This document shows positions 1 to 64,000 of a DNA stretch of 64,000 nt, one piece after another. Under the pieces are notes generated by a model. It was not told where the DNA came from, ran no database searches, and saw nothing but the letters and a program-made list of their open reading frames with translations. Every line of letters begins with the position of its first letter. Within the stretch, counting starts at the first letter, position 1. The position numbers and the translations under genes are program-made. Source of the DNA: Camelus ferus (lineage: Eukaryota); assembly GCF_009834535.1 (NCBI RefSeq), contig NC_045696.1, positions 43,836,001 through 43,900,000 on the forward strand. Direction: 5' to 3'.

Positions 1-1342
1 AGTTTGTGGAAAATAAACATGGTATTTTGGGACCCTTGAAAATGTAATACAAACTATGTAATTATCAAGGTATAACATGTAGATGTTTCATAAACAAATT
101 ACCTCACTTTTGTGTGACTTACATGCATCATTTAGGGATGAAGGATGTTAAAATCAAACCAGAGTACATCCTAATACAGCAAGAAACAACCTGGGAAGCT
201 GTGCAGAGTCCTGCACTACTCCATGCTTCTTCACCTATGTCTCACATTTACTGTTATTTCTGAAATGTTGAAATTATTAGTAAATTTTGACATTAGCTAA
301 GAGCTCCCATTTTGGTGGAATTTTAATGATCCCAGGTTGTGAGTTATCTCAGGGTGTCAATCTGGTTTGAAGGAGGGAATTGTAAGATTTGTTTTGAACC
401 TACACAAGCAAAGCAATTACTCCGTATTTATCTAGATTGTATATTTGGGGGGATTGTAATGGAAGGATTAATACAGATTATGGACTTAATACTCCAAGCC
501 ATCCACTTTTTGGCACTATCACTGTAGTGTAAACAGTGTAAATATCTAAGAGATAAGTAAACCTTATTTGTAAATAGGTACGTATCAATTACTTGGGAGG
601 AAGAGATGAGACTAGTCACTTTTCATTTCCTGTGCCATTTTTATTACTATACTAGGTCACTAGGTGGGCCTATGAAGATATTCAGTAAATAAATGGCATA
701 CATGAATTTATATTTTAGGTAAATATATCCTGTCCTTGATGTAGAGAATAATTTGGAGAAGAGCATACACTGAGGTAAAGAGAATAGCTGGCAGGGTTGG
801 GTGTTGGGGACTGTATTTATTGAGGGGAAAATTGATGCAGGATTTACATATGGTAGGAATGAGAGGTGCAGAGATACTTTGAAAGGAATGGCAATCTATT
901 GCATGTCAGGAATTATAGATAAGGATACAATTTAGGATGAATGTAATTATGTGTTTTCTATAAGTAGTATTTGTACACTAGAGAGAAAAGAATTATAAGA
1001 AGAATTCTAGAATACCACAGCTTGTCTTCCCCCCCCCCCACATAGTTCATTGGTATAGAGAACCGTGAGGAGGGTATTAGAAGATCTGCCCTCAATCCAA
1101 TGGAATTAGTCTATGTGAATGTCTCCTAAACATCATATGACATGACCTGTTCACATCAAGCTTTTCTTTGGCTGCAAAGTAGATACTACCAGCAACCAAA
1201 CAGAATGTGAGCTATTTTAAACTACATCAATCACTTATGTTGGCAAGTGCCTAAAAAATAAACATATATGAGAAACCAAAGCATAAGGAGAAGGCACATC
1301 ATCTTAAAGAGTCAGAGGAAATTCATTTCAAGAATATAATAT

Positions 1343-3065
1343 CAAAAAACAGGGAGCTTTAGTATAAACAAAGGTCCTGGGGAACAGAGAGGACCCAAGA
1401 GGCTTCTATAATTTAACACTCTGAAAGCACAGACAGTAGTAGCAAAAGTGTACCCCATCTCTGCTCTGCCCACTGGACAGAGAGGTGCACACTGCAGAGA
1501 GCTGGGGAATGACCAGTCATATGCTGGGGACGGGGAAGACGCTAACTCTGGCACAGGCAGAGGAAAGGGTCAATGGTTGTGCCTGTGAGTGGGGACAAGA
1601 TGAGGCCCCATTGTTGCTGCATATCCCCTTGTCTCTGTGGGAGCCAGTATGGGAATCTTCTGCCCACTCTCCAAATCTGTGCAGGGTGGAGACCCTAGCA
1701 GTTCATGGACCATGGTTAATCTTGTTAATGAGTTAATCAGTGAGGTCAGTGGGGAGGATTAGGCAAGGGGTGGGGGTCCCCGACATTCATGCCTTCACAT
1801 CACAATGCCTTGAGGACTTACCTGGTTGGGAGACGTCCCCTACCACATACTTGCTGGGTGACCTGGCCAACTTCCTTCTCCTGCCGAGGCCTCGTCTCAT
1901 CTGTGGAAGCCTTGCTCGGCTGGCCCAGCTGCAGATGAGGGCCTCCCAGCGGGCTGTGGCCATGCAGTCCTCCAGGAAGAGAGCTGGGGCTGCCCCTGGG
2001 CCATCTTACTGCCCACCAGGGTACTAGCACCAGCACCTCAGGGATACACTGGTGCAGCGCTGTGCGCAGCGCTTGGGCTGGGGCCACTGGGCCTCAGAGG
2101 ACCCGGCCTCTCGGCTTGTCCTCACTGTCCCTGCTCCCAAAGCCGCCCTGACTGGTGTGGCTCCGGCAGAGGGTGAATAAGAACTGCAGCTCTGCCTCTG
2201 TGTCTGTGCTGTCCACGGGGTGCGGGGCTGTTCGAGCAGGAGTAGGAGCAGAACTCGCTGGGGGGCAGGGCGGGAGTTACCCTGCAGGCGCCGCTGCTCC
2301 AGGGCTATGAGCGCGCAGGTGCGCGCGTCGGAGAGAATAAGGCGCATGCGCAGAGGCCTGCGTGCCCTGCCGCCAGGCGCTGACGGAACCCGGCTTGGCT
2401 GAGGGGAGAAGGCGGTCGGCCTCTTGTCAGCAGCTTCGGGGCCCTCCTCTGCCTCTCTCCTCCACTTGCTCACTGCTGGCTGCCGCCGACCACTCAGCCC
2501 CGGTGAAGCAGAGGTCCAAGGCCACAGCTTTGACCCAGGACCCGTGACTGTGGCGTAAGGCACTACTCGGCCTTCAGTGAAGGACCACACGGTGACCAGG
2601 TAATCTTTGCCATCCAGTCAGCACATAGCGGCAGTCAAGGTTCCAGAACAAGCAGAGCAGGTCCCTCAAGTAACTCTTTATGAGCCCAGCGGGAATGGAG
2701 TGTAAGTGGGGACAAGCCTGCAGCCGCTTTGGCTGACACAGGCTAGGCGCAAGCAGTGGGCTGAGAAGGCCGACTTGTGCAGTGGGTCACAGGGACCCTT
2801 GCTCTTGGCAGTGTAAACAGGGAAGCCCTGACCCTGCGTCAGCAGGTACTGGGGCTGGCGCAGGTGCATAGGTGCTTTCCTGATGTCTATATCACCTTGG
2901 TCTTGTCAATTAGCCATTAATCATTGAGTGCTGTGCTGGTGTCCTTCTTGATGAGATTCAAGTATTGCATTTGGCCAGTGGAGAACCCCACCAGGAGGGA
3001 GATGATCCTTGTGACATCAGTAAACTGGCCGAAGTCTTGGCAGGTGGGCTGGTGCCCTTATAGAT
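1343..3065 (-). pseudogene. DMWD: Processed (retro) pseudogene of DMWD, 5'-truncated, with frameshifts, stops and internal deletions; includes 3' UTR
   Basis: Minus-strand translation gives IYKGT/QPTCQDFGQFTDVTRIISLLVGFSTGQMQYLNLIKKDTS, LIDKTKV, PQYLLTQGQGFPVYTAKSK, GLIKSYLRDLLCLFW, LVTVWSFTEGRVV, LFLEDC...LICSWA, GEGSWP...SPSKYVV...SQPG, with a stop near 1795-1797. These are collinear with DMWD; QFT/QYL/KKDTS favour DMWD over its paralog WDR20. No introns. Possible ACTAAA poly(A)-signal variant at 1358-1363. Confidence 0.93.
2160..2600. promoter_or_regulatory. CpG-island-like segment inside the DMWD retrocopy, with NRF1 palindrome and GC box
   Basis: About 30 CpGs counted by eye in ~430 bp, versus very few in the outer parts of the same retrocopy. 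GCGCATGCGC at 2342-2351; GGGCGGGAG at 2268-2276. Confidence 0.55.
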
Positions 3066-3069
3066 GATA

Positions 3070-6000
3070 TAAATAATGCAAAAAGATACTGATGACTTTC
3101 CTTAAAATAAGAACAGATACCCATAAGGAGAAATACTAGAATGAATGAATGACTCTCAAAGAGACTGATAATTGAGATAATTTTCTTCAGAGATTAAAAA
3201 AGAAGATATAAAGAAAACTCAGGGAAATAAAAAGGCATTATAAGAAAACTCAAATTTCATAAGCAATATGGCCATGCTAAAGTTAAGAAAATTCTTAGTA
3301 ACAGCATGTAAGATTAAAAATTTTGCTCATACTGGAGAGAAGGAAGTGAAAATGAAAATTATGAAAGAGATAATAAATACAAAAGCTATCCCATCTATAG
3401 TAGTAATTACTCAGACAGCAGAGCGTTGTCAATAATATTTTAAAAGTTTATAACTCAAAAGTGTAAAAATAACTCATCCTTTTGGAAATGTTAAAAAATT
3501 ATTTTTTGTAAAATAAAACATTATTTAAAGTAGTACTCCATCTCACCCTTAGACTAAATTATAAACTCAAGAATGAAATAGTGTGACCAAAAAATAATAC
3601 CTTCACTAAACAGTGAAATGGCATAAATCAAGAAAAATCTAAAAGAAGTTATACATAAAAAGATAAATTTAATTTAATTCCTAAAAACAGTATACAGTAA
3701 AAATGCTGTGAAATGATGACCCAAAGAACTTACATGAACAAAAACTAATTGAGCAGTCTAATGATTAACTAAAATCAAATTAACCTAAAGTCGTTCCTAT
3801 GCAGGGAGAAATTAGAATACAATAATTAAAGAAATATAAGTAAAAGCAGAGTTTTCAAATACAGAGAGAGTGAATTAAGAGCAGAAGGTATACTTCTCAA
3901 ATGTATCCAATAGTAAAGAAAGCAAACTGATGACCACGCAGAAGAAAATAGAAAACCAAGCAGAATAAAATAGAAAATAAAGCAACAGCAAAATTACATA
4001 AACATGAAAATCATAAACATAAAGGCATTAGTACATTATTAACATACACATAAATACGTAAAATTTTATCACTATTAATCTTTTTCAGATTGTATAGTTT
4101 TATATTTGCATAGTACTAAAAATTCTGGAGCAAAGTAAGTGCTCAATACTTAATAGAGATGATGATGACAATGGTGATTGTTCTATGATGCTTTTAAAAA
4201 GTACACGTAGCACGGGGAAATATATACAAGATCTTGTAGTAGCTCACAGTGAAAAAGAATATGAAAAAGAATATATGTATATTCGTGTATGACTGAAAAA
4301 TTGTGCTGTGCACTAGAAATTGACACAACATTGTAAACTGACTATAACTCAATTAAAAAATAAAATTAAATAAAAAATTAAAAGAACACCTAATATATAT
4401 ACGCTAATATGTATCATATATGAAAAATAAAATGGAAACAATTATAAACTAAGGCAAAACACAGATGTGTAATGAATAAGAGAGCATGATGTTTTACATT
4501 AATTGATGCTTCAGTTTTGAGGATTTTTTTTTCTGAGTTTCTAATTTCTGTTTGGCATGTCTACTATTCAGAGAAAAGACTAATGGAAAACAGGTGGATA
4601 GAAAAGTCAGTTATTTAATCTGTCTTTCAAAAGCCAAAGCCCTTAGTGTACCAGAAAGGTTTTTAGGACATAAGCAATAAATTATTAAAAAAAAAATTCT
4701 AATGAGCCAGAGCTTCTCTAACTCAAGAATATGTAGAGGTTTCTTATTCTGGAGAGGAGAAACTGGGGTCCCTGAGGTATAGAACATACTAATGAGAGAA
4801 GTGGTAGAACTCTCATGATTTTCTGGGATTTAAGAGTGAGGAACATCTCTGCAGCACTTTCTGGGCTGGACTGGTAGCTGTATCAACATTCAATGGAAGA
4901 AACAGTTCTCTAATGTAAAAGGCCCTCAAGTTCACTGAATTTTCTAACTCTCAGTGCCGTGTAACGACTGATGATTTCAGTATGCCCAATATGCCTTAAG
5001 AACCAAAATGCCTTCTAGATCTATAGAAATTGCTACAGGGAACCAAGATGATTCAGTAGCAATATGCAGTGGTACAGTGACACAAACTCAAATGGTCAGT
5101 GGCTTTCTAAGTGATGTCAATGTAGAAAAACACCTAGCAAGAATGAAAAATCCAGTGTTTCTCACTCTATATCTTAATAAAGTCTTGACATTATATAAGT
5201 TATCTTGGAGAAGTGTTGAAGGCACCCATATTGATGGAGCCCAATGCTGATTTGGATTAAGTTTTGATATCTGGGAAAGATGAGGACTCAGAATAGAAAT
5301 TGAGTTGAGTTTCCAAAAATTCAAAAGCAGAAAGTTCTCATTCTGTATATTTGAATCTCTGAAATGAAATGTTGTATCAACAGTAATTATATAAAGATAT
5401 ATGAATATTTGTATGCTTAATCATGTTATACCAAATTAATAAATGTGAATTATTAAATGTATCAAAGATATAATTATTTACCCATAAAACCCAAGGCAAT
5501 CAGCAAAAAAATGAATAAAATTGATGAACTTATAAATAAAAAATTTAAACACTTTCTAATTTACCAATAACAAGATAAAAAAATATGAACATTTAAAGTT
5601 GCCTCAGGAAAACAGTTTTGAAGTACTTAGAAATAATTTTAATGAGAATATCATATGATTTAAAGAATATTTGAATAAACAAAAAGATAGAATATATGTC
5701 ATAAGTATAAAGACATAATTACTTCACAGATTAAAGTATAAATATTACTGTAAAAGTAAAAAGCCAAAGGGAATAAATTAAGAAAGTCATAAACTTAATA
5801 AAGTACTTTATAAGGTTTGTCAAATACAAAATAAAAACTGTAAAATCAGTATAATTCATATGTAGAAAAGTAACCAGGTAGAAGTTATAATTTTTAAAAA
5901 TCCAATTTAATAATAGAATAAAGCAAGATGTCCAGAAAACAAGAGTAATAATTTTGATTTCAGAGAGAAAGAATTATGAAAACGATGATGATAAATTAGA

Positions 6001-6580
6001 TTGCAAAAAGAAGATTCCTATTTTCTTCCATTGAATGTATGAATGAAAGATAAAATCATGCTCTCAAATTTCCAGTCATAAGTAGGATGGGGAATCTTGG
6101 GGCAGACCAACCAACATTACGTCTGAGAACAACTAGAAAATATGAATAAATTACAGAAATTATTTAGGTTAATAGGCACCAATCTAGAATTATATCCTTC
6201 TCCCAAAAATATATTTCCCCCTCCCCCCCAAAAAAAGAAAAGATGCCCCTCAACAATGGGAAAGGTAAATAGTGAGTAAATATAAATGAATATTGAGTAT
6301 CTAAAATAATTATTTTAATATCTTGTCCTTTAAAATGTATGCAAACAGACATCATAAAACAAAAAGAGAAGAGGTAAATATGTTTAAAGGATCTAAAGTT
6401 CTGACAATATTAAGGGGTGGTAAAGTGAAATAATTTATTATATAGCAATAAGTTATACAGTAATAATTCAAGTCATATTTTAAATTAATCACTAAAAGTA
6501 AGAAAAGTAATAATTTATTAAAGGAAAAGCACAGAAATATATGATTAATTTAAATTAAACTGAGGAAGTAAAAGAAACAG
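3070..6580 (+). mobile_element. Highly decayed old L1M/HAL1-like fragments (discontinuous)
   Basis: A-rich plus-strand sequence with L1-like phrases (e.g. tacccataaaacccaaggcaatcagc near 5480, a relic of the ORF2 YLENP region). No ORF. Confidence 0.5.
4207..4380 (+). mobile_element. Short 3'-end fragment of a young camelid-type L1
   Basis: Matches the 3' UTR of the L1 at 10650-13478 (tagcac.gggaaatat...gacacaacattgtaaa), has an A-rich tail and a near-perfect TSD aaaagtacac/aaaagaacac. Confidence 0.85.
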
Positions 6581-6584
6581 TAAT

Positions 6585-6837
6585 GTGATGAACCAACCAT
6601 AGTAGCTGTAGCACTTCTCGTTAAGTAGAATATTAGTCCCAGGTTTCTGGGCAGGAAAGAGAGAGAGCTAGAGAGAGAGAAAGACAAAGTGAACCTTGCT
6701 ACATGGCCCCAGTCATGCCATTGAAACCTCTAGGATTTATGAGTAATAAACCTTGTCTCTTTCAAGACAAGGTGGTTATTGCTGACAGTGTCTTGCAATC
6801 ATAATAAGTACTGCAAGTACTAGTCCAGCTCACAACA
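6585..6837 (+). mobile_element. Putative ancient LTR fragment (ERVL-type)
   Basis: TG...CA termini, AATAAA at ~6745, followed by ttgg. Family not identified. Confidence 0.35.
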
Positions 6838-6939
6838 TTGGTCATTGGTTTCAAAAGGGGAATGCGGGCTCAGGTGAGTGCCCCCAGGCATATTATCTCT
6901 ATCCATAGGATGAAGACATTTCCACACTGTGGGGAAAGG

Positions 6940-7790
6940 AGAAGGAACCCAGGTAGATCCTAACCAACCCCCCTCAATAGATGTCAAAGAGCTAAGTGTC
7001 CAGGGATGTCCAGGCAGCTAGATGGCTAGACTTCACAGGGCAGAGAACCAGAGAAGAGAGAACTGCTTACAGAAGAAAGTCTGGAGCTCTGCCAAGGATC
7101 CTTGTGGAGGATTCAGCAGCATACTAGTGCATACATTACAGGGGAACTTCCTGAATTGAGGAAAAGAACCATCCAAAAAGGTTAGGGAGACCTGTATTTG
7201 AAACTTTCAAGAGCCTCAGGATAGTGCCTGTTCCTGCCCATGCAACCTCATAATGCACAAGACATTGGGTAGAGCATTCAGAAGTGTCCTGCCTGCATGA
7301 TGGAGATGATCATCACTGACGAAGTGGTGCTCTGGTTTGGTGACGATGCAAATAATTGGATATCTTATACCTTGCTGATGTTAGCAAATTATATCCACGT
7401 TGGAAAACTCTTTGGAATATCAACTAAGCTGAATATGTGCTTACTCTATGACTTAGCAATTTCATGTTTAGATTAATATCCAGAAGAAATGTGTACAAAT
7501 GTTTACCACACAACATATATAAGAATTTTCATACCAGTGCTATTCATATTAACTGAAAACTGGAAATTACACAAACAAAAGAATGGATTTTTGTATTCAT
7601 ACACTGTATAATACTGAAATGAATAAATTAAAACTACCTACACCACATGGATGAATTTTACAAGTATATTATTGAGTGAAAGAAGCAATAGATTGCAAAA
7701 TGTTTGTTATCATTTACATAAAGTTCCAACAGGCAAAATTATTTTATGATGTTTGAAGTCAAGGAAATCACTTTTTGACTTTTATCTCAA
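6940..7790 (+). mobile_element. Old L1M 5'-region and L1ME-type 3'-end fragments
   Basis: Typical L1M 3' phrases (gaatatgtgcttactctatgacttagcaatt; acatggatgaatttacaagtatattattgagtgaaagaagc). Confidence 0.6.
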
Positions 7791-9684
7791 TAAGTGTTCT
7801 GCTACCTCTTTTAGTGCTAGTTATATATGTGTGTGTGTGTATGTATACAGGAAGTCCCAGTAGCATCCTATAGAATCCTAGCTAATAATCACAATGTTGA
7901 AGAACTTAAAATGGCTCACAGAAGCCACACCTGATTCCCTTTCCTAGATAGGATCTTTGTATTTTTTTCTTTTTGATAAAACTCATCTTTCTCCAAATCA
8001 CTGCATTAGAATTTATCACATCTTCAACTGCCTTCTGGACAGAAACATCTGTATATCAAAAATCACATGTAACTCAAGAAATTCCAGAAATTAACTCATA
8101 CATGTATCTGCCAACAAGTTATCCCACTCATGTTCTATTCCAGCTACCATAAGATTTGAGAAACTTAAACTATAGAAAGAAGATTCTGTAAGATTTAAGT
8201 TGAAGGAAGAGACAAAGCTACATGCTAAGGAACTGGTGTTAATTGTAGCAATTCCTAGATCAGCCCTAAGAAGTTTTAAAATCAGTCAACAGTTCCCCTT
8301 TCTTTCTCCAAGGAGATCCAGCATCAACAATGATCTGTGTTCTCAGGCTAATTGCAAAAAACAATTCACTAAGGAAAATAAATACCTGTCCTGCTGGGTC
8401 ATGAGTGGGAAGCAGAGCAAAATGTGAAGCAAGTCTCAAAGGCGGTAAAGAAAAATTAAAAAGGCAGTCCTTTCAAGTAGGAAAATATTTTAAACTACTT
8501 TATTTTCAGAGTAACGTATTTTCTCTTTAATTTTACAAATATTGATTCATCCAACTTACCTTTCTATAAAACTTCAGCTAGTTGATAACGCTTGACTTCT
8601 TTTCATGGAATCATCCTTGAGGCTCTTATTCAAAGATTTTGAGAGATGCAGATGAAATCATGAAGACTACCTATTATAGTAGAGTACTTCATTTATCTGT
8701 GAAGAAAGCAGGAGGATAGAGAGAACCAAGATAGGGGTAACCAAACAAATGATTTCAGAGGAAACTGATCTAATTCTCCAAGCAGATGAGATATTAAAAG
8801 CAAATTGTGTCATTGGTAGAGATTTGAGAGATGTATAGTGCTTCCAAAACCAAAAATGGTCTACAGAAAAAATGAACAATCTGAGAACAACAAACGAAAT
8901 GAAATACATCATGGTTCAGTTTTTTTGTTATATGAATGTATGCATGAATAAATTAACAAGGGAGTGAATAATCTTAGCTTTATATCGACAGAAAGGATAA
9001 ATCTATGTGAGTTGCTGAACTACCTGTCTGAAAGAGATTGTTTTCCTTCTTGTGATTCACTGATATTTGTATTCCTTTATCTGGAAAAGTGAACATAACC
9101 TTGAGTTCCACTTCTGTGTTTAGCTTTTCATCTTCCTTTTTATGTTCTATGCCTTGGAAGTGACCAGCAATTTTCATTTCAATGAAGTCCTTTTCAAATA
9201 ACCTCCAATTTTATTTTTCCTGGTGGTGGCCTTTCTGGTTACTGTGTAACTTTGCTTTCACTATCTTTCTTACATAGTACATATTGTCTAACTATGAGAA
9301 AAATGTTCTTAAATTCCCTCTGATTCTGTAAGAAAAAAAGACAGCAATTATGCTCACTTTCCTTACTTCCAGGGCCTGGCCTAGCTCAATAAATTTCTCC
9401 ATGGATATTTTTCAACCAAGTCTTCTCAATTCCCACCATGCAGTCTTATAATGCAGTCTTACCAGAGCCTTATTTCACAGTTGAACAGATAGTGGCCTTG
9501 TTCATGTGACATGTCTATAAAAACAAAGAGATTTTATTGTATAATTAGAACTTACAACTCAGATTTGGTTTGTAAGTCAGGGCTGATTTTTTTTTCCCTC
9601 ACACTAGGCAGTTCATGTTCTTAATAGTCAGATGAGAAAACAACTCAAGGAAGATAAGTTGGTTTGCTAAAATGTGTGCAACTG

Positions 9685-9897
9685 TAGTGGACCCTTAAAT
9701 AACATGGGCTTTGGAGGGCTAACCCTCTGCTCAGTCGAAAATCCATGTATAACTTATAGTCAGCCCTCTGCATCCTTGGTTCCACATTCTTAGATGAAAT
9801 CACCCTTGGATCCTGTAGTATGGTATTTACTATTGAAAAAAATCCATGTGTAATTGGACCCGTATAGTTCAAGCCCATGGTGTTCAAGGGTCAGCTG
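9685..9897 (-). mobile_element. MER8-like TcMar-Tigger MITE
   Basis: Terminal inverted repeats (tagtggacccttaaataaca ... tgttcaagggtcagctg), TA on the right flank, and MER8-type internal sequence. Confidence 0.85.
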
Positions 9898-10254
9898 TAG
9901 TTTATGCTCAGTAAGGGGATAGGGCCTATTGAGAACACTCTAGATCATAAATGATCTATCCTATAAAATTAATAACCATCTACATCATCATTTCCAGTCT
10001 CCTTTTCACCCCATCACTCAAGTTCCATAAAGGTCAAAATAATTCATCTGGGAAGAGTAATGCTCAGGAAAATGTTGACCTTACATGCTTAAAACAAACA
10101 AACAAAAACTGAAACAACTTGTAATAGTATCATTTTGTTAATCTCTTGCTATGCCAAATGGGTGAATTAATTATTTGGATTTTAAAAACATACCACTTAT
10201 GCTTCCCCCAAAAAAGCACTAGTTAAATTTTTTTATTATATATTTATATTTTAT

Positions 10255-10512
10255 TATTGACTTATCCTTTACACATTTAATATGTGACAGACACTATTTT
10301 AAGGATTATACATATATTAATTTATTTAATTCTCATAACCATCTTGTGATATAGGTTTTATTATTATCCTCAATGTACAAAAAGGAAACTGATACATGGA
10401 CAAGTTAAGTAATCTCCATAGCTTACATTACCACTAAGTAAAAGAGCCAGGATTTGGAGCCAAGCTGTTTAGCTTCAAAATCCCTATTTTTAATAACTAT
10501 GCTATGTTGCCT
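10255..10512 (-). mobile_element. MIR SINE
   Basis: MIR core: attatcctcaatgtacaaaaaggaaactga...gttaagtaatc...agagccaggatttggagcc. Confidence 0.85.
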
Positions 10513-10649
10513 TTCAACTATGAATATCAAATATTTAAATGTAAAAAAAAAGGTGTTTCCAGGCTTTTAGCTTTCGTCACATATCTCTTGACATGATGAA
10601 ATGCAAATAAGGAGTATATTCTGATCTCAATATCACCCTCCATACAATA

Positions 10650-13478
10650 TTTTTTAACATTTTTTATTGATTTATAATCATTTTACAATGTTGTGTCAAA
10701 TTCCAGTGTAGAGCACAATTTTTCAGTTATACATGAACATATATATATTCATTGTCACATTTTTTTCTCTGTGAGCTACCATAAGATCTTGTGTATATTT
10801 CCCTGTGCTATACAGTATAATCTTGTTTATCTATTCTACAATTTTGAAATTCCATCTATCCCTTCCCACCCTCCACCCCCTTGGCAACCGCAAGTTTGTA
10901 TTCTATGTTTATGAGTCTATTTCTGTTTTGTATTTATGCTTTGTTTGTTTTTTTTGTTTTGTTTTGTTTTGCTTTTTAGATTCCACAAATGAGCAATCTC
11001 ATATGGTATTTTTCTTTCTCTTTCCGGCTTACTTCACTTAGAATGACATTCTTGAGGAACATCCATGTTGCTGCAAATGGCATTATGTTGTCGGTTTTTA
11101 TGGCTGAATAGTATTCCATTGTATAAATATACCACCTCTTCTTTATCCAGTCATCCGTTGATGGACATTTAGACTGTTTCCATGTCTTGGCTATTGTAAA
11201 TAGTGCTGCTATGAACATTGGGGTGCAGGTGTCATTTTGAAGTAGGGTTCCTTCTGGATATATGCCCAGGAGCGGGATTCCTGGGTCACATGGTAAGTCT
11301 ATTCCTAGTCTTTTGAGGAATCTCCATACCGTTTTCCACAGTGGCTGCACCAAACTGCATTCCCACTAGCAGTGTAGGAGAGTTCCCTTTTCTCTACAGC
11401 CTCTCCAGCATTTGTCATTTGTGGATTTTTGAATGATGGCCATTCTGACTGGCATGAGGTGATACCTCATTGTAGTTTTGATCTGCATTTCTCTGATAAT
11501 TAGTGATACTGAGCATTTTTTCATGTGCCTATTGATCATTTGTATGTCTTCCTTGGATAATTGCTTGTTTAGGTCTTTTGCCCATTTTTGGATTGGGTTG
11601 TTTGTTTCTTTCTTATTAAGTCATATGAGCTGCTTATATATTCTGGAGAACAGGCCTTTGTCGGTTTCATTTGCAAAAATTGTCTCCCATTCCATAGGTT
11701 GTCCTTTTGTTTTACTTATGGTTTCTTTTGCTGTGCAGAAGCTTGTAAGTTTCATTAGGGCCCATTAGTTTATTCTTGCTTTTGTTTCTATTGCTTGAGT
11801 AGACTGTTCTAGGAGAACATTTTTGAGATGTATGTCAGATAATGTTTTGCTTATACTTTCTTCTAGGAGGTTTATTGTATCTTGTCTTATGTTTAAGTCT
11901 TTGATCCATTTTGAGTTGATTTTTGTGTATGGTGTAAGGGAGTGTTCTAGCTTCATTGCTTTACATGCTGCTGTCCAGTTTTCCCAACACCATTTGCTGA
12001 TGAGACTGTCTTTATTCCATTGTATGTTCTTGCCTCCTTTGTCGAAGATTAGTTGACCAAAGGTTTGTGGGTTCATTTCTGGGCTCTCTATTCTGTTCCT
12101 TTGGTCCATATGTCTGTTTTTGTACCAATACCATGCTGTTTTGATTACTGTAGCTCTATAGAATTGTCTGAAGTCTGGGAGAGTTATTCCTCCAGCCTCT
12201 TTCTCTTCAGTAATGCTTTGGCAATTCTAGGTCTTTGATGGTTCCAAATAAGTTTTATTATGATTTGTTCTAGTTCTGTGAAATATGTCCTGAGTAATTT
12301 GATAGGGATTGCATTAAATCTGTAGATTGCCTTGGGCAGTGTGACCATTTTAACGATATTGATTCTTCCAATCCAAGAGCATGGGATAGCTTTCCATTTT
12401 TTAAAGTCTTCTTTAATTTCCTTCATCAGTGGTTTATAGTTTTCTGTGTATAATTCTTTCACCTCCTTGGTTAGATGTATTCCTAGGTATTTTATTACTT
12501 TGGGTGCTATTTTAAAGGGGATTGTTTCTTTACTTTCTTCTTCTGTTGATTCATCGTTAGTGTAAAGAAATGCAACTGATTTTTGAACGTTAATCTTGTA
12601 ACCTGCTACCTTGCTGAATTCTTCGATCAGCTCTAGTAATTTTTGTGTGGACCTTTTAGGGTTTTCTATATATAGTAACATGTCATCAACATATAGTGAC
12701 ACTTTTACCTCTTCTTTTCGAATTTGGATCCCTTTTATTTCTCTCTCTTGCCTGATTGCTGTGGCTAGGACTTCCAAGACTATGTTGAATAGGAGTGTGA
12801 CAGTGGGCATCCTTGTCTTGTCCCAGATTTCAGAGGGAAGCTTTTGAGTTTTTCACCATTGAGTACTATGCTGGCTATAGGTTTGTCATATATAGCTTTT
12901 CTTATGTTGAGATATGTTCCGTCTATATCCACTTTGGGGGGAGTTTTTATCATAAATGGGTATTGAATTTTATCAAATGCTTTTTCTGCATCTATTGAGA
13001 TGATCGTGTGGTTTTTGTCCTTTTTCTTGTTGATGTGATGTATTACATTGATTGATTTGCGTATGTTGAACCACCCTTGTGTCCCTGGGATGAACCCCTA
13101 CTTGGTCATGATGTATAATGTTTTTTATGTGCTGTTGGATTCTATTTGCTAATATTTTGGTGAGGACTTTTACATCTATGTTCATCAGTGATATTGGCCT
13201 ATAATTCTCTTTTTTGGTAGTGTCTTTGCCTGGTTTTGGTATCAGGATGATGGTAGCTTCATAGAATGAGTTTGGGAGTATTCCCTCCTTTTCAATCGTC
13301 TGGAAGAGTTTAAGAAGGACTAGTATGAGTTCTTCTTTATGTGCTTGGTAGAATTCCCTGGTGAAGCCATCTGGTCCTGGACTTTTATTTGTAGGAATGT
13401 TTTTTATTGCTAATTCAATTTCATTTTTAATGTTTGTTCAAGTGGTCAGTTTCTTCTTTATTCAGTCTTGGTGGACTG
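10650..13478 (-). mobile_element. Young 5'-truncated LINE-1 (3' part of ORF2 with RT domain, plus 3' UTR); frameshifted, inactive
   Basis: ORF2 peptides [75 protein letters not shown], ending LICGI* at ~10976. Perfect 13 bp TSD CCTCCATACAATA at 10637-10649 and 13479-13491. Confidence 0.97.
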
Positions 13479-14169
13479 CCTCCATACAATACTATAATGA
13501 AGATACAATTTGAAAAATTTAAAAAGAGCCCAATGCAATATAAATTATTGGGAATAAAACGGGAATTTTTTTTTCTATTATCAGTTCCATATCCTACTTC
13601 TAGAGAATGGAAAATAACTATCCACTGAATTAAAACCTTGAATTGGTATCTTCTGCATAAACATATTATGCTTAATACCTTCCTTGAGTAAAGGAGAGAT
13701 GATGGATTTAACATTTTCTTGAGATATGTTTAACATTTTGGGGTGTCTCTAGACTAGAAAGGAGGATGTTTTTAGTTCTAAGATAGACAAGATGAAGTTT
13801 AAAAATATATACTATAAGCTTATATGTGGATGCAAAGACAGTTTTAAAAGGCAGGTGTACTCACCAGTTAGTAATCAAGAAATTCTTGCTGCTTGGCTGA
13901 AGGCACATTCCTAGCCCACTAGGACTTTACAGTTTGTTTGGAGAATCAAGGCTAATATATGTGAAAGGGTGGACATAATACTGAAGTACTTCTTTGTAGT
14001 GCTAGCAACTAGTGCAACAGGAGTCAAACGTATACACTTACACTCTTTTCATTCTTGTAAGTGAAGAATGGCACTTGGTCTTAAATGATGACTGGGATTA
14101 GAGCTTGTCAAATAGTGGAGAGAACCACAAATTTCTAGAAAGAACAATAAAGAAGGTATAGAGACATGC

Positions 14170-14362
14170 CTGTTAGGTAAAGAGCCAGAAAAAAAAAATC
14201 CTTTAGATTTATAGGCTACATATAGCCTCTGTCATATATTTTCCTTCTTTTCTTCTCTCAACCATATAAAAAATGTGGAAAAAAATGTTCTTTGCTGGAG
14301 GACTGTACATAAATAGTCAATAGATCAGATTTGGCCAGTGGACCGCAGTGTGCCAATCCCCA
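14170..14362 (+). mobile_element. MER58-like hAT-Charlie MITE
   Basis: gtaaagagccaga...gatttggccagtggaccgcagtgtgccaatcccc resembles the MER58B ends. Confidence 0.7.
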
Positions 14363-17300
14363 GTTTAGAATGACCATGTAGAATTCTGCCTAACTAGATT
14401 GAAATTTTAATATAGGACAATGACGAGAATGTGGGAAAGAAAAGATAAAGCTATATTATTAAGAATACCAAAAGCCAGAATAAAGGATTGGATTTGAATT
14501 CAACTTTATTCCCTAAGTATAAGGTGAAAGTACTTATATGCCAATTAATTTCACATATCTTTAGCATTAAACCAAATGTTCTTTGTATTTGATCCCAGGA
14601 AATCAAATGGAGCATGTTTAATTAAAAAGGAACATTAAGCCAGGTTTTGTTTCATCCCTTATGGGGTGGAGTCAGAACATTCTCTTTTTTAAATTTGTAC
14701 TGCTTCTGAAGGTACACCTTTTAATGAAGTCCAATAATTGCTGATGTTGATGTGTTGACCTTGGATGTTCTGATGCACAAATTAAATGAAGACCATATGT
14801 GGTGGTTTTCTTTGGAGAAGATGTGTATTTTTGTACTTGTGAAATCAAAGGAACTGTTATTGAAACTCAAATCCTAAGTTTTATATTTGCTCACAGCTGG
14901 GGTTTCCCTCAGCCCTGGTAAATACACAGCACATGCTTAGTTATCAGAGTACCTTGGGAAAATTTCAGAGGTTTTAAACAGTTCCTGAATCTTCTCAGCA
15001 TCTTTACTGTCCATACTTGTGAAATCCCAAAACAGTGGCTTGGGATCTAAACCATACTAGGAAGTATGACATATGAGCAAGAATATGTATAATGCATAAT
15101 CTATATATTACACACGTGAAATGCTTTGTTATCATCTGGATGTTTCGTTGTGATAAATCAATTTCTTATAATGTATGTTGAAATAGTATGGAAATATACA
15201 GTGATGTAGAAAAGAGAAATATCTAAGAAGAAAATATTGATAATGAAACTTTTACAGGGGTGAGAACATGATTTTGATAATGATGACATGAGAAAAATAT
15301 AACAGTGCAAACAGGATTGCCTAAAAATTAAGTGAAATGGAGTGATTGAAGATGTGTAGATGTTTCATAAACAAACAAAAATATATTTATGTACATATAC
15401 ATATATAACACACATATAAATTTGTATTTTTCAGTTGCATTCTGATTTGCTGTGGCTTCCATCATCAATCAAAATTTCAGGCTTTTGATTATTCAGCATA
15501 CACATTTATTATGTTCACTTCTATCTGATGGAAAATTGAGAGAGTAAAGGGAAAGATCCCTATAGATCCCATTTTCAATTTTTCATTGTTGTGCAACTTA
15601 TTTGTATTAATATAGGTGTACAATTAAAAAGTGAAAGACTTTTTGACAATATAGGAAAACAATTATTTTATTATTATTATTTCTTTTAGAACTCCAGTGA
15701 AAATTAACTAGTTGAATCAGCAACCCCTCTTCCATACCCATCAGGTACAAACATAAATCCAGTAAATATTAGAAAACAAAATAAAAACTAAACATAAATT
15801 TTGAAAAGGTAGAATCTGTGAATAAGTTTGACTCAACTTACCTGATATATAATATGTGTATATTTTATTCAAGATGCTTTTTAATTTAAAAAAAGTTATA
15901 AATTCATTATCTGTACAGTTCTCCATAATGTTTTTTATCTTCTACAAAAATCACTATGTTTTGACCAGTGGTTTGAGTTTATTACTTCTGATGGGAAAAA
16001 TTGCCTTTCTAGAACAATTCTAGCAAACTCATCAAGCACGGCCATCACCTAAAGAGTTATGTCCTGATCTCTTCTTAATAGCATGAAGTTTTTATGTCAT
16101 GTCATAGTAGTTAACATCATGAGATTTCATTTACCTCATATAGGTGTATGTATGAGCTTTAGAGGTGAATGGGCATGTTTAGCCATAGGGACGTTAAAAT
16201 ACAGTTAGCAAAGACTGACCAGGAAGTGAAAAGCAAGGTTATATTTGAAAGAATTTTTGTAGTGTTGTTCTTATTTTGAAGGTCTACTTATAATTATCTT
16301 TTGGTTTTTCTCTTGTTTCTAATTGTTGAAATATAAAAAAAAACAAGACATTTTCAAAATTTTGTTGCTATGGTGATTAATACATAGGGCTTTTGAAGAA
16401 ATAAAACCCAGTCTACAAAAGAGAAATAAAAGACGAGAGGATTATAAAATTAAAAAAAAGAAAACACAAAAGAAAACAAACATTGTAATATTAAGAAGAA
16501 ATTTAACCGAAGATTGGTGTTGTGGCATTTTGGGGATGAGGAAAACTTCTTCCCTTTAACTACCTGCCATTTTAGTGAGATGCTTGCTTTATCAACTGTT
16601 ATACTTTCGATGAATATATTTTCAAATTGAAACCAAAATGCAATTTTGAACTTTTCAGAGCAAGACCTGCATATCACAGCAGGAGAGAGAGGAGAAGCTT
16701 AAGGTCAAAGGGGAAATTCCTTATGCTAGAACTTGTTTTTGCAAGTTACGCCAATATCCACAAAATCACCGTTGCTGACCCTAATGAAGAGGACACAATG
16801 AAATAAAAAATTTGGAACAGAACTTGACAGCTATCCATAATCTCATGTACAAACTACTATACAAAAAAAAGAAAAAAAAATTCTCCCCATCACACCATAC
16901 ACATATTATTATCTTAATGAAAAATAATATTTCTTAAAGTAATAATTACAAACTGGAATATATTTCCTTTATTAAATATTCAATGTCATTTAATTTTTTT
17001 TTACTGTTAATACACTTTGAAATAATTATCAGCAAAGCCACACATTAGTGTTATTTTAAAAAGGAAAGAAAAATCTATTAAAATTTAAGTATATGGCATG
17101 GATGCAGAAATTGGTATGTTTAACAGAGAGTACCAGGAAAGATCAAATACAGATATGTTTCATTGAATTTGAATAGAGTCAGTATTCAGTTTCATATACT
17201 ACTCTATTTAAAGTAGTATTCGCACAATACAAATCATGATTGTCTTTAATAAGAGAAAGAACTCCGGAGTTTGTCACAGATGACTATAAATATTTCTTCC

Positions 17301-17743
17301 TAATCTTTCAAATTTTCAGGCCTGAGAGGAAAGAGAACTGTTGTAAAATGGAAACTAACTGCCTAAAGGAATTTGGATGAAAGACTGTTCCAGGAAGGGA
17401 GTTATCATCATAAATAACTATAGTATAAAATGAATAGTTGGAGTTGACAGGGAGGAACCTAGCAAAGTCTGTTTATTAAAATTCTTCTCTGTGTCCTATT
17501 GTTCCTTTATGGCCCGGCAAACATTAATTTACCAAACAGTTGCTCATTTTCATCTTCCTGTGAATTGCTTTCCTTCCCTTTGAAGTCCTAAACCTCATCC
17601 TCTTCTTTTTCTCTCAGATGGCATATGAGCTTCAATTGCCTAACTTGTCTTTGGGCCATATATTCTTACAACCCTCACCACATACATACATAATTAAACT
17701 TGATTTTCTCCTGCTAATCTGTCTCATGCCATTCTCCCACAGT

Positions 17744-17762
17744 TGGTGTAGTTGGCAGAATT
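17744..17762 (+). other. Primer-binding site complementary to tRNA-Ser
   Basis: TGGTGTAGTTGGCAGAATT versus TGGCGTAGTCGGCAGGATT (reverse complement of the tRNA-Ser 3' end): two CpG decays and one transition, 2 nt after the LTR CA. Confidence 0.85.
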
Positions 17763-19400
17763 AACTTCCTGGGTTGAACTGTGCTACCTCTGAGTCTGCT
17801 TGCAGCTGAAAGATCCTGGGACATCTGATAAGACCCACAAAAGGTAGGAATTCTTACCATGTTAGTCTTCCAGATCTCTGCCTTCAGTGTCTTTTGGAAG
17901 CAAGAATGGTAAGAGAACCCTTTTTCGCTTTTCTAAATTTATATTATCAGGAGAAAATACTTCTAGAGCTAATTTCTTGGGCTTATTAGCAACTCTGGCA
18001 AATTTGGTAGAGTACTCTTGGCTTTATTGATCCATTCTATTCCAGAGATGGTCATAGTTTTTCTTTGTCTCTGTTGTGCTATTTGTCTTGTTCTATGTCC
18101 TGAGAGCTTGGCTTTATGATCAGTGAGAATATTCTATCTGCTGTCCACAATCCAGAAAGTGCACTTACCAGTGTGCATTTGACCATCAGTTGAATAGGCT
18201 AGGATTCCAAGCAACTCTCGCCAGCTTGTCAGAAGCACAGTTAGCATAACCTGGGCTTGTGACTGGTATCTCTTTGTCCAGCCATGCCAGCTATCAGGGA
18301 AGTTTGTCATAGGGTTTTCAGCCCATAAGGTGCCTTTTTCGTCTCAAACTTTTTTGCTTTGTTAATGACATCATTCTTACTGCCTGTGCAATGAACTTCT
18401 TTGCTCTCATAGGCTGTTTTGGAGACTGAAACTTTTTCATCTTATGAGAGCTATATCTTTTTGCACTCTCTTTTGGAGATGCCTCTTGCATCCATGATTA
18501 AGCTATGAAAGGCTTATTGGTTTCAGTCACTATTAAGATCCTACTTAGCAATGGCCAGACAATGGATCCTTTGTATTAGAGAAACTTCTATATTGGTAAA
18601 GTTTTAGACAGCTCTCATTATAAACAGCTGTCTTATTGGTACCTATGGGAAAGAAGAAATTAAAAGGTGGATACAAAGAAATATAACAGCTAGCTTTAAG
18701 AACTCCCTTAAAAATAGAAACCTGTTTGGGAAACCTTATCAAATTTGTGGTCTCAGCTTCCTTTCATGGTTCTTAGAGATGCTAGTAAAAAACATTAGGT
18801 TAAATTAACAAGAGAATGGGAACAGGCTGAGAATCAAGGGACTCTTCCCAACAGGTGAAAATTTTTGAAGGATTATTAAGAAATAAGGTAAATAAAGCAA
18901 ATATTGAAAGAGGTGGAATAAGAGAAATTGGAAAAGAAGAGTTGCAGGACTTCTCCCAGAGTGATTTAAATCTTTAGATGATTAGTAAGAAATGGAATTA
19001 GGAAGTAGTTTGGCCTGGAGGGTCACCCGGTTTCTATGCAGCATCGGGAAACAATGAGGGCCCCTGAGGGTATGCCTCCTATAGTCCAGTGCACCTGGCC
19101 TAGGACCCACTTACTCCCAGAAGGCACACTTCTGGGCCAGACAGAGGACACCACCAGCTCTGGGCATTTAAAATTAAAAAAGAAAAGAAAAGAAATGAAT
19201 AAAACAAACATGATGGAGTTAAAACAAAGGTTCTGAATATAGCACTACCTATATATAGCTAGCTGGGCCAAAGTGTCCCCCTGCTAGTCATTCTCCAACA
19301 TTAAAGGGCCCCAAACCAGTCTGCTCTATTTATCCCATTTAGAGAATATTTTTTTTAAATCAAGAAGGTAAAAATTATGTGCAGTAAAATTCATATTTTA

Positions 19401-19836
19401 TGATATGATAAGAAAAATTTAAACATAAAAAATTTTCTGTGCCTTTTGGCCTCCTCTTTCCCCACTTCTGTGCATTGTGTATCTGCATTTACCCATGGAC
19501 CAAACCTCCCCTATTGGCAGAAATACCTGCTCAACCATAACCAGCAACATTCTCCAGTGTCAACAAGACAACTCCTTAAAAGATCACATTCCTTCTTGAT
19601 CTTGCAAGGGATCACAATGATGCTTAGATATGAATTGTGTAAACTGTCAATAAAAATATGTCATTTAATATACAGCCCACTGTCTCAAAACTTACATAAC
19701 TGTGCCTTGACTACTAACAAACAAAACAGTTCTCAGAGCATTCTGAGATGCTCTTCCAGGGTTATGATCCTCAAATTTGGCTCAAATAAAGTTTTTCATT
19801 TCTTTCTTAGGTAGACTGATTAATTTTTCATCAACA
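19401..19836 (+). mobile_element. Solo ERV1 LTR nested in the provirus
   Basis: TG...CA termini, AATAAA at ~19785, approximate 4 bp TSD ttta/atta. Confidence 0.75.
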
Positions 19837-21485
19837 ATTACAATGAGAAACCTGACTAGTAATTGCTTGGGGCAACAATTAGGGCAGTTAATCGAGTTAA
19901 AAATTGACAGAAGGGCCTGGGCCCCTTGATTTAACCCCTCTGGGGACCCAAGGTCTTTTGCATAAGAATGGGTAAAATGACCCTCCGAAGGGAGTGTGGA
20001 GAGGAGTAGTTTCCAGGACTTCTTGATGTGAGAACCTGAGCTTGGTACCAAAATCCATCGGTGAGGTACTGATGGACTAGATTGAAAAAAAAATGTAAAA
20101 GTATAAGGATTGATAGGATGTTTGAGCAGGTATTATGTGAAGAGGTTATGTCAGTGTTGCTCGAGTGTTTAATAGGAATGGATGTTATGTCTGGGAGTGC
20201 TTCCTCACCCAGAATTGTAAGACCAAGACATGTTGATGGGGTCCTAGTGAAGGCTATGGTTTGAGATATGAGTTGATGGAATGAGCTGAAAGTTTGTAGG
20301 AAAGTTGGTATATTTGAATGGGCTCTATGAAAAACTGTTTTTGTCTTGCAAATCTCTACAAAACCAAAAATGTAGCTCTAGAAGCAAAATAAAAGCTTAC
20401 CTATCTTTACCATCCAAAACTTTCCCTACTATTCTCAAAATGCGTGTAGATATTGGGATGTGAGAACTGTACCTTTGTGATGTAGGTTGTCTACCTCCAT
20501 CTTCTCTAGGACCTAAGAGACCTTCTTTGAAACGCAAAATTTAAGATGTTTCTCATCAGAGGAAGAAAGTGGGGTGGAATATTCAGAAATTGGACAAATG
20601 AGAAACCTTAAAAATCTTACCTACAAATATTAGTAAAAACTCGTTAGCCATCTGGAGAGATAATCTTAACTTTTCCAACTGCCAGAACTAAGCTTGGATC
20701 CAATGTTATTTTATAAACTAGTGAGTTTTGTACTACTGTACCCATCTTATGACTAAAAATTTTTTGGACAAAAGCTATAAGATCTCTATGTCTGTCTGTA
20801 TGTTTGTGAGTCTGCATATGTATGGTGTGGATATGTAATTTTTTTCTTAACTTCTAGGTGTTATCATTAAAATTAATTTGTAAAAGAGCTCTATTTAATT
20901 GACTTAAACAAGTACTTATATAAAATTTCTCAAAGACAAAATAAACTAACCCTTTTTTTTTCAAGTTAGCAAAATATACACTATCTGTTAAATAAAAAAT
21001 TGTTTAAGTGTGTTGGTTTAATTAAACTAGTTATGCTTTCAGAATTATTGGTGGCAGATATTAATGCAGATATGCAGCTTTTATTCCACATGGGTTATTA
21101 ATCAAATAAGTTCATGTTATCTCTGTTATAAAATTTGTCAGCAAATAAATAAATAAATAAAAGTAAAAAACCTGGAGATGATGGTTGACTTTGTCTAATG
21201 TCTCAAGAAGTTTTCATAGGTATTCTAAACATAATTGTTAAAAAAAAAAAAAAGTAAATGGATGTAAATGAGATACAAGTTTCTAGGTAAACATGTTAAG
21301 TAGCCCCCCCAAATCTTTTTGCAAACCTGAAACCTTGCAGTTTTGATAAGTTTAATTAAATGATAGAAACTGAATGTATAGATCATTTCCAAATAAGATA
21401 AAATGCTGAAACATTAATTGCTGAATATAGGCTTATTTACTTTTGGTTTCTGATTACAGAGGAACTAAGGAAAAATTTGGGTCTA

Positions 21486-22004
21486 TTTTTTTTTTTAATA
21501 GACTTTATTCTTTCAGAGAAGTTTCAGGTTCACAACAGAATTGAGCAGAAAATACAGAGTTCCCACATAGCCCTCCCCACCCACACATATATACTCCCCT
21601 ACCCTCAACATCCCTCATCAGCATGGGATATTTGGTACAATCGATGAACCAACATGGGCCCATTATTATCAACAAAAGTCCGTAGTTTACATTAGGGTTC
21701 ACTCTTGATGTTGTACATTCTGTGATTTCAACAAATGCATAACAACATGTAGCCACCACTATAGTATCATACAGAATAATTTCATTGCCCTAAAAGTCCC
21801 TTGTGCTCCATCTATTCATTCCTCCCTCTCTCCCTCTCCCCAAACCCCTGGAAACCACAATCTTTTTATTGTTTCTGTAGCTGTGCCTTTTCCAGAATGT
21901 CATTGGGTTGGGATAATACTGTTTGTAGCCTTTTCAGACTTGCTTCTTTCATTTAGTAATATGTCTTTTAAGTTTCTTCCATGTCTTTCATGGCTTGATA
22001 GATC
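21486..22004 (-). mobile_element. L1MC1-like 3' UTR with poly(A), inserted in the ERV interior
   Basis: Poly-T at 21486-21496, then the L1MC1/2-type 3' end (caggttcacaacagaattgagcagaaaatacagagttccc...). Homologous to 42050-42575 on the other strand. Confidence 0.85.
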
Positions 22005-22965
22005 TTTTTTCTTCTTTTTCTTTTTTTTTTTCATTGCACATATACCTTTTAATTTACATATATGTACTGTTCATTGTTTCTAAGAACACTTTTAGCTTTT
22101 TAAACTTACATAGTTATCAAAGGAATAAAGCCAACCACAAAATAAGAATTAACTCAAAAAGATACACCCTGCTATTAACAGGGTCTACTAATAGACATAT
22201 CTTTTGCTTTACTGAAAGATTGTACTATGAAGTAGTGTATGTCTCTAAAAATTATAAAATGCATTTATAAATTTGCCAAGCCACAAAATACTGATGTAAG
22301 GCCTGTTCGATTGTTTACTCCTTAGTTAAGGTTTCTAAGGATTAAGAATTCTAACTGATATATGTAATTAAAGCTACTAGAAATAATAAGGAAAACATCT
22401 TTGTCTGCAAGGAAAGTAAGATGTATTTTGGGGTAAGAAAGAAATGAGGAATGAGGATGCACTTTTCTTGAGGAAAGTGAAAGTGATTTCATCTTAAAAT
22501 AAAGCTGATTATTTCAAGAATGGAATGGAATGAATGAATGAACGAATAAATAAACGAATACACTAATTTATTTCAAGATGAAGCATAAAAAGGGACAAAC
22601 TAAAATTGGTGTAGAAAGCTGTAGAATGTTTTTTGAAAAAGAATCTTGAGAAAAAAATTTGTGTGTGAACAAGCTGTATTTGCCTTTAACATCTTCTATT
22701 GTCACTTTGGTCATACAGATAGCTACATATTGTTTCACAGTGATTTACAATACTATTTGTTTTAAAACCTTTTTATATTTATCACAAACTTCCTAAAAAT
22801 TAAATTCTAAGTTAAGTCTTTCTGACCTGAAAATAACTTTGAGAATTTTCCAGTGGATCCCTGGAAAAACCCTCAAATTATTTGTTCTCTCTCCTTATAG
22901 AAGATATATATTAAATTAATTAGGTTTGTTTTGTATGTTAAATTACATGGGAAGCATTGTCAAAT

Positions 22966-23076
22966 GAAAAAGAATATGAAAATGAATATATATGTTCATG
23001 TATTATGCTATACACCAGATTGACACAAAATTATAAACTGACTATACTTCAATAAAAATATATATATACAAAAAAG
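22966..23076 (+). mobile_element. Short camelid-type L1 3'-end fragment in the ERV interior
   Basis: gaaaaagaatatgaaaatgaatata...actgactatacttcaataaaaa, as in the other L1 tails of this window. Confidence 0.8.
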
Positions 23077-25054
23077 TGATGCTAAGCTTTCTTTATATTT
23101 ATGTGGATACATGTTATTAATGTGTGTTTCATAAATTGTATGGAAGTATTAAAACTCTAAGTCCTTCTGTGTTAAAACTTGGAATTCTATTTTATTTTCA
23201 AATGCCATGTTACTGAAATAACCAAATTTCCTTGCCAATAGCATTATAATAAACTCTTACCAAACCTTTAACCATGACCTTTTTAAGTCTTTTTTCATTT
23301 ATAAACAGATATGTCTTACTGTGATGCTTTTGCAAATGTATTTCATCATCAGAGAGATTCATGGAAAGAACTCTGAAAATTACTCTAGAATATAGTTTTC
23401 TAAGTTAACTTTCATATCATTCCACTTAACTGGCTAAGAATTTATAGAACTCTAATGAAGAAACTGATTACTTCATAAAATTTCTAACAAAAGATCAAGA
23501 TCAACAAGAATTAATTACAAGGAGCTGAATGAACTGATGAGGATGATTATTTTATAACTTTTGTTTTATTGCTATTTCTCTATTTTGCTTTTTCAGATTT
23601 TAGGAAATATTTTTCTCTTTTCTCTTAACCTACTAACAATTTGGTAAGATATACCATTGTGAACAAAGAGTAAACATGTACTTTTTATTCCTATCTGATT
23701 CCTCTAGAACTCGAAAACTTCCAGTAAGTATTCTTACATTTTCATGGCAATATATTTATTTGCTTAAGTTCAGCAAAAAATCTGTTATCCTTATAACAGG
23801 GAAAAATTAGAAATATTAGTTATATCACCAAGATATTTGACTGGAATATCATATTTGGAAAGAGCCATGCATAGACTCAGATATGACCAGACAGCTTTAA
23901 GAAACTAAGGTTGGCTTCTTGGAGCCAATAAAATCCCTTGGAAGAAACAGCCTTGCATCTTGCTTATAGGGTTCTCAGAGGCCTTACCAGGTGAGTAAGG
24001 AGGGTCACTTCCTGGTAGGTACAGGAACTTCAATATATTTTGGGAACCTCAAGAAAAAAGGAGTTTACCCAAATAAGTATTACTGGTGAATCTGATGGCA
24101 AGTTCTTCGGCCTGGCTTCCTGGCCATAAGGGACATTTGAATGTTCAGTCGAGATTCTTGATGAAAAGTTCCAGCACAGCAGGTTTAAAAGAGGCTAATT
24201 TATGGTCAATCTCTATTTTTTGCTGTACTCATGTAAATAATTGGAACAAGTTCAATGAAACTAAATTCATTTTGCAAACAAATTAGTCTTCAGTTGGTTA
24301 TCTTTAGTAGAAATGAAGGTAGTTGTAGACAGAAAAATTGTTTCAGTAGCACACTTTTGTGGATATTAGATTTCAGTGCTGTTTTTTGTCTTTTAAGGTT
24401 TTGTTTTCTACCTGTAAAGTGTACTTCATCCTGAATTCTCCTACTTTCCTCCAGTATTTGGCTACAACTCTCTAAACTACTGTTTTTATTTTTTTCTCCC
24501 ACGCTTTTGACTTGGATTCATTAAGAACTAAAACTGCCCTGTTTCCAAAGCTTTTATGCAAGCTAAAATTTTACAACTTTATATAAACTTCAGAAAAATC
24601 ACCCCATAGCTCATTTATAAACAATCCTTATGACTGTTACTGTGTAGGCCACTTAGAATGATTACTAGGTACATTCAAACTGCAAACCAGGAATATCTGT
24701 CAGTCTGCCACCATCTGCCCTCACTCCATCTGATGATGCTTCAAGCCAGACATCTAAAAAGTCTTCTCTACTGGCTGCCCTCAGAACTCAGAAACTGGGA
24801 TTATGTTTTGCTTTAATCACTAAACATTGCTCTTATTTTGTTTCTGATGTGGTGTGGGTGTGTGTGTATGTTCTAACCTCTAAATGATATTACTAAAATT
24901 AATTTGTAAAAGTACTACCAGAACAGGATGAGAAGAAATTATCTGATGTAGACAGCTGACCCAAAAATCCAGATTTGGCCTGTATGCCAATTACTTTGAT
25001 AATTGCTCACTTTGCTCAGGAACTAAATGTATTTCACAATGTTAAAGTAAATTC

Positions 25055-25128
25055 AATTGCTAGGTTTGTGATCAGTTACCTGTATCTAGTACTTCTGGAT
25101 TACCTTGGTGGATTTCTCCACTCCAAGG
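25055..25128 (+). pseudogene. ERV env SU N-terminal relic
   Basis: Translates NC*VCDQLPVSSTSGLPWWISPLQG (CWVC-type CxxC motif with W changed to a stop). Confidence 0.8.
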
Positions 25129-25983
25129 ATCCTGTTGGTTGACCCTTAGGAAATTTATTCTAGAAGAAAGAAATTATAGTCCTTTTCAGGCCACTAGTGA
25201 TTTTATTTGGTGGGATGCCCTCACCTGGACAATTAATAATACCTGCTCTGACCCTGCCCATAAATGTTAATTTTTTTCTAAAGTTATTCAAGCTCAATCA
25301 GAGCAGCAAGCAAAATTTCAGCCAAAGAATATAATTTCCCACAATTATGGGATGAATTTATGTGGTTAACATCAGACTGTGGTCATTTAAGTTTAAAGGA
25401 TCCCTTATGCTGGGAAAAATTAAATCATACTAAGAATAACCAGACTAATACTAGGAAATTGGGCTGGGTACCTTACAGATAATGCCAATATATAATTTTT
25501 ATTAAAGACAAGGATTGGTACAGAATTGGTACACAGCTGCACCTAATGGAAGTTCTTAACTTAAATTCATACTTATGACCTTACTATACTGCTAATTATA
25601 TTATTTGCATATTGTGTTTTACAAAATTATTGTTTCTTGCATTACCGAATGTGTGACTGAGCTTCTGATAAAATGATGATGTGGCAACTTGAAGCAGTTA
25701 ACCAGATATATAGTTATATAGGAAATTTGTAATTATAATAGTGTAATTCTAGATATGAGAAGAAGCAATAAGAGGGAATATTTCCCTGGATCATAACAGA
25801 TGAGTAAAATAGGTGGTCCAGAGAATTTTGGCTACTATTAGTAAGTCTAGCAATAGGACATTGAGTGGCCTTAACAACGAAATCCTCACCTGACCTAGGA
25901 ATGAGCATTCCTAGCACCATAGAAAAAAATGGTTATAAAATGCCTCCCAAGCTATTGTGGAATCTATCATCATGAGGGAGCCC

Positions 25984-26240
25984 TGACAACTAAAACTGGT
26001 GCTTGCCATCTGCTTCTACAAGGATTAAGTCACAAGCCACTGCAATTGCTGTCCTTCAGCACACCCTAAAAGGAGTTCAGGGTGGAGGTCAGGAATGAGG
26101 TAGTCAGTTCTCTAAGATAAACTGGCAGAACAGACCTTCAGATAGTTAGATGTTTTCAGGAGAAGATTTTATGAGCCCAAATTCTTGAATTTCCTCATAT
26201 CTAGAAACACACTAAAATCATTAGTGGTGACATCTTCTTT
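25984..26240 (+). mobile_element. Truncated MER41-like ERV1 LTR preceded by its own internal 3' sequence (~25130-25983), splitting the env relic
   Basis: Purine tract gagggagccc, then tgacaactaaaactggtgcttgccat. Shares motifs (cagatagttagatg, cactaaaatc) with the LTR at 26922. Confidence 0.6.
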
Positions 26241-26481
26241 GGCCATTAAGGAGAGAGATGCATTTGAAAGCCAAAATGGAATAATTGTAGTTCAGACATC
26301 CAAGGTAAAACTAGGCAGCCATTGTAGACATAATTCCAGGCAAGTTTCTGTATTGCTGTGAACTTGAGTTTTCTGAGCTGTGTCAGACTTGGAACACCAC
26401 CAGCCATTTTCAAAGCAGTGTCTGCTGGCAACTGGTAGCTGCAACCTTATGGTTTCAAGGTCTCCTCTTATAATTAAGTTT

Positions 26482-26570
26482 TTAGACAATAAGTTGCTTT
26501 AGATCAGATATTAACAGAAAAGAGAGACTTATGTGTAGTGGTCAATAGTTCCTATTATGTATATCTAAAT
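26482..26570 (+). pseudogene. ERV env TM relic (immunosuppressive domain and decayed CX6CC)
   Basis: With one frameshift it reads LDN(K)VALDQILTEKRDLCVVVNSSYYVYLN, comparable to the class I consensus LDNRIALDYLLAEQGGVCAVANTSCCTYIN. Confidence 0.8.
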
Positions 26571-26921
26571 GTCACATCAGAAGTTAAAATTAGACACCTG
26601 GCTACCTGGCTACAAGCCTCCCCAAAGTGCCGGGTCCAGATTGGGTTTCAGGTTTATTATCCTGACTCCCTCAAAGAATGAGATCTATTTTGTCAAGGTT
26701 TGGGTTGTTACTCCTACATCTAACTGGGTCTGTTGAACGAAAATGGCATACCAAGTGATTGATTCTTAATCATACTAGGCTCAGATCAAGGACTTGAAAC
26801 TGGAATCTTTTCAACTTGATGTCCATTTCCCAAACTGTGGCAGGACTATGCCCTGTTTTAGCAGGAAGTAGCCAGAGTGGTCATCACCCCATTCCCTGAA
26901 AGATTTAGGAAAGGATCAAAA

Positions 26922-27403
26922 TGTGAATGAAAAATACTACAAACTATATCAGTAAACAAATAATGCTGAAGCCATCAGGTCATCAGCCGCTGCCCCACCA
27001 CCACCACCACCTGTGAGGACAAGCTTGCAGCCCAGCCTCCGCAGCCACTCACAATGGTGCCCTCTGAGGGGACTCAGAATAAGAAAGGACAAGATACTGG
27101 CCCTAGATGGCTAGATGCTTGTTAAAGGAATGAATTCAGTGAGCCATTTGCTTCCTCCCATGCATAGTAAAGCACTAAATTCTGTAACTTGCAATGCCTG
27201 GTTTTGTTTAGATAACAAGTAATCTTTTATTGTTCCAACTACCTGGTCTTTGTAGTAAAGCTCCTATATATCCTAGCTCCTCCCCTACCTCTTCGGAGCA
27301 GTCCCTCAGAGCAATCTGAGTGGCTGTCATCCCGGCTCGAGTCCTCCCGCCAGATAAAACATAACTCTTTAACTTTTAGGCTGTGCATTTATTTCAGCCG
27401 ACA
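26922..27403 (+). mobile_element. Solo ERV1 LTR (MER41-like), copy 1 of an inverted pair
   Basis: TGTGAATGA...CCGACA termini, 4 bp TSD AAAA, TATA box (ctcctatatatcc). Confidence 0.9.
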
Positions 27404-27499
27404 AAAATAAAGGAGGGATTGAAACAGAGTCCCTCTAAAACTGGCTTTCTCTGCTGAGTTTATGACCAACCCCCCTCTATCCAAAATTTTATTCCTTTT

Positions 27500-27950
27500 C
27501 TTGTTCAACAGCTGCTCTTCTCAACATTGAGGAGTATCAAAAGAAAAGGGGGGAAATGATACCAAGCAGGACCCTGTGGTGTCCTCCCTGGCACAAATCT
27601 TTCCATGTTCCCATTTTTTTGTTCGTAGGAAATAGGCTTCCTTTAGCCTCCTTGACCTTCCATGAGCTCCAGAGGGGAGATTCAAACAGCTGTTAATCTG
27701 GAAAGGGAGGGAATGCAGAGGTGGGGGAGGAACAGTCAAGAAACAATAGTGCAGCCTTAAGGCACAGTCCTGGTTCCTCCTTAAGGAATATACATAACAA
27801 TGTCTCTAAGTTATTTTGAAGATACTAATGTGCCCTCAACCCCTGCCCATTGTTGTGACTGAGCAGAATCTTCAGAGATTGGGGGGGGGGGGGTGGCTCT
27901 TGGTCCACCAGATTGCTGGCATTCTGACTAAAAGCAACTTTCCTTTTTGT
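27500..27950 (+). mobile_element. PPT plus partial ERV1 LTR of another family, nested in the LTR starting at 27420
   Basis: aaagaaaaggggggaaa followed by tgataccaagcaggaccctgtgg; this start is homologous to the reverse complement of the end of the LTR at 30773-32253. Confidence 0.65.
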
Positions 27951-28945
27951 TACCAAGGATGTTGCCTCCAGGCAACATGCCCCTGCCCCTCCCTTGACTA
28001 TAAACCAATTATTCTTATCTAAGTCTCAGGAGGTAATTGCAACCAGAAGAAATAAGAGATTAGAACAATGGAGCCCAAGATAGTGGAGGATTTGATTTCC
28101 AGTGAAACTTGAGCCTCATTATACACTCATAAAGTATTAGCATGCTAAATGACACACCCGTCAGCACCTTGACAGTTGACAGTTTCCATGACAACAATGA
28201 GAAAAGCCCATACAAGGTCTGAGAAGCCCATACGAGGACCCACTGGCTCTAGCACACTGGAATGAGGACATGATGTGAGAGCTTTTCTTCCCTTCTCCCT
28301 GCTCAAGCTCTTTCCTTCCTTTTCCTCTTTTGAGAAATAAAGCAGCTTTCACTCTGTTCCTCTGACTCAGCTATGAATTCTTTCTAGCTGGCAGGCAAGA
28401 ACCCACCTTTTGTGAGATCCTTGTTCTAAGGGGGCATCTTCCATTCACTAACATTTCCATAGAAATGCCTCTTATCAAATACCTGATTGCTTGTACATTA
28501 TGGACCTAACTTTGGCAGCCCACCTGCTTCACCACCATCTGAAAGGAGTTTCACTGAACTGACCTATTATCAGGACTAAGAGACTGGCTCAATGAGATAT
28601 AAAGCAACCTATCAACTCAACTTCTGGACTGTGAAACTTCTTGGAGAAGTTTTAAAGATGGCACTGCAGTGAAGCAAAATTTGCCACCCTTAAAGTGTAA
28701 TCTCTTAGTCATGGAGATTATTTCAATCTGAAAATAATCAAAGCTTGAAAGATTCAGGAAAAATCTGCCTTAAGGAATTTAGATAGCATGAAACTGTTCC
28801 AGGTAGGGAGCTATCACTATAGTATAATATGAACTAGATATGGTCACAAGGAGGAACTTAGCAAAGTCTCTTTGTTAAAATTCCTCACTATGTCCCATTG
28901 TTTCTTTATGGCCCTTCAAACATTTGTTTACCAGACATTTTCTCA

Positions 28946-29800
28946 CAGGAAGGAAAATCATTCTTCTACTCTTCTAGGTTCTTCTGAGTGGTCTAAGAAT
29001 TAGACAAATTAACAGGAGAAAAACAAGCAAAAGTTTAATCACATGGATATCTTCTATGTACATGGCAGAGACTCAGGAAAACTTAGTATTTCTCCAAAAT
29101 GGCTAAAGCCCTTACCTTAAATACCATTTTTAAAATTTTGGAAATAATAGTTTGGAACTTGAAAGGGGATTAAGATAATTCACATGGAGATGGAAAGGCA
29201 AATGTTTGGTAAACAAGGGTTTGTTGTCCCAAGGAGAGACAATAGGACACAGGACTTTGGACTCCAGGCCCTGCTGAGTTCCCCTACCACACCTGGCCCA
29301 TACTCTTTGTCAGTATCTCTGTTGGTAGTGCTCTTCCTGGACCAGGCTCTATATCTAAATTCTTTAGATAGCTGACAGAGAGGTAAAAAGAAAGTCTTCC
29401 TAAGTCTTTGGTTTCTTGAAAATAATCAGCTTAAAATAATCCTCATGCCAAAGAGACACATTTTGGGGTCGTTGCTGAGTCCAAACTCATTCTGCTCGCC
29501 ACATGATAGGGCAATAAATTGGGAGACAAGGTGTTAGGGAAGGAATAGTGACTTTATTCAGAAAGCTAGCAGACCAAGAGGATGGCAGACTAATGTCTTG
29601 GAGAACCATTCTGCTCTAATCAGAATACAGGCTCCTTTTATGCAAAAAATAAGGGAGGTTGTGTGGTTGATTGCTGTAATGCTACAGGCATTCTTTGTTC
29701 TTGCAGCCATCCCCATGGGCTAGGTCATGGTGTCCCTGTAAACTTCCAACAAAACAAAGGATATTCTCTACTTCAGGGTGACAAATTTTGCTTTCCTACA
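28946..29800 (-). mobile_element. MER34-like solo LTR, antisense, abutting the truncated proviral 3' LTR
   Basis: Reverse complement begins tgtaggaaagcaaaatttgtcaccc...aaaatgtgtctctttggcatgagg, homologous to the LTR at 34927. Split by the LTR at 29470-29775. Confidence 0.85.
29470..29775 (-). mobile_element. Short solo ERV1 LTR nested in the MER34-like LTR
   Basis: Flanked by 4 bp TSD GGGT (29466-69, 29776-79). TTTATT at ~29553 gives the orientation. Confidence 0.85.
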
Positions 29801-30772
29801 ATTTCCTTGATTAAACTAATTGGTTCAGATATTTTTTATATAATCCTTTTTATATACATAACACAATTTTAATGTACTTGATTACATAGGGGCTAGTCTT
29901 TGGCAATCCATTCTGAACTATGATAAAATTTTATGCCAGGCAAGTGATACATTTTATAGTTAGCAATTATTTGCTAAACATAATGGATCATTGGTATCTC
30001 TCACCAAGTAATACATATATATTTTTAATTATTGTCATTAGCATGGCCAGTGAAGTTTTCTTACCCAAAGTGAAAAGTAGAAATCTTCATTCTATTTTAT
30101 TCTCTTATGGGTTTGAGAAAAAGATGATTAATATAGTGTTTAATTTCCAAATTATTTCTTGCTTAGTTACTTACATATTTCCTGACATTCCTTGTTAAAT
30201 ATGAAAAACATAAAGTAGGAATACATTTGTATTGACTGCAATATATCTTACAGCTTGGGTGGTACAAAAAATTTTTCGCCAATACTCAACAATTACTTAT
30301 ACTTGCCTCTTATCTCAATATGGAATATTTTAAAATCATAAATATTTCACAGTACCATTTCAGACATTTATCTATTTAATGTTTTGAATTGAATGCAGAT
30401 AGATTTTTAATGTATTTTTCACAAGTGACTTGAATATTCTTTTTTAAATTAGTAGCTATATGTGGTTAAAACATTTAACTTATTGTAAATAAAAGGGCAA
30501 AAATTTTGTTTTGACATATATCTGTAATTTGGTCTTCAATAAAAAGTAATCTGTGAAAATTCAATAGGGCAGTTTTTATCACTTGGGGAGGCAAATGAGT
30601 AGAAAAATCATAGTTTAATGTCAGACAAATATGGATATTTCCTTTAATTTTGCTTATGGAAACCTGAGAGATCCCAGAACATGTTACTTAATATTTCTAA
30701 TTCCTGAATCCTCACCTGTAGAATAGAAGTGATGGCACCTAGTCCACAGATTGTTTGACTGTTAAATGATGT

Positions 30773-32253
30773 TGTTACTGAACTCTGATTTGGCTGTCAC
30801 TGCTTAAAAGTCAGTAGTTCAAGAGGTGTCTTGACCGAAATAAATGCACAACCTAAAAGTTGAGAGTTGTTTTACTTGGCAGGAGGACTCGAGCCGGGAT
30901 GACAGCCACTCAGATTGCTCTGAGGGACTGCTCCGAAGAGGTAGGGGAGGAGCTAGGATATATAGGAGCTTTACTACAAAGACCAGGTAGTTGGAACAAT
31001 AAAAGATTACTTGTTATCTAAACAAAACCAGGCATTGCAAGTTACAGAATTTAGTGCTTTACTATGCATGGGAGGAAGCAAATGGCTCACTGAATTCATT
31101 CCTTTAACAAGCATCTAGCCATCTAGGGCCAGTATCTTGTCCTTTCTTATTCTGAGTCCCCTCAGAGGGCACCATTGTGAGTGGCTGCGGAGGCTGGGCT
31201 GCAGGCTTGTCTTCACTGGGGGGTAGTGGCTGATGACTTGATGGCTTCAGCATTATTTGTTTACTGATATGATTTGCAGTATTTGTCATTCACAGGTGTC
31301 ATTAGAAAGCAAAGGTGCTTTAATCAGTAAAGCTGATAATCTGGGGAAATGGTAGACTCATGTCCAGAGATTATCTCCAAAGATTCTACTCAGCCATGCC
31401 ATGAGAGTTTTTAAAGGGAAAAATGGGGGAGAGGAGAATCTGAGTGAATCATTGAGGTAAGAGTTGTGTTCTGCATCATTCTCCATTGTGTGCAGACTGG
31501 CTGACCCTCTTTTCAGATGTTATCTTGCCCCTGTGATCTGCCTGCAGGATTGCTAAGAGGGTTGTCGAGGGTAGAGACCAAATCATTCTTTAGCTGCTTA
31601 ATTCTTTATTCTTCTTTTTTATCTAGGAGAAGAATCAACAGGTTAAAGAAGGCATGGTGTGCATTTAAGAGAGTGTAAGTCAGGAGTTAATTTAAATTGC
31701 TTAATGATCTCATTCCAATAATTAGCATCTTTTAAAGTTAGAGGGAAAACAGAAATGGGTGAACAGGAAAGGGGCAAAAGAGCTGCTTTCAATTCCCCAC
31801 TATCAAACATCATTCCATTTCTAAGGGATTAGGGGCAAAAATCCATCACCTGTACTCTCTTCATACTGACATAGGGTACCATATTCTCAGAGTGGAAGAT
31901 GTTCACATGGGTCTGTAGCATCTCTCTGATGACAATTTTAGTTCCCCAGTTACATATACAGGCAGAGTAAGCTATAATTATTTTGATGTCCACTAAGATA
32001 TAGATTATTATGAGCAATCCCATTCTTTTGAGGCCAGTTCTTGAAATTGTGCTAGCCATAGATTCAGTACTGCTCATGTTACAGTCTGGTCATGATATAG
32101 TTAGCTTTTTCCTCCAGGAGCCATTATAGTATCTGTCGAATAACTCAGGAATGTCTATCAGACACTGAGTCTGTGACTCTATTGTCCTAATCATTAACTG
32201 CTCAGTTTTATACTGGGGACAGGGCTGGGGCCACAGGGTTCTGCTTGGTTCCA
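30773..32253 (-). mobile_element. Long solo ERV1 LTR (MER31/MER67-like) inserted in a MIR, itself split by the LTR at 30829-31294
   Basis: TG...CA termini with 4 bp TSD ATGT (30769-72, 32254-57). MIR-like sequence on both flanks. Confidence 0.8.
30829..31294 (-). mobile_element. Solo ERV1 LTR (MER41-like), copy 2 of the inverted pair
   Basis: Reverse complement of 26922-27403, with its own 4 bp TSD GGTG (30825-28, 31295-98). Confidence 0.9.
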
Positions 32254-34169
32254 ATGTTACTTGTAAAGCAATTACCAGAGTTCTACAGTGTTAGTAAACA
32301 CTAAATAGATAACAAATATTTACTTTAATTAGTTGGTGTGTTTCTTAGATGGAGTTCAGCGATTGTGTGGTTTGTGAGATAGCATGTCTAGCACCATTAG
32401 ATTAAAGAGAATATGTTCCTACTTTGTACTAACTTACTGAAAATCATTTTGGCTTAATTTCACTACAATAGCACTTTGTCACCAATTTACTTTGAAGTAT
32501 ACTCTATATTACCATTAATCATTGCAGTTTTTATCTTATAGAAAGTACCCTTTTACTCGTATGTGCATTTATAACTCTTTGGTTTGTGCCTGGTATAAAC
32601 ATTTATTGAGGGAATGTATATGTGAGTCAGTGTGAGTTTGAGCCCTGAGTAGTGGACCACCAACTAAGCAGAAACTGAGAAGAGGTGGTATCTGGGATAA
32701 AACAGCAACTCATTTGGAAATAAGGAACTCATTTGGGATTGCTGTGTTTTGGGAAAAGGCAAGAGAGTAGTGCATAAAATAATGTAACCAAATTTATGTA
32801 TAAAGCACCATTAAGTGACTGGAGCAAAAGAATAATGCCATTATTAAAGCAACAATAATTAAAGAAATGGAAGTAAATTATATTTCAGAAGCATTGTGTT
32901 CTTTAAGGAGAGCAAGAGAGACAAAGGAATAGCTTTATGGAATCATACACTAAGGTGTGGGTAGAGAAAGGGAGTGAAAGACAAAGTAAGACACTAGATT
33001 GATTGGAAAGAGAAAAAGAAGGAAATGCAGTGTCACACAAGGCAAAAGAACTTATCAAAGAGAGACTGGTCAGCTCTCTGATATCAGACTTATAATTTCA
33101 GTAAGATAAGAAGTTAAGAGACAAGAAGAATTGGCAAGTAAAAAGTCATTGCTGACTCTATTGAGTCAATTCAGTGGAGTAATCCTGAGGGTGGAGGAAA
33201 ACTGGGAAATAAGGAAAGGAGTAAGCACCCATTTTGTACCCATTAAAATACCCATTTAAAGTATGGTGGTGAATGCAAGGAGAAACTTCTCTAAGAGAGA
33301 ATATGCATATTGATATACCAAGGGAGAAGGCAGATTTACTTATTGAAGTTAACTAGCATAGCATGGCTATAATGTAGAAAGAAGTTAGAGTACTTCTTGT
33401 GAATTTAATATTGAAAAGTCGCAAGGGCATGGCTTTGATAGGAGTTTTATGTAAGGGAAGAATAATGAGTAGTAATATTATTATATGCTGAATTAAGAGT
33501 AAATTATTCAGGTAATTCATAACAGAAAGATTTATAGTCTTTGAAACATTTGAAAGTGAAGAGAATCAGCATGGGATTTGGGTAATGAAAATGTGTATAT
33601 TAAGAACTATTTAAGGATTGAAATATGAAGTAATTTGGAGTTGAATTTCAGGGTTTACAGGACATATTGAGAAATCTAGATGAAAATAGTAAAATCCTGG
33701 AAAAATTTCTGAATCTCTTATTTATAAAATATAAATAATAAACTTTACTATGTGAAATTATTGCCAGGATTTTATAAAATATGTTTGAGGTATCTATATT
33801 GATTTAATGATGCAGATTAAATAAACTAGACATGAGGGGAAGAAAATGTTTTGTTTCTTTGACACCAAGTGTGTGATACCTGTTTGTGATAATTCACTGG
33901 GAAATCTAGAATAAATAAATCAGAAGGAAAAGGGTAAAAAAAATGGAGGAAAAATAAGGTGTCATTGGGATATTGGATGTGGAATTAGTGCAAGTGAGAA
34001 AAATTTAAAAAAGAAAAGAATTAGCAAGATTAGTGGCTGTTGTCATGAAGGGAAAGTCTAAACAAGATAATTTTTAGAAGAGAAAGTGTCTGATAATAAG
34101 ACTTATCATATGGCTCTAATGAATAGTAAAGGTTGTTGTTACTGGACTGTCCAGATCCTAAAAGATACA

Positions 34170-34173
<4 letters not shown>

Positions 34174-34207
<34 letters not shown>

Positions 34208-34244
34208 CACGTACATATATATACATATATATATATACACACAC
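34174..34244. repeat. Compound (TG)n/(TA)n/(CA)n microsatellite
   Basis: Seen directly. Confidence 0.95.
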
Positions 34245-34926
34245 ATCTGATCTGAAACAGTGTATACCAAAATGTTAATGGTGCTACAAGACTTGGTGGA
34301 GACAATATCTTTATAGTTGTTTTAAACCTGTAACTTTTTTTTACTACTAACAGTAAGTTCTATTATAATAATTTCTAAAATTTTTCTTTATAAGACTAAA
34401 TACCAGGATTTCTGATGTTGCTTTAGTGTGTCCTAACCTATCTGTGAATCTGCAAATATTTTACTTTAAGACAACAAAATTTGTTGAATTCTATCTCATG
34501 CAATACAGAGGGAGGCACAAAGATTGATATTGTAGATATAGCACTTAAACAAATTACGTTCTAATAAGGAGAGGAACATGAAAATAACTATACCATAAAC
34601 CAAACTGGAATTAGTGAAGCATATGAAAGAAAAAAGCTATTGTGCTGTGGTAATTGAGAAAGAACTACTTATTGTGACTTAGAGAAAGCTTCCTGCAGGA
34701 AGTAAAAGCACTGTGCCTTTCATTTTCATCATTTATTATTTCTGTCTTCTCTTTGCCCTCTTTTGGGATCCTCTCTCCATTTTAATTTCTCCCTTTGGAG
34801 TACAATCCTAAAAATATATCTTGTCATTGGAAGAATGTTTTTACATGTGACTTAGGGAGATTTCACTACCCTTTCCTATTTTCATCAGCCTTCAATTATG
34901 ATTATGAGCAGGAAAAGCTAGTAGAC

Positions 34927-35495
34927 TACAGTGGAACAAAATTTGCCACCCCAAAATGTGTCTCTTTGGCATGGGGATTATTTCCAGCTGAAAACAATCG
35001 AGGCCCAAAAGACTCAGGAAGGGCATTTGAATTTCCCCTTTAACTGCCTCAAAGAAATTAGATAAAGGACCTATTCCAGGATAGTTATGTATCACCAGAG
35101 ATAACTTTGGTATGATATAAACTAAGTGTGGTAGTCAGGGAAGAACCTAGTAAAGTCTGTTTGTTAAAACTCCTCTCTGTGCCCCATTGTTTCTCTAAGG
35201 TACAGCAAACATTTGTTTACCAAACATTTGCATTTTCATCTCCATGTGAATTGTCTACTTCCCCTTTGAAGTCCTAAACCACTATGCCAAACATCATCTT
35301 GTGTCTTTAGCTGAAGATGATATTTAAGGTGAGGGCTTCAGTCATTTTTGTTACTCAGTTCTCCTGGGTCTCTCCCATGTATTTATATTATTAAAGTTTT
35401 GTTCAGTCTTCTTTTTTAATCTGTTTCACATCAGTTTAATTCTTAGACCAGCCAGAAGAACCTAGAAGGGTAGAGAAAATTTTTTCCTTTCTACA
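34927..35495 (+). mobile_element. MER34-like solo LTR
   Basis: aaaatttgccaccccaaaatgtgtctctttggcat start motif, ends cctttctaca, TSD agac/aggc. Confidence 0.88.
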
Positions 35496-36019
35496 AGGCA
35501 ATTCTACCCCACATTCCTTTTCCCTTTCTCAAATGTACTGTGTGTATTCTAATGATCAAGAACATTTCTGGGACTTGAAAAAATCAAGATGTGAAGACAT
35601 TTAAAAGAGGAAGTTACGAAAAATCCATGAGAAGAGAAGTTTTAGTCATTGCCCTTTAATTTAAAGCCCTGAATTGAGTTTTATATGAGTTAGGAAAGAG
35701 ATGAATCATCTATGAAAGAATAGCTAGAAACATAGTTTCAAAGGAGCCATTTAGCATGCTTAAAATCAGGACTCAGAGATGGACTAGAGCAATGTCCCCA
35801 CTACATTCTTCCTCAACCAAAGGCCAAAGCACTCAACTATTGTAACAAGCTTACATACAAATTATCAACTGCTTACTTGCTTCTAGAGCATCATTGCCCT
35901 ATAATTTGATTTAAGATATATATATATGTATGTATAAAATCCCTGTAAAGAAAACTACTCAAAGAAAAGTGAATGTTCTAAATACTTAATCACATAGAGT
36001 CTTGGACTAGATGTAAGTT

Positions 36020-36406
36020 TTTAAAAGCAAGACAACAGACCCAATATGGAGTCAGTTACACTAAGCCTAGCACCACCAAAACAAGACTTAATTACTGTTT
36101 GGCTCTTCCAAAAATGGAATCTTAAACCAGTCAATCAGGAGTCACCTGATCAGCAGTAGGTGGATAATCTGTCTAATAGACCACTGCCATTCCCTGAGGG
36201 AAAGTAATTTTGCAATAACCAACCCACTATTTTGCCTAGTATAACTTCCTTGTTTCTACTCCCTTCTGCCTATAAAATTTGTTTCATTTTGTATAGCTCC
36301 TCAGAGCTCCTTTCTATCTGCTAGACTGGCTGCTAACCAATTTGAATTAATTTTTGCTCAAATAAACTCTTAAAAATTTTAATATGCTTCATTTTATCTT
36401 CTAACA
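36020..36406 (+). mobile_element. Solo ERV1 LTR
   Basis: atggagtc enhancer-like motif, TATA (cctataaaa), AATAAA at 36361, ends ctaaca. Confidence 0.75.
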
Positions 36407-36767
36407 AGTCAATGAGGCATGGAAGGAATTTTTTTCCAGGAATCTTTACTGTGCTTATATTGGTTTGTGTCTGTGCTGTGGTACAAATTTCTAATTCCTC
36501 TGAATGAAGAATACAAGACAGAAAAAAATAATTCCTGAGTGAAGAAGCAAAAGCAACAATAAAAGGAGAACATACCCTCTGAGAAGATTGTATCTGCTTA
36601 TTACCTATAATAAGCATAGATAGAAAGACAAGGAGATCACCCATTAAAATATTCAGTACTATGTCATCAATGATATTCTCAATTAATTTTCCTCTTTTTC
36701 TTCATTAATAATATAATATGAGAGATAGGACTTTTATAGATGAAATCTTTTTTGTGTTTTGTGTATT

Positions 36768-36913
36768 TGATGGATAGGAGAATATGCCACCTTAAAATAT
36801 GTCTCTTTGGCATAAGGACTATTTTAAGATGATTATTTTGAAAAGCAGCAGACTCAGGAGAAGCTCAGAAAACAGAGTAGCAGTTATCCTTTTGCAATAT
36901 ATATATATTTATG

Positions 36914-36947
<34 letters not shown>

Positions 36948-37346
36948 TATTTATAAATGAAAACTCCGTTTGTAGTGATGTCTCCCTTTCTGTACCAGAA
37001 AGAGACAGATGCTCCACCAGGAACTCTTATCATAGTGGAGAAAGCACAGCCCTAAATCTGCCTTAAAGATCTTACCCTTATTTTCCTTGTTTTATATGGT
37101 AACATCACATAACTGCACCCCCAACACACACATCTTCCTTTTGTCTTTAGCCAAAGATGATATTTAAGGTAGTGGCTTCAGACATCTGGGAAAGTTATTC
37201 ATTTTCCCTGGGTATCTTCCATGTATAGATATAGTATACACATTAATAAACTTCTGTTTGTTTTTTCCTTGTTAACCTGTCTTCTATTAGAGGGTCATAA
37301 CCAAGAACGCAAAGGATAGGGGGGAAATTATTTTTTCTCTCCTCTG
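36768..37346 (+). mobile_element. MER34-family solo LTR containing a (TA)n microsatellite
   Basis: aatatgccaccttaaaatatgtctctttggcataagga start motif; TSD TATT (36764-67, 37347-50). Confidence 0.88.
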
Positions 37347-38389
37347 TATTTTACTACTGCTTTACTTTCTAATTCTGTAGGAGATGGGAAATTGGTTTGT
37401 AACAAAGCACTTTTTCAATAATTCTAAAATTACAGGATTATACTTCTAGTATATTCAACTTGTATATTGTTATTTTAATCTCAATGTAATGTTTTATATT
37501 ATCAAAATTAGAAATCTTTTTTATATTCTTGCTTGTGTAGAGATTTAAAAATGAACAAATAGAAATGATTGACATTTTTGTCCTGCTTATGTATACTTTG
37601 GTTGGAGTTGTCATTGACTTACCAAGATTTAAGGAACATGGAAGAATGAATATTAAACCTGTTTCAAGCTTGAATTTTTTTCTATCAGTGGCTTTTTAAT
37701 GATCTCATCCATGTGGTTTAAAATATTGAAATGATCTAACTCAGAAGGTAATTGCATACCAATTCATTTATTTCAAGAATAGCTTTTTAAATTGATCTTG
37801 GCACTAATAATTTAACCATAACAAGAGATTTCTCTGGTAAAATGAAGAGATTGTATGATCTCGGAGGTGGCTACATTAATATATACTTCAACAATTTTCT
37901 CTGGAAATATCTTTTTTTTTTTTTCCTCAATAAAGGGGCTTCAAAAAAATCAATGAAGAAGCAACTCTCTTAAAAGAGACTGATCTCTTTAGAACTAATA
38001 TCAATAAAGCCTTGAGACAAGTATTACTAGAAAGATTGACTTGTTGTTGTTTGCTGGTTCTTTTGGAAGTAATACTTTGATCTAGATTAAAAGATTTGCT
38101 GTGATTTTGATATAGTTGTAGATGCTACATCACAAAATGGAACCTTAGCTATATAGTATTAAGCTTTAACTCATATTTTATATTAACCAATTTCCAATAA
38201 TAAATACTACAAATAAATATTGGATCTCTGATATAGTTTAATTATTCTTCTGGCCACAATGCAGTAACCAATAAGGAGCTGTCACTCTCACAGTAAATTA
38301 GAGAGACAGATAAAATATATGACGCGCCCAGTGTTCGTACATTGTACAACTGTCAGCACAAAGCTATGATCTCTTTTAGCAGAAAAATG

Positions 38390-38724
38390 TGTAAAATTAA
38401 TAAACAGAAATTTCAATTAAATGGAGTCAGAAGACCAGAAGGGGAAGCTCTTAGGCCCTGTGATGATGGCAGAGCCCAGCAGGAAGAAGAAAGACTCCTC
38501 TTCTTTCCTAGCAAGGATTCACCTAATAAAAAGCCATGGACTCTGTTTACTAAAGCCCTCAACTTCCTTTTCCCACTTGTAAAAGTATTCTCTTTCCCTT
38601 GCCATGCAGAGACTTGCAAATGGCTTGCCATATTTGCTGACCCCAAGTTGCAATTCTCTTCTGATCCCAAATAAACCCATCTTTTGTGGGTAAATACCTG
38701 TCAGTCTGTTGTTTCTGGACAACA
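38390..38724 (+). mobile_element. Solo ERV1 LTR
   Basis: TGTAAA...CAACA termini, AATAAA at ~38669, TSD aatg/catg. Confidence 0.75.
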
Positions 38725-39329
38725 CATGCAAGATGAGATTTAGGCTTACCCTGGCTTCTGCCTGGAATTCCAATTAGAATGAGGTGTGAGGAAGTTGACT
38801 CCAAGTAGAACATAGAAATCTCATAAGCAGAAGTTGCAGGAACTAGAGTGTGGGCCTGCTGTGGCAGTAGGAATTCAAAAGACAGAGTATCAAAGAGAAG
38901 GAAGCTCACGAAGAAGAAATACCCAAATGTAATACTGTCACATTAAATCTTTGGACAAATATTAAGCTGTGCTTGTACTGGCCAAGATTCTACAGGCCTG
39001 GCAGGACACAGTAGCTGTTGATCTCTGAGTTGGATGGAGGCATCATATATGTGTGAAAGACGGAGGACTTGTATGTAGCTAGATAAAAGAAGTCTCATTG
39101 CGCATCCAGGACCATCAGTTTACGTGCTAGAAAGTCATCCTTTATGCAAAGTGCTAGTCCAGCTTTATATATTTTATATCTGCCTTGTGATAGCTTAAAA
39201 AAATCTTTTTGTAAAGATAAATCTGATACATGAGTTAAGGAACTTGCTGTGAGCAAAAACACAACATATTTTGAGAAGACTCAAATATCCACAATATCCA
39301 GCATACAATTAAAAATTAGTTAAAAAAAA

Positions 39330-42300
39330 ATTCTGGGTTCACATATAAGGAGCTTGGAGGTCACCACTCCCTCCTAACAAGTGAAAAACTTAACAGACTG
39401 AAAAAACAGTGACTCTTTCTGTGTCCTTAGGAGAGGAGAATACACAGGGCAAACTGCTGGCACCAATACTTGAGAGACAGATGGACAGCTGAAAACTGGG
39501 AGTCACAGTTCACTGAAGCAGAGACACATGAGTGGAAACCTCTGCAGGAACCAACACCAGGGTAGGGAATCCAGAATGCTAGTTGACAAATAACTAGAGG
39601 CTTAACGTGGAAAAGTCTGAGTTAATTCTGCTGAGGTATTATTAGAGCCTAAATGACCTGGGAGAAGATAAATATTCAACTCATGATATATTTTTTTAAA
39701 AAATACACTTCAGCATATCATTTTCAAATTACAGAAAATCAAAAATAAAATAAAATAAAATAAAAATCACGGAAGAAGCCATAGTAAAAAACACCTCACT
39801 TCTAGAAGAACAAATAAAATACACTTGACTTTTCCTCAGAAACTATGCAAGCAAGAAGAGAGTAGAGTGAAATATTTAAAGTACTGAGGGAGAAAAACCA
39901 CCAACCAAGATTTCTGTACCTTGAAAATATCCTTTAAAAATGAAGGAGAAATACTTTCTCAGACAAAAACTGAGGGCATTTATTGCCAGTAGACCAACTT
40001 TTCAAAAATATTAAAAGGAGTTCTTTAGAAATAAGGAAATTAATATAGGTCAGAAACTCACGTCCACACACACACACACACACACACATAAAAAAGCATT
40101 AGAAAGAAATAAGTGAAGGTAAAATCAAAACTTTTATTTTTCTTACTCTTAATTGATTTAACAGAGGATAGTTCAAAGTAGTAATGGCAACAATGTATTC
40201 AAATGTGTACACTTAGATATGTGTCACATATATGTGCATATATATTTTCATATATATGTAGAAACATACAGAATATGCTTAATATGAGTGAAATGAATGA
40301 CCACAATGATAATAGGAACAAGAGGGAGGAATTTTCACTAAAAAAAGAAAAGAGAGAACATTAATGAACTCATTTACAAAACAGAAACAGACTCGCAGAC
40401 ATAGTAAATAATCTTATGATTACCAAGGGGAAGGAAAATGGAAAGGGAAGGGAGAAATTTGGGAGTTTGAGATTTGCAAATGTTAACCGCTATATATAAA
40501 AATAGATAGAAAGTAAATGTCTTCTATATAGCACAGGGAACTATATTTAAAAACTTATAATAACCCTTAATGGAAAAGAATATGAATATATATAAATATA
40601 TATGCATGACTGGGACATTATGCTACACACCAGAAATTGACACATTATAACTGACTATACTTCAATTTAAAAAAATTAAAAAAAAAATTCCCCAATAAAA
40701 TTTGTATTTGTGTGTTCAGCAAAACCAGTGCTTAGAAGGATATTTATAGTTTTGAGTGAATATACTAAAAAGAAGAAAGATCTATAACCAATCATGTAAG
40801 TTTCCACCTTAAGAAACTAGAAAAAGAAGAGCAAATTAAATACAAAGTAAGCAGAAGAGAATAAGTAATAATAGAGCATAAATTGATGGAATTGAAAACA
40901 AAAAAATAAGAAGGTTTCAGGACACAAGGTTAATATGCAAATATCAATTGTTATCCTATATATCAACAATGAACAAGTTGATTTTGAAATTAAAAACACA
41001 ATACTATTTACATTAGTAACCCCCAAAATGAAATACTTAGGTATAAATCTAATAAATATATATAAGAAATCTATGAGGAAAACTTCAAAACTCTGATGAA
41101 TGAACTCAAAGAACTAACTAAATGGAAAGATGTTTCATGCTCATGGATAGGAAGACTCAATAATGTCAAAATATCAATTTTTCCCAGCTTGATCTGTAGC
41201 AACCCCAATCAAAATCCCAGCAAGTTGTTTTATGAATATTGACAAAAGAATCTAGACATAATCTTACACAATTCACAAAAAATTAATTCAAAATGAATCA
41301 CAGATCTAAATGTAAATGCAAAACTGTAAAACTCTTAGAAGATAACATAGGTGAAAAATCTCGATGACTTTGAGTATCATGATGCCTTTTTAGATAAAAC
41401 ACTGAAGGCATGATCCATGAAATAAATAATTGATAAGCTGGACTTAATTAAAATTAAAAACTTCTGCTCTGCAAAAGACAATGTCAAAAGAATGAAAAGA
41501 TAAGCCACAGATTGGAGAAAATATTTGCAAATGACAAATAAAGAACTGTTATCCAAATTATACAAAGAACTCTTAAAACTCTACAATAAGGAAACAGATG
41601 ACTCCACTGAAATAGGGGTCAAAGTCCTCAACAGATACCTCACCAAAGAAGATATACAAATGGCAAATAGCCACATGAAATGTTGCTCTACATCATATTT
41701 CATCAAGGAATTGCAGATTAGAATAACAATTAGATACTACTACACACCTAACAGAATGACCAAAATCCAGAATATTGAAAACACCAAATCCTGGTGAGGA
41801 TATGGAGCAAAAGAATTCATTCATTGCTGGTGGGAGTAAAAGATAGAGATACTTTGGAAGACATTTAGTGTTTTTGTTTTGTTTTGTTTTAAATCAAACA
41901 CACTCTTACCATATGATACAGCAGTCATCCTCCTTGATGTTTACCCAAAAGAGCTGAAAACTTATGTTCACACTAAAGCCTATGTAAAATGTTTATAGCA
42001 GCTTTATTCATAAATGCCAAAACATGGAAGTAACTGACATGTACTTCAGTATGTAAATGGGTGAATAAACTGGGTTAAAAAAAAAAAGTCAATTAAAAGA
42101 CATGGAGAAATCTTCAATCTAAGTGGAAGGAGCCAACACGAAAAGGTTACATACTGTATGATTCCAACTACATGACATTCCTAAAAAGGCAAAACTAAGG
42201 AAATAGTAAAAAGATTATTGATTCCCAGTGGTTGGATGGAAGAAGGATGAATTGACGGAACACAGAGGAATTTTAGGCCAGTGAAAATACTCTGTATGAT

Positions 42301-42575
42301 AGTATAATGCTGGAAATATGTCATTAAACCTATGTTCCAGCCCTTAGTATGTACAACTTCAAGAGTAAACTCTAAACTATGGACTTTGGGTGATTATGAT
42401 GTGTCATTGTAGGTTCATCAGTTGTAACAAGTATACCAATCTGGTGGGGGTTGTTGATAAAGGAGGAATGTGGTGCATGTGTGGTGGCAGGGGGCATATG
42501 CAAAATCTCTGTGCCTTTCTCTTAATTGTGCTGTGAATACTTAACTGCCCTAAAAAAGTAAAGTATTTTTAAAAA
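39330..42575 (+). mobile_element. L1MC1-like element with 5' end, ORF1/ORF2 relics and 3' UTR; large internal deletions
   Basis: ORF2 relics (SWIGRLNNVKI at ~41140; KEDIQMANSHMKCCSTS) and an L1MC1-type 3' UTR (actatggactttgggtgattatgatgtgtc). Confidence 0.85.
40340..40688 (+). mobile_element. Camelid-type L1 3' UTR fragment nested in the L1MC1-like element
   Basis: tacaaaacagaaacagactcgcagacatag...actgactatacttcaatttaaaaaa plus A tail. Confidence 0.85.
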
Positions 42576-42769
42576 TAGTAGATTGTGATAAGTGGAAATT
42601 AAGACTTATAAGAAGGGAAATAGAGTCAAAAGAAACAACACTGAGGTAAAGCAGAATTTGGAATTGAGATAAGTAGGTAAGACCCTTAAAGAAATTATTT
42701 TACATATACTCAATGGCTTAATAAACAAATTAAGTGTATGAAATGGAAACTGTAGCAAGGTTAAAGACT

Positions 42770-44440
42770 AGAAAACTCAATATTGTTAATATATCAGTTC
42801 TCACCAAATTAATTTATGGAACCAAGGCAATCCCAATATAATTCCAATATGCTTTTTAAAAACATGTAAATTGCAAAATAGACTTAAACTGTAGATGATA
42901 ATGCAAAAAAATCTAGAGTAGTAAAAACAATCTTGAATAGGGAGAACAAAGTTGAAGGATTGTATAATTAACTTCAAAACACTCTACAACCCTACAGAAA
43001 TCTAGACAGTGTGGAGTTGGTAATAAATAAAACCATTTTTGTATAATCATTTAGTTTTGAATACAGTGCCAAAGAGAGTCAATAGGGAAAGAAAATTATC
43101 AGTTAATAATAGCCAGTTGTTAATTTAAAAAAATTAACAAATGTTAAATTTAGCCATTTAACAAAAGGTGTTAGAAAACTCAGATATCCTTATGTAAAAA
43201 ATGAACTTTAACTCCTACCTCACACTCATAAAAATCAATTTAAATTTGGCCCTATACCTAAAAGTAGTATCTAAAACAATAAAACAGCAAACATTAGAAA
43301 TATTCTTCATGATCTGGGAGTGGCAAATATATCTTAGAACACAGAAAAAAATATCCTATTAAAAGATGGTAAGTTAGACTTTGTCAAAATTGTAATAATT
43401 TACTTGTCAATCAACACTATTTACAAATGAAAATCTAAAGCATGGATTGGCTGAGATGATATTGCAAACCATAAATTTGGTAAAGGATTTATCTCCAGAA
43501 TAATATTAGAATAATTTTAAATGATATTAAAAATCATGACTCTATTTTGATGTGAATAAATAAATGAAATAAAATATTAAAGAAGTGGCTAATAAATTTA
43601 GGACTGACAGAGTTAGAAAATTATCACCAGTTGCTAAAACTTTTCCACTTAGTACTTTTTTATTACAAACGCAAAAATAGTAAATTTATAATACAGAAAC
43701 CTTGGGATATCAGCATACCCAAGTGATTAGATGAGACTTCATCAATACTGAGACAAATACTGATTTGTCTCAATTGTGTGTCTCTTTATGACACTGAGAA
43801 TGATACATCTTTTTAGCAAACATCATCCAAACAACAATGAGAGACATTCTTCAAAATAACTGGCCTAAAAATTTTAATCTTAAGAAGCAAAGAAAAGCTC
43901 AAGATCTCTTTCAGGTGAAAGGAAGCTGAAAGTACACGGCAACTAAATGTAATGTGTGATCTTGGATTAGATCTTCGATCAAATGTGGAAAACAAATAGC
44001 TATAAAGTATATCTCTGACAATTGAGGAAATTAAAATATGGACAGTGGATTAGATAATATATTATATGAAGGTTAAATTTCCTGATTTTGATAACTATAC
44101 TGTTGCTATGTAACAGAATACCCATGTTCTGTAAAAAGGAATAGTCTCCAAATTATTCTCAAATGTTTCAGAAAAAAAAAAGCGTATAAATGTATGCAGG
44201 CAAACACATACATGAGAGGGAGAAACAGAGCAAGAGAATGGGAGAAAGAGTGAATGAGAGAGAAAAAGAGAGACAGAGAGATATTAGAGTAAATAATGCA
44301 AGACGTAAATAAGAGGTAGATCTAGATAATGATATTCAAGTGTTTCTTGTACTATTCTTGCAGCTTTTCTGTAAATTTTATACTAAATCATATTATATAT
44401 TATTTTATATTAAATTTAAATATATCAAGATTAAAATTGC
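42770..44440 (+). mobile_element. Older L1MC (L1MC4-like) ORF2 3' part and 3' UTR
   Basis: aaactcaatattgttaatatatcagttctcaccaaatt; ggttaaatttcctgattttgataactatactg. Confidence 0.7.
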
Positions 44441-47058
44441 CAAACTATCAGGTAAACAAAATCATTGAAAATGAGAATTAATGAAACACTGACAAAAAAG
44501 AAAATGGGAAAAATTTGCATCATCACTTGTCAAAGTAAATTTCAGAGACTTAGAGTTAATAGGGATCCCGTACTAATCCTCTAGTTTCTAGCATAGGGAA
44601 CTGAGGGATTAAATAAGTAATTCAGAGTACAAAGCTAGGTAGTTGCACAGCGAGGCTTATGTTCCAGATCTTTTTACACTCAGCCCATTATCCTTTCCCC
44701 ATTAAACATATTGTTTCTCCTCACAAATTAAGGCATATGCAGTAATCAATTGTCTCTTCACATGCAAATGGAGAGGCATCCTGTGAAATGCAGAGCAGCC
44801 AACAGTCATCTGCAATTTTATCATATTTTTCATAGTGACAGGTGAAAATACGAAATTCAGAGAGGAGCACTGGTGAGAGATTATTTTTAATGTTATTATA
44901 TTGATCTCCATTAATTTTACATGATCTCCTAAAAGAGGTTTATTCTTTCTAAAATAAAGCTTATTTTGGTATAACAGAATTATCTGTTCTTTGACACTAC
45001 ATGGCAAAATTTCACTTTTCTTAGATATACATGAATATTTCCTCAATATTAGAACTAAGCAAAGGCTTAAAATATACATTAAAATAAGGGAGATATTAGG
45101 TATAGAAAATGTCTTTGTTCACTTTAACACAAATCACATAATGCATTTTGTGGACTATAACACAATACAAATAGTCATGTTTCCCACTTTGTTTTACTCC
45201 TGCATTTTATTTTAATTGAATAACATCTAAAAAATAGTTCTGAAGTTTAGACCTTTAATAAACTTACAATAGTCTCTCTACTTTGTGCAATTGAGTGGAC
45301 TGAAGATTTAAAGCTTAAACTTGAATGAAAATGAAAACACAAACTCTACATATTGCATTACATGCTGGTATTTTATAGTATGTATACTTGTTTATTAAAA
45401 GAATAAAACAGTCACTCTCCCAAGTGCAGAAAGTAGAAAAAAATTATAATTCAATTTAAAAGTTGTTATTTTTTATTTTAGTTGAGGTTTTAAAATCCAC
45501 TAAATAAAATATTACTAGGAATATTACTCAATTTTAATGTGAGTATAAAAATTATGGAATATAAATAATAAAGACTAAAACTGTGTTGAATTATTACCTT
45601 TTTAAAATGTTATATATATTTTCATAATCTGTATCTTCCTAATTGTCCCTTTTCAAAATTCTTATTATTTTCTACCAAGAATCGTCTTAATATTTTATAT
45701 GCCCTTTGGTCTGGGTTTCTGTTGCTAATATTCATTTGTATTTTCTTTTTGTCTTGATAAGCCTTGCAAAATCATGTCTATATTAATCTTTCTGTAGTTT
45801 TTTTTATTAAGGAGCTTTTTGTTCTTCGGTTCTATTAATTCTTCAATTTATGATTGTTAATTCTTTCCTAACATTTATTTTATGTTTTTTTAAAACTTAA
45901 TACATCATTTTCTTAATTTGAAAATAATTTTGTTTTCTTAATTATAATTATGGTTATTACAAAAAGCTACCTATGAGTATCATTTGACTTCTGAAAAGTT
46001 TGGGTTATAATTTTTCATTGCTTATTTCAAAATAATCTGTTATTTCAGCTTCAATGTTCTTTTTTGCTTAAGTTCTTTTTATATACGTGATTCAAAAAAA
46101 ACTTCAAAGTTAAAAAATAACAAAAAGAAAAACAAAATACTGCTCATTTAAAATTTTTAACTTCCAATTTAATTACAAAATATTCAGAAAATATTGCCTA
46201 TACACAGTTTCTTATTTGGGGAAATTTTTTTGTATTTCTCTTCCTAAATTCACAGTCTTTTTAAGTAAATATTTCAGAAATACTTGAAGATCAAATACTT
46301 CTGCTTTTTTTTAAATAAAAGCAATGATCACTTTTATTAATTATCCTCTATAAATATCTTGTAGCTTTATTTAATCTTTATATAGATAATATAATGAGCA
46401 CTACAGACAGGTATTGTGTCCTGAAAATAATTGCAAGTTTGTCAGTTCTCTCAGTTTTGCTTAATTTTCTCACTACATAAAATTCATTAATGTTTTATTT
46501 TCTTTGTGGATTGTAATTTTTATGAATACAAAATATCTCCCCTTTTCACATTTCATAAACTTTACTCTAAGTTTATATTTTTCCAAATTTCATTAATGTT
46601 ACCAAGCTATCTTTCTTTCTAAACATCTTGGTAATGTCTGTATTTTCAGCCACGTACTATTTGTTGTTGATGCTTCCTTTGTAAATTCATAGCTTCATAT
46701 TTTAATACAAACTGAGAAAATCTGTGTCTTTTCTTAGAGAAATATTTCTCATTCCACTTATTGTAAGGATTGATTTTTTTGTTAACCTTATTTCGGACAT
46801 AGTGTTTCATGTAGGGAAAGGTGAAACGTAGTTAATTTTTATAAATTACTTCTTTATTTAGCTCTTTCTTAATTGACAACAGACATATCTACTTTCTCTT
46901 TAGTAGTGTGAAAACTGTATATTTGTCATTATTCAAATGGTTATGTCAAAATATTTTTGTAATATATTTAATTCATATTATATATCTATAGTTATATATC
47001 AGATATATTTATATTAATTTATACTTTTATTTATATATTCACTAAGACATATATGTAA

Positions 47059-47089
<31 letters not shown>

Positions 47090-47536
47090 AAGTTCCCACA
47101 CCTTAGCCCATTAATTAATATCCCTAAGATGCTTTTATGGTAGTTACTTTCCCTGATCACCTCCAAAATTTTGTTGAAATGACCTGCAATTTTAATCACA
47201 GTTGATAAAACTGTTTTATTTTATTGCTCTATGTTTGGGGGAAATAATTCTTGCCATTTATTTTAAACTTTACAGTTATATTATCCATTATGTTTAAACT
47301 TAAAGTTTTAAGTAATAATAGTTTCTCACTCAAAATGTTTATCTAACCAACTTGATGTTCTGAATTAAATTCATTTGTCAGTTTGTTTGCTTGATTATCT
47401 TGTTTGTTTATTTTTCTTCAAGAAATTATTCCTTAGTAGTTTTATGATGATTGAATTATTATGAGTCTATGACTGATCTTCACAAGTCTAAAAATATGAT
47501 TGGTAGGGATTGTTAGGTTTAAAATAATTTATTTTA

Positions 47537-47699
47537 TTTTATTTTTTAAATATTTAATTTATTACTGTATTTTTTTGTTTGTTTGTGGGGAGGAGGTAAT
47601 TGGGTTTATTTATTTTTTTAGAGGAGGTGCTGGGGATTGAACCCAGGGCCTTGTGCATGCTAAGCATGCACTCTACCACTTAAGGTATATCCTCCCCCC
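47537..47699 (-). mobile_element. Vic-1-type camelid tRNA-derived SINE
   Basis: Reverse complement: gggggaggatataccttaagtggtagagtgcatgcttagcatgcacaaggccctgggttcaatccccagcacctcc... with A/B boxes and A-rich tail. 17 bp TSD TAAAATAATTTATTTTA (47520-36, 47700-16). Confidence 0.9.
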
Positions 47700-50600
47700 T
47701 AAAATAATTTATTTTAAAAATAATCATACCCTTATGTTTTGTTATGGTTGATTTGTGTCATAAAGCATTGAATTCAACTTTAATAGGCTTATAACAATGT
47801 TCTCTACCTAGACATTTGATTCCTCCTTTGCTCAGACTAAGTAGATCAAATTCAAAGATCTGAGCTCTAAGGATGGGATAATTTAGAGATAAACCTAAAG
47901 AAATACATTCAGTGACAGAATCAAATTATTATAGTGATAGGAAGACAATGATGCAGTGATAGTGAGCATCCATCATAGTATTGTGCAGATATTCTAACTA
48001 CTATTATGACTTGGGAAGATCTCTCCCAACAAGTTAATAATCTCTCCCCATTGCCCCATGATTCCATCTATATATTTTATCAGATATGGGACTTGAGCAA
48101 CAGAAGGTAAATTAAAAAAAAAAAAAAATCTAGGGCAAAGTTTGTGTTACCATATTGCTTATGACATTCCATTTCTTGGGATTACACTATTCTACATCTT
48201 TTCACATGCCCTTTTTCAGGTCAACACATCTACAGAACATTGCCTGAAGTGACAGTGATAAATTGAATGGTATTGCTGTTAGTGTGAAATTGACTGTCTA
48301 TAATGTAATAAATGAACATCTTAGAAACATTAACCAATTCACTGTTGATAGATATGAAGATAAAGATGTGAATTAAAGCATATCTCCTCATGTATGAGCG
48401 ATCAATGGTGTTTAACAGAAAACTGTCTACTGGAACCAACTAATGTGAAATGCTTTAGCCTCAGTAGAAAGTCCAAAAGAAAGATGAGTCAGGTAAAGAT
48501 GAAATACTTCCCTTTTTTTCAGTTAGTCTATCTATAGACTGACAGCTAATAAGGAACTTCTGTTTCTTTCAGTAGTTTTAAAAAAATGTAGTTTCCCAAC
48601 TCTAATGTCAACTACTAAGCTGTGGTAAATCACATATGTGATTTATTTTTTCACAAATGATGTTCTTCCTTCGTCATGTAGCTTGTTCCTTAAGCTTCTC
48701 ATTTAACTGTGAAGTAAACTGTTGATGTTGGGTTTTTTTATTTATTTAAAAAAATACTACACCTATTTGCACTATTTATGCATTAGTCCTGAGCTATAAT
48801 TTTAATTGTTAATTTTAACTGTTATTGCCATTAATGGAATTTGCATAATTATTGCAATTAACATGTTCATCAAATAATAACCAAATAATATATATGCATA
48901 TACATTTAAGTACTTTATTCAAATAGTATTTTCTTATGCAACCTCAGAGACCTTTGGAAAAATGATTGTAAATGAATTAAATGACTAAATTTAACTATAC
49001 AGTCCCCCTCGAACTCTGACAAGCACAGGCAACCTAGGTGATGTGTAAGTTCACTGTGGACACAACACGAATTAGAAGAAAAGTGACACAGATGATTAGA
49101 ATCACAAGATTTGAAACATGAGACAAGAAAGAGACTGTGATGCTTGTTGATTTGTAGGTGGCACTTGAATAAAATAATTCTTAATGAATTCAATTGTATG
49201 TCTCCTTAAAGAGCCTATAAAAATAGAGAAGAGGTTATGTAATAAATTATTACAGAAAATGAATAAAAAATTTGAATTCTTTAGAGCCTCAACCAGATGT
49301 GCACATGAAATTGAAAGCTGAATCGAACAAGATCTGTCTTTGGTCCATACATTCACTTTGTGACCTGTGAATGAATAATGTTTATTCAAATTATTTCATC
49401 ATCACACACAAAGCCAGTAACCAGACCCACACTATGGGTTCCAGGGTCAAAACTTTGTTGAAAATAAATAATTATACCCACAGAAACATACACAAGAGCC
49501 ATGAAGCACCAACCAGCCATAAAATTTTTAAGTCCAGTTGGTGATGAAGGTGACAAAAATAATCTTGACTGTTAACAACAAGAAAAGTGAAAACCAGGTT
49601 ATAGATGCAGGCTTTGTTTTAGATTCATTAAGTCTTTCCACATTCTTTCACTTTTTGTGTGTGAGTTTCTTGAATGGATCATAAAATTAAAAATCAAAAC
49701 CGGCCACAACTGTTTTTTTATCATTATCTGCCAATAAACCTCAGATATTCATATTTTCTTCTGTTCTCCGTTATATTTTTATATTGCCACAGATTTTTCT
49801 AGTAGATATATTTCCCAAATTATAGTACATGTGTTTTCTAATGACATAAAATGTAGATATAATATTGAATATTCCACTCCTGAAATTTTGGTAGAAGGAG
49901 ATAGGGTTGTAACGAACCAATAGAGCTAGCAGAAAATGTTTGGGCAGCATATAGTGTTGTTGAAAGAATAGCCTAATAGATCAATCTTCTTATCTATTCT
50001 CTCAGATTTAATCTTATATGCTTCCTATATACATAACCTAAATATACAATGTAGAATTTGGATATAGCTAGAAGCAGAAGGTACTAAACAAAGCCCTAGG
50101 GGCTCTTTTCTGTGGATAGAATGGAGGATAAAGATCTGATATTAACAATTCATTTTTCTTCTCATACATTAGGCTAGGACAAATTTGACGCAGATAATTA
50201 AGAGAGAAAAATAGCCCGTTAGTCATCTTATCAATATTAATTCTACCTCTCTTTCTCCTGGTGCTTTTCTATCACATCTTTGTCACTTTTCTCCTCTCCT
50301 TCAACTCCTATTCTCTTATTTTTTCCATCCATCTTCTTATTATAACCTTGGTTCTTGCAGAATGCAACATAATTATAGTGAAAGAGTGAAGAAAATCCAT
50401 TAAACTGACTTGTTTTCTCAACTTAAGCTGACGTTGAATTTCTATTACCAGATTTAATGACAAAATATGGTCTATGGGTGAACACTTGTGTAAAATAAAA
50501 CAAACAAGCAATGTGGGCATTGCCAGATTCTATGTTTACCCATGGGAGTAAAGAGATAAATATTTTCTGTGGAGGTCTTTCTTGCCTGTCTCTGCTTAAT

Positions 50601-51598
50601 TGGTCCACAATTTTCTTAGTAATGTTAACTTTATTTAATAAGGTGATTGATAATAACTTATTACTTAGCAATGAATGATGAGTTCTCTAAAAGATTTTTG
50701 TAAACTTAGGAAAACAAGAGGCAGATTTATGTCATGTGAGTTTAAGAATAAACCTGTCAGTTTGAACAAATGACTGTTCTTTACCTACATTGATAATGTA
50801 GGTTGTTTCCATGAGAAAAAAGTACAAAGCCTCATTTTCAAACATTACAATAGAATACACTCACTGTATCATCTTAGTTTTGTTTTGCTCTTTGCTTCTT
50901 AAAACCTACAGCTTTTTTCAATAAAACTGTTGAACCCAGGTCTGAAAAATAATTTATACATAGAAAAAGAGTGACATGTGTTATAAAGGGTTTTTTATGA
51001 TTTCAGTGCGTATTAGACACATATTAAAGAGCCTTCTAAGATAATATTAATCACTACTAATATACTATTAGTGTCTATGTGAGAATGAAAGAGAAGATAG
51101 AGAAGTGGTGATTTGTGACATTGGAAATTCTGTACATTGAAGTTGATAGAGATATGACTAAACTGCCAAATTCAGTGCTGTTGATGATACAAACACTCTG
51201 ACCTACTAGAGATGAATTTATTGTTTTGAGTTCCAAGAGCTATGACCCAAATACAACAGGGGCTAAACTTACACAATCTGTCTTATCATTAGCTCTCCTT
51301 TAAAAGAGTAATTTTTGAAGCAGAGGAAGGGCAAATTTATGAATTATTAAAATATTTGAATTCATACTGGGACTTTTGATTGTCCGTTTATCACTGAAAG
51401 CAAAATATGCTACCTGTTTGGAATAATTTTTTTTAAGGCTAATGAACTGTTAGCCATATTTTTTAAATCATTAAGAAAAATCTTGGTTCATTTTCTGGAG
51501 ATAAGTATTATTGTACCTGCAACTAATTCTTCCTTTCTGACATTGACTACTGAGGTAGATTGAATTATGACTTTACCCTTAGCATGGTCTTAGCATAG

Positions 51599-52076
51599 GT
51601 GTGGTACCCTTCTCAGCTTCTTGATTTAGGCTTGCTATATGTGGCTTGCTTTGACTAATGGCACGTAGTGATCACTGACAGTGTGCCATTTCTGAATATA
51701 AGTCTTCAGAAGCCTCACATGGTTCTGTGTGTTATTCTATGCTCTTGCTATTGCTATGAAAAGAGCATGCTCTGGCTGGTCTGCTGATCCAAGGTGGATG
51801 AGATACATAGGAAGCAGACCAGAACCTGCAGATCTGCAGTGTGGAGCAGAACTGCCCATCTAAAGTAGAAGACCCCCAGTTGACTCTCAGGTTCATAAGG
51901 GAACATAGTCAAAATCAAGTGAGCTGCAAAGTTGAGTCCTGCCTTGGTCAGCCACCCATAGTTAACCCTTAAGTGCATGAGAAAGGCTCTCATTCTTGAG
52001 TTAGTTTGATATGAAGACGTATTTTTTTATTTGTTTATTTGTTTGTTCATTTTGTTTTGGCAGTAGCTAATTAATA
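51599..52076 (+). mobile_element. MLT1H-like MaLR LTR
   Basis: atgtggcttgctttgactaatgg...gcagtagctaattaata terminus typical of MLT1. Confidence 0.75.
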
Positions 52077-52438
52077 GAGCTACTTTTTCAATAGATATTC
52101 CCATGTGTTTCTTCTGCTGCCCTATTTCTGAAATAAGTAACTGCTTGTGAATTTGCTACAGTGTAAGGAAATCACAGTGTGTATTCTATGAACAGTAGAC
52201 TAACAGGTTACAAATGAATATTTAGGTTCAGTTTATTGCAGATATTCACAAGGGTGATGCCCTGTGAGTTTTATTATGTGTCCTTTAGAGCTACCTATCT
52301 CTCTTTAGTTTGATCATTGAAAACTTTTTTTCTTTTTCATTTTTTTTTTGTAGGTATAAATGCTTGGCAATAGCTCAAAAGCATGCTGTACAAAGCCACT
52401 TAAATTTAAATCTTTAAGTTCTATTCTCCCTTAATATC

Positions 52439-52492
52439 TACTTAAAATATCTTAGTCACTCTCCGTACTTAAAATATCTTAGTCACTCTCCG
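52439..52492. repeat. Perfect 27 bp tandem duplication
   Basis: TACTTAAAATATCTTAGTCACTCTCCG x2. Confidence 0.97.
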
Positions 52493-53379
52493 TGGACATG
52501 ATCTATCTATCTGGAAAATTCCTCCTAAATGCTGCTCATTGTCTCAAGGCATCTATAACTGGTCAGCATTATCCTCTTAAAGGTGAGGATGCTACTGAGC
52601 CATCTTCAGTATGATAGGGAAGTGAATTTTCACTGACATTCCCATAAAGTTTCCCCTTGTCTTACAGTACTATGGCAAACACTTATGAGATTGTTGACTG
52701 GGGTTAATAGTTCAATGTGTATCCAGAGTATAAATAACTCACAAAGATCAGATCTGTATTCTTTCACCAGGATAGCAGTTCTGCCTAGGATCTCAGCAGT
52801 CACCTGATTGAGACAGAATCAGTATCTCAGTGGCAGAATAAATCAAATTACTTAAATCAGCAAAATAAACAGTGTCAAGGTTGGAAAAAATGAGATTTGC
52901 AAATATCTTTTGAACATCTAGTGAGGTAAAATACCAAAGACAAACTTGGATATAAAACCAATGTAAAACTGGTTTCACTATCCTACACAAGAATTTATTT
53001 AATCATGCTGCATAAGAAGAAAAATTGCTTGCAGTTCTACTATGCACAACTGTCATTACTATTGATTAGAATAACTAGATTTAGATGAGTTGCTGAAGGG
53101 ATAAACTTAAAATAATCAAGTTTTAATAGCATTTCTATTTCTAGAAGGAACCTGTAAAAGATATAATCAAGAATATCACTTTTGAGTAGCTAAGAATTCA
53201 TGAATCCCTGCAAAAAATTTCATTTCCTAACAGAAAAGAAAGTTTAAAAAGAGTGAGTATAATGAAGAAGATATGTGTCCAATATAATAAAACTCTATAT
53301 GTGTGTGTATAACAACACATCATTCTTGCCATCCACCTATAGGTCGTGGAAAAGCTAAAATTATTATGTGTAGTAGGAT

Positions 53380-55060
53380 TTGCATTATAATTGCTGGAAA
53401 CCTAATTCCAGTTATTGGGTTGGAATGCCCTGTTCAGATGTAATTGAGTAACTTTATCTGCCAAGTGTCTTCCAAGGGACTGCTAGTATGTTGGTTATAC
53501 CAACCAAGTCATACAGTTTGTGCCAATCAGAGACATATCAGCATGAAACCTATCATATGCAACTTTAATTTTAATTTTTATTTCATATGAAGACTCAACA
53601 GCAAAAAATGGAGCTTATAAAGTGAAGTGTCAAAACCATTTAAGCTATAAATTAATTATGCTAAAGGAAACAATTATGGACATTTTATAATATAGACCCC
53701 AAATAAGGAGAATAAAGAGGTTTTTGAAGATGATAAATTTTAAATACTTTTTTAAGAAGTAAAAACATATCTAGACTAACTTTATCTGGTTTTTGTTGAA
53801 AACCATTGCTCTTCAAGAAAACTGAGGTTTCAAGAAGGTCTAGAAGTCCAGAGTAAGTGTTCAGGAAAGGCACAGGCCTAGGTTATTGGCTCCTGTGCTC
53901 AATTTTACCAAGGGGATTTTAGCACATGAACTTACTGGCTACCTCATTACCAAAAAGCGGCTGGCCTAATGCAATAGCTTACTGATGACTCAAGCATGGC
54001 ATTAGTTGGGAGACAATATATTGAAAGTATGGGGATCTCCCTTATAGCATGCATTTTATGCTTTGAATCAGAGACCATTGTATGATACTTTCAGTCCATA
54101 GTCAGAATTCAGTAATCAGAAAATTAAAGAGTAATCAAGAAAGTGTCTTTTCTCACTATTATTCCTAATAAATTACTCAACGACTTTTTGCTTTTCTCTG
54201 GTAACTTTGAGCTCTATTTGTAAAATAGACTTAATTCTCAAGGGGAGAATGCTTCCTTTATGAGAGTGCAACACTGGTACTATTGAATTGGAAAACAAGC
54301 TTGCCACCTGCAATTTTGGGCTCCATGTCCACTGAACTAATAGACAGAAAAAGGTTACTCTAATGGCTGAAGTGATTGATACTGATTACCCGTAGATACA
54401 GGTTTTGCTTCTACACCGTAGGAACACAGAGGACTTTTAAGAGTACAGACTCTTAACACTTTTGTGTGAAATAGTAAAGGTAATTGGAAAATCAGAGCAA
54501 CCAAAGAAAGAACTATTGAAGACTTAAATCCTACAGAAACGAGGGGTTTGAGTTGTCACACCTGGTAAAGAACACTAATTGATATTCTGGCTGAAAGCAA
54601 ATGAAATATTGACTAAGTAGCAGAAGAATGATTTGCAAATATCAAATATAGCCTCATAATCAATTATAGAAGTTAGGACTTCAACTTTGCATATATATTT
54701 TTTTGTTTATTATGTGTATATATATTTTTTTCTATACACATATTACCTGTTTTTAATCTCTTTTCTCTTACTGTTTTATCTACAAATTATTGGAGGTTAA
54801 ACTTATACTTTTTCTTTAGACAACAAATGGTCAGTTAAATAGTGACTTAATTTGAGCAGTAGCTAATACAGCTAGTTGTGGGATATAGCGACAATTAGGA
54901 CTCTGTGACCCCTCATTTTGGGGGAGGGTAAGAACTTCATACTTTGTACAAAGAATAACTATATCTTGTTAGGTGGAAATATGAAGTTGTTCCTACTGTC
55001 TTAAAGGAGTTCAAATGTTTGTATAAAGGTGTGTATGGAATGTGAATAACCATCGTTGTA
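53380..55060 (+). mobile_element. Ancient ERVL internal relic (integrase 3' part and dUTPase)
   Basis: Decayed matches to ERVL motifs: LGDNILKVWG...AFYALNQRPLY (~54005-54085) and LNWK...LPP..FGL...VTLMAEVIDTDY (~54280-54390). Confidence 0.75.
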
Positions 55061-55061
55061 G

Positions 55062-55735
55062 AGTGCAACAGTTAACAATTTATTGACTGTCAGCAGCACG
55101 TCAATCCTTTCTTCTCCTGCGTTGTTATATTAGATCTGGATGTTACTCTTTGGACAATTGATTTTGATGTATGGTTTTATCAAGAGAGGGTACTAGAGAG
55201 AGATTACAAAACCTGGGCAGGATGAAGGGGTTGAGCAGTTTTTGGCCTGACAGGTAGTGGTTTGGAATGTGGAGGCTTGGTAGTGTTAACCTCAGAGACC
55301 CTCATAAACTAGCTGAAGCCCAAACACGCTGATGGGTTTCTCTGCCACCCAGCCAGTGGGCTGCTGCTGTAGACCAGCCATAGCTCACACAGTTGTACAA
55401 GTTCTTTGCCACCAGGAGGGTTGCTCCACATCCTTCAGCAAGTTTACTTGCCACAAGAGTCTGAGTGTCTCTTTTGCGTACTTTATCCAAAGAGGTCTAA
55501 ATCCCAGCTTTGAGTCCGCCCCTATCATAAGTTTTTAAGTTCCTTTCTTACACACTTTCCCTCAGTCCTAGAGGTAGGAACAACTTTATACATCTGCTAT
55601 TTCTGTACTCCTTAAAGTCTTCTTTATCCTATTTAGTAAGCACCTTTTATTAGTTAGCAATTCCTAATATTAAATTCTCCCTGTTCATATCATTGATATA
55701 GTTTCTGTCTTCTGACTTGACTCTGACATAACAAC
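55062..55735 (+). mobile_element. LTR33-like ERVL LTR (3' LTR of the ERVL relic)
   Basis: tattgactgtcagc near the start; atattaaattctccctgttca...gtttctgtcttctgact terminus. Confidence 0.7.
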
Positions 55736-58700
55736 CATATTTTTATTGCACCTCTATTTTCTATTTTTCCTGACATTTCTTTTGCTTTTCTCCTTTTTAC
55801 TTTTATTATCCCAATCCAATTATTGTCTTTAATATGACATTTTAAAACTTGGACAGTAATAATATTTATTGAGTATGTGTTTTTATTTTTTAAGCAAGAT
55901 AGATTAAGGCTTTTTTATTTCTCTAGGGAAAAGTTGTTTTTTTAAAAATGTTAGCTATATTTATTTTCTTGTTCAAATAAAGCCTTTGGCTATTAAAATT
56001 CTCGAGCCAGTATCCAAGTGTAAGCTTTAAGTATTGGCATGCCCTTTATATCTAACCACCATCTCTCCAAGTACAAATGAATTTCATTAGATATCTCCCA
56101 TACATATATGTAAATGAATGAGCATCAGAGTATGAAACTATTAATTCATATGCTTTGAAAAAATAAAAGTTAGCTCAGTGTGATAAATTATTTATTGTTA
56201 TGATTATTTATAAGGAACAAGAAATATTAAGCTATAAATATAATTTAGAATGGGAGGTACAGTAGGAAAACATCACTGGCTACATGAGTCTTAGGATTAT
56301 TCCGTGTTCAGCAAATAGAAGAGGTCCAAATAATAACCCTAACCCTTAAATGCAGTCAAAAATTAAAGCCAGAAAGACAAAACTGTCATTGAGTAATAAC
56401 TAGCTCTTTCATATTCATTGTCTATATATGTAATTTTTGTTTTGCTTCATAGTCTGTTCTCTATTTATTACAGTCAGCCAAAAAAGTTTAGTCTATCTAA
56501 AAATGTTAGAATTTCACAATGGAATGATCAAGGCAGGAAAATATCCTAGATTATAGGAAAGAATCTCTACATATCTGAAAGGGAATTTTACTTTCACTGT
56601 TGTTTCCATTGAAGAGACACAGTAGAGGATTAAGCAAAAATACACAGATTTATCAAGTGGAGAGTATATTGCTAATATTGGCCCTAGCCAATGATGCTGG
56701 CTTTGATTTGGAATAGTAGTCAGGCTTCACATTATGATGGAATAAGTAGGAAGCATTTTAAAATTAATTTGATAAGTAACAGCCTTTATTATTTTTTAAT
56801 CACAGTAAATGTGATACATTTCTTTTTTGCTTTATCAAACTAATTCATTTTTAGAATACTCCTTTAGATCTCAAGATGAACATATTTTACTTTCTTTAGA
56901 TGCAACCAGATGAAAACCTGTAGAACAGATGGAGGGCACAACCTGGGATGGAGCCTTATGGAGACAGATTTGTCATCAGATCTCTACAAATCACATTGTA
57001 CCACTTCATGTGGTGTACACCTGTGGCTGCTTGATAATGTACTTTGCTGCCACACAAGAGACACTGTAGCCCTGTAAATGCCTATTTTATTGTGTCTATA
57101 ATGTGCCTTAAAACAATAATGAAATAAAGGGACTGGTGTGTCGTAGGGAGATAATGTTCACAGGAGGTGCATAAGACACTTTAACAAGACTTCTTTCTGC
57201 CAAAATTTGTATGTTAAAACATTCTAGCCCCATGTTCTGGGGTGAAAATGGGAGTTTGCCATTAAAGATTGATTTTCTCAGTTTCTTATGATTATAAACA
57301 CACCTGTTCAAAATAACTTTGTGACGATAGACTGAAGAAATTTTGTGCTAAGTGTTTCTTCTCATATGCCTGTATTTGTCTTGAACAGGAGTTGGTCTTT
57401 TGAAAACAGATTCTCAAAACAGCAAGTTGTTCAAGGGGTGAAATTTGTAATATTTGATAAACGTGCAGTCTCAATTTACTTATTTTAACATTAAATCTTT
57501 TAAAGATCCCACCCATGCCTAGGTGCTTTTGTGTTTTAAGGACAATCTGAACTCTGAATATTAAATGTTACATTATACTTAAGCATACCTTTATGTTACT
57601 CACTGTATCTTATAAATGTAAATAACAGGACTCTAGGTCTACTTTTACTGTATGTTAGGTCAGTGCAACTGTAAATCCTCAAATCATTATCCATAGGAAT
57701 AAAAATTGTGACAATATTTAACAAACTAGGTCCATAGTCTTTGTGAAGTTTCCTCAGTATTAAAATGAAACTGAGTAAAAACTTTACATTTCTAAAAAAT
57801 AACAATAGAAAATTTTAAGAAATATAACAGATTTTGAAGTTTGAAGCATGTAAAAATGCCTAAAAATGCAAGATATATAAGTAACCATGCAAGTCTCAAA
57901 TTTCAAACAAAATTTTGAAATAAAATGTATTAAGATAACTGGTAGTTTAGTATCAAAAAGTAATTTGAATAAACTTTCAGTTCATAGAAGAGATCAGTTG
58001 AAACATGGTAGAAATGTGCAAACATATCTTGAAGAATAGAAAACTCAGTCTATCTCTCTTTGTGGTTTAAAGATATCTAATACCTGCTGACTTCTGTCCT
58101 CTAGCCCTCTGTATATTGTCTTATTTTTGTTCTTCTACAGACAAACTCTCTTGGTTCTACTTGCACATGGTTTAATTTGGTCCCCATAACCCCCTACCCC
58201 ATGCCAAATGGCAGCCAGAGCACTTGGTTCTACAGTGATTTTAAATTTTCTCAATTAACTGACAGTTTCTTTTTATCTAAATTGTGAATCGCCAGAAAAC
58301 AGAATTTCACTGGCCAGGTTTGACTGGGGAAATAAGATGGTAGTTTTCACATGTCTCTCTCGGATCATAATGCCATAGCATATTTTTTAAAGTGAAAAAG
58401 TATTTTAAAGTAAAATAAAGTATTGACATTTGGTAAGAATTGGGTAAATTAACAGGGTAGATTTATGACAACTAAATTTTGTTTACTAGAATATAAAAAA
58501 CAACTTTTGTGTTTACTCCCATAAACAAGCCCTTTATTCACTGCTGTCAGGCCAATATCTTTTCATACAATACATACAGAATTCTGTTTCCAATACAATT
58601 TATCATTCTTCATTTCTTACTTTTTTCAGGAAGCTTCTCTGATGAATTTATCAAATGTCAGTATGTCTGTAACACATAATCAGCATTTTAATATACCATT

Positions 58701-60012
58701 GAATTTTCTAATTATGTTATACATATTTACTATTTATCATATATTCATGTGCTATATTCATGTGTGCACCTGGTGACACCTACACAATTATAGAATTCTT
58801 AAAGTTATACTAATACCACATCTACATTATCTACAGTGAAATTCTGTAATTAGAGCCTGATGCTAGCCTCTTGTGGCCAGAGATCACACACTATTCCTCT
58901 TTGAAATCCCAGAGAGAGCTTAGGACTAGAACTATAGCTTTGGTTCAATAAAAATGTGTGGTCAAATTACAGGAAGATACTACATAAGGTAGTCCTAGAA
59001 TGGTTTAGGAGTATTTAATTACCTTTGCTGATAAAACATGTAAAAGATCAGAACCAAAAGGACTTACAATTTATTGAGGACTCACTGATAAAAAATTGAT
59101 AAAGGGTAAAAAGCTAATTCAGCCTTAAATATTACTTACCTGAATAGAATGACCTTAGTTTCTGATATGCAAAAATGTAAATTAATCTGAGGTTAAGCTC
59201 TTTACTATTTTTCAAGAAGAAATAGAGTAATCAGAAATCTTCTGACTTATAATCATTAGACCTCACAGTATTTAGACATGAGTTGGAAAGAAAATAACTT
59301 AAGGAAAAAACATGGAAGAGCATTTTTATTATAGCTTGTATAATTGTATAAAATAATTAGAGAGGATGTGAATGATTTGAAAGTAAATAGACTTTCCTGA
59401 ATAAAGAATGGACTAACAAATATTTAACTATTATCTTGTGATATAATTCAGAAATGAATATAATAATAAAAATTTGAAGAATTTGGAAGTAAAACTCAGA
59501 TTTGATCCATTTTATTAGGTTATAATTCTTCAAATGGGAAGTAAATACACAAAGCAATAAATATTGTTATTTTTTCACACTGCTCTTCTAATAAAGAATT
59601 TTAGCATTCATTAAAATACAATATCTATTTCATAAATGTAATTGTATGCAGTGCTACTCAGTGTGGGGTCAATAGACCAGCTGCCAGATCACAGACTATA
59701 TGTTACTCAACTATGATTTTTTTTAAATGCACTTTCTTCTTTGAGAATGTCTCACTATGAAAAAAAGGAATATCATCAAACAACCTTAATAATATAGGTG
59801 ATTTACTTTTGGCACAAACTTCTTTATCAAGTTGTAAATTAGCTCTTTGTACTTATTCATTCTGCTGATGATAAATAACTATACACAAATAAACACCTAA
59901 ACTATATCCTTTTTTTTGTACAATTTGTGATAAGACAGGTATAAAAAGATAACACAGCTCTGCTTGTTTATTCAAAATCTCTTTCTGTACTTTTGTCTTG
60001 TGAGTCAAAAGT

Positions 60013-60255
60013 TCAGTCAGCCCACATTCCCTGGGTTTTGCCTCCAAAGATTCAGCCAATCAAGGATTCAACCAACTGTGAACTGAAACTGATTCCCAGA
60101 TGGTTGAATCATAGTATGCAAAACCCACTGATATAGACGAATGATTGTATTTGTTGTACATCACCATTTTATATAAGGGACTTGAGCATCTGCAGATTTT
60201 GGTATCCACGAAGGCTCCTGGAACCAATTTTCTGAAGATAGTGAGGGTCAACTGT
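60013..60255 (-). mobile_element. MER2-like TcMar-Tigger MITE
   Basis: cagtcagccc...gagggtcaactgta TIRs; internal atataagggacttgagcatctgcagattttggtatcc. Confidence 0.8.
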
Positions 60256-60289
60256 ACTAATAACTATTCCTTTTCTTTTCTTTTTTTTT

Positions 60290-61560
60290 TTTTATAAGTG
60301 AGTATATGTTGCCTTTATTTTGAAGGACAGTTTAACTGGTTATAGAATTCTTAACTGACTTTTTTTTTTCCTTTCAGTATTTTGTCATTTCACTGCTGAT
60401 TGTCCTTTTTATTCTGATGAGAAGGCAGTGGTAAATCATATTATTTCTGTTCTATAAGAGATGAATCATCTTTCTCTTACTGCTTTAATATTTTTCTCTT
60501 TTACTTTCAGCAGTTGTTATTGATGGCCTAGATAGAAACCTCCTTTTTTTTGTTCTGTCTGAAGTTAAATGAAATCAAATTTGGAAATTCTTCAATATTT
60601 TTGTATATTCTTTCTCCTCTCCCTAGGGATCCCATTATACATCCATCAGTATACTTTTTGTTATCCCACATATCTCTGTACATTTTATTTTAATTTTTTT
60701 TTGCATCAGTTCTTTATATTGGATGATTTCTATTGATCTATTCAAATTAACTGCTTTTGCTATTTCTGTTCTGTTTTTGAATCCATCTAGTTGATTTTTT
60801 ATTTTGGTTATTGCATGGTTGAATTCTAGAATTTTAAAATATATTTTTTGTTTCTCCATTGAAGCCCCTATTTGACAAATCACTGTTACATTTTCCTTTA
60901 GCTCTTTAAACATAGTTGTTTGCAGTCTTTTAACATATCTATAAAAGCATCTTTGAATTATTTTCTAAATCCAACATATGTACTCATTCAAAGACAGTTT
61001 CCACTGACTGCTTTCTTCTTGAGCATGAGCCACACTTTTCTGTGTCTTTGTATGCCTTGTAACTTTTTCTTGTTTTGAGAATTGGATATGTTAGATAACA
61101 TAAGTGTAACAATTCCAATTTTTTAAAATTTCCTAAAGGTGTTTGTTTGTTTGCTTGCTTGTTTTTTAATCTGCATTTATTTAATCTTTTCCTTCGTGGT
61201 GTGCAGGTATTAATGTCCCTGATCTTTTAAATTTTTCTTATTTTTATTTTTTAATTTGTTAGTTAGAAGTTGCTCCAGTATCTGAATAGATCTGTGATCA
61301 GCCAATAGCTGAGTAGTTGTTTTCCTTAAATGTCTTGAGATTGTAAGGCTTCCACGTTCTGCCAATAAGTCTGTGTGTGGATTAGAGAGTGTGTTCTTCT
61401 AATAGGTTAATTTTTAAGTCTGTCTCAGCTTTTACTTTCCACTGTGCTTTCTTGGGTTTTCTCTGTTCATGTGCAGAGTTCCCAGATTAGTGAGAGATGT
61501 ATGAAAAGCTTACCCAGGCTTCTTTGGCTTTTTATTTTCACTATGTCTTCATTACATTTC
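60290..61560 (-). mobile_element. Old L1M 5' UTR/ORF1 relic
   Basis: ORF 60635-60913 (MFKELKE...ITKIKNQLDGFKNRTEIAK) resembles the L1 ORF1 coiled coil. Confidence 0.75.
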
Positions 61561-62569
61561 TGGGGCTTTTTTGTTTTGCTTTTTGCCACTGAGGATATAG
61601 GGATTTATGCCTTAACATGTGCCACTTACTGAGACTGAAATATGGAAAACAGATTGCTTATTAAACTTTTAACAATCTTTTTGATAGCATAAAAAGCATA
61701 CTTATATCTCAGTGTTTTAGGTCATTAATAATCTCATTTTACTCTCATAATTCAAGGACATTTGAAAAAACAAAAAGGCATGATTAGATTGGAATAGCCT
61801 AAGCCTTGATTTAGAGAGCTAGATTTGAATCTTGGCTGCTCAACTTACTTGATATATAAAAACAGTCCCCTGGTCCCAGTTTCTTTTTGCATATGTCAGT
61901 GATTTACAAAGTCTGGCTATTAGGGCATAAATGAAATTTAAATTAAATGATTTAAGTAAAACAGTTATCAGATTTCTAAGGAAAAATGCTACCCAACCCC
62001 TATTTGACACATCATCATGAATAAGCATATGAGATTAATAGATTTCAATTTAGAGTACAAACTTACTGAATTACATGCATGAATTACATGAAATTTTTAT
62101 CAGCATGGTAGAGCTACAGGTAACTTTCTGGTTTACCCCTCCCCAGTATTGTTTTTTACATGTCCCTTTACATCAACACCAAGGTTCTTGAATCTTCCAT
62201 GATTTACATTCCAGAATTCCCATATTAATGAGACTAGGGAAACACTTCCCATGTTTCTTCCACTTAAGAATCACCTAGAGATTTGTTAATGTCGTACAAC
62301 ATCATCTCCAACTCCTCTGGGGTCGTCTTAGTCTGATCAGTCTCTTCCAAGGCCAATGAAGGACACATCTCCTAAAAGATTATTAGCTTCTTACTGCCCC
62401 TTTTCATGAAACAAACTGAGCTTTACTTATTTTTCCTTTAAGGTGAAGCCATAAAATCATTTGCATAATATCTGCTTTTTTCTGTAGGTGTTAAAGACAG
62501 TTTTGCCTGAGAGATAGAGATATAATTCCCTCCATTGGTTGGGTTGACTTTTTCATTGTCAGGGTCTTT

Positions 62570-62745
62570 ATATTCACCACTTAATTAAATCCTCAGAACA
62601 ATCTTATAAGGTATATAGCCCTGTTTTTTGAACATGGACAGTAAGATTTAGACAGACTAAGTAATCTTCCTTAAAGTAACAGAGTTCAGTATTTAAATAA
62701 AGGCAGTCTAACTCCAGAGTCTAGACTATTAAACTGGAAGTAATA
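62570..62745 (-). mobile_element. MIR SINE (other MIR relics at ~44530-44700, ~61770-61880, ~63395-63560)
   Basis: aaatcctcagaacaatcttataagg...aggcagtctaactccagagtc. Confidence 0.7.
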
Positions 62746-64000
62746 CTATCTCCATACAGTGGGCTGATATTTCTGAGTTAGTATATTTTTTAAATAATAA
62801 TGATATACTTGTTATTATGTATATTCCCAAATTATCTTTTGGAGCAAAAGCTATGAAGGAATTTTTGCTGGAACTTTTCCAATTGCAAATATTCCAGAAA
62901 TTATTTGGATCCCTGTTGGTCTTGTTTCGATATTCGACATGACAAAATCACAACGTTCCAGCCATGTGGAAAGATATTGGGGTAGAAATCTGCAGATTTG
63001 AATCTGATCCTTGCCTCTCGTTAACTTTTCCAGAAACTTGGATAAATATTTTCAACGTACTGAATTTTAAATCAGGATGGTATCTTCTATTTCATACCAA
63101 CTTCACAGACATGTTGCAAGTTAAATTATTTACCCTAAAGTTTTAAGAAGACACTGTCAGACAAATTCATTGTCTTTCAACAGTATGACTGAAATGGAGA
63201 CACTATTCTCTTAAAAAAATTAGTATTTTGATCCATATGTTTAACTCTTGAGGCTGGAATCCTAGTCTTAGAATTTATTTTTAGTCAACATATTTTTCTT
63301 AATACCAAACTTATCCATGGATCAGTTACCATTTATTAATTTTGAAGAGCTTAAGAAAAATGAAAATCTAAATTAAAAATTATTATGTTAAATGTGGGTT
63401 GAGCACTTTATATATATCACATCCGTGAAAAATAATTTATATCAATTTCCTCATCTAGAGATAAAACTTAATAAGAACTCAGTTAAAGAGGTTCCTCAGC
63501 TTGTCCAAAGTCACATATTTAGCATATCTTAGAAATAGAGTTTGAATTACAATCTCTTTTAATGCAGAATTCAGGAATTAACCAAGGGCAATGTTACTTC
63601 TTGAATGAAAAATTAGTTGAAAATCAATTCTAACAAAAGTAAAAGTGGCAAAAGTTCAGCAGACAAGGACAGTTTGGTATTCAAGAAGTCAAAATTCCCA
63701 TTTTGGCTTTTACTTTTGGTTCATGCTGTTTTCTTATTGTTCTTACACCTGAGGAGTTGACAGGGCTTGTACCTTCTTTCATTTAAGAAGTCACTGGTAT
63801 GTAGTTTTGCTTTGTGTAAGATACAGTTTTCCCAATGGTATGTTGGTCTTTGTTAACTCCCAGTTGGAAAACTAGTACACATGACTCTTTTACTGAAAAA
63901 CCTCCAGTCATTTCAACTGTGCAAAATACAGCAGCTTAACTCCTAAGCATAATGCACAACTTTGACATTTTGCAGTGCTGGGACATTATGCTCTACACTG

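What the first reader, a model, noticed from the sequence alone, without database searches (positions are those of the whole stretch)
2160..2605. Dead DMWD retrocopy whose centre looks like an exapted CpG-island promoter
Seen: the retrocopy is old (many frameshifts, stops and deletions; outer parts CpG-poor), yet 2160-2600 holds ~30 CpGs including runs such as GCGCGCAGGTGCGCGCGTCG, a full NRF1 palindrome (GCGCATGCGCA, 2342-2352) and a GC box (2268-2276). Known: methylated pseudogenes lose CpGs quickly, and NRF1/Sp sites mark unmethylated promoters. The palindrome lies where DMWD encodes F-C-L-W-D-L, which it no longer spells, so it appears to be derived. Inference: this segment has stayed unmethylated in the germline and may act as a new promoter in an otherwise AT-rich gene desert.
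Basis: partly seen in the sequence, partly recalled or inferred. Interest (0 to 1): 0.8.

Follow-up and report, generated by a model that had tools for sequence, protein, structure and literature searches.

The report
Orphan CpG island in DMWD pseudogene
The middle of an ancient dead copy of the DMWD gene has kept the CpG richness of an unmethylated CpG island while the rest of the copy decayed, and RNA data sets contain the region, so it may act as a promoter in gene-poor DNA, which is a known way for retrocopies to seed regulatory DNA.

Summary
Window 3075-1346 (minus strand) is an old, 5'-truncated, intronless copy of DMWD exons 2-5; the intron-bearing parent lies on contig C9. Positions 2160-2605 hold 31 CpGs (GC 0.66, O/E 0.65), and the core 2200-2420 holds 22 (GC 0.70, O/E 0.86). 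This is the only CpG-island-like segment in 264 kb of 33% GC DNA.

Uniform decay is rejected. The core keeps 22 CpGs against 25 in the parental interval; all other segments pooled keep 31 against 94. A conservative flank-calibrated simulation gives P=0.0003, or P=0.003 after scan correction. The NRF1 palindrome is absent from the parental interval and unlikely by chance.

Base-level alignment of the core is unstable, so "retained" and "newly made" CpGs cannot be separated.

RNA-seq contigs from two studies hold 21-66% of the sampled words of 1300-3300. No reads could be laid, so start site and strand are unknown.

Verdict: long-term germline hypomethylation is fairly well supported. Promoter activity is plausible but unproven. 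Retrocopy-borne CpG-island promoters are already known, for example PPP1R26P1 in RB1, so this is a new member of a known kind.

The parts
1346..3075 (-). 5'-truncated processed pseudogene (retrocopy) of DMWD, covering exon 2 (from about its 45th base) to the 3' UTR end
   Evidence: It is collinear with the spliced parental exons and lacks introns. It carries stops and frameshifts in all frames. The parent is named DMWD by its orthologues.
2917..3075 (-). Part derived from DMWD exon 2
   Evidence: 84% identity to parent positions 1496-1641. The exon 2/3 junction is read through without an intron.
1908..2916 (-). Part derived from DMWD exon 3, with several deletions. The parental exon 3 is itself CpG-island-like (GC 0.67-0.76, O/E 0.6-0.8).
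1346..1907 (-). Part derived from exon 4, the exon 5 coding end and the 3' UTR. The exon 4/5 junction lies near 1835.
2141..2520 (.). CpG-island-like segment: 380 bp, 28 CpGs, GC 0.67, O/E 0.65. It is the only such segment between -200 kb and +64 kb.
2200..2420 (.). Island core: 22 CpGs, GC 0.70, CpG O/E 0.86, TpG+CpA O/E 1.22 (the lowest of all segments of the copy). It is homologous to parental mRNA positions of about 790-1145, which encode a disordered loop of DMWD.
2342..2351 (.). Perfect palindrome GCGCATGCGC. That it matches the NRF1 consensus is recalled, not tested. It is derived, being absent from the parental interval.
2268..2276 (+). GC box GGGCGGGAG (Sp1-type consensus, recalled). 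It is not above chance, and the parental interval has more such boxes (5).
2311..2330 (.). GCGC-rich run GCGCGCAGGTGCGCGCGTCG holding 6 CpGs. It faces parental GGCCCGCACCCGCACCC.
1358..1363 (-). ACTAAA hexamer inherited from the parental 3' UTR, about 12-17 bases before homology ends. It is a candidate poly(A) signal for a sense transcript. That this hexamer is a signal variant is recalled; its function is not tested.

Best explanation
An mRNA of DMWD was reverse-transcribed and inserted, 5'-truncated, into AT-rich gene-poor DNA early in placental mammal history. The copy is dead as a gene. Its exon-3-derived part arrived as about 1.2 kb of CpG-island-like sequence. Most of it then became methylated in the germline and lost CpGs until a third or less of the parental density remained. 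A core of 220-380 bp (2141-2520, densest at 2200-2420) escaped this decay. It now has CpG O/E 0.86, above that of the parental interval, and no excess of TpG/CpA. This is the state expected for DNA that is mostly unmethylated in germ cells, where CpGs turn over at ordinary rates.

The likely mechanism is the known one for CpG islands. High CpG and GC density, together with binding sites for methylation-sensitive factors, keeps de novo methylation out. Here one such site is a derived perfect NRF1-type palindrome. Such islands usually initiate transcription.

RNA-seq assemblies from two studies contain large parts of the locus. The island therefore most likely serves as the promoter, or lies in the first exon, of an unannotated non-coding transcript or expressed pseudogene.

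Shown: retrocopy identity and age class, non-uniform CpG density, derived palindrome, uniqueness of the island, and presence in RNA-run contigs. Inferred: germline hypomethylation, factor binding, and promoter activity with its direction.
For: 1. Retrocopy and parent.

2. Age. K=0.18 at non-CpG first and second codon positions outside the core, with no codon-position effect. The flanks sit at CpG O/E 0.10-0.46, so there was ample time for decay.

3. Non-uniform density. The retro/parent CpG ratio is 22/25 in the core against 31/94 pooled elsewhere (Poisson P=5e-5). A conservative simulation gives P=0.0003, or P=0.003 scan-corrected. Segment B faced the same 25 parental CpGs and has 7 left.

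4. Composition. Core CpG O/E is 0.86 against 0.68 in the parental homologue. TpG+CpA O/E is 1.22 against 1.56 and 1.64 in segments B and F.

5. The core is collinear DMWD sequence, not a foreign insert: alignment z=5.4, and z=3.8 for the least similar 213 bp. It is unique in the genome.

6. The NRF1-type palindrome is derived and improbable by chance (P=0.001 among 16 motifs).

7. It is the only island-like segment in 264 kb.

8. RNA. Four runs of study P1 (0.83-0.94 thousand million letters each) hold 0.57-0.66 of the sampled 31-mers of 1300-3300. Three runs of study P2 (0.18-0.24 thousand million letters) hold 0.21-0.45. My inference is that runs of under 0.5x genome size cannot assemble this from stray DNA.

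9. Precedents. In PMC3839921 (abstract and section 6 read), a CpG island derived from an internal exon of the truncated retrocopy PPP1R26P1 is a promoter. In PMC4772013 (passages read), about half of novel human retrocopy promoters overlap CpG islands, with Sp1 and NRF1 motifs enriched. In PMC8286816 (passages read), CpG density, GC content and factor sites together keep islands unmethylated.
Against: 1. In the alignment, 9 of 17 aligned parental CpGs in the core read TG or CA, no fewer than in the flanks (22 of 54). Retention is 6/17 against 8/54, which is only P=0.08. Taken at face value this means loss as fast as elsewhere plus many gains, not protection.

2. The base-level alignment of the core is unstable: 1-7 inherited CpGs depending on parameters. 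There is an excess of C<->G mismatches (14/122 against 28/654, P=0.0035) that may be misalignment. The history of individual CpGs is therefore not known.

3. The island is short and fails the stricter 500-bp criterion (O/E at most 0.63).

4. GC skew shows no clear start-site polarity: +0.19 at 2201-2400 and -0.07 at 2401-2600. The expected pattern is recalled.

5. No reads were laid. There is no start site, strand, splice or level. Four rows of unknown kind hold 0.96-0.97 of the words, so the RNA could be a transcript that merely runs through.

6. No methylation data and no other species were available.
Confidence: 0.5

Rival explanations
1. Hypomethylated orphan island without promoter function. 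The core is kept unmethylated by factor or CXXC-protein binding, as an enhancer, a Polycomb target or a neutral 'footprint'. The RNA seen comes from a transcript that starts elsewhere and runs through the locus.
For: The sequence evidence for escape from decay is the same as above. No start site was seen. Rows of unknown kind hold 0.96-0.97 of the words, beyond the retrocopy's ends. The review PMC8286816 (passages read) describes orphan islands acting as enhancers.
Against: No other island or candidate promoter lies within -200 kb to +64 kb. The RNA shares plateau at 0.63-0.66 in three of the four P1 runs (the fourth holds 0.57) rather than nearing 1. This fits a bounded transcript of about 1.3 kb; that is inference, not shown.
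Confidence: 0.2
2. Biased-gene-conversion island. A local recombination hotspot drives W->S changes that keep creating CpGs, while the DNA is methylated and CpGs deaminate fast. There is then no regulatory role.
For: Apparent fast loss (9/17 TG/CA) together with many apparently new CpGs (15 of 22). W->S is 12/52 in the core against 70/487 in the flanks, and S->W is 12/122 against 98/654. The implied equilibrium GC is about 0.70 against 0.49. This regime is described in PMC8286816 (passage read).
Against: The W->S and S->W differences are not significant (P=0.10 and 0.16). TpG+CpA is lowest in the core, not in excess. GC falls sharply to 0.28-0.35 at the retrocopy's edges, and the surrounding 264 kb is 33% GC with O/E 0.12, unlike high-recombination DNA. 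That such islands sit in GC-rich, subtelomeric DNA is recalled.
Confidence: 0.12
3. No special state. The centre is simply what is left of the most GC-rich part of a very CpG-rich exon, with uneven decay by chance. The 'new' CpGs and the palindrome are products of post-hoc selection and misalignment.
For: The core faces the parent's most GC-rich stretch (GC 0.73). The alignment is unstable. Retention alone is not significant (P=0.08).
Against: Scan-corrected P=0.003 under a null that over-produces CpGs (simulated total 64 against 53 observed). Segments B and F started with equal or similar CpG numbers (25 and 22) and GC 0.68-0.72, yet fell to 7 and 8. The density test does not depend on base-level alignment.
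Confidence: 0.1

Closest known systems
PPP1R26P1 CpG island (CpG 85) in RB1 intron 2 (Kanber et al. 2013, PMC3839921; abstract and section 6 read)
   Same: It is a 5'-truncated retrocopy whose CpG island derives from an internal coding exon of the parent, not from the parent's promoter. That island works as a promoter, and other copies of the same gene became fully methylated. The paper concludes that the fate depends on sequence and integration site.
   Different: The RB1 case lies inside a gene, is differentially (parent-of-origin) methylated, is primate-specific and young, and its promoter activity was shown by experiment. The present case is intergenic in a gene-poor region and far older (K about 0.18). 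Only a 220-380 bp core survives, and its methylation and start site are unknown.
CpG-island promoters of expressed retrocopies (Carelli et al. 2016, PMC4772013; passages read)
   Same: Retrocopies commonly gain expression from CpG islands not tied to other genes (103 of 200 novel human retrocopy promoters). Sp1 and NRF1 motifs are enriched.
   Different: There the island usually lies upstream of the copy and drives a copy that is often intact. Only about 3% inherited parental promoter sequence. Here the island is inside a dead copy, made from coding sequence, and could drive either strand.
Orphan CpG islands (Illingworth et al. 2010, PMC2944787, listing and start of abstract seen; review PMC8286816, passages read)
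   Same: It is an intergenic island far from annotated promoters. Many such islands are unmethylated and initiate transcription or act as enhancers.
   Different: Orphan islands were defined biochemically, by unmethylated CpG capture. This one is defined by sequence only and is short.
Retrotransposition as a source of new promoters (Okamura and Nakai 2008, PMC2386082; listing and start of abstract seen)
   Same: It shares the idea that retroposed sequence itself can supply promoter activity.
   Different: As I recall it, that work concerns promoter-proximal 5' sequence carried along with the transcript. Here the 5' end, including exon 1, is missing, and the island comes from exon 3.

Membership tests
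Processed pseudogene (LINE-mediated retrocopy) | Collinear with the spliced exons of an intron-bearing parent elsewhere in the genome; introns absent | tested here: met
   Exon 2/3, 3/4 and 4/5 junctions are read through without introns. The parent has introns of about 1.8, 0.9 and 0.35 kb on contig C9.
Processed pseudogene (LINE-mediated retrocopy) | Disabling mutations and no codon-position constraint | tested here: met
   Stops are present in all three minus-strand frames, with many frameshifting gaps. Mismatch rates are 0.148, 0.175 and 0.214 at codon positions 1, 2 and 3.
Processed pseudogene (LINE-mediated retrocopy) | 3' poly(A) tract and target-site duplications | tested here: inconclusive
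   Homology ends about 12-17 bases after an ACTAAA hexamer, but no A-run follows. Target-site duplications were looked for by eye only and not seen. Both may be erased at this age.
CpG island, sequence definition (Gardiner-Garden and Frommer; thresholds recalled) | >=200 bp, GC >=0.5, CpG O/E >=0.6 | tested here: met
   2141-2520: 380 bp, GC 0.67, O/E 0.65. The best 200-bp window has O/E 0.89.
CpG island, stricter definition (Takai and Jones; thresholds recalled) | >=500 bp, GC >=0.55, O/E >=0.65 | tested here: not met
   The best 500-bp windows reach GC 0.63-0.67 but O/E only 0.60-0.63.
Unmethylated (biochemical) CpG island | Lack of CpG methylation in germ line and soma | not testable with these tools
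   There is only indirect evolutionary evidence: parental-level CpG density against a third elsewhere, and no TpG/CpA excess.
CpG-island promoter | Transcription start sites within or at the edge of the island | not testable with these tools
CpG-island promoter | Stable transcript from the locus | tested here: inconclusive
   RNA-run contigs of studies P1 (4 runs, 0.57-0.66 of words) and P2 (3 runs, 0.21-0.45) hold much of 1300-3300.
NRF1-bound site | Match to the palindromic consensus GCGCATGCGC (recalled) | tested here: met
   There is a perfect match at 2342-2351, the only one in 64 kb. P=0.001 in shuffles of the island. Occupancy is not testable.
Biased-gene-conversion island | Excess of W->S over S->W substitutions relative to flanks | tested here: inconclusive
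   W->S is 12/52 against 70/487 (P=0.10). S->W is 12/122 against 98/654 (P=0.16).

The most novel reading that the evidence does not exclude
A fragment of coding sequence from a retrocopy roughly 80-120 million years old evolved, by CpG turnover and the de novo birth of a perfect NRF1 palindrome, into a self-maintaining CpG-island promoter. This promoter drives a reproductive-tract-expressed non-coding RNA in an otherwise promoterless desert of more than 260 kb. It would be a dated, stepwise example of promoter birth from dead exon sequence.
Probability: 0.3. Interest if true: 0.5.

Novelty: new member of a known kind. Interest (0 to 1): 0.35.

Why it matters
If the island is unmethylated and initiates transcription, it gives a cleanly polarised case: parent sequence known, flanks serving as an internal decay control. 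It would show how a CpG-rich exon dropped into AT-rich DNA shrinks to a self-sustaining core and acquires factor sites such as NRF1. This bears on how orphan CpG islands and new promoters arise, and on whether island maintenance is DNA-encoded. It does not reveal a new principle. Retrocopy-borne island promoters and orphan islands are established (PMC3839921, PMC4772013, PMC2944787).

Tried and rejected
1. Laying RNA reads to find start sites, strand and splices. Nothing was laid.

3. Cross-species conservation. No other mammal genome is held. A protein search with the 197-aa open frame across the island found 1 protein among 1307 candidates: P0001, 98% identical, on a 906-bp Logan contig. It is a near-identical relative or individual, so it says nothing about deep conservation. 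Its 3 internal differences include one CGC/His codon and one CAG/Pro codon, too few to read.

4. Foreign insertion or repeat as the source of the core is rejected. The core is collinear with DMWD (z=5.4 and 3.8), its only genome match is itself, and there is no Rfam family above threshold (one miRNA-model match at 26 bits against a gathering score of 92).

5. Classing each CpG as inherited or new was abandoned as unreliable. The count of inherited CpGs is 7 or 1-5 under five parameter sets. At least one 'new' CpG (AAGCCGGG) is probably ancestral, because other placentals encode Gly where the camelid parent has Ser.

6. The GC box is not supporting evidence, since it is not above chance.

7. 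Earlier notes of this scan: nothing exists on this genome or sequence. A word search returned unrelated cases.

8. Literature search for 'DMWD' with 'pseudogene': 12 papers hold both terms. None of the 10 listed titles concerns a DMWD retrocopy (titles and abstract starts only).

9. (Pfam on raw translations) failed on stop codons and was not pursued. One search timed out and was rerun.
Full report
**What is there.** The window is G000:C1:43836001-43900000 of a 2.09-Gb genome.
- On the minus strand, 3075-1346 aligns piecewise to G000:C9:15375976-15383138. Identity is 84% (exon 2), 68% and 72% (two blocks of exon 3), 85% (exon 4) and 67% (exon 5 and 3' UTR).
- I located the parental splice sites, joined exons 2-5 and aligned them globally to the window.
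- The copy reads straight through the 2/3, 3/4 and 4/5 junctions. It starts about 45 bases into exon 2, so exon 1 is missing. It ends 12-17 bases after an ACTAAA hexamer of the 3' UTR. It is full of stops, frameshifts and deletions.
- The parent's exon 3 translation is 97% identical to narwhal 'dystrophia myotonica WD repeat-containing protein', and 99% identical to the alpaca protein over the 63% covered. The parent is therefore DMWD, and a camelid origin is plausible though not proven.

**Age.**
- Outside the island core, non-CpG mismatch rates are 0.148, 0.175 and 0.214 at codon positions 1, 2 and 3, and 0.165 in the UTR. K is 0.18 for positions 1 and 2.
- The parental protein is almost invariant among placentals (for example 99/99 and 113/118 residues identical to narwhal in two intervals). 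Most of this divergence therefore lies on the pseudogene lineage.
- With recalled mammalian rates of 1-2.2e-9 per site per year this gives about 80-180 million years.
- The copy appears to contain the Ser/Gly-rich segment that placental but not marsupial DMWD proteins have. The alignment there is weak.

**The observation.**
- 2160-2605 holds 31 CpGs (GC 0.66, O/E 0.65). The core 2200-2420 holds 22 (GC 0.70, O/E 0.86). The outer parts have O/E 0.22-0.24 and the whole window 0.13.
- The GCGC run, the GCGCATGCGCA palindrome and the GC box are at the stated coordinates.
- By 200-bp windows the island runs from 2141 to 2520. It fails a 500-bp, O/E 0.65 criterion.
- Over 264 kb (200 kb fetched to the left plus the window), GC is 0.33 and O/E 0.12, and this is the only island-like segment.
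- Of 51 open frames of at least 110 aa in those 264 kb, 2 have Pfam hits. Both are reverse transcriptase of an L1 remnant at window 11.8-13.4 kb.
- 'AT-rich, gene-poor' is thus consistent. Small exons could not be excluded.

**Is the density just inherited?**
- The parental exon 3 is itself island-like: GC 0.67-0.76, 14-21 CpGs per 200 bp.
- I counted parental and retrocopy CpGs segment by segment:

| Segment | Parental CpGs | Retrocopy CpGs |
|---|---|---|
| A 3075-2869 | 7 | 1 |
| B 2868-2606 | 25 | 7 |
| C 2605-2421 | 17 | 8 |
| D core 2420-2200 | 25 | 22 |
| E 2199-2160 (mostly deleted) | 11 | 1 |
| F 2159-1909 | 22 | 8 |
| G 1908-1346 | 12 | 6 |

- Pooled outside the core the ratio is 31/94 = 0.33, against 0.88 in the core. 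The Poisson P is 5e-5.
- The simulation replaced every parental base using the substitution matrix and CpG outcomes observed in the flanks outside 2160-2605.
  - It expects 10.9 +/- 2.75 CpGs in the core (P=0.0003).
  - The best 221-bp window anywhere reaches 22 in 0.3% of 20000 runs.
  - This null is conservative: it lets new CpGs arise without decay and over-predicts the total (64 against 53).
- Core CpG O/E (0.86) exceeds that of the parental homologue (0.68). Its TpG+CpA O/E (1.22) is the lowest of all segments; B is 1.56 and F is 1.64.

**What weakens the simple 'stayed unmethylated' story.**
- The core is the part least like the parent. BLAST did not align 2380-2168 at all, although homology is significant (z=3.8; z=5.4 for 2420-2160). 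Three-frame translation also shows collinear remnants of the DMWD loop.
- The base-level alignment is unstable. 7 of 22 CpGs sit on parental CpGs, and 1-5 of 23 under five parameter sets.
- In the alignment, aligned parental CpGs in the core are kept in 6/17 against 8/54 in the flanks (P=0.08). They read TG or CA in 9/17 against 22/54 (P=0.41).
- C<->G mismatches are in excess (14/122 against 28/654, P=0.0035). This may reflect misalignment in 70-75% GC sequence.
- At least one 'new' CpG is probably ancestral and was lost in the camelid parent. The copy has Gly-type GGT where the parent has AGT, and other placentals encode Gly.
- The robust statement is about density and composition, not about the fate of individual CpGs. 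High turnover with gain remains possible.

**Motifs.**
- GCGCATGCGC occurs once in the window. It is expected 0.001 times in dinucleotide shuffles of the island (P=0.001, 16 motifs tried), and it is absent from parental mRNA 701-1260.
- In the alignment it replaces TGTGGGAC...GACGTGC with an 11-base deletion.
- The GC box is unremarkable (P=0.11), and the parent has 5.
- The motif consensus strings are recalled.

**Expression.**
- Of 24 listed runs, 18 hold the stretch 1300-3300 or part of it, from 5 studies.
- On record as RNA: four runs of study P1, labelled reproductive system, with 831-939 million letters, hold 0.57-0.66 of 194 sampled words. Runs of study P2, with 178-242 million letters, hold 0.45, 0.34, 0.21 and 0.13.
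- Four rows of unknown kind (study P5) hold 0.96-0.97 and may be the source DNA.
- Runs of less than half the genome's size could not assemble this locus from stray DNA, so I infer real transcripts. The parental mRNA, at 67-85% identity, cannot supply the 31-mers.
- Start sites, strand, splicing and extent are therefore unknown.
- The plateau near 0.63-0.66 in three of the four P1 runs would fit a bounded transcript of about 1.3 kb, for instance from the island's upstream edge to the inherited ACTAAA. This is conjecture.

**Explanation and rivals.**
- *Best reading (0.5).* A CpG-dense exon fragment was deposited in AT-rich DNA. Its margins eroded through methylation, while a core stayed mostly unmethylated in germ cells, gained an NRF1 site, and now initiates or heads a non-coding transcript.
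- *Rival: an unmethylated island that is not a promoter (0.2).*
- *Rival: a biased-gene-conversion island (0.12).* This is hinted at by W->S 12/52 against 70/487 and an implied equilibrium GC of 0.70. Those differences are not significant, there is no TpG/CpA excess, GC drops sharply at the copy's edges, and the surroundings are AT-rich.
- *Rival: chance (0.1).*

**Comparison with the known.**
- The closest case is PPP1R26P1 in RB1 intron 2. It is a truncated retrocopy whose internal-exon-derived CpG island is a promoter, while sister copies are fully methylated (PMC3839921, abstract and section 6).
- Carelli et al. found that 103/200 novel human retrocopy promoters overlap CpG islands, with Sp1 and NRF1 motifs enriched (PMC4772013, passages).
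- The review PMC8286816 (passages) lists the four evolutionary regimes of island-like sequence. It states that CpG density, GC content and factor sites jointly keep islands unmethylated.
- Orphan islands as promoters: PMC2944787 (listing and abstract start only).
- I found no paper on a DMWD retrocopy (titles only).

**Verdict.** The hypomethylation inference is moderately supported by sequence. The promoter claim is plausible but untested. It is a new member of a known kind and of modest interest.

Noticed in passing
window 4207-4412: This is the 3' end of a young, high-copy interspersed repeat, L1-like by eye. At least 39 other copies at 86-95% identity were scored, out of 3562 first-look candidates in the genome.
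   Followed up: partly
window 11768-13437 (minus strand): Open frames of 153-222 aa carry Pfam RVT_1 matches (E 1e-12 and 4e-10). They are an L1 ORF2 remnant and the only Pfam-recognisable coding remnants in 264 kb.
   Followed up: partly
G000:C9:15379400-15380700 (parent DMWD exon 3; L002 about 1378-2649): The functional DMWD exon 3 is itself CpG-island-like over about 1.2 kb (GC 0.67-0.76, O/E 0.6-0.8), although it lies inside the gene body. The end of exon 1 has O/E 1.0.
   Followed up: partly
parent DMWD, residues around ...PLPKASSITY...: The parent encodes Ser (AGT) where narwhal, muntjac, squirrel, mouse and pig have Gly. The retrocopy still has GGT. This looks like a CpG->CpA change in the camelid functional gene after the retroposition.
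   Followed up: partly
window 2288-2290, 2264-2266, 2192-2194: A Logan-derived protein (P0001, on a 906-bp contig) matches the island's 197-aa open frame at 98%. It differs at three internal codons, and two of these involve gain or loss of a CpG. The contig spans the whole island.
   Followed up: partly
window 1029-1039: A run of about 11 C lies in AT-rich flank, 300 bp beyond the retrocopy's 3' end. It was not examined.
   Followed up: no

Follow-up and report, generated by a model that had tools for sequence, protein, structure and literature searches.

A 322-nt identical core within two diverged, inverted solo LTRs of Camelus ferus: a probable gene conversion tract

Two solo long terminal repeats (LTRs) of one family lie close together in inverted orientation in the 64-kb window of Camelus ferus DNA analysed here (the term refers to the whole stretch, 64,000 nucleotides). 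They are indistinguishable over a long internal segment and clearly diverged at both ends, which raises the question of how such a segment could have come to be identical in two old insertions.

Two separately inserted LTRs

The LTRs, designated copies A and B (Table 1), are arranged tail to tail, 3.4 kb apart, and a TATA-like hexamer was found in both. Each is a single LTR flanked on both sides by its own 4-base target-site duplication, the length produced by ERV1-type elements. Both copies are presumed to be ERV1-like, and the pieces of the spacer are likewise presumed to be LTR-like. The duplications AAAA (copy A) and GGTG (copy B), both on the plus strand, were found as reported in a preliminary description of this DNA, that of copy B being valid only if this copy has lost its usual terminal dinucleotide. 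Since each copy keeps its own matching duplication, the two represent separate insertions. A spacer in net inverted orientation would place CACC and TTTT as inner duplications; instead, inner and outer duplications match at each copy, which rules out a net inversion and supports the earlier proposal of independent insertions around a spacer without net inversion. A single provirus with two LTRs was also ruled out, since the copies point in opposite directions and each carries a separate target duplication.

No further copies of the LTR family were detected in the 64-kb window by BLAST, where the best other match spanned 37 columns (E 0.03), or by nhmmer. Short LTR motifs gave 0 matches in metagenome and viral contigs, which hold little mammalian DNA and are uninformative on copy number. 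A literature search covering few subscription papers returned no work that dealt with the locus or with camelid pairs of inverted solo LTRs.

Table 1. Coordinates of the LTR pair and its parts (positions within the 64-kb window)
Feature	Position	Strand	Remarks
Copy A, solo LTR	26922-27403	+	482 nt; TG start, CA end
Copy A left target-site duplication, AAAA	26918-26921	+
Copy A right target-site duplication, AAAA	27404-27407	+
Copy A 5′ arm	26922-27025	+	89% identity with copy B; 13-nt short-repeat indel at approx. 26997-27009
Copy A core	27026-27347	+	322 nt, equal to copy B core; 4 CpGs; TATA-like hexamer at 27265
Copy A 3′ arm	27348-27403	+	83% identity with copy B; two small indels; without canonical poly(A) hexamer
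Spacer	27404-30828	.	3425 nt; older, presumably LTR-like pieces predominate (matches in self-comparison); not net inverted
Copy B inner target-site duplication	30825-30828	-	GGTG on + strand
Copy B, solo LTR	30829-31294	-	466 nt; TG start, terminal dinucleotide altered
Copy B core	30882-31203	-	322 nt, identical to copy A core
Copy B outer target-site duplication	31295-31298	-	GGTG on + strand

Identical core and diverged arms

In the assembled sequence, alignment and a repeat finder showed that the 322 nt of 27026-27347 match the reverse complement of 30882-31203 with 0 differences, and a base-level check agreed with the perfect complementarity claimed previously, including the four CpGs. The 5′ arms differ by 10 substitutions at 91 aligned sites, against about nine in the preliminary description, and by one 13-nt indel. 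The further differences noted in the 3′ portions were present and amounted to 9 substitutions at 53 aligned sites plus two small indels. With both arms pooled, 19 of the 144 aligned sites differ (approx. 13%), accompanied by 3 indels. At this rate about 42 differences would be expected among the 322 sites of the core, where 0 were seen. For an even distribution of the 22 differences, an identical run of at least 322 nt would arise with P ≤ 6e-11; a Fisher test of arms versus core gave P = 9e-11, and the contrast persisted without CpG sites (P = 1e-16). Among the 16 repeat pairs of at least 80 columns in the 64-kb window, which are mostly older (67-86%) and thus a weak control, an exact run of more than 26 nt occurred in the copy A/B pair alone. 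The divergence step is abrupt. Differences start at the first base outside the core on both sides, and the copy A/B alignment displayed no identity gradient towards the core on either side. At each end of the core, an indel occurs 13-16 nt away, a coincidence that is suggestive only (P about 0.07), and we do not claim indels as barriers at the core ends. An exact match of 32 nt within the 5′ arm (26946-26977) was set aside as a candidate second tract; by rough estimate, such a run arises by chance with a probability of about 0.2 at 11-13% divergence over 91 sites.

Perfect identity with sharp edges is also the expected product of an assembly error, in which a gap filler or polisher overwrote one copy with the sequence of its partner, and the copies may lie near enough for confusion of mate-pair reads. 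Collapse or cross-polishing is not normal, however, for copies that are 13% apart. The 64-kb window contains 0 N and is part of a piece exceeding 57 Mb, and none of the other 15 repeat pairs mentioned above shows a comparable run. Moreover, even if cores that were about 99% alike had merely been collapsed, conversion would still be required to explain them. We consider an artefact improbable. Sampling of the surrounding 6 kb returned 0.78-0.83 of 608 words in 15 of the 24 runs listed (7 studies), a measure to which one core and two look the same; the surrounding 6 kb is thus real DNA in many samples. The same 608-word sampling gave 0.27, 0.25 and 0.12 in three runs recorded as RNA and 0.10 in two runs guessed to be RNA, values that were not counted as evidence.

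The arms carry several signs of age. Transitions account for 16 of the 19 substitutions. None of the four arm CpGs is common to both copies: at each site one copy reads CG and its counterpart CA or TG, and loss went both ways (three in copy B, one in copy A). In the core, all four CpGs are shared (4/4 versus 0/4; Fisher P = 0.03), and the CpG observed/expected ratio is 0.23. Neither AATAAA nor ATTAAA is present in copy A or copy B. An older related LTR-like piece (19725-19826) harbors a poly(A) hexamer at the matching place, from which the two copies deviate at different positions. The deamination pattern of the arm CpGs, the non-canonical hexamers and the altered terminus together point to a long residence of both insertions, and we infer from CpG loss, hexamers and terminus that the arm differences reflect decay after insertion, although part of the divergence could predate it.

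These signs bear on the idea that both insertions are young and derive from two subfamilies with a core common through recombination between viral lineages, so that the locus itself would have seen no copying. Retroviral recombination yields mosaic subfamilies. For two camelid genomes, bursts of LTR elements are reported at 0.5-2.5 and 1.5-4 My ago (PMC8605555). Young insertions are, however, difficult to reconcile with arm CpGs that all differ in deamination pattern, with poly(A) hexamers that are non-canonical in two different ways, with an altered terminus, with the low CpG ratio of the core and with the lack of a second copy carrying the same core in 64 kb. This origin appears very improbable.

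Gene conversion and other routes to identity

The drop in divergence from 13% to 0%, the CpG pattern and the target duplications support a conversion-like tract, and the core is probably the product of recent non-allelic gene conversion between the neighbouring solo LTRs. To this extent the preliminary description was supported; the routes it had named, fold-back pairing and inversion toggling, look alike in a single sequence. In the proposed scenario, two LTRs from the same family arrived in separate insertions, in tail-to-tail orientation and with 3.4 kb between them, and would have decayed independently to a difference of about 13%. A recent break or stalled fork in one copy may then have been repaired with the other, nearby copy as template, so that about 300-322 nt were copied one way without exchange of the flanks. 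Synthesis-dependent strand annealing or an equivalent template switch would be a suitable route, and the converted tract would have spread to the sequenced chromosome. On the best reading, the tract would be younger than about 1-2 My and the arms roughly ten times older or more.

Published values give a mean gene conversion tract of 250 bp (interval 63-1000; 10.1101/135152), LTR conversion tracts that reach 450 bp (PMC4921805) and raised conversion rates for copies less than 10 kb apart (PMC6598467, PMC8230782). Tract size and distance of the copy A/B pair are consistent with these values and speak for conversion. Conversely, models outlined in 10.1101/135152 expect conversion to wane past a few percent divergence. 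A 322-nt tract at 13% divergence is unusual, which gives some weight to an artefact or to concerted evolution that has acted on the core over a long period.

In the latter case, repeated recombination would flip the 3.4-kb spacer, and linked conversion would keep the middle identical while the ends escaped. The perfect inverted identity over 322 nt is a plausible substrate for such toggling, and the core ends next to indels might reflect a fixed barrier, which the P value above makes suggestive only. A human precedent is HsInv0209, in which a 782-bp stretch at 99.9% identity within repeats averaging 94% is the likely breakpoint (PMC3961182). On the other hand, the spacer is currently without net inversion (one haplotype), identity shows no gradient towards the core, and a reciprocal double inversion alone would presumably swap segments without equalising them. 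Inversion toggling at this pair is speculation, and as the cause of the identity it seems hardly more than a slim chance.

Identity might also have been preserved by selection for a long double-stranded RNA, formed by read-through over both copies. The computed pairing potential of copies A and B on the same strand extends over 456 bases (-876 kcal/mol), and the facing LTRs carry TATA-like boxes in their cores and lack a canonical poly(A) hexamer. Pairing of this kind is trivial for any inverted repeat, however, and RNA pairing tolerates G-U pairs and mismatches, so that identity at 322 of 322 positions is unnecessary. A transcript starting from the TATA box of copy A would hold the core for only some 53 nt, which makes 99 pairs together with the arm, and 0 Rfam matches were obtained in 26500-27900. 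Selection of this type is extremely unlikely, and a double-stranded RNA from the pair as ADAR or endo-siRNA substrate is speculation from this pairing potential.

These elements can be combined. One long conversion might have re-coupled the 13%-diverged LTRs, and the resulting perfect repeat might drive a polymorphic 3.4-kb flip-flop, continued homogenisation and double-stranded RNA from facing promoters without poly(A) signals. We regard this as unlikely; if true, the locus would be a natural test of old transposon pairs regaining recombination activity. The 13% divergence itself is well beyond the usual limit of conversion.

Significance and known systems

The process that we favor, conversion between nearby transposon copies, LTRs included, is already known from published work, and the locus represents a clean example. 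No known gene is touched by the pair, which has no apparent function. If the tract is real, it represents a neat case of ectopic conversion that can be dated and that joined old LTRs from separate insertions. It would imply that conversion is able to cross 13% divergence between close copies and that LTR-to-LTR identity may misdate insertions tenfold or more. It would also provide a new substrate on which a small inversion, invisible to short reads, could arise. Its value is that of a case to be included in genome-wide surveys, not of a discovery in itself.

A close known system is non-allelic conversion of human LTRs, with tracts of 3-86 bp (minimum) and 14-450 bp (maximum) and a mean of 99 (Trombetta et al. 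2016, PMC4921805). There, as proposed here, a paralogous LTR overwrites an LTR acceptor, the nearest paralogous variants bound the tract, and linked donors are favored. The human tracts were recognized as SNP clusters on the Y phylogeny with identified donors, in contrast to the 322 nt in adjacent inverted solo LTRs seen in one sequence. Alu elements less than 10 kb from each other are similarly homogenised (Aleshin and Zhi 2010, cited in PMC8230782 and PMC6598467), so that separate nearby insertions are too alike for their age. This is a statistical, genome-wide signal in primate SINEs, whereas the camel case is a pair of LTRs that share a single long perfect tract.

LTR-LTR conversion within proviruses (Kijima and Innan 2010, cited in PMC6598467), reported for about 1,800 elements per camelid genome (PMC8605555), likewise runs from LTR to LTR over a few kb and resets the molecular clock. 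Provirus LTRs, however, are direct, identical at insertion and share one common target duplication, while copies A and B are inverted with their own duplications. Recurrent inversions (Aguado et al. 2014, PMC3961182) also feature a near-perfect stretch within more diverged inverted repeats, but those repeats mostly measure kilobases and both orientations were genotyped, compared with 322 nt and one orientation only at the camel locus. Finally, template-switch homogenisation (PMC8604942, PMC3820800) resembles the proposed event in that one arm is copied and an imperfect inverted repeat becomes perfect; in those cases the arms are short and close together in yeast, whereas copies A and B share 322 nt in cores that lie 3.5 kb apart.

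Structure of the inverted LTR pair

The strongest repeat detected by the repeat finder in the whole window is formed by two LTRs of one family, copy A and copy B, which are inverted to each other and lie tail to tail on either side of a spacer. Base-by-base extension confirmed the preliminary description in that the middle parts of both copies (cores) are exact reverse complements over 322 nt including 4 CpGs. The ends on either side of the core are diverged. The 5′ arms carry the reported indel, which comprises 13 nt, and 10 substitutions at 91 aligned sites instead of the nine or so counted before, while the "several more" differences of the 3′ arms amount to 9 substitutions at 53 aligned sites and two small indels.

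Target duplications were present at both flanks of each element, AAAA for copy A and GGTG for copy B. After a net inversion of the spacer the inner positions would read CACC and TTTT, which is not the case. Copy A has TG...CA termini; copy B starts with TG, and its duplication fits only if the last dinucleotide is altered. A single provirus with two LTRs was rejected, as its LTRs would be direct repeats sharing one duplication. Copies A and B are therefore two solo LTRs, which were inserted separately, and the spacer has no net inversion, in agreement with the initial assessment of the flanks. Both the layout and the 4-base length of the duplications are suggestive of the ERV1 class.

Copy A seems to be inserted inside the 3′ end of an older endogenous retrovirus, to judge from a layout that we presume. 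A long non-coding stretch in two segments, with an LTR-like piece and purine tracts, resembles what we take to be the internal part of this element. Elsewhere, the window contains a GC-rich open frame of 197 codons, broken open frames whose translation presumably corresponds to L1 ORF2, and a perfect 27-nt tandem duplication in two copies.

Coordinates of the LTR pair and of other features of the window
Feature	Position	Strand	Length (nt)
Copy A	26922-27403	+	482
Core of copy A	27026-27347		322
TATA-like box of copy A	27265		
Spacer	27404-30828		3425
Copy B	30829-31294	-	466
Core of copy B	30882-31203		322
GC-rich open frame	2024-2617	-	
Inverted L1 3′ ends	4208-4359 / 10660-10810		
Broken open frames	10976-13729	-	
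Non-coding stretch	19400-26900 and 27404-27560		
LTR-like piece	near 19400-19835		
Older related piece	19725-19826		
Purine tracts	about 27404-27418 and 27540-27557		
Older inverted LTR-like pair	34948-35492, partner within spacer		
Tandem duplication	52439-52493		

Divergence and age of arms and core

The arms diverge by 13.2% (interval 8-20%). At this rate about 42 differences would be expected in the core, where 0 were observed; with CpG sites left out, the binomial probability of zero core differences is 1e-16. If the 22 differences were spread evenly, a 322-nt run would have P ≤ 6e-11. In a control set of 16 within-window repeat pairs aligned over 80 columns or more (9 inverted, 7 direct, LTR pair included), the longest exact runs of the other 15 measured 10-26 nt, although these pairs are a weak control, most being older (67-86% identity). 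Within the assembly this feature is genuine, and chance falls far short of explaining it.

Two other inverted pairs lack a long identical tract. The older LTR-like copies, 5.5 kb apart, are 68% identical over 562 columns with a longest exact run of 26 nt. The L1 3′ ends, 6.3 kb apart and 86% identical over 152 columns, show a divergence similar to that of the LTR arms, yet their longest exact run is 18 nt.

Transitions account for 16 of the 19 arm substitutions. Of the 4 CpG sites in the arms, 3 have been lost in copy B and 1 in copy A, each time with CA or TG facing an intact CG, so that none is shared, in contrast to 4 of 4 in the core (Fisher P = 0.03). AATAAA or ATTAAA occurs in neither copy; the older related piece has a poly(A) hexamer at the matching place, from which both copies depart differently. 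CpG loss, transition excess and hexamer changes point to decay of the arms within the host genome. At four of the substituted 5′ arm sites (26978-27017) copy A has G where copy B has A, two of them in GG context, a pattern as cytidine-deaminase editing would leave but too small to test.

Arm dates are upper bounds because of the fast mutation of CpG sites and because some of the differences may be older than the insertions; at a generic rate of 2e-9 they reach 36 My, and the corresponding limit for the core is 2.3 My. With the rate used in PMC8605555, 5e-9 per site per year (2.5e-8 per generation of 5 years), the upper bound for the arms is 14.5 My (8.6-23), and the core is younger than 0.93 My at 95%.

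Probable gene conversion and alternative explanations

Non-allelic gene conversion characteristically leaves the middle of two elements far younger than their ends and does not exchange their flanks, and the sequence pattern probably reflects a recent tract between these neighbouring LTRs. A break or stalled fork within one copy would lead to invasion of, or a switch to, the other, on the same chromatid by loop-back or on the sister. Some 300-322 nt would be synthesised off this template before a return without crossover, and the converted tract would then spread in the population. Differences begin at the first base beyond the core on both sides. Such sharp edges without a gradient would fit one recent tract or repeated tracts halted at the same barriers; each core end has an indel at a distance of 13-16 nt (P about 0.07). 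The pair is unusual in one respect, namely that so long a perfect tract is shared by copies differing by 13%. Published models (10.1101/135152) predict that conversion declines once divergence exceeds a few percent, which counts against the conversion reading.

That the identity arose during assembly is unlikely, as an assembler does not normally merge copies that differ by 13%, and the window is free of N and sits on a piece of > 57 Mb. Of 608 words sampled from 26000-32000, a fraction of 0.78-0.83 was present in 15 of 24 listed public runs (7 studies, one organism). The locus thus exists widely; both cores give equal words, so these counts have no bearing on core identity. Repeated inversion of the spacer is a quite unlikely source of the identical core. 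A pair of reciprocal inversions by itself would exchange segments without equalising them, and conversion would still be required. Recent insertion of both copies from a young mosaic family, with no copying at the locus, would agree with recent LTR bursts reported for two camelid genomes (PMC8605555), and we consider it very unlikely. Further family copies numbered 0 within the 64-kb window and 0 in three collection scans (two metagenome-contig, one viral-contig), which hold little mammalian DNA.

On one strand, copies A and B are predicted to pair over 456 bases (-876 kcal/mol), and a transcript starting near the TATA-like box of copy A would pair over 99 bases. Rfam gave no matches in 26500-27900. 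Any inverted repeat would show such predicted pairing. Selection of the core for dsRNA is extremely improbable.

Relation to known conversion systems

Among the papers listed by the literature searches, none was on this locus or on camelid inverted solo-LTR pairs. Reviews describe raised conversion between transposon copies < 10 kb apart (PMC6598467, PMC8230782), and the mean human conversion tract is given as 250 bp (10.1101/135152). For one inversion, the breakpoint coincides with a near-perfect stretch within inverted repeats that are otherwise diverged (PMC3961182), and template switching between inverted arms yields the same end product (PMC8604942, PMC3820800). Human LTR conversion is documented with a preference for linked donors and maximal tracts of 14-450 bp, a range that includes the 322-nt core (PMC4921805). 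Conversion between LTRs is already known as a process, and the pair of copies A and B is probably a further example.
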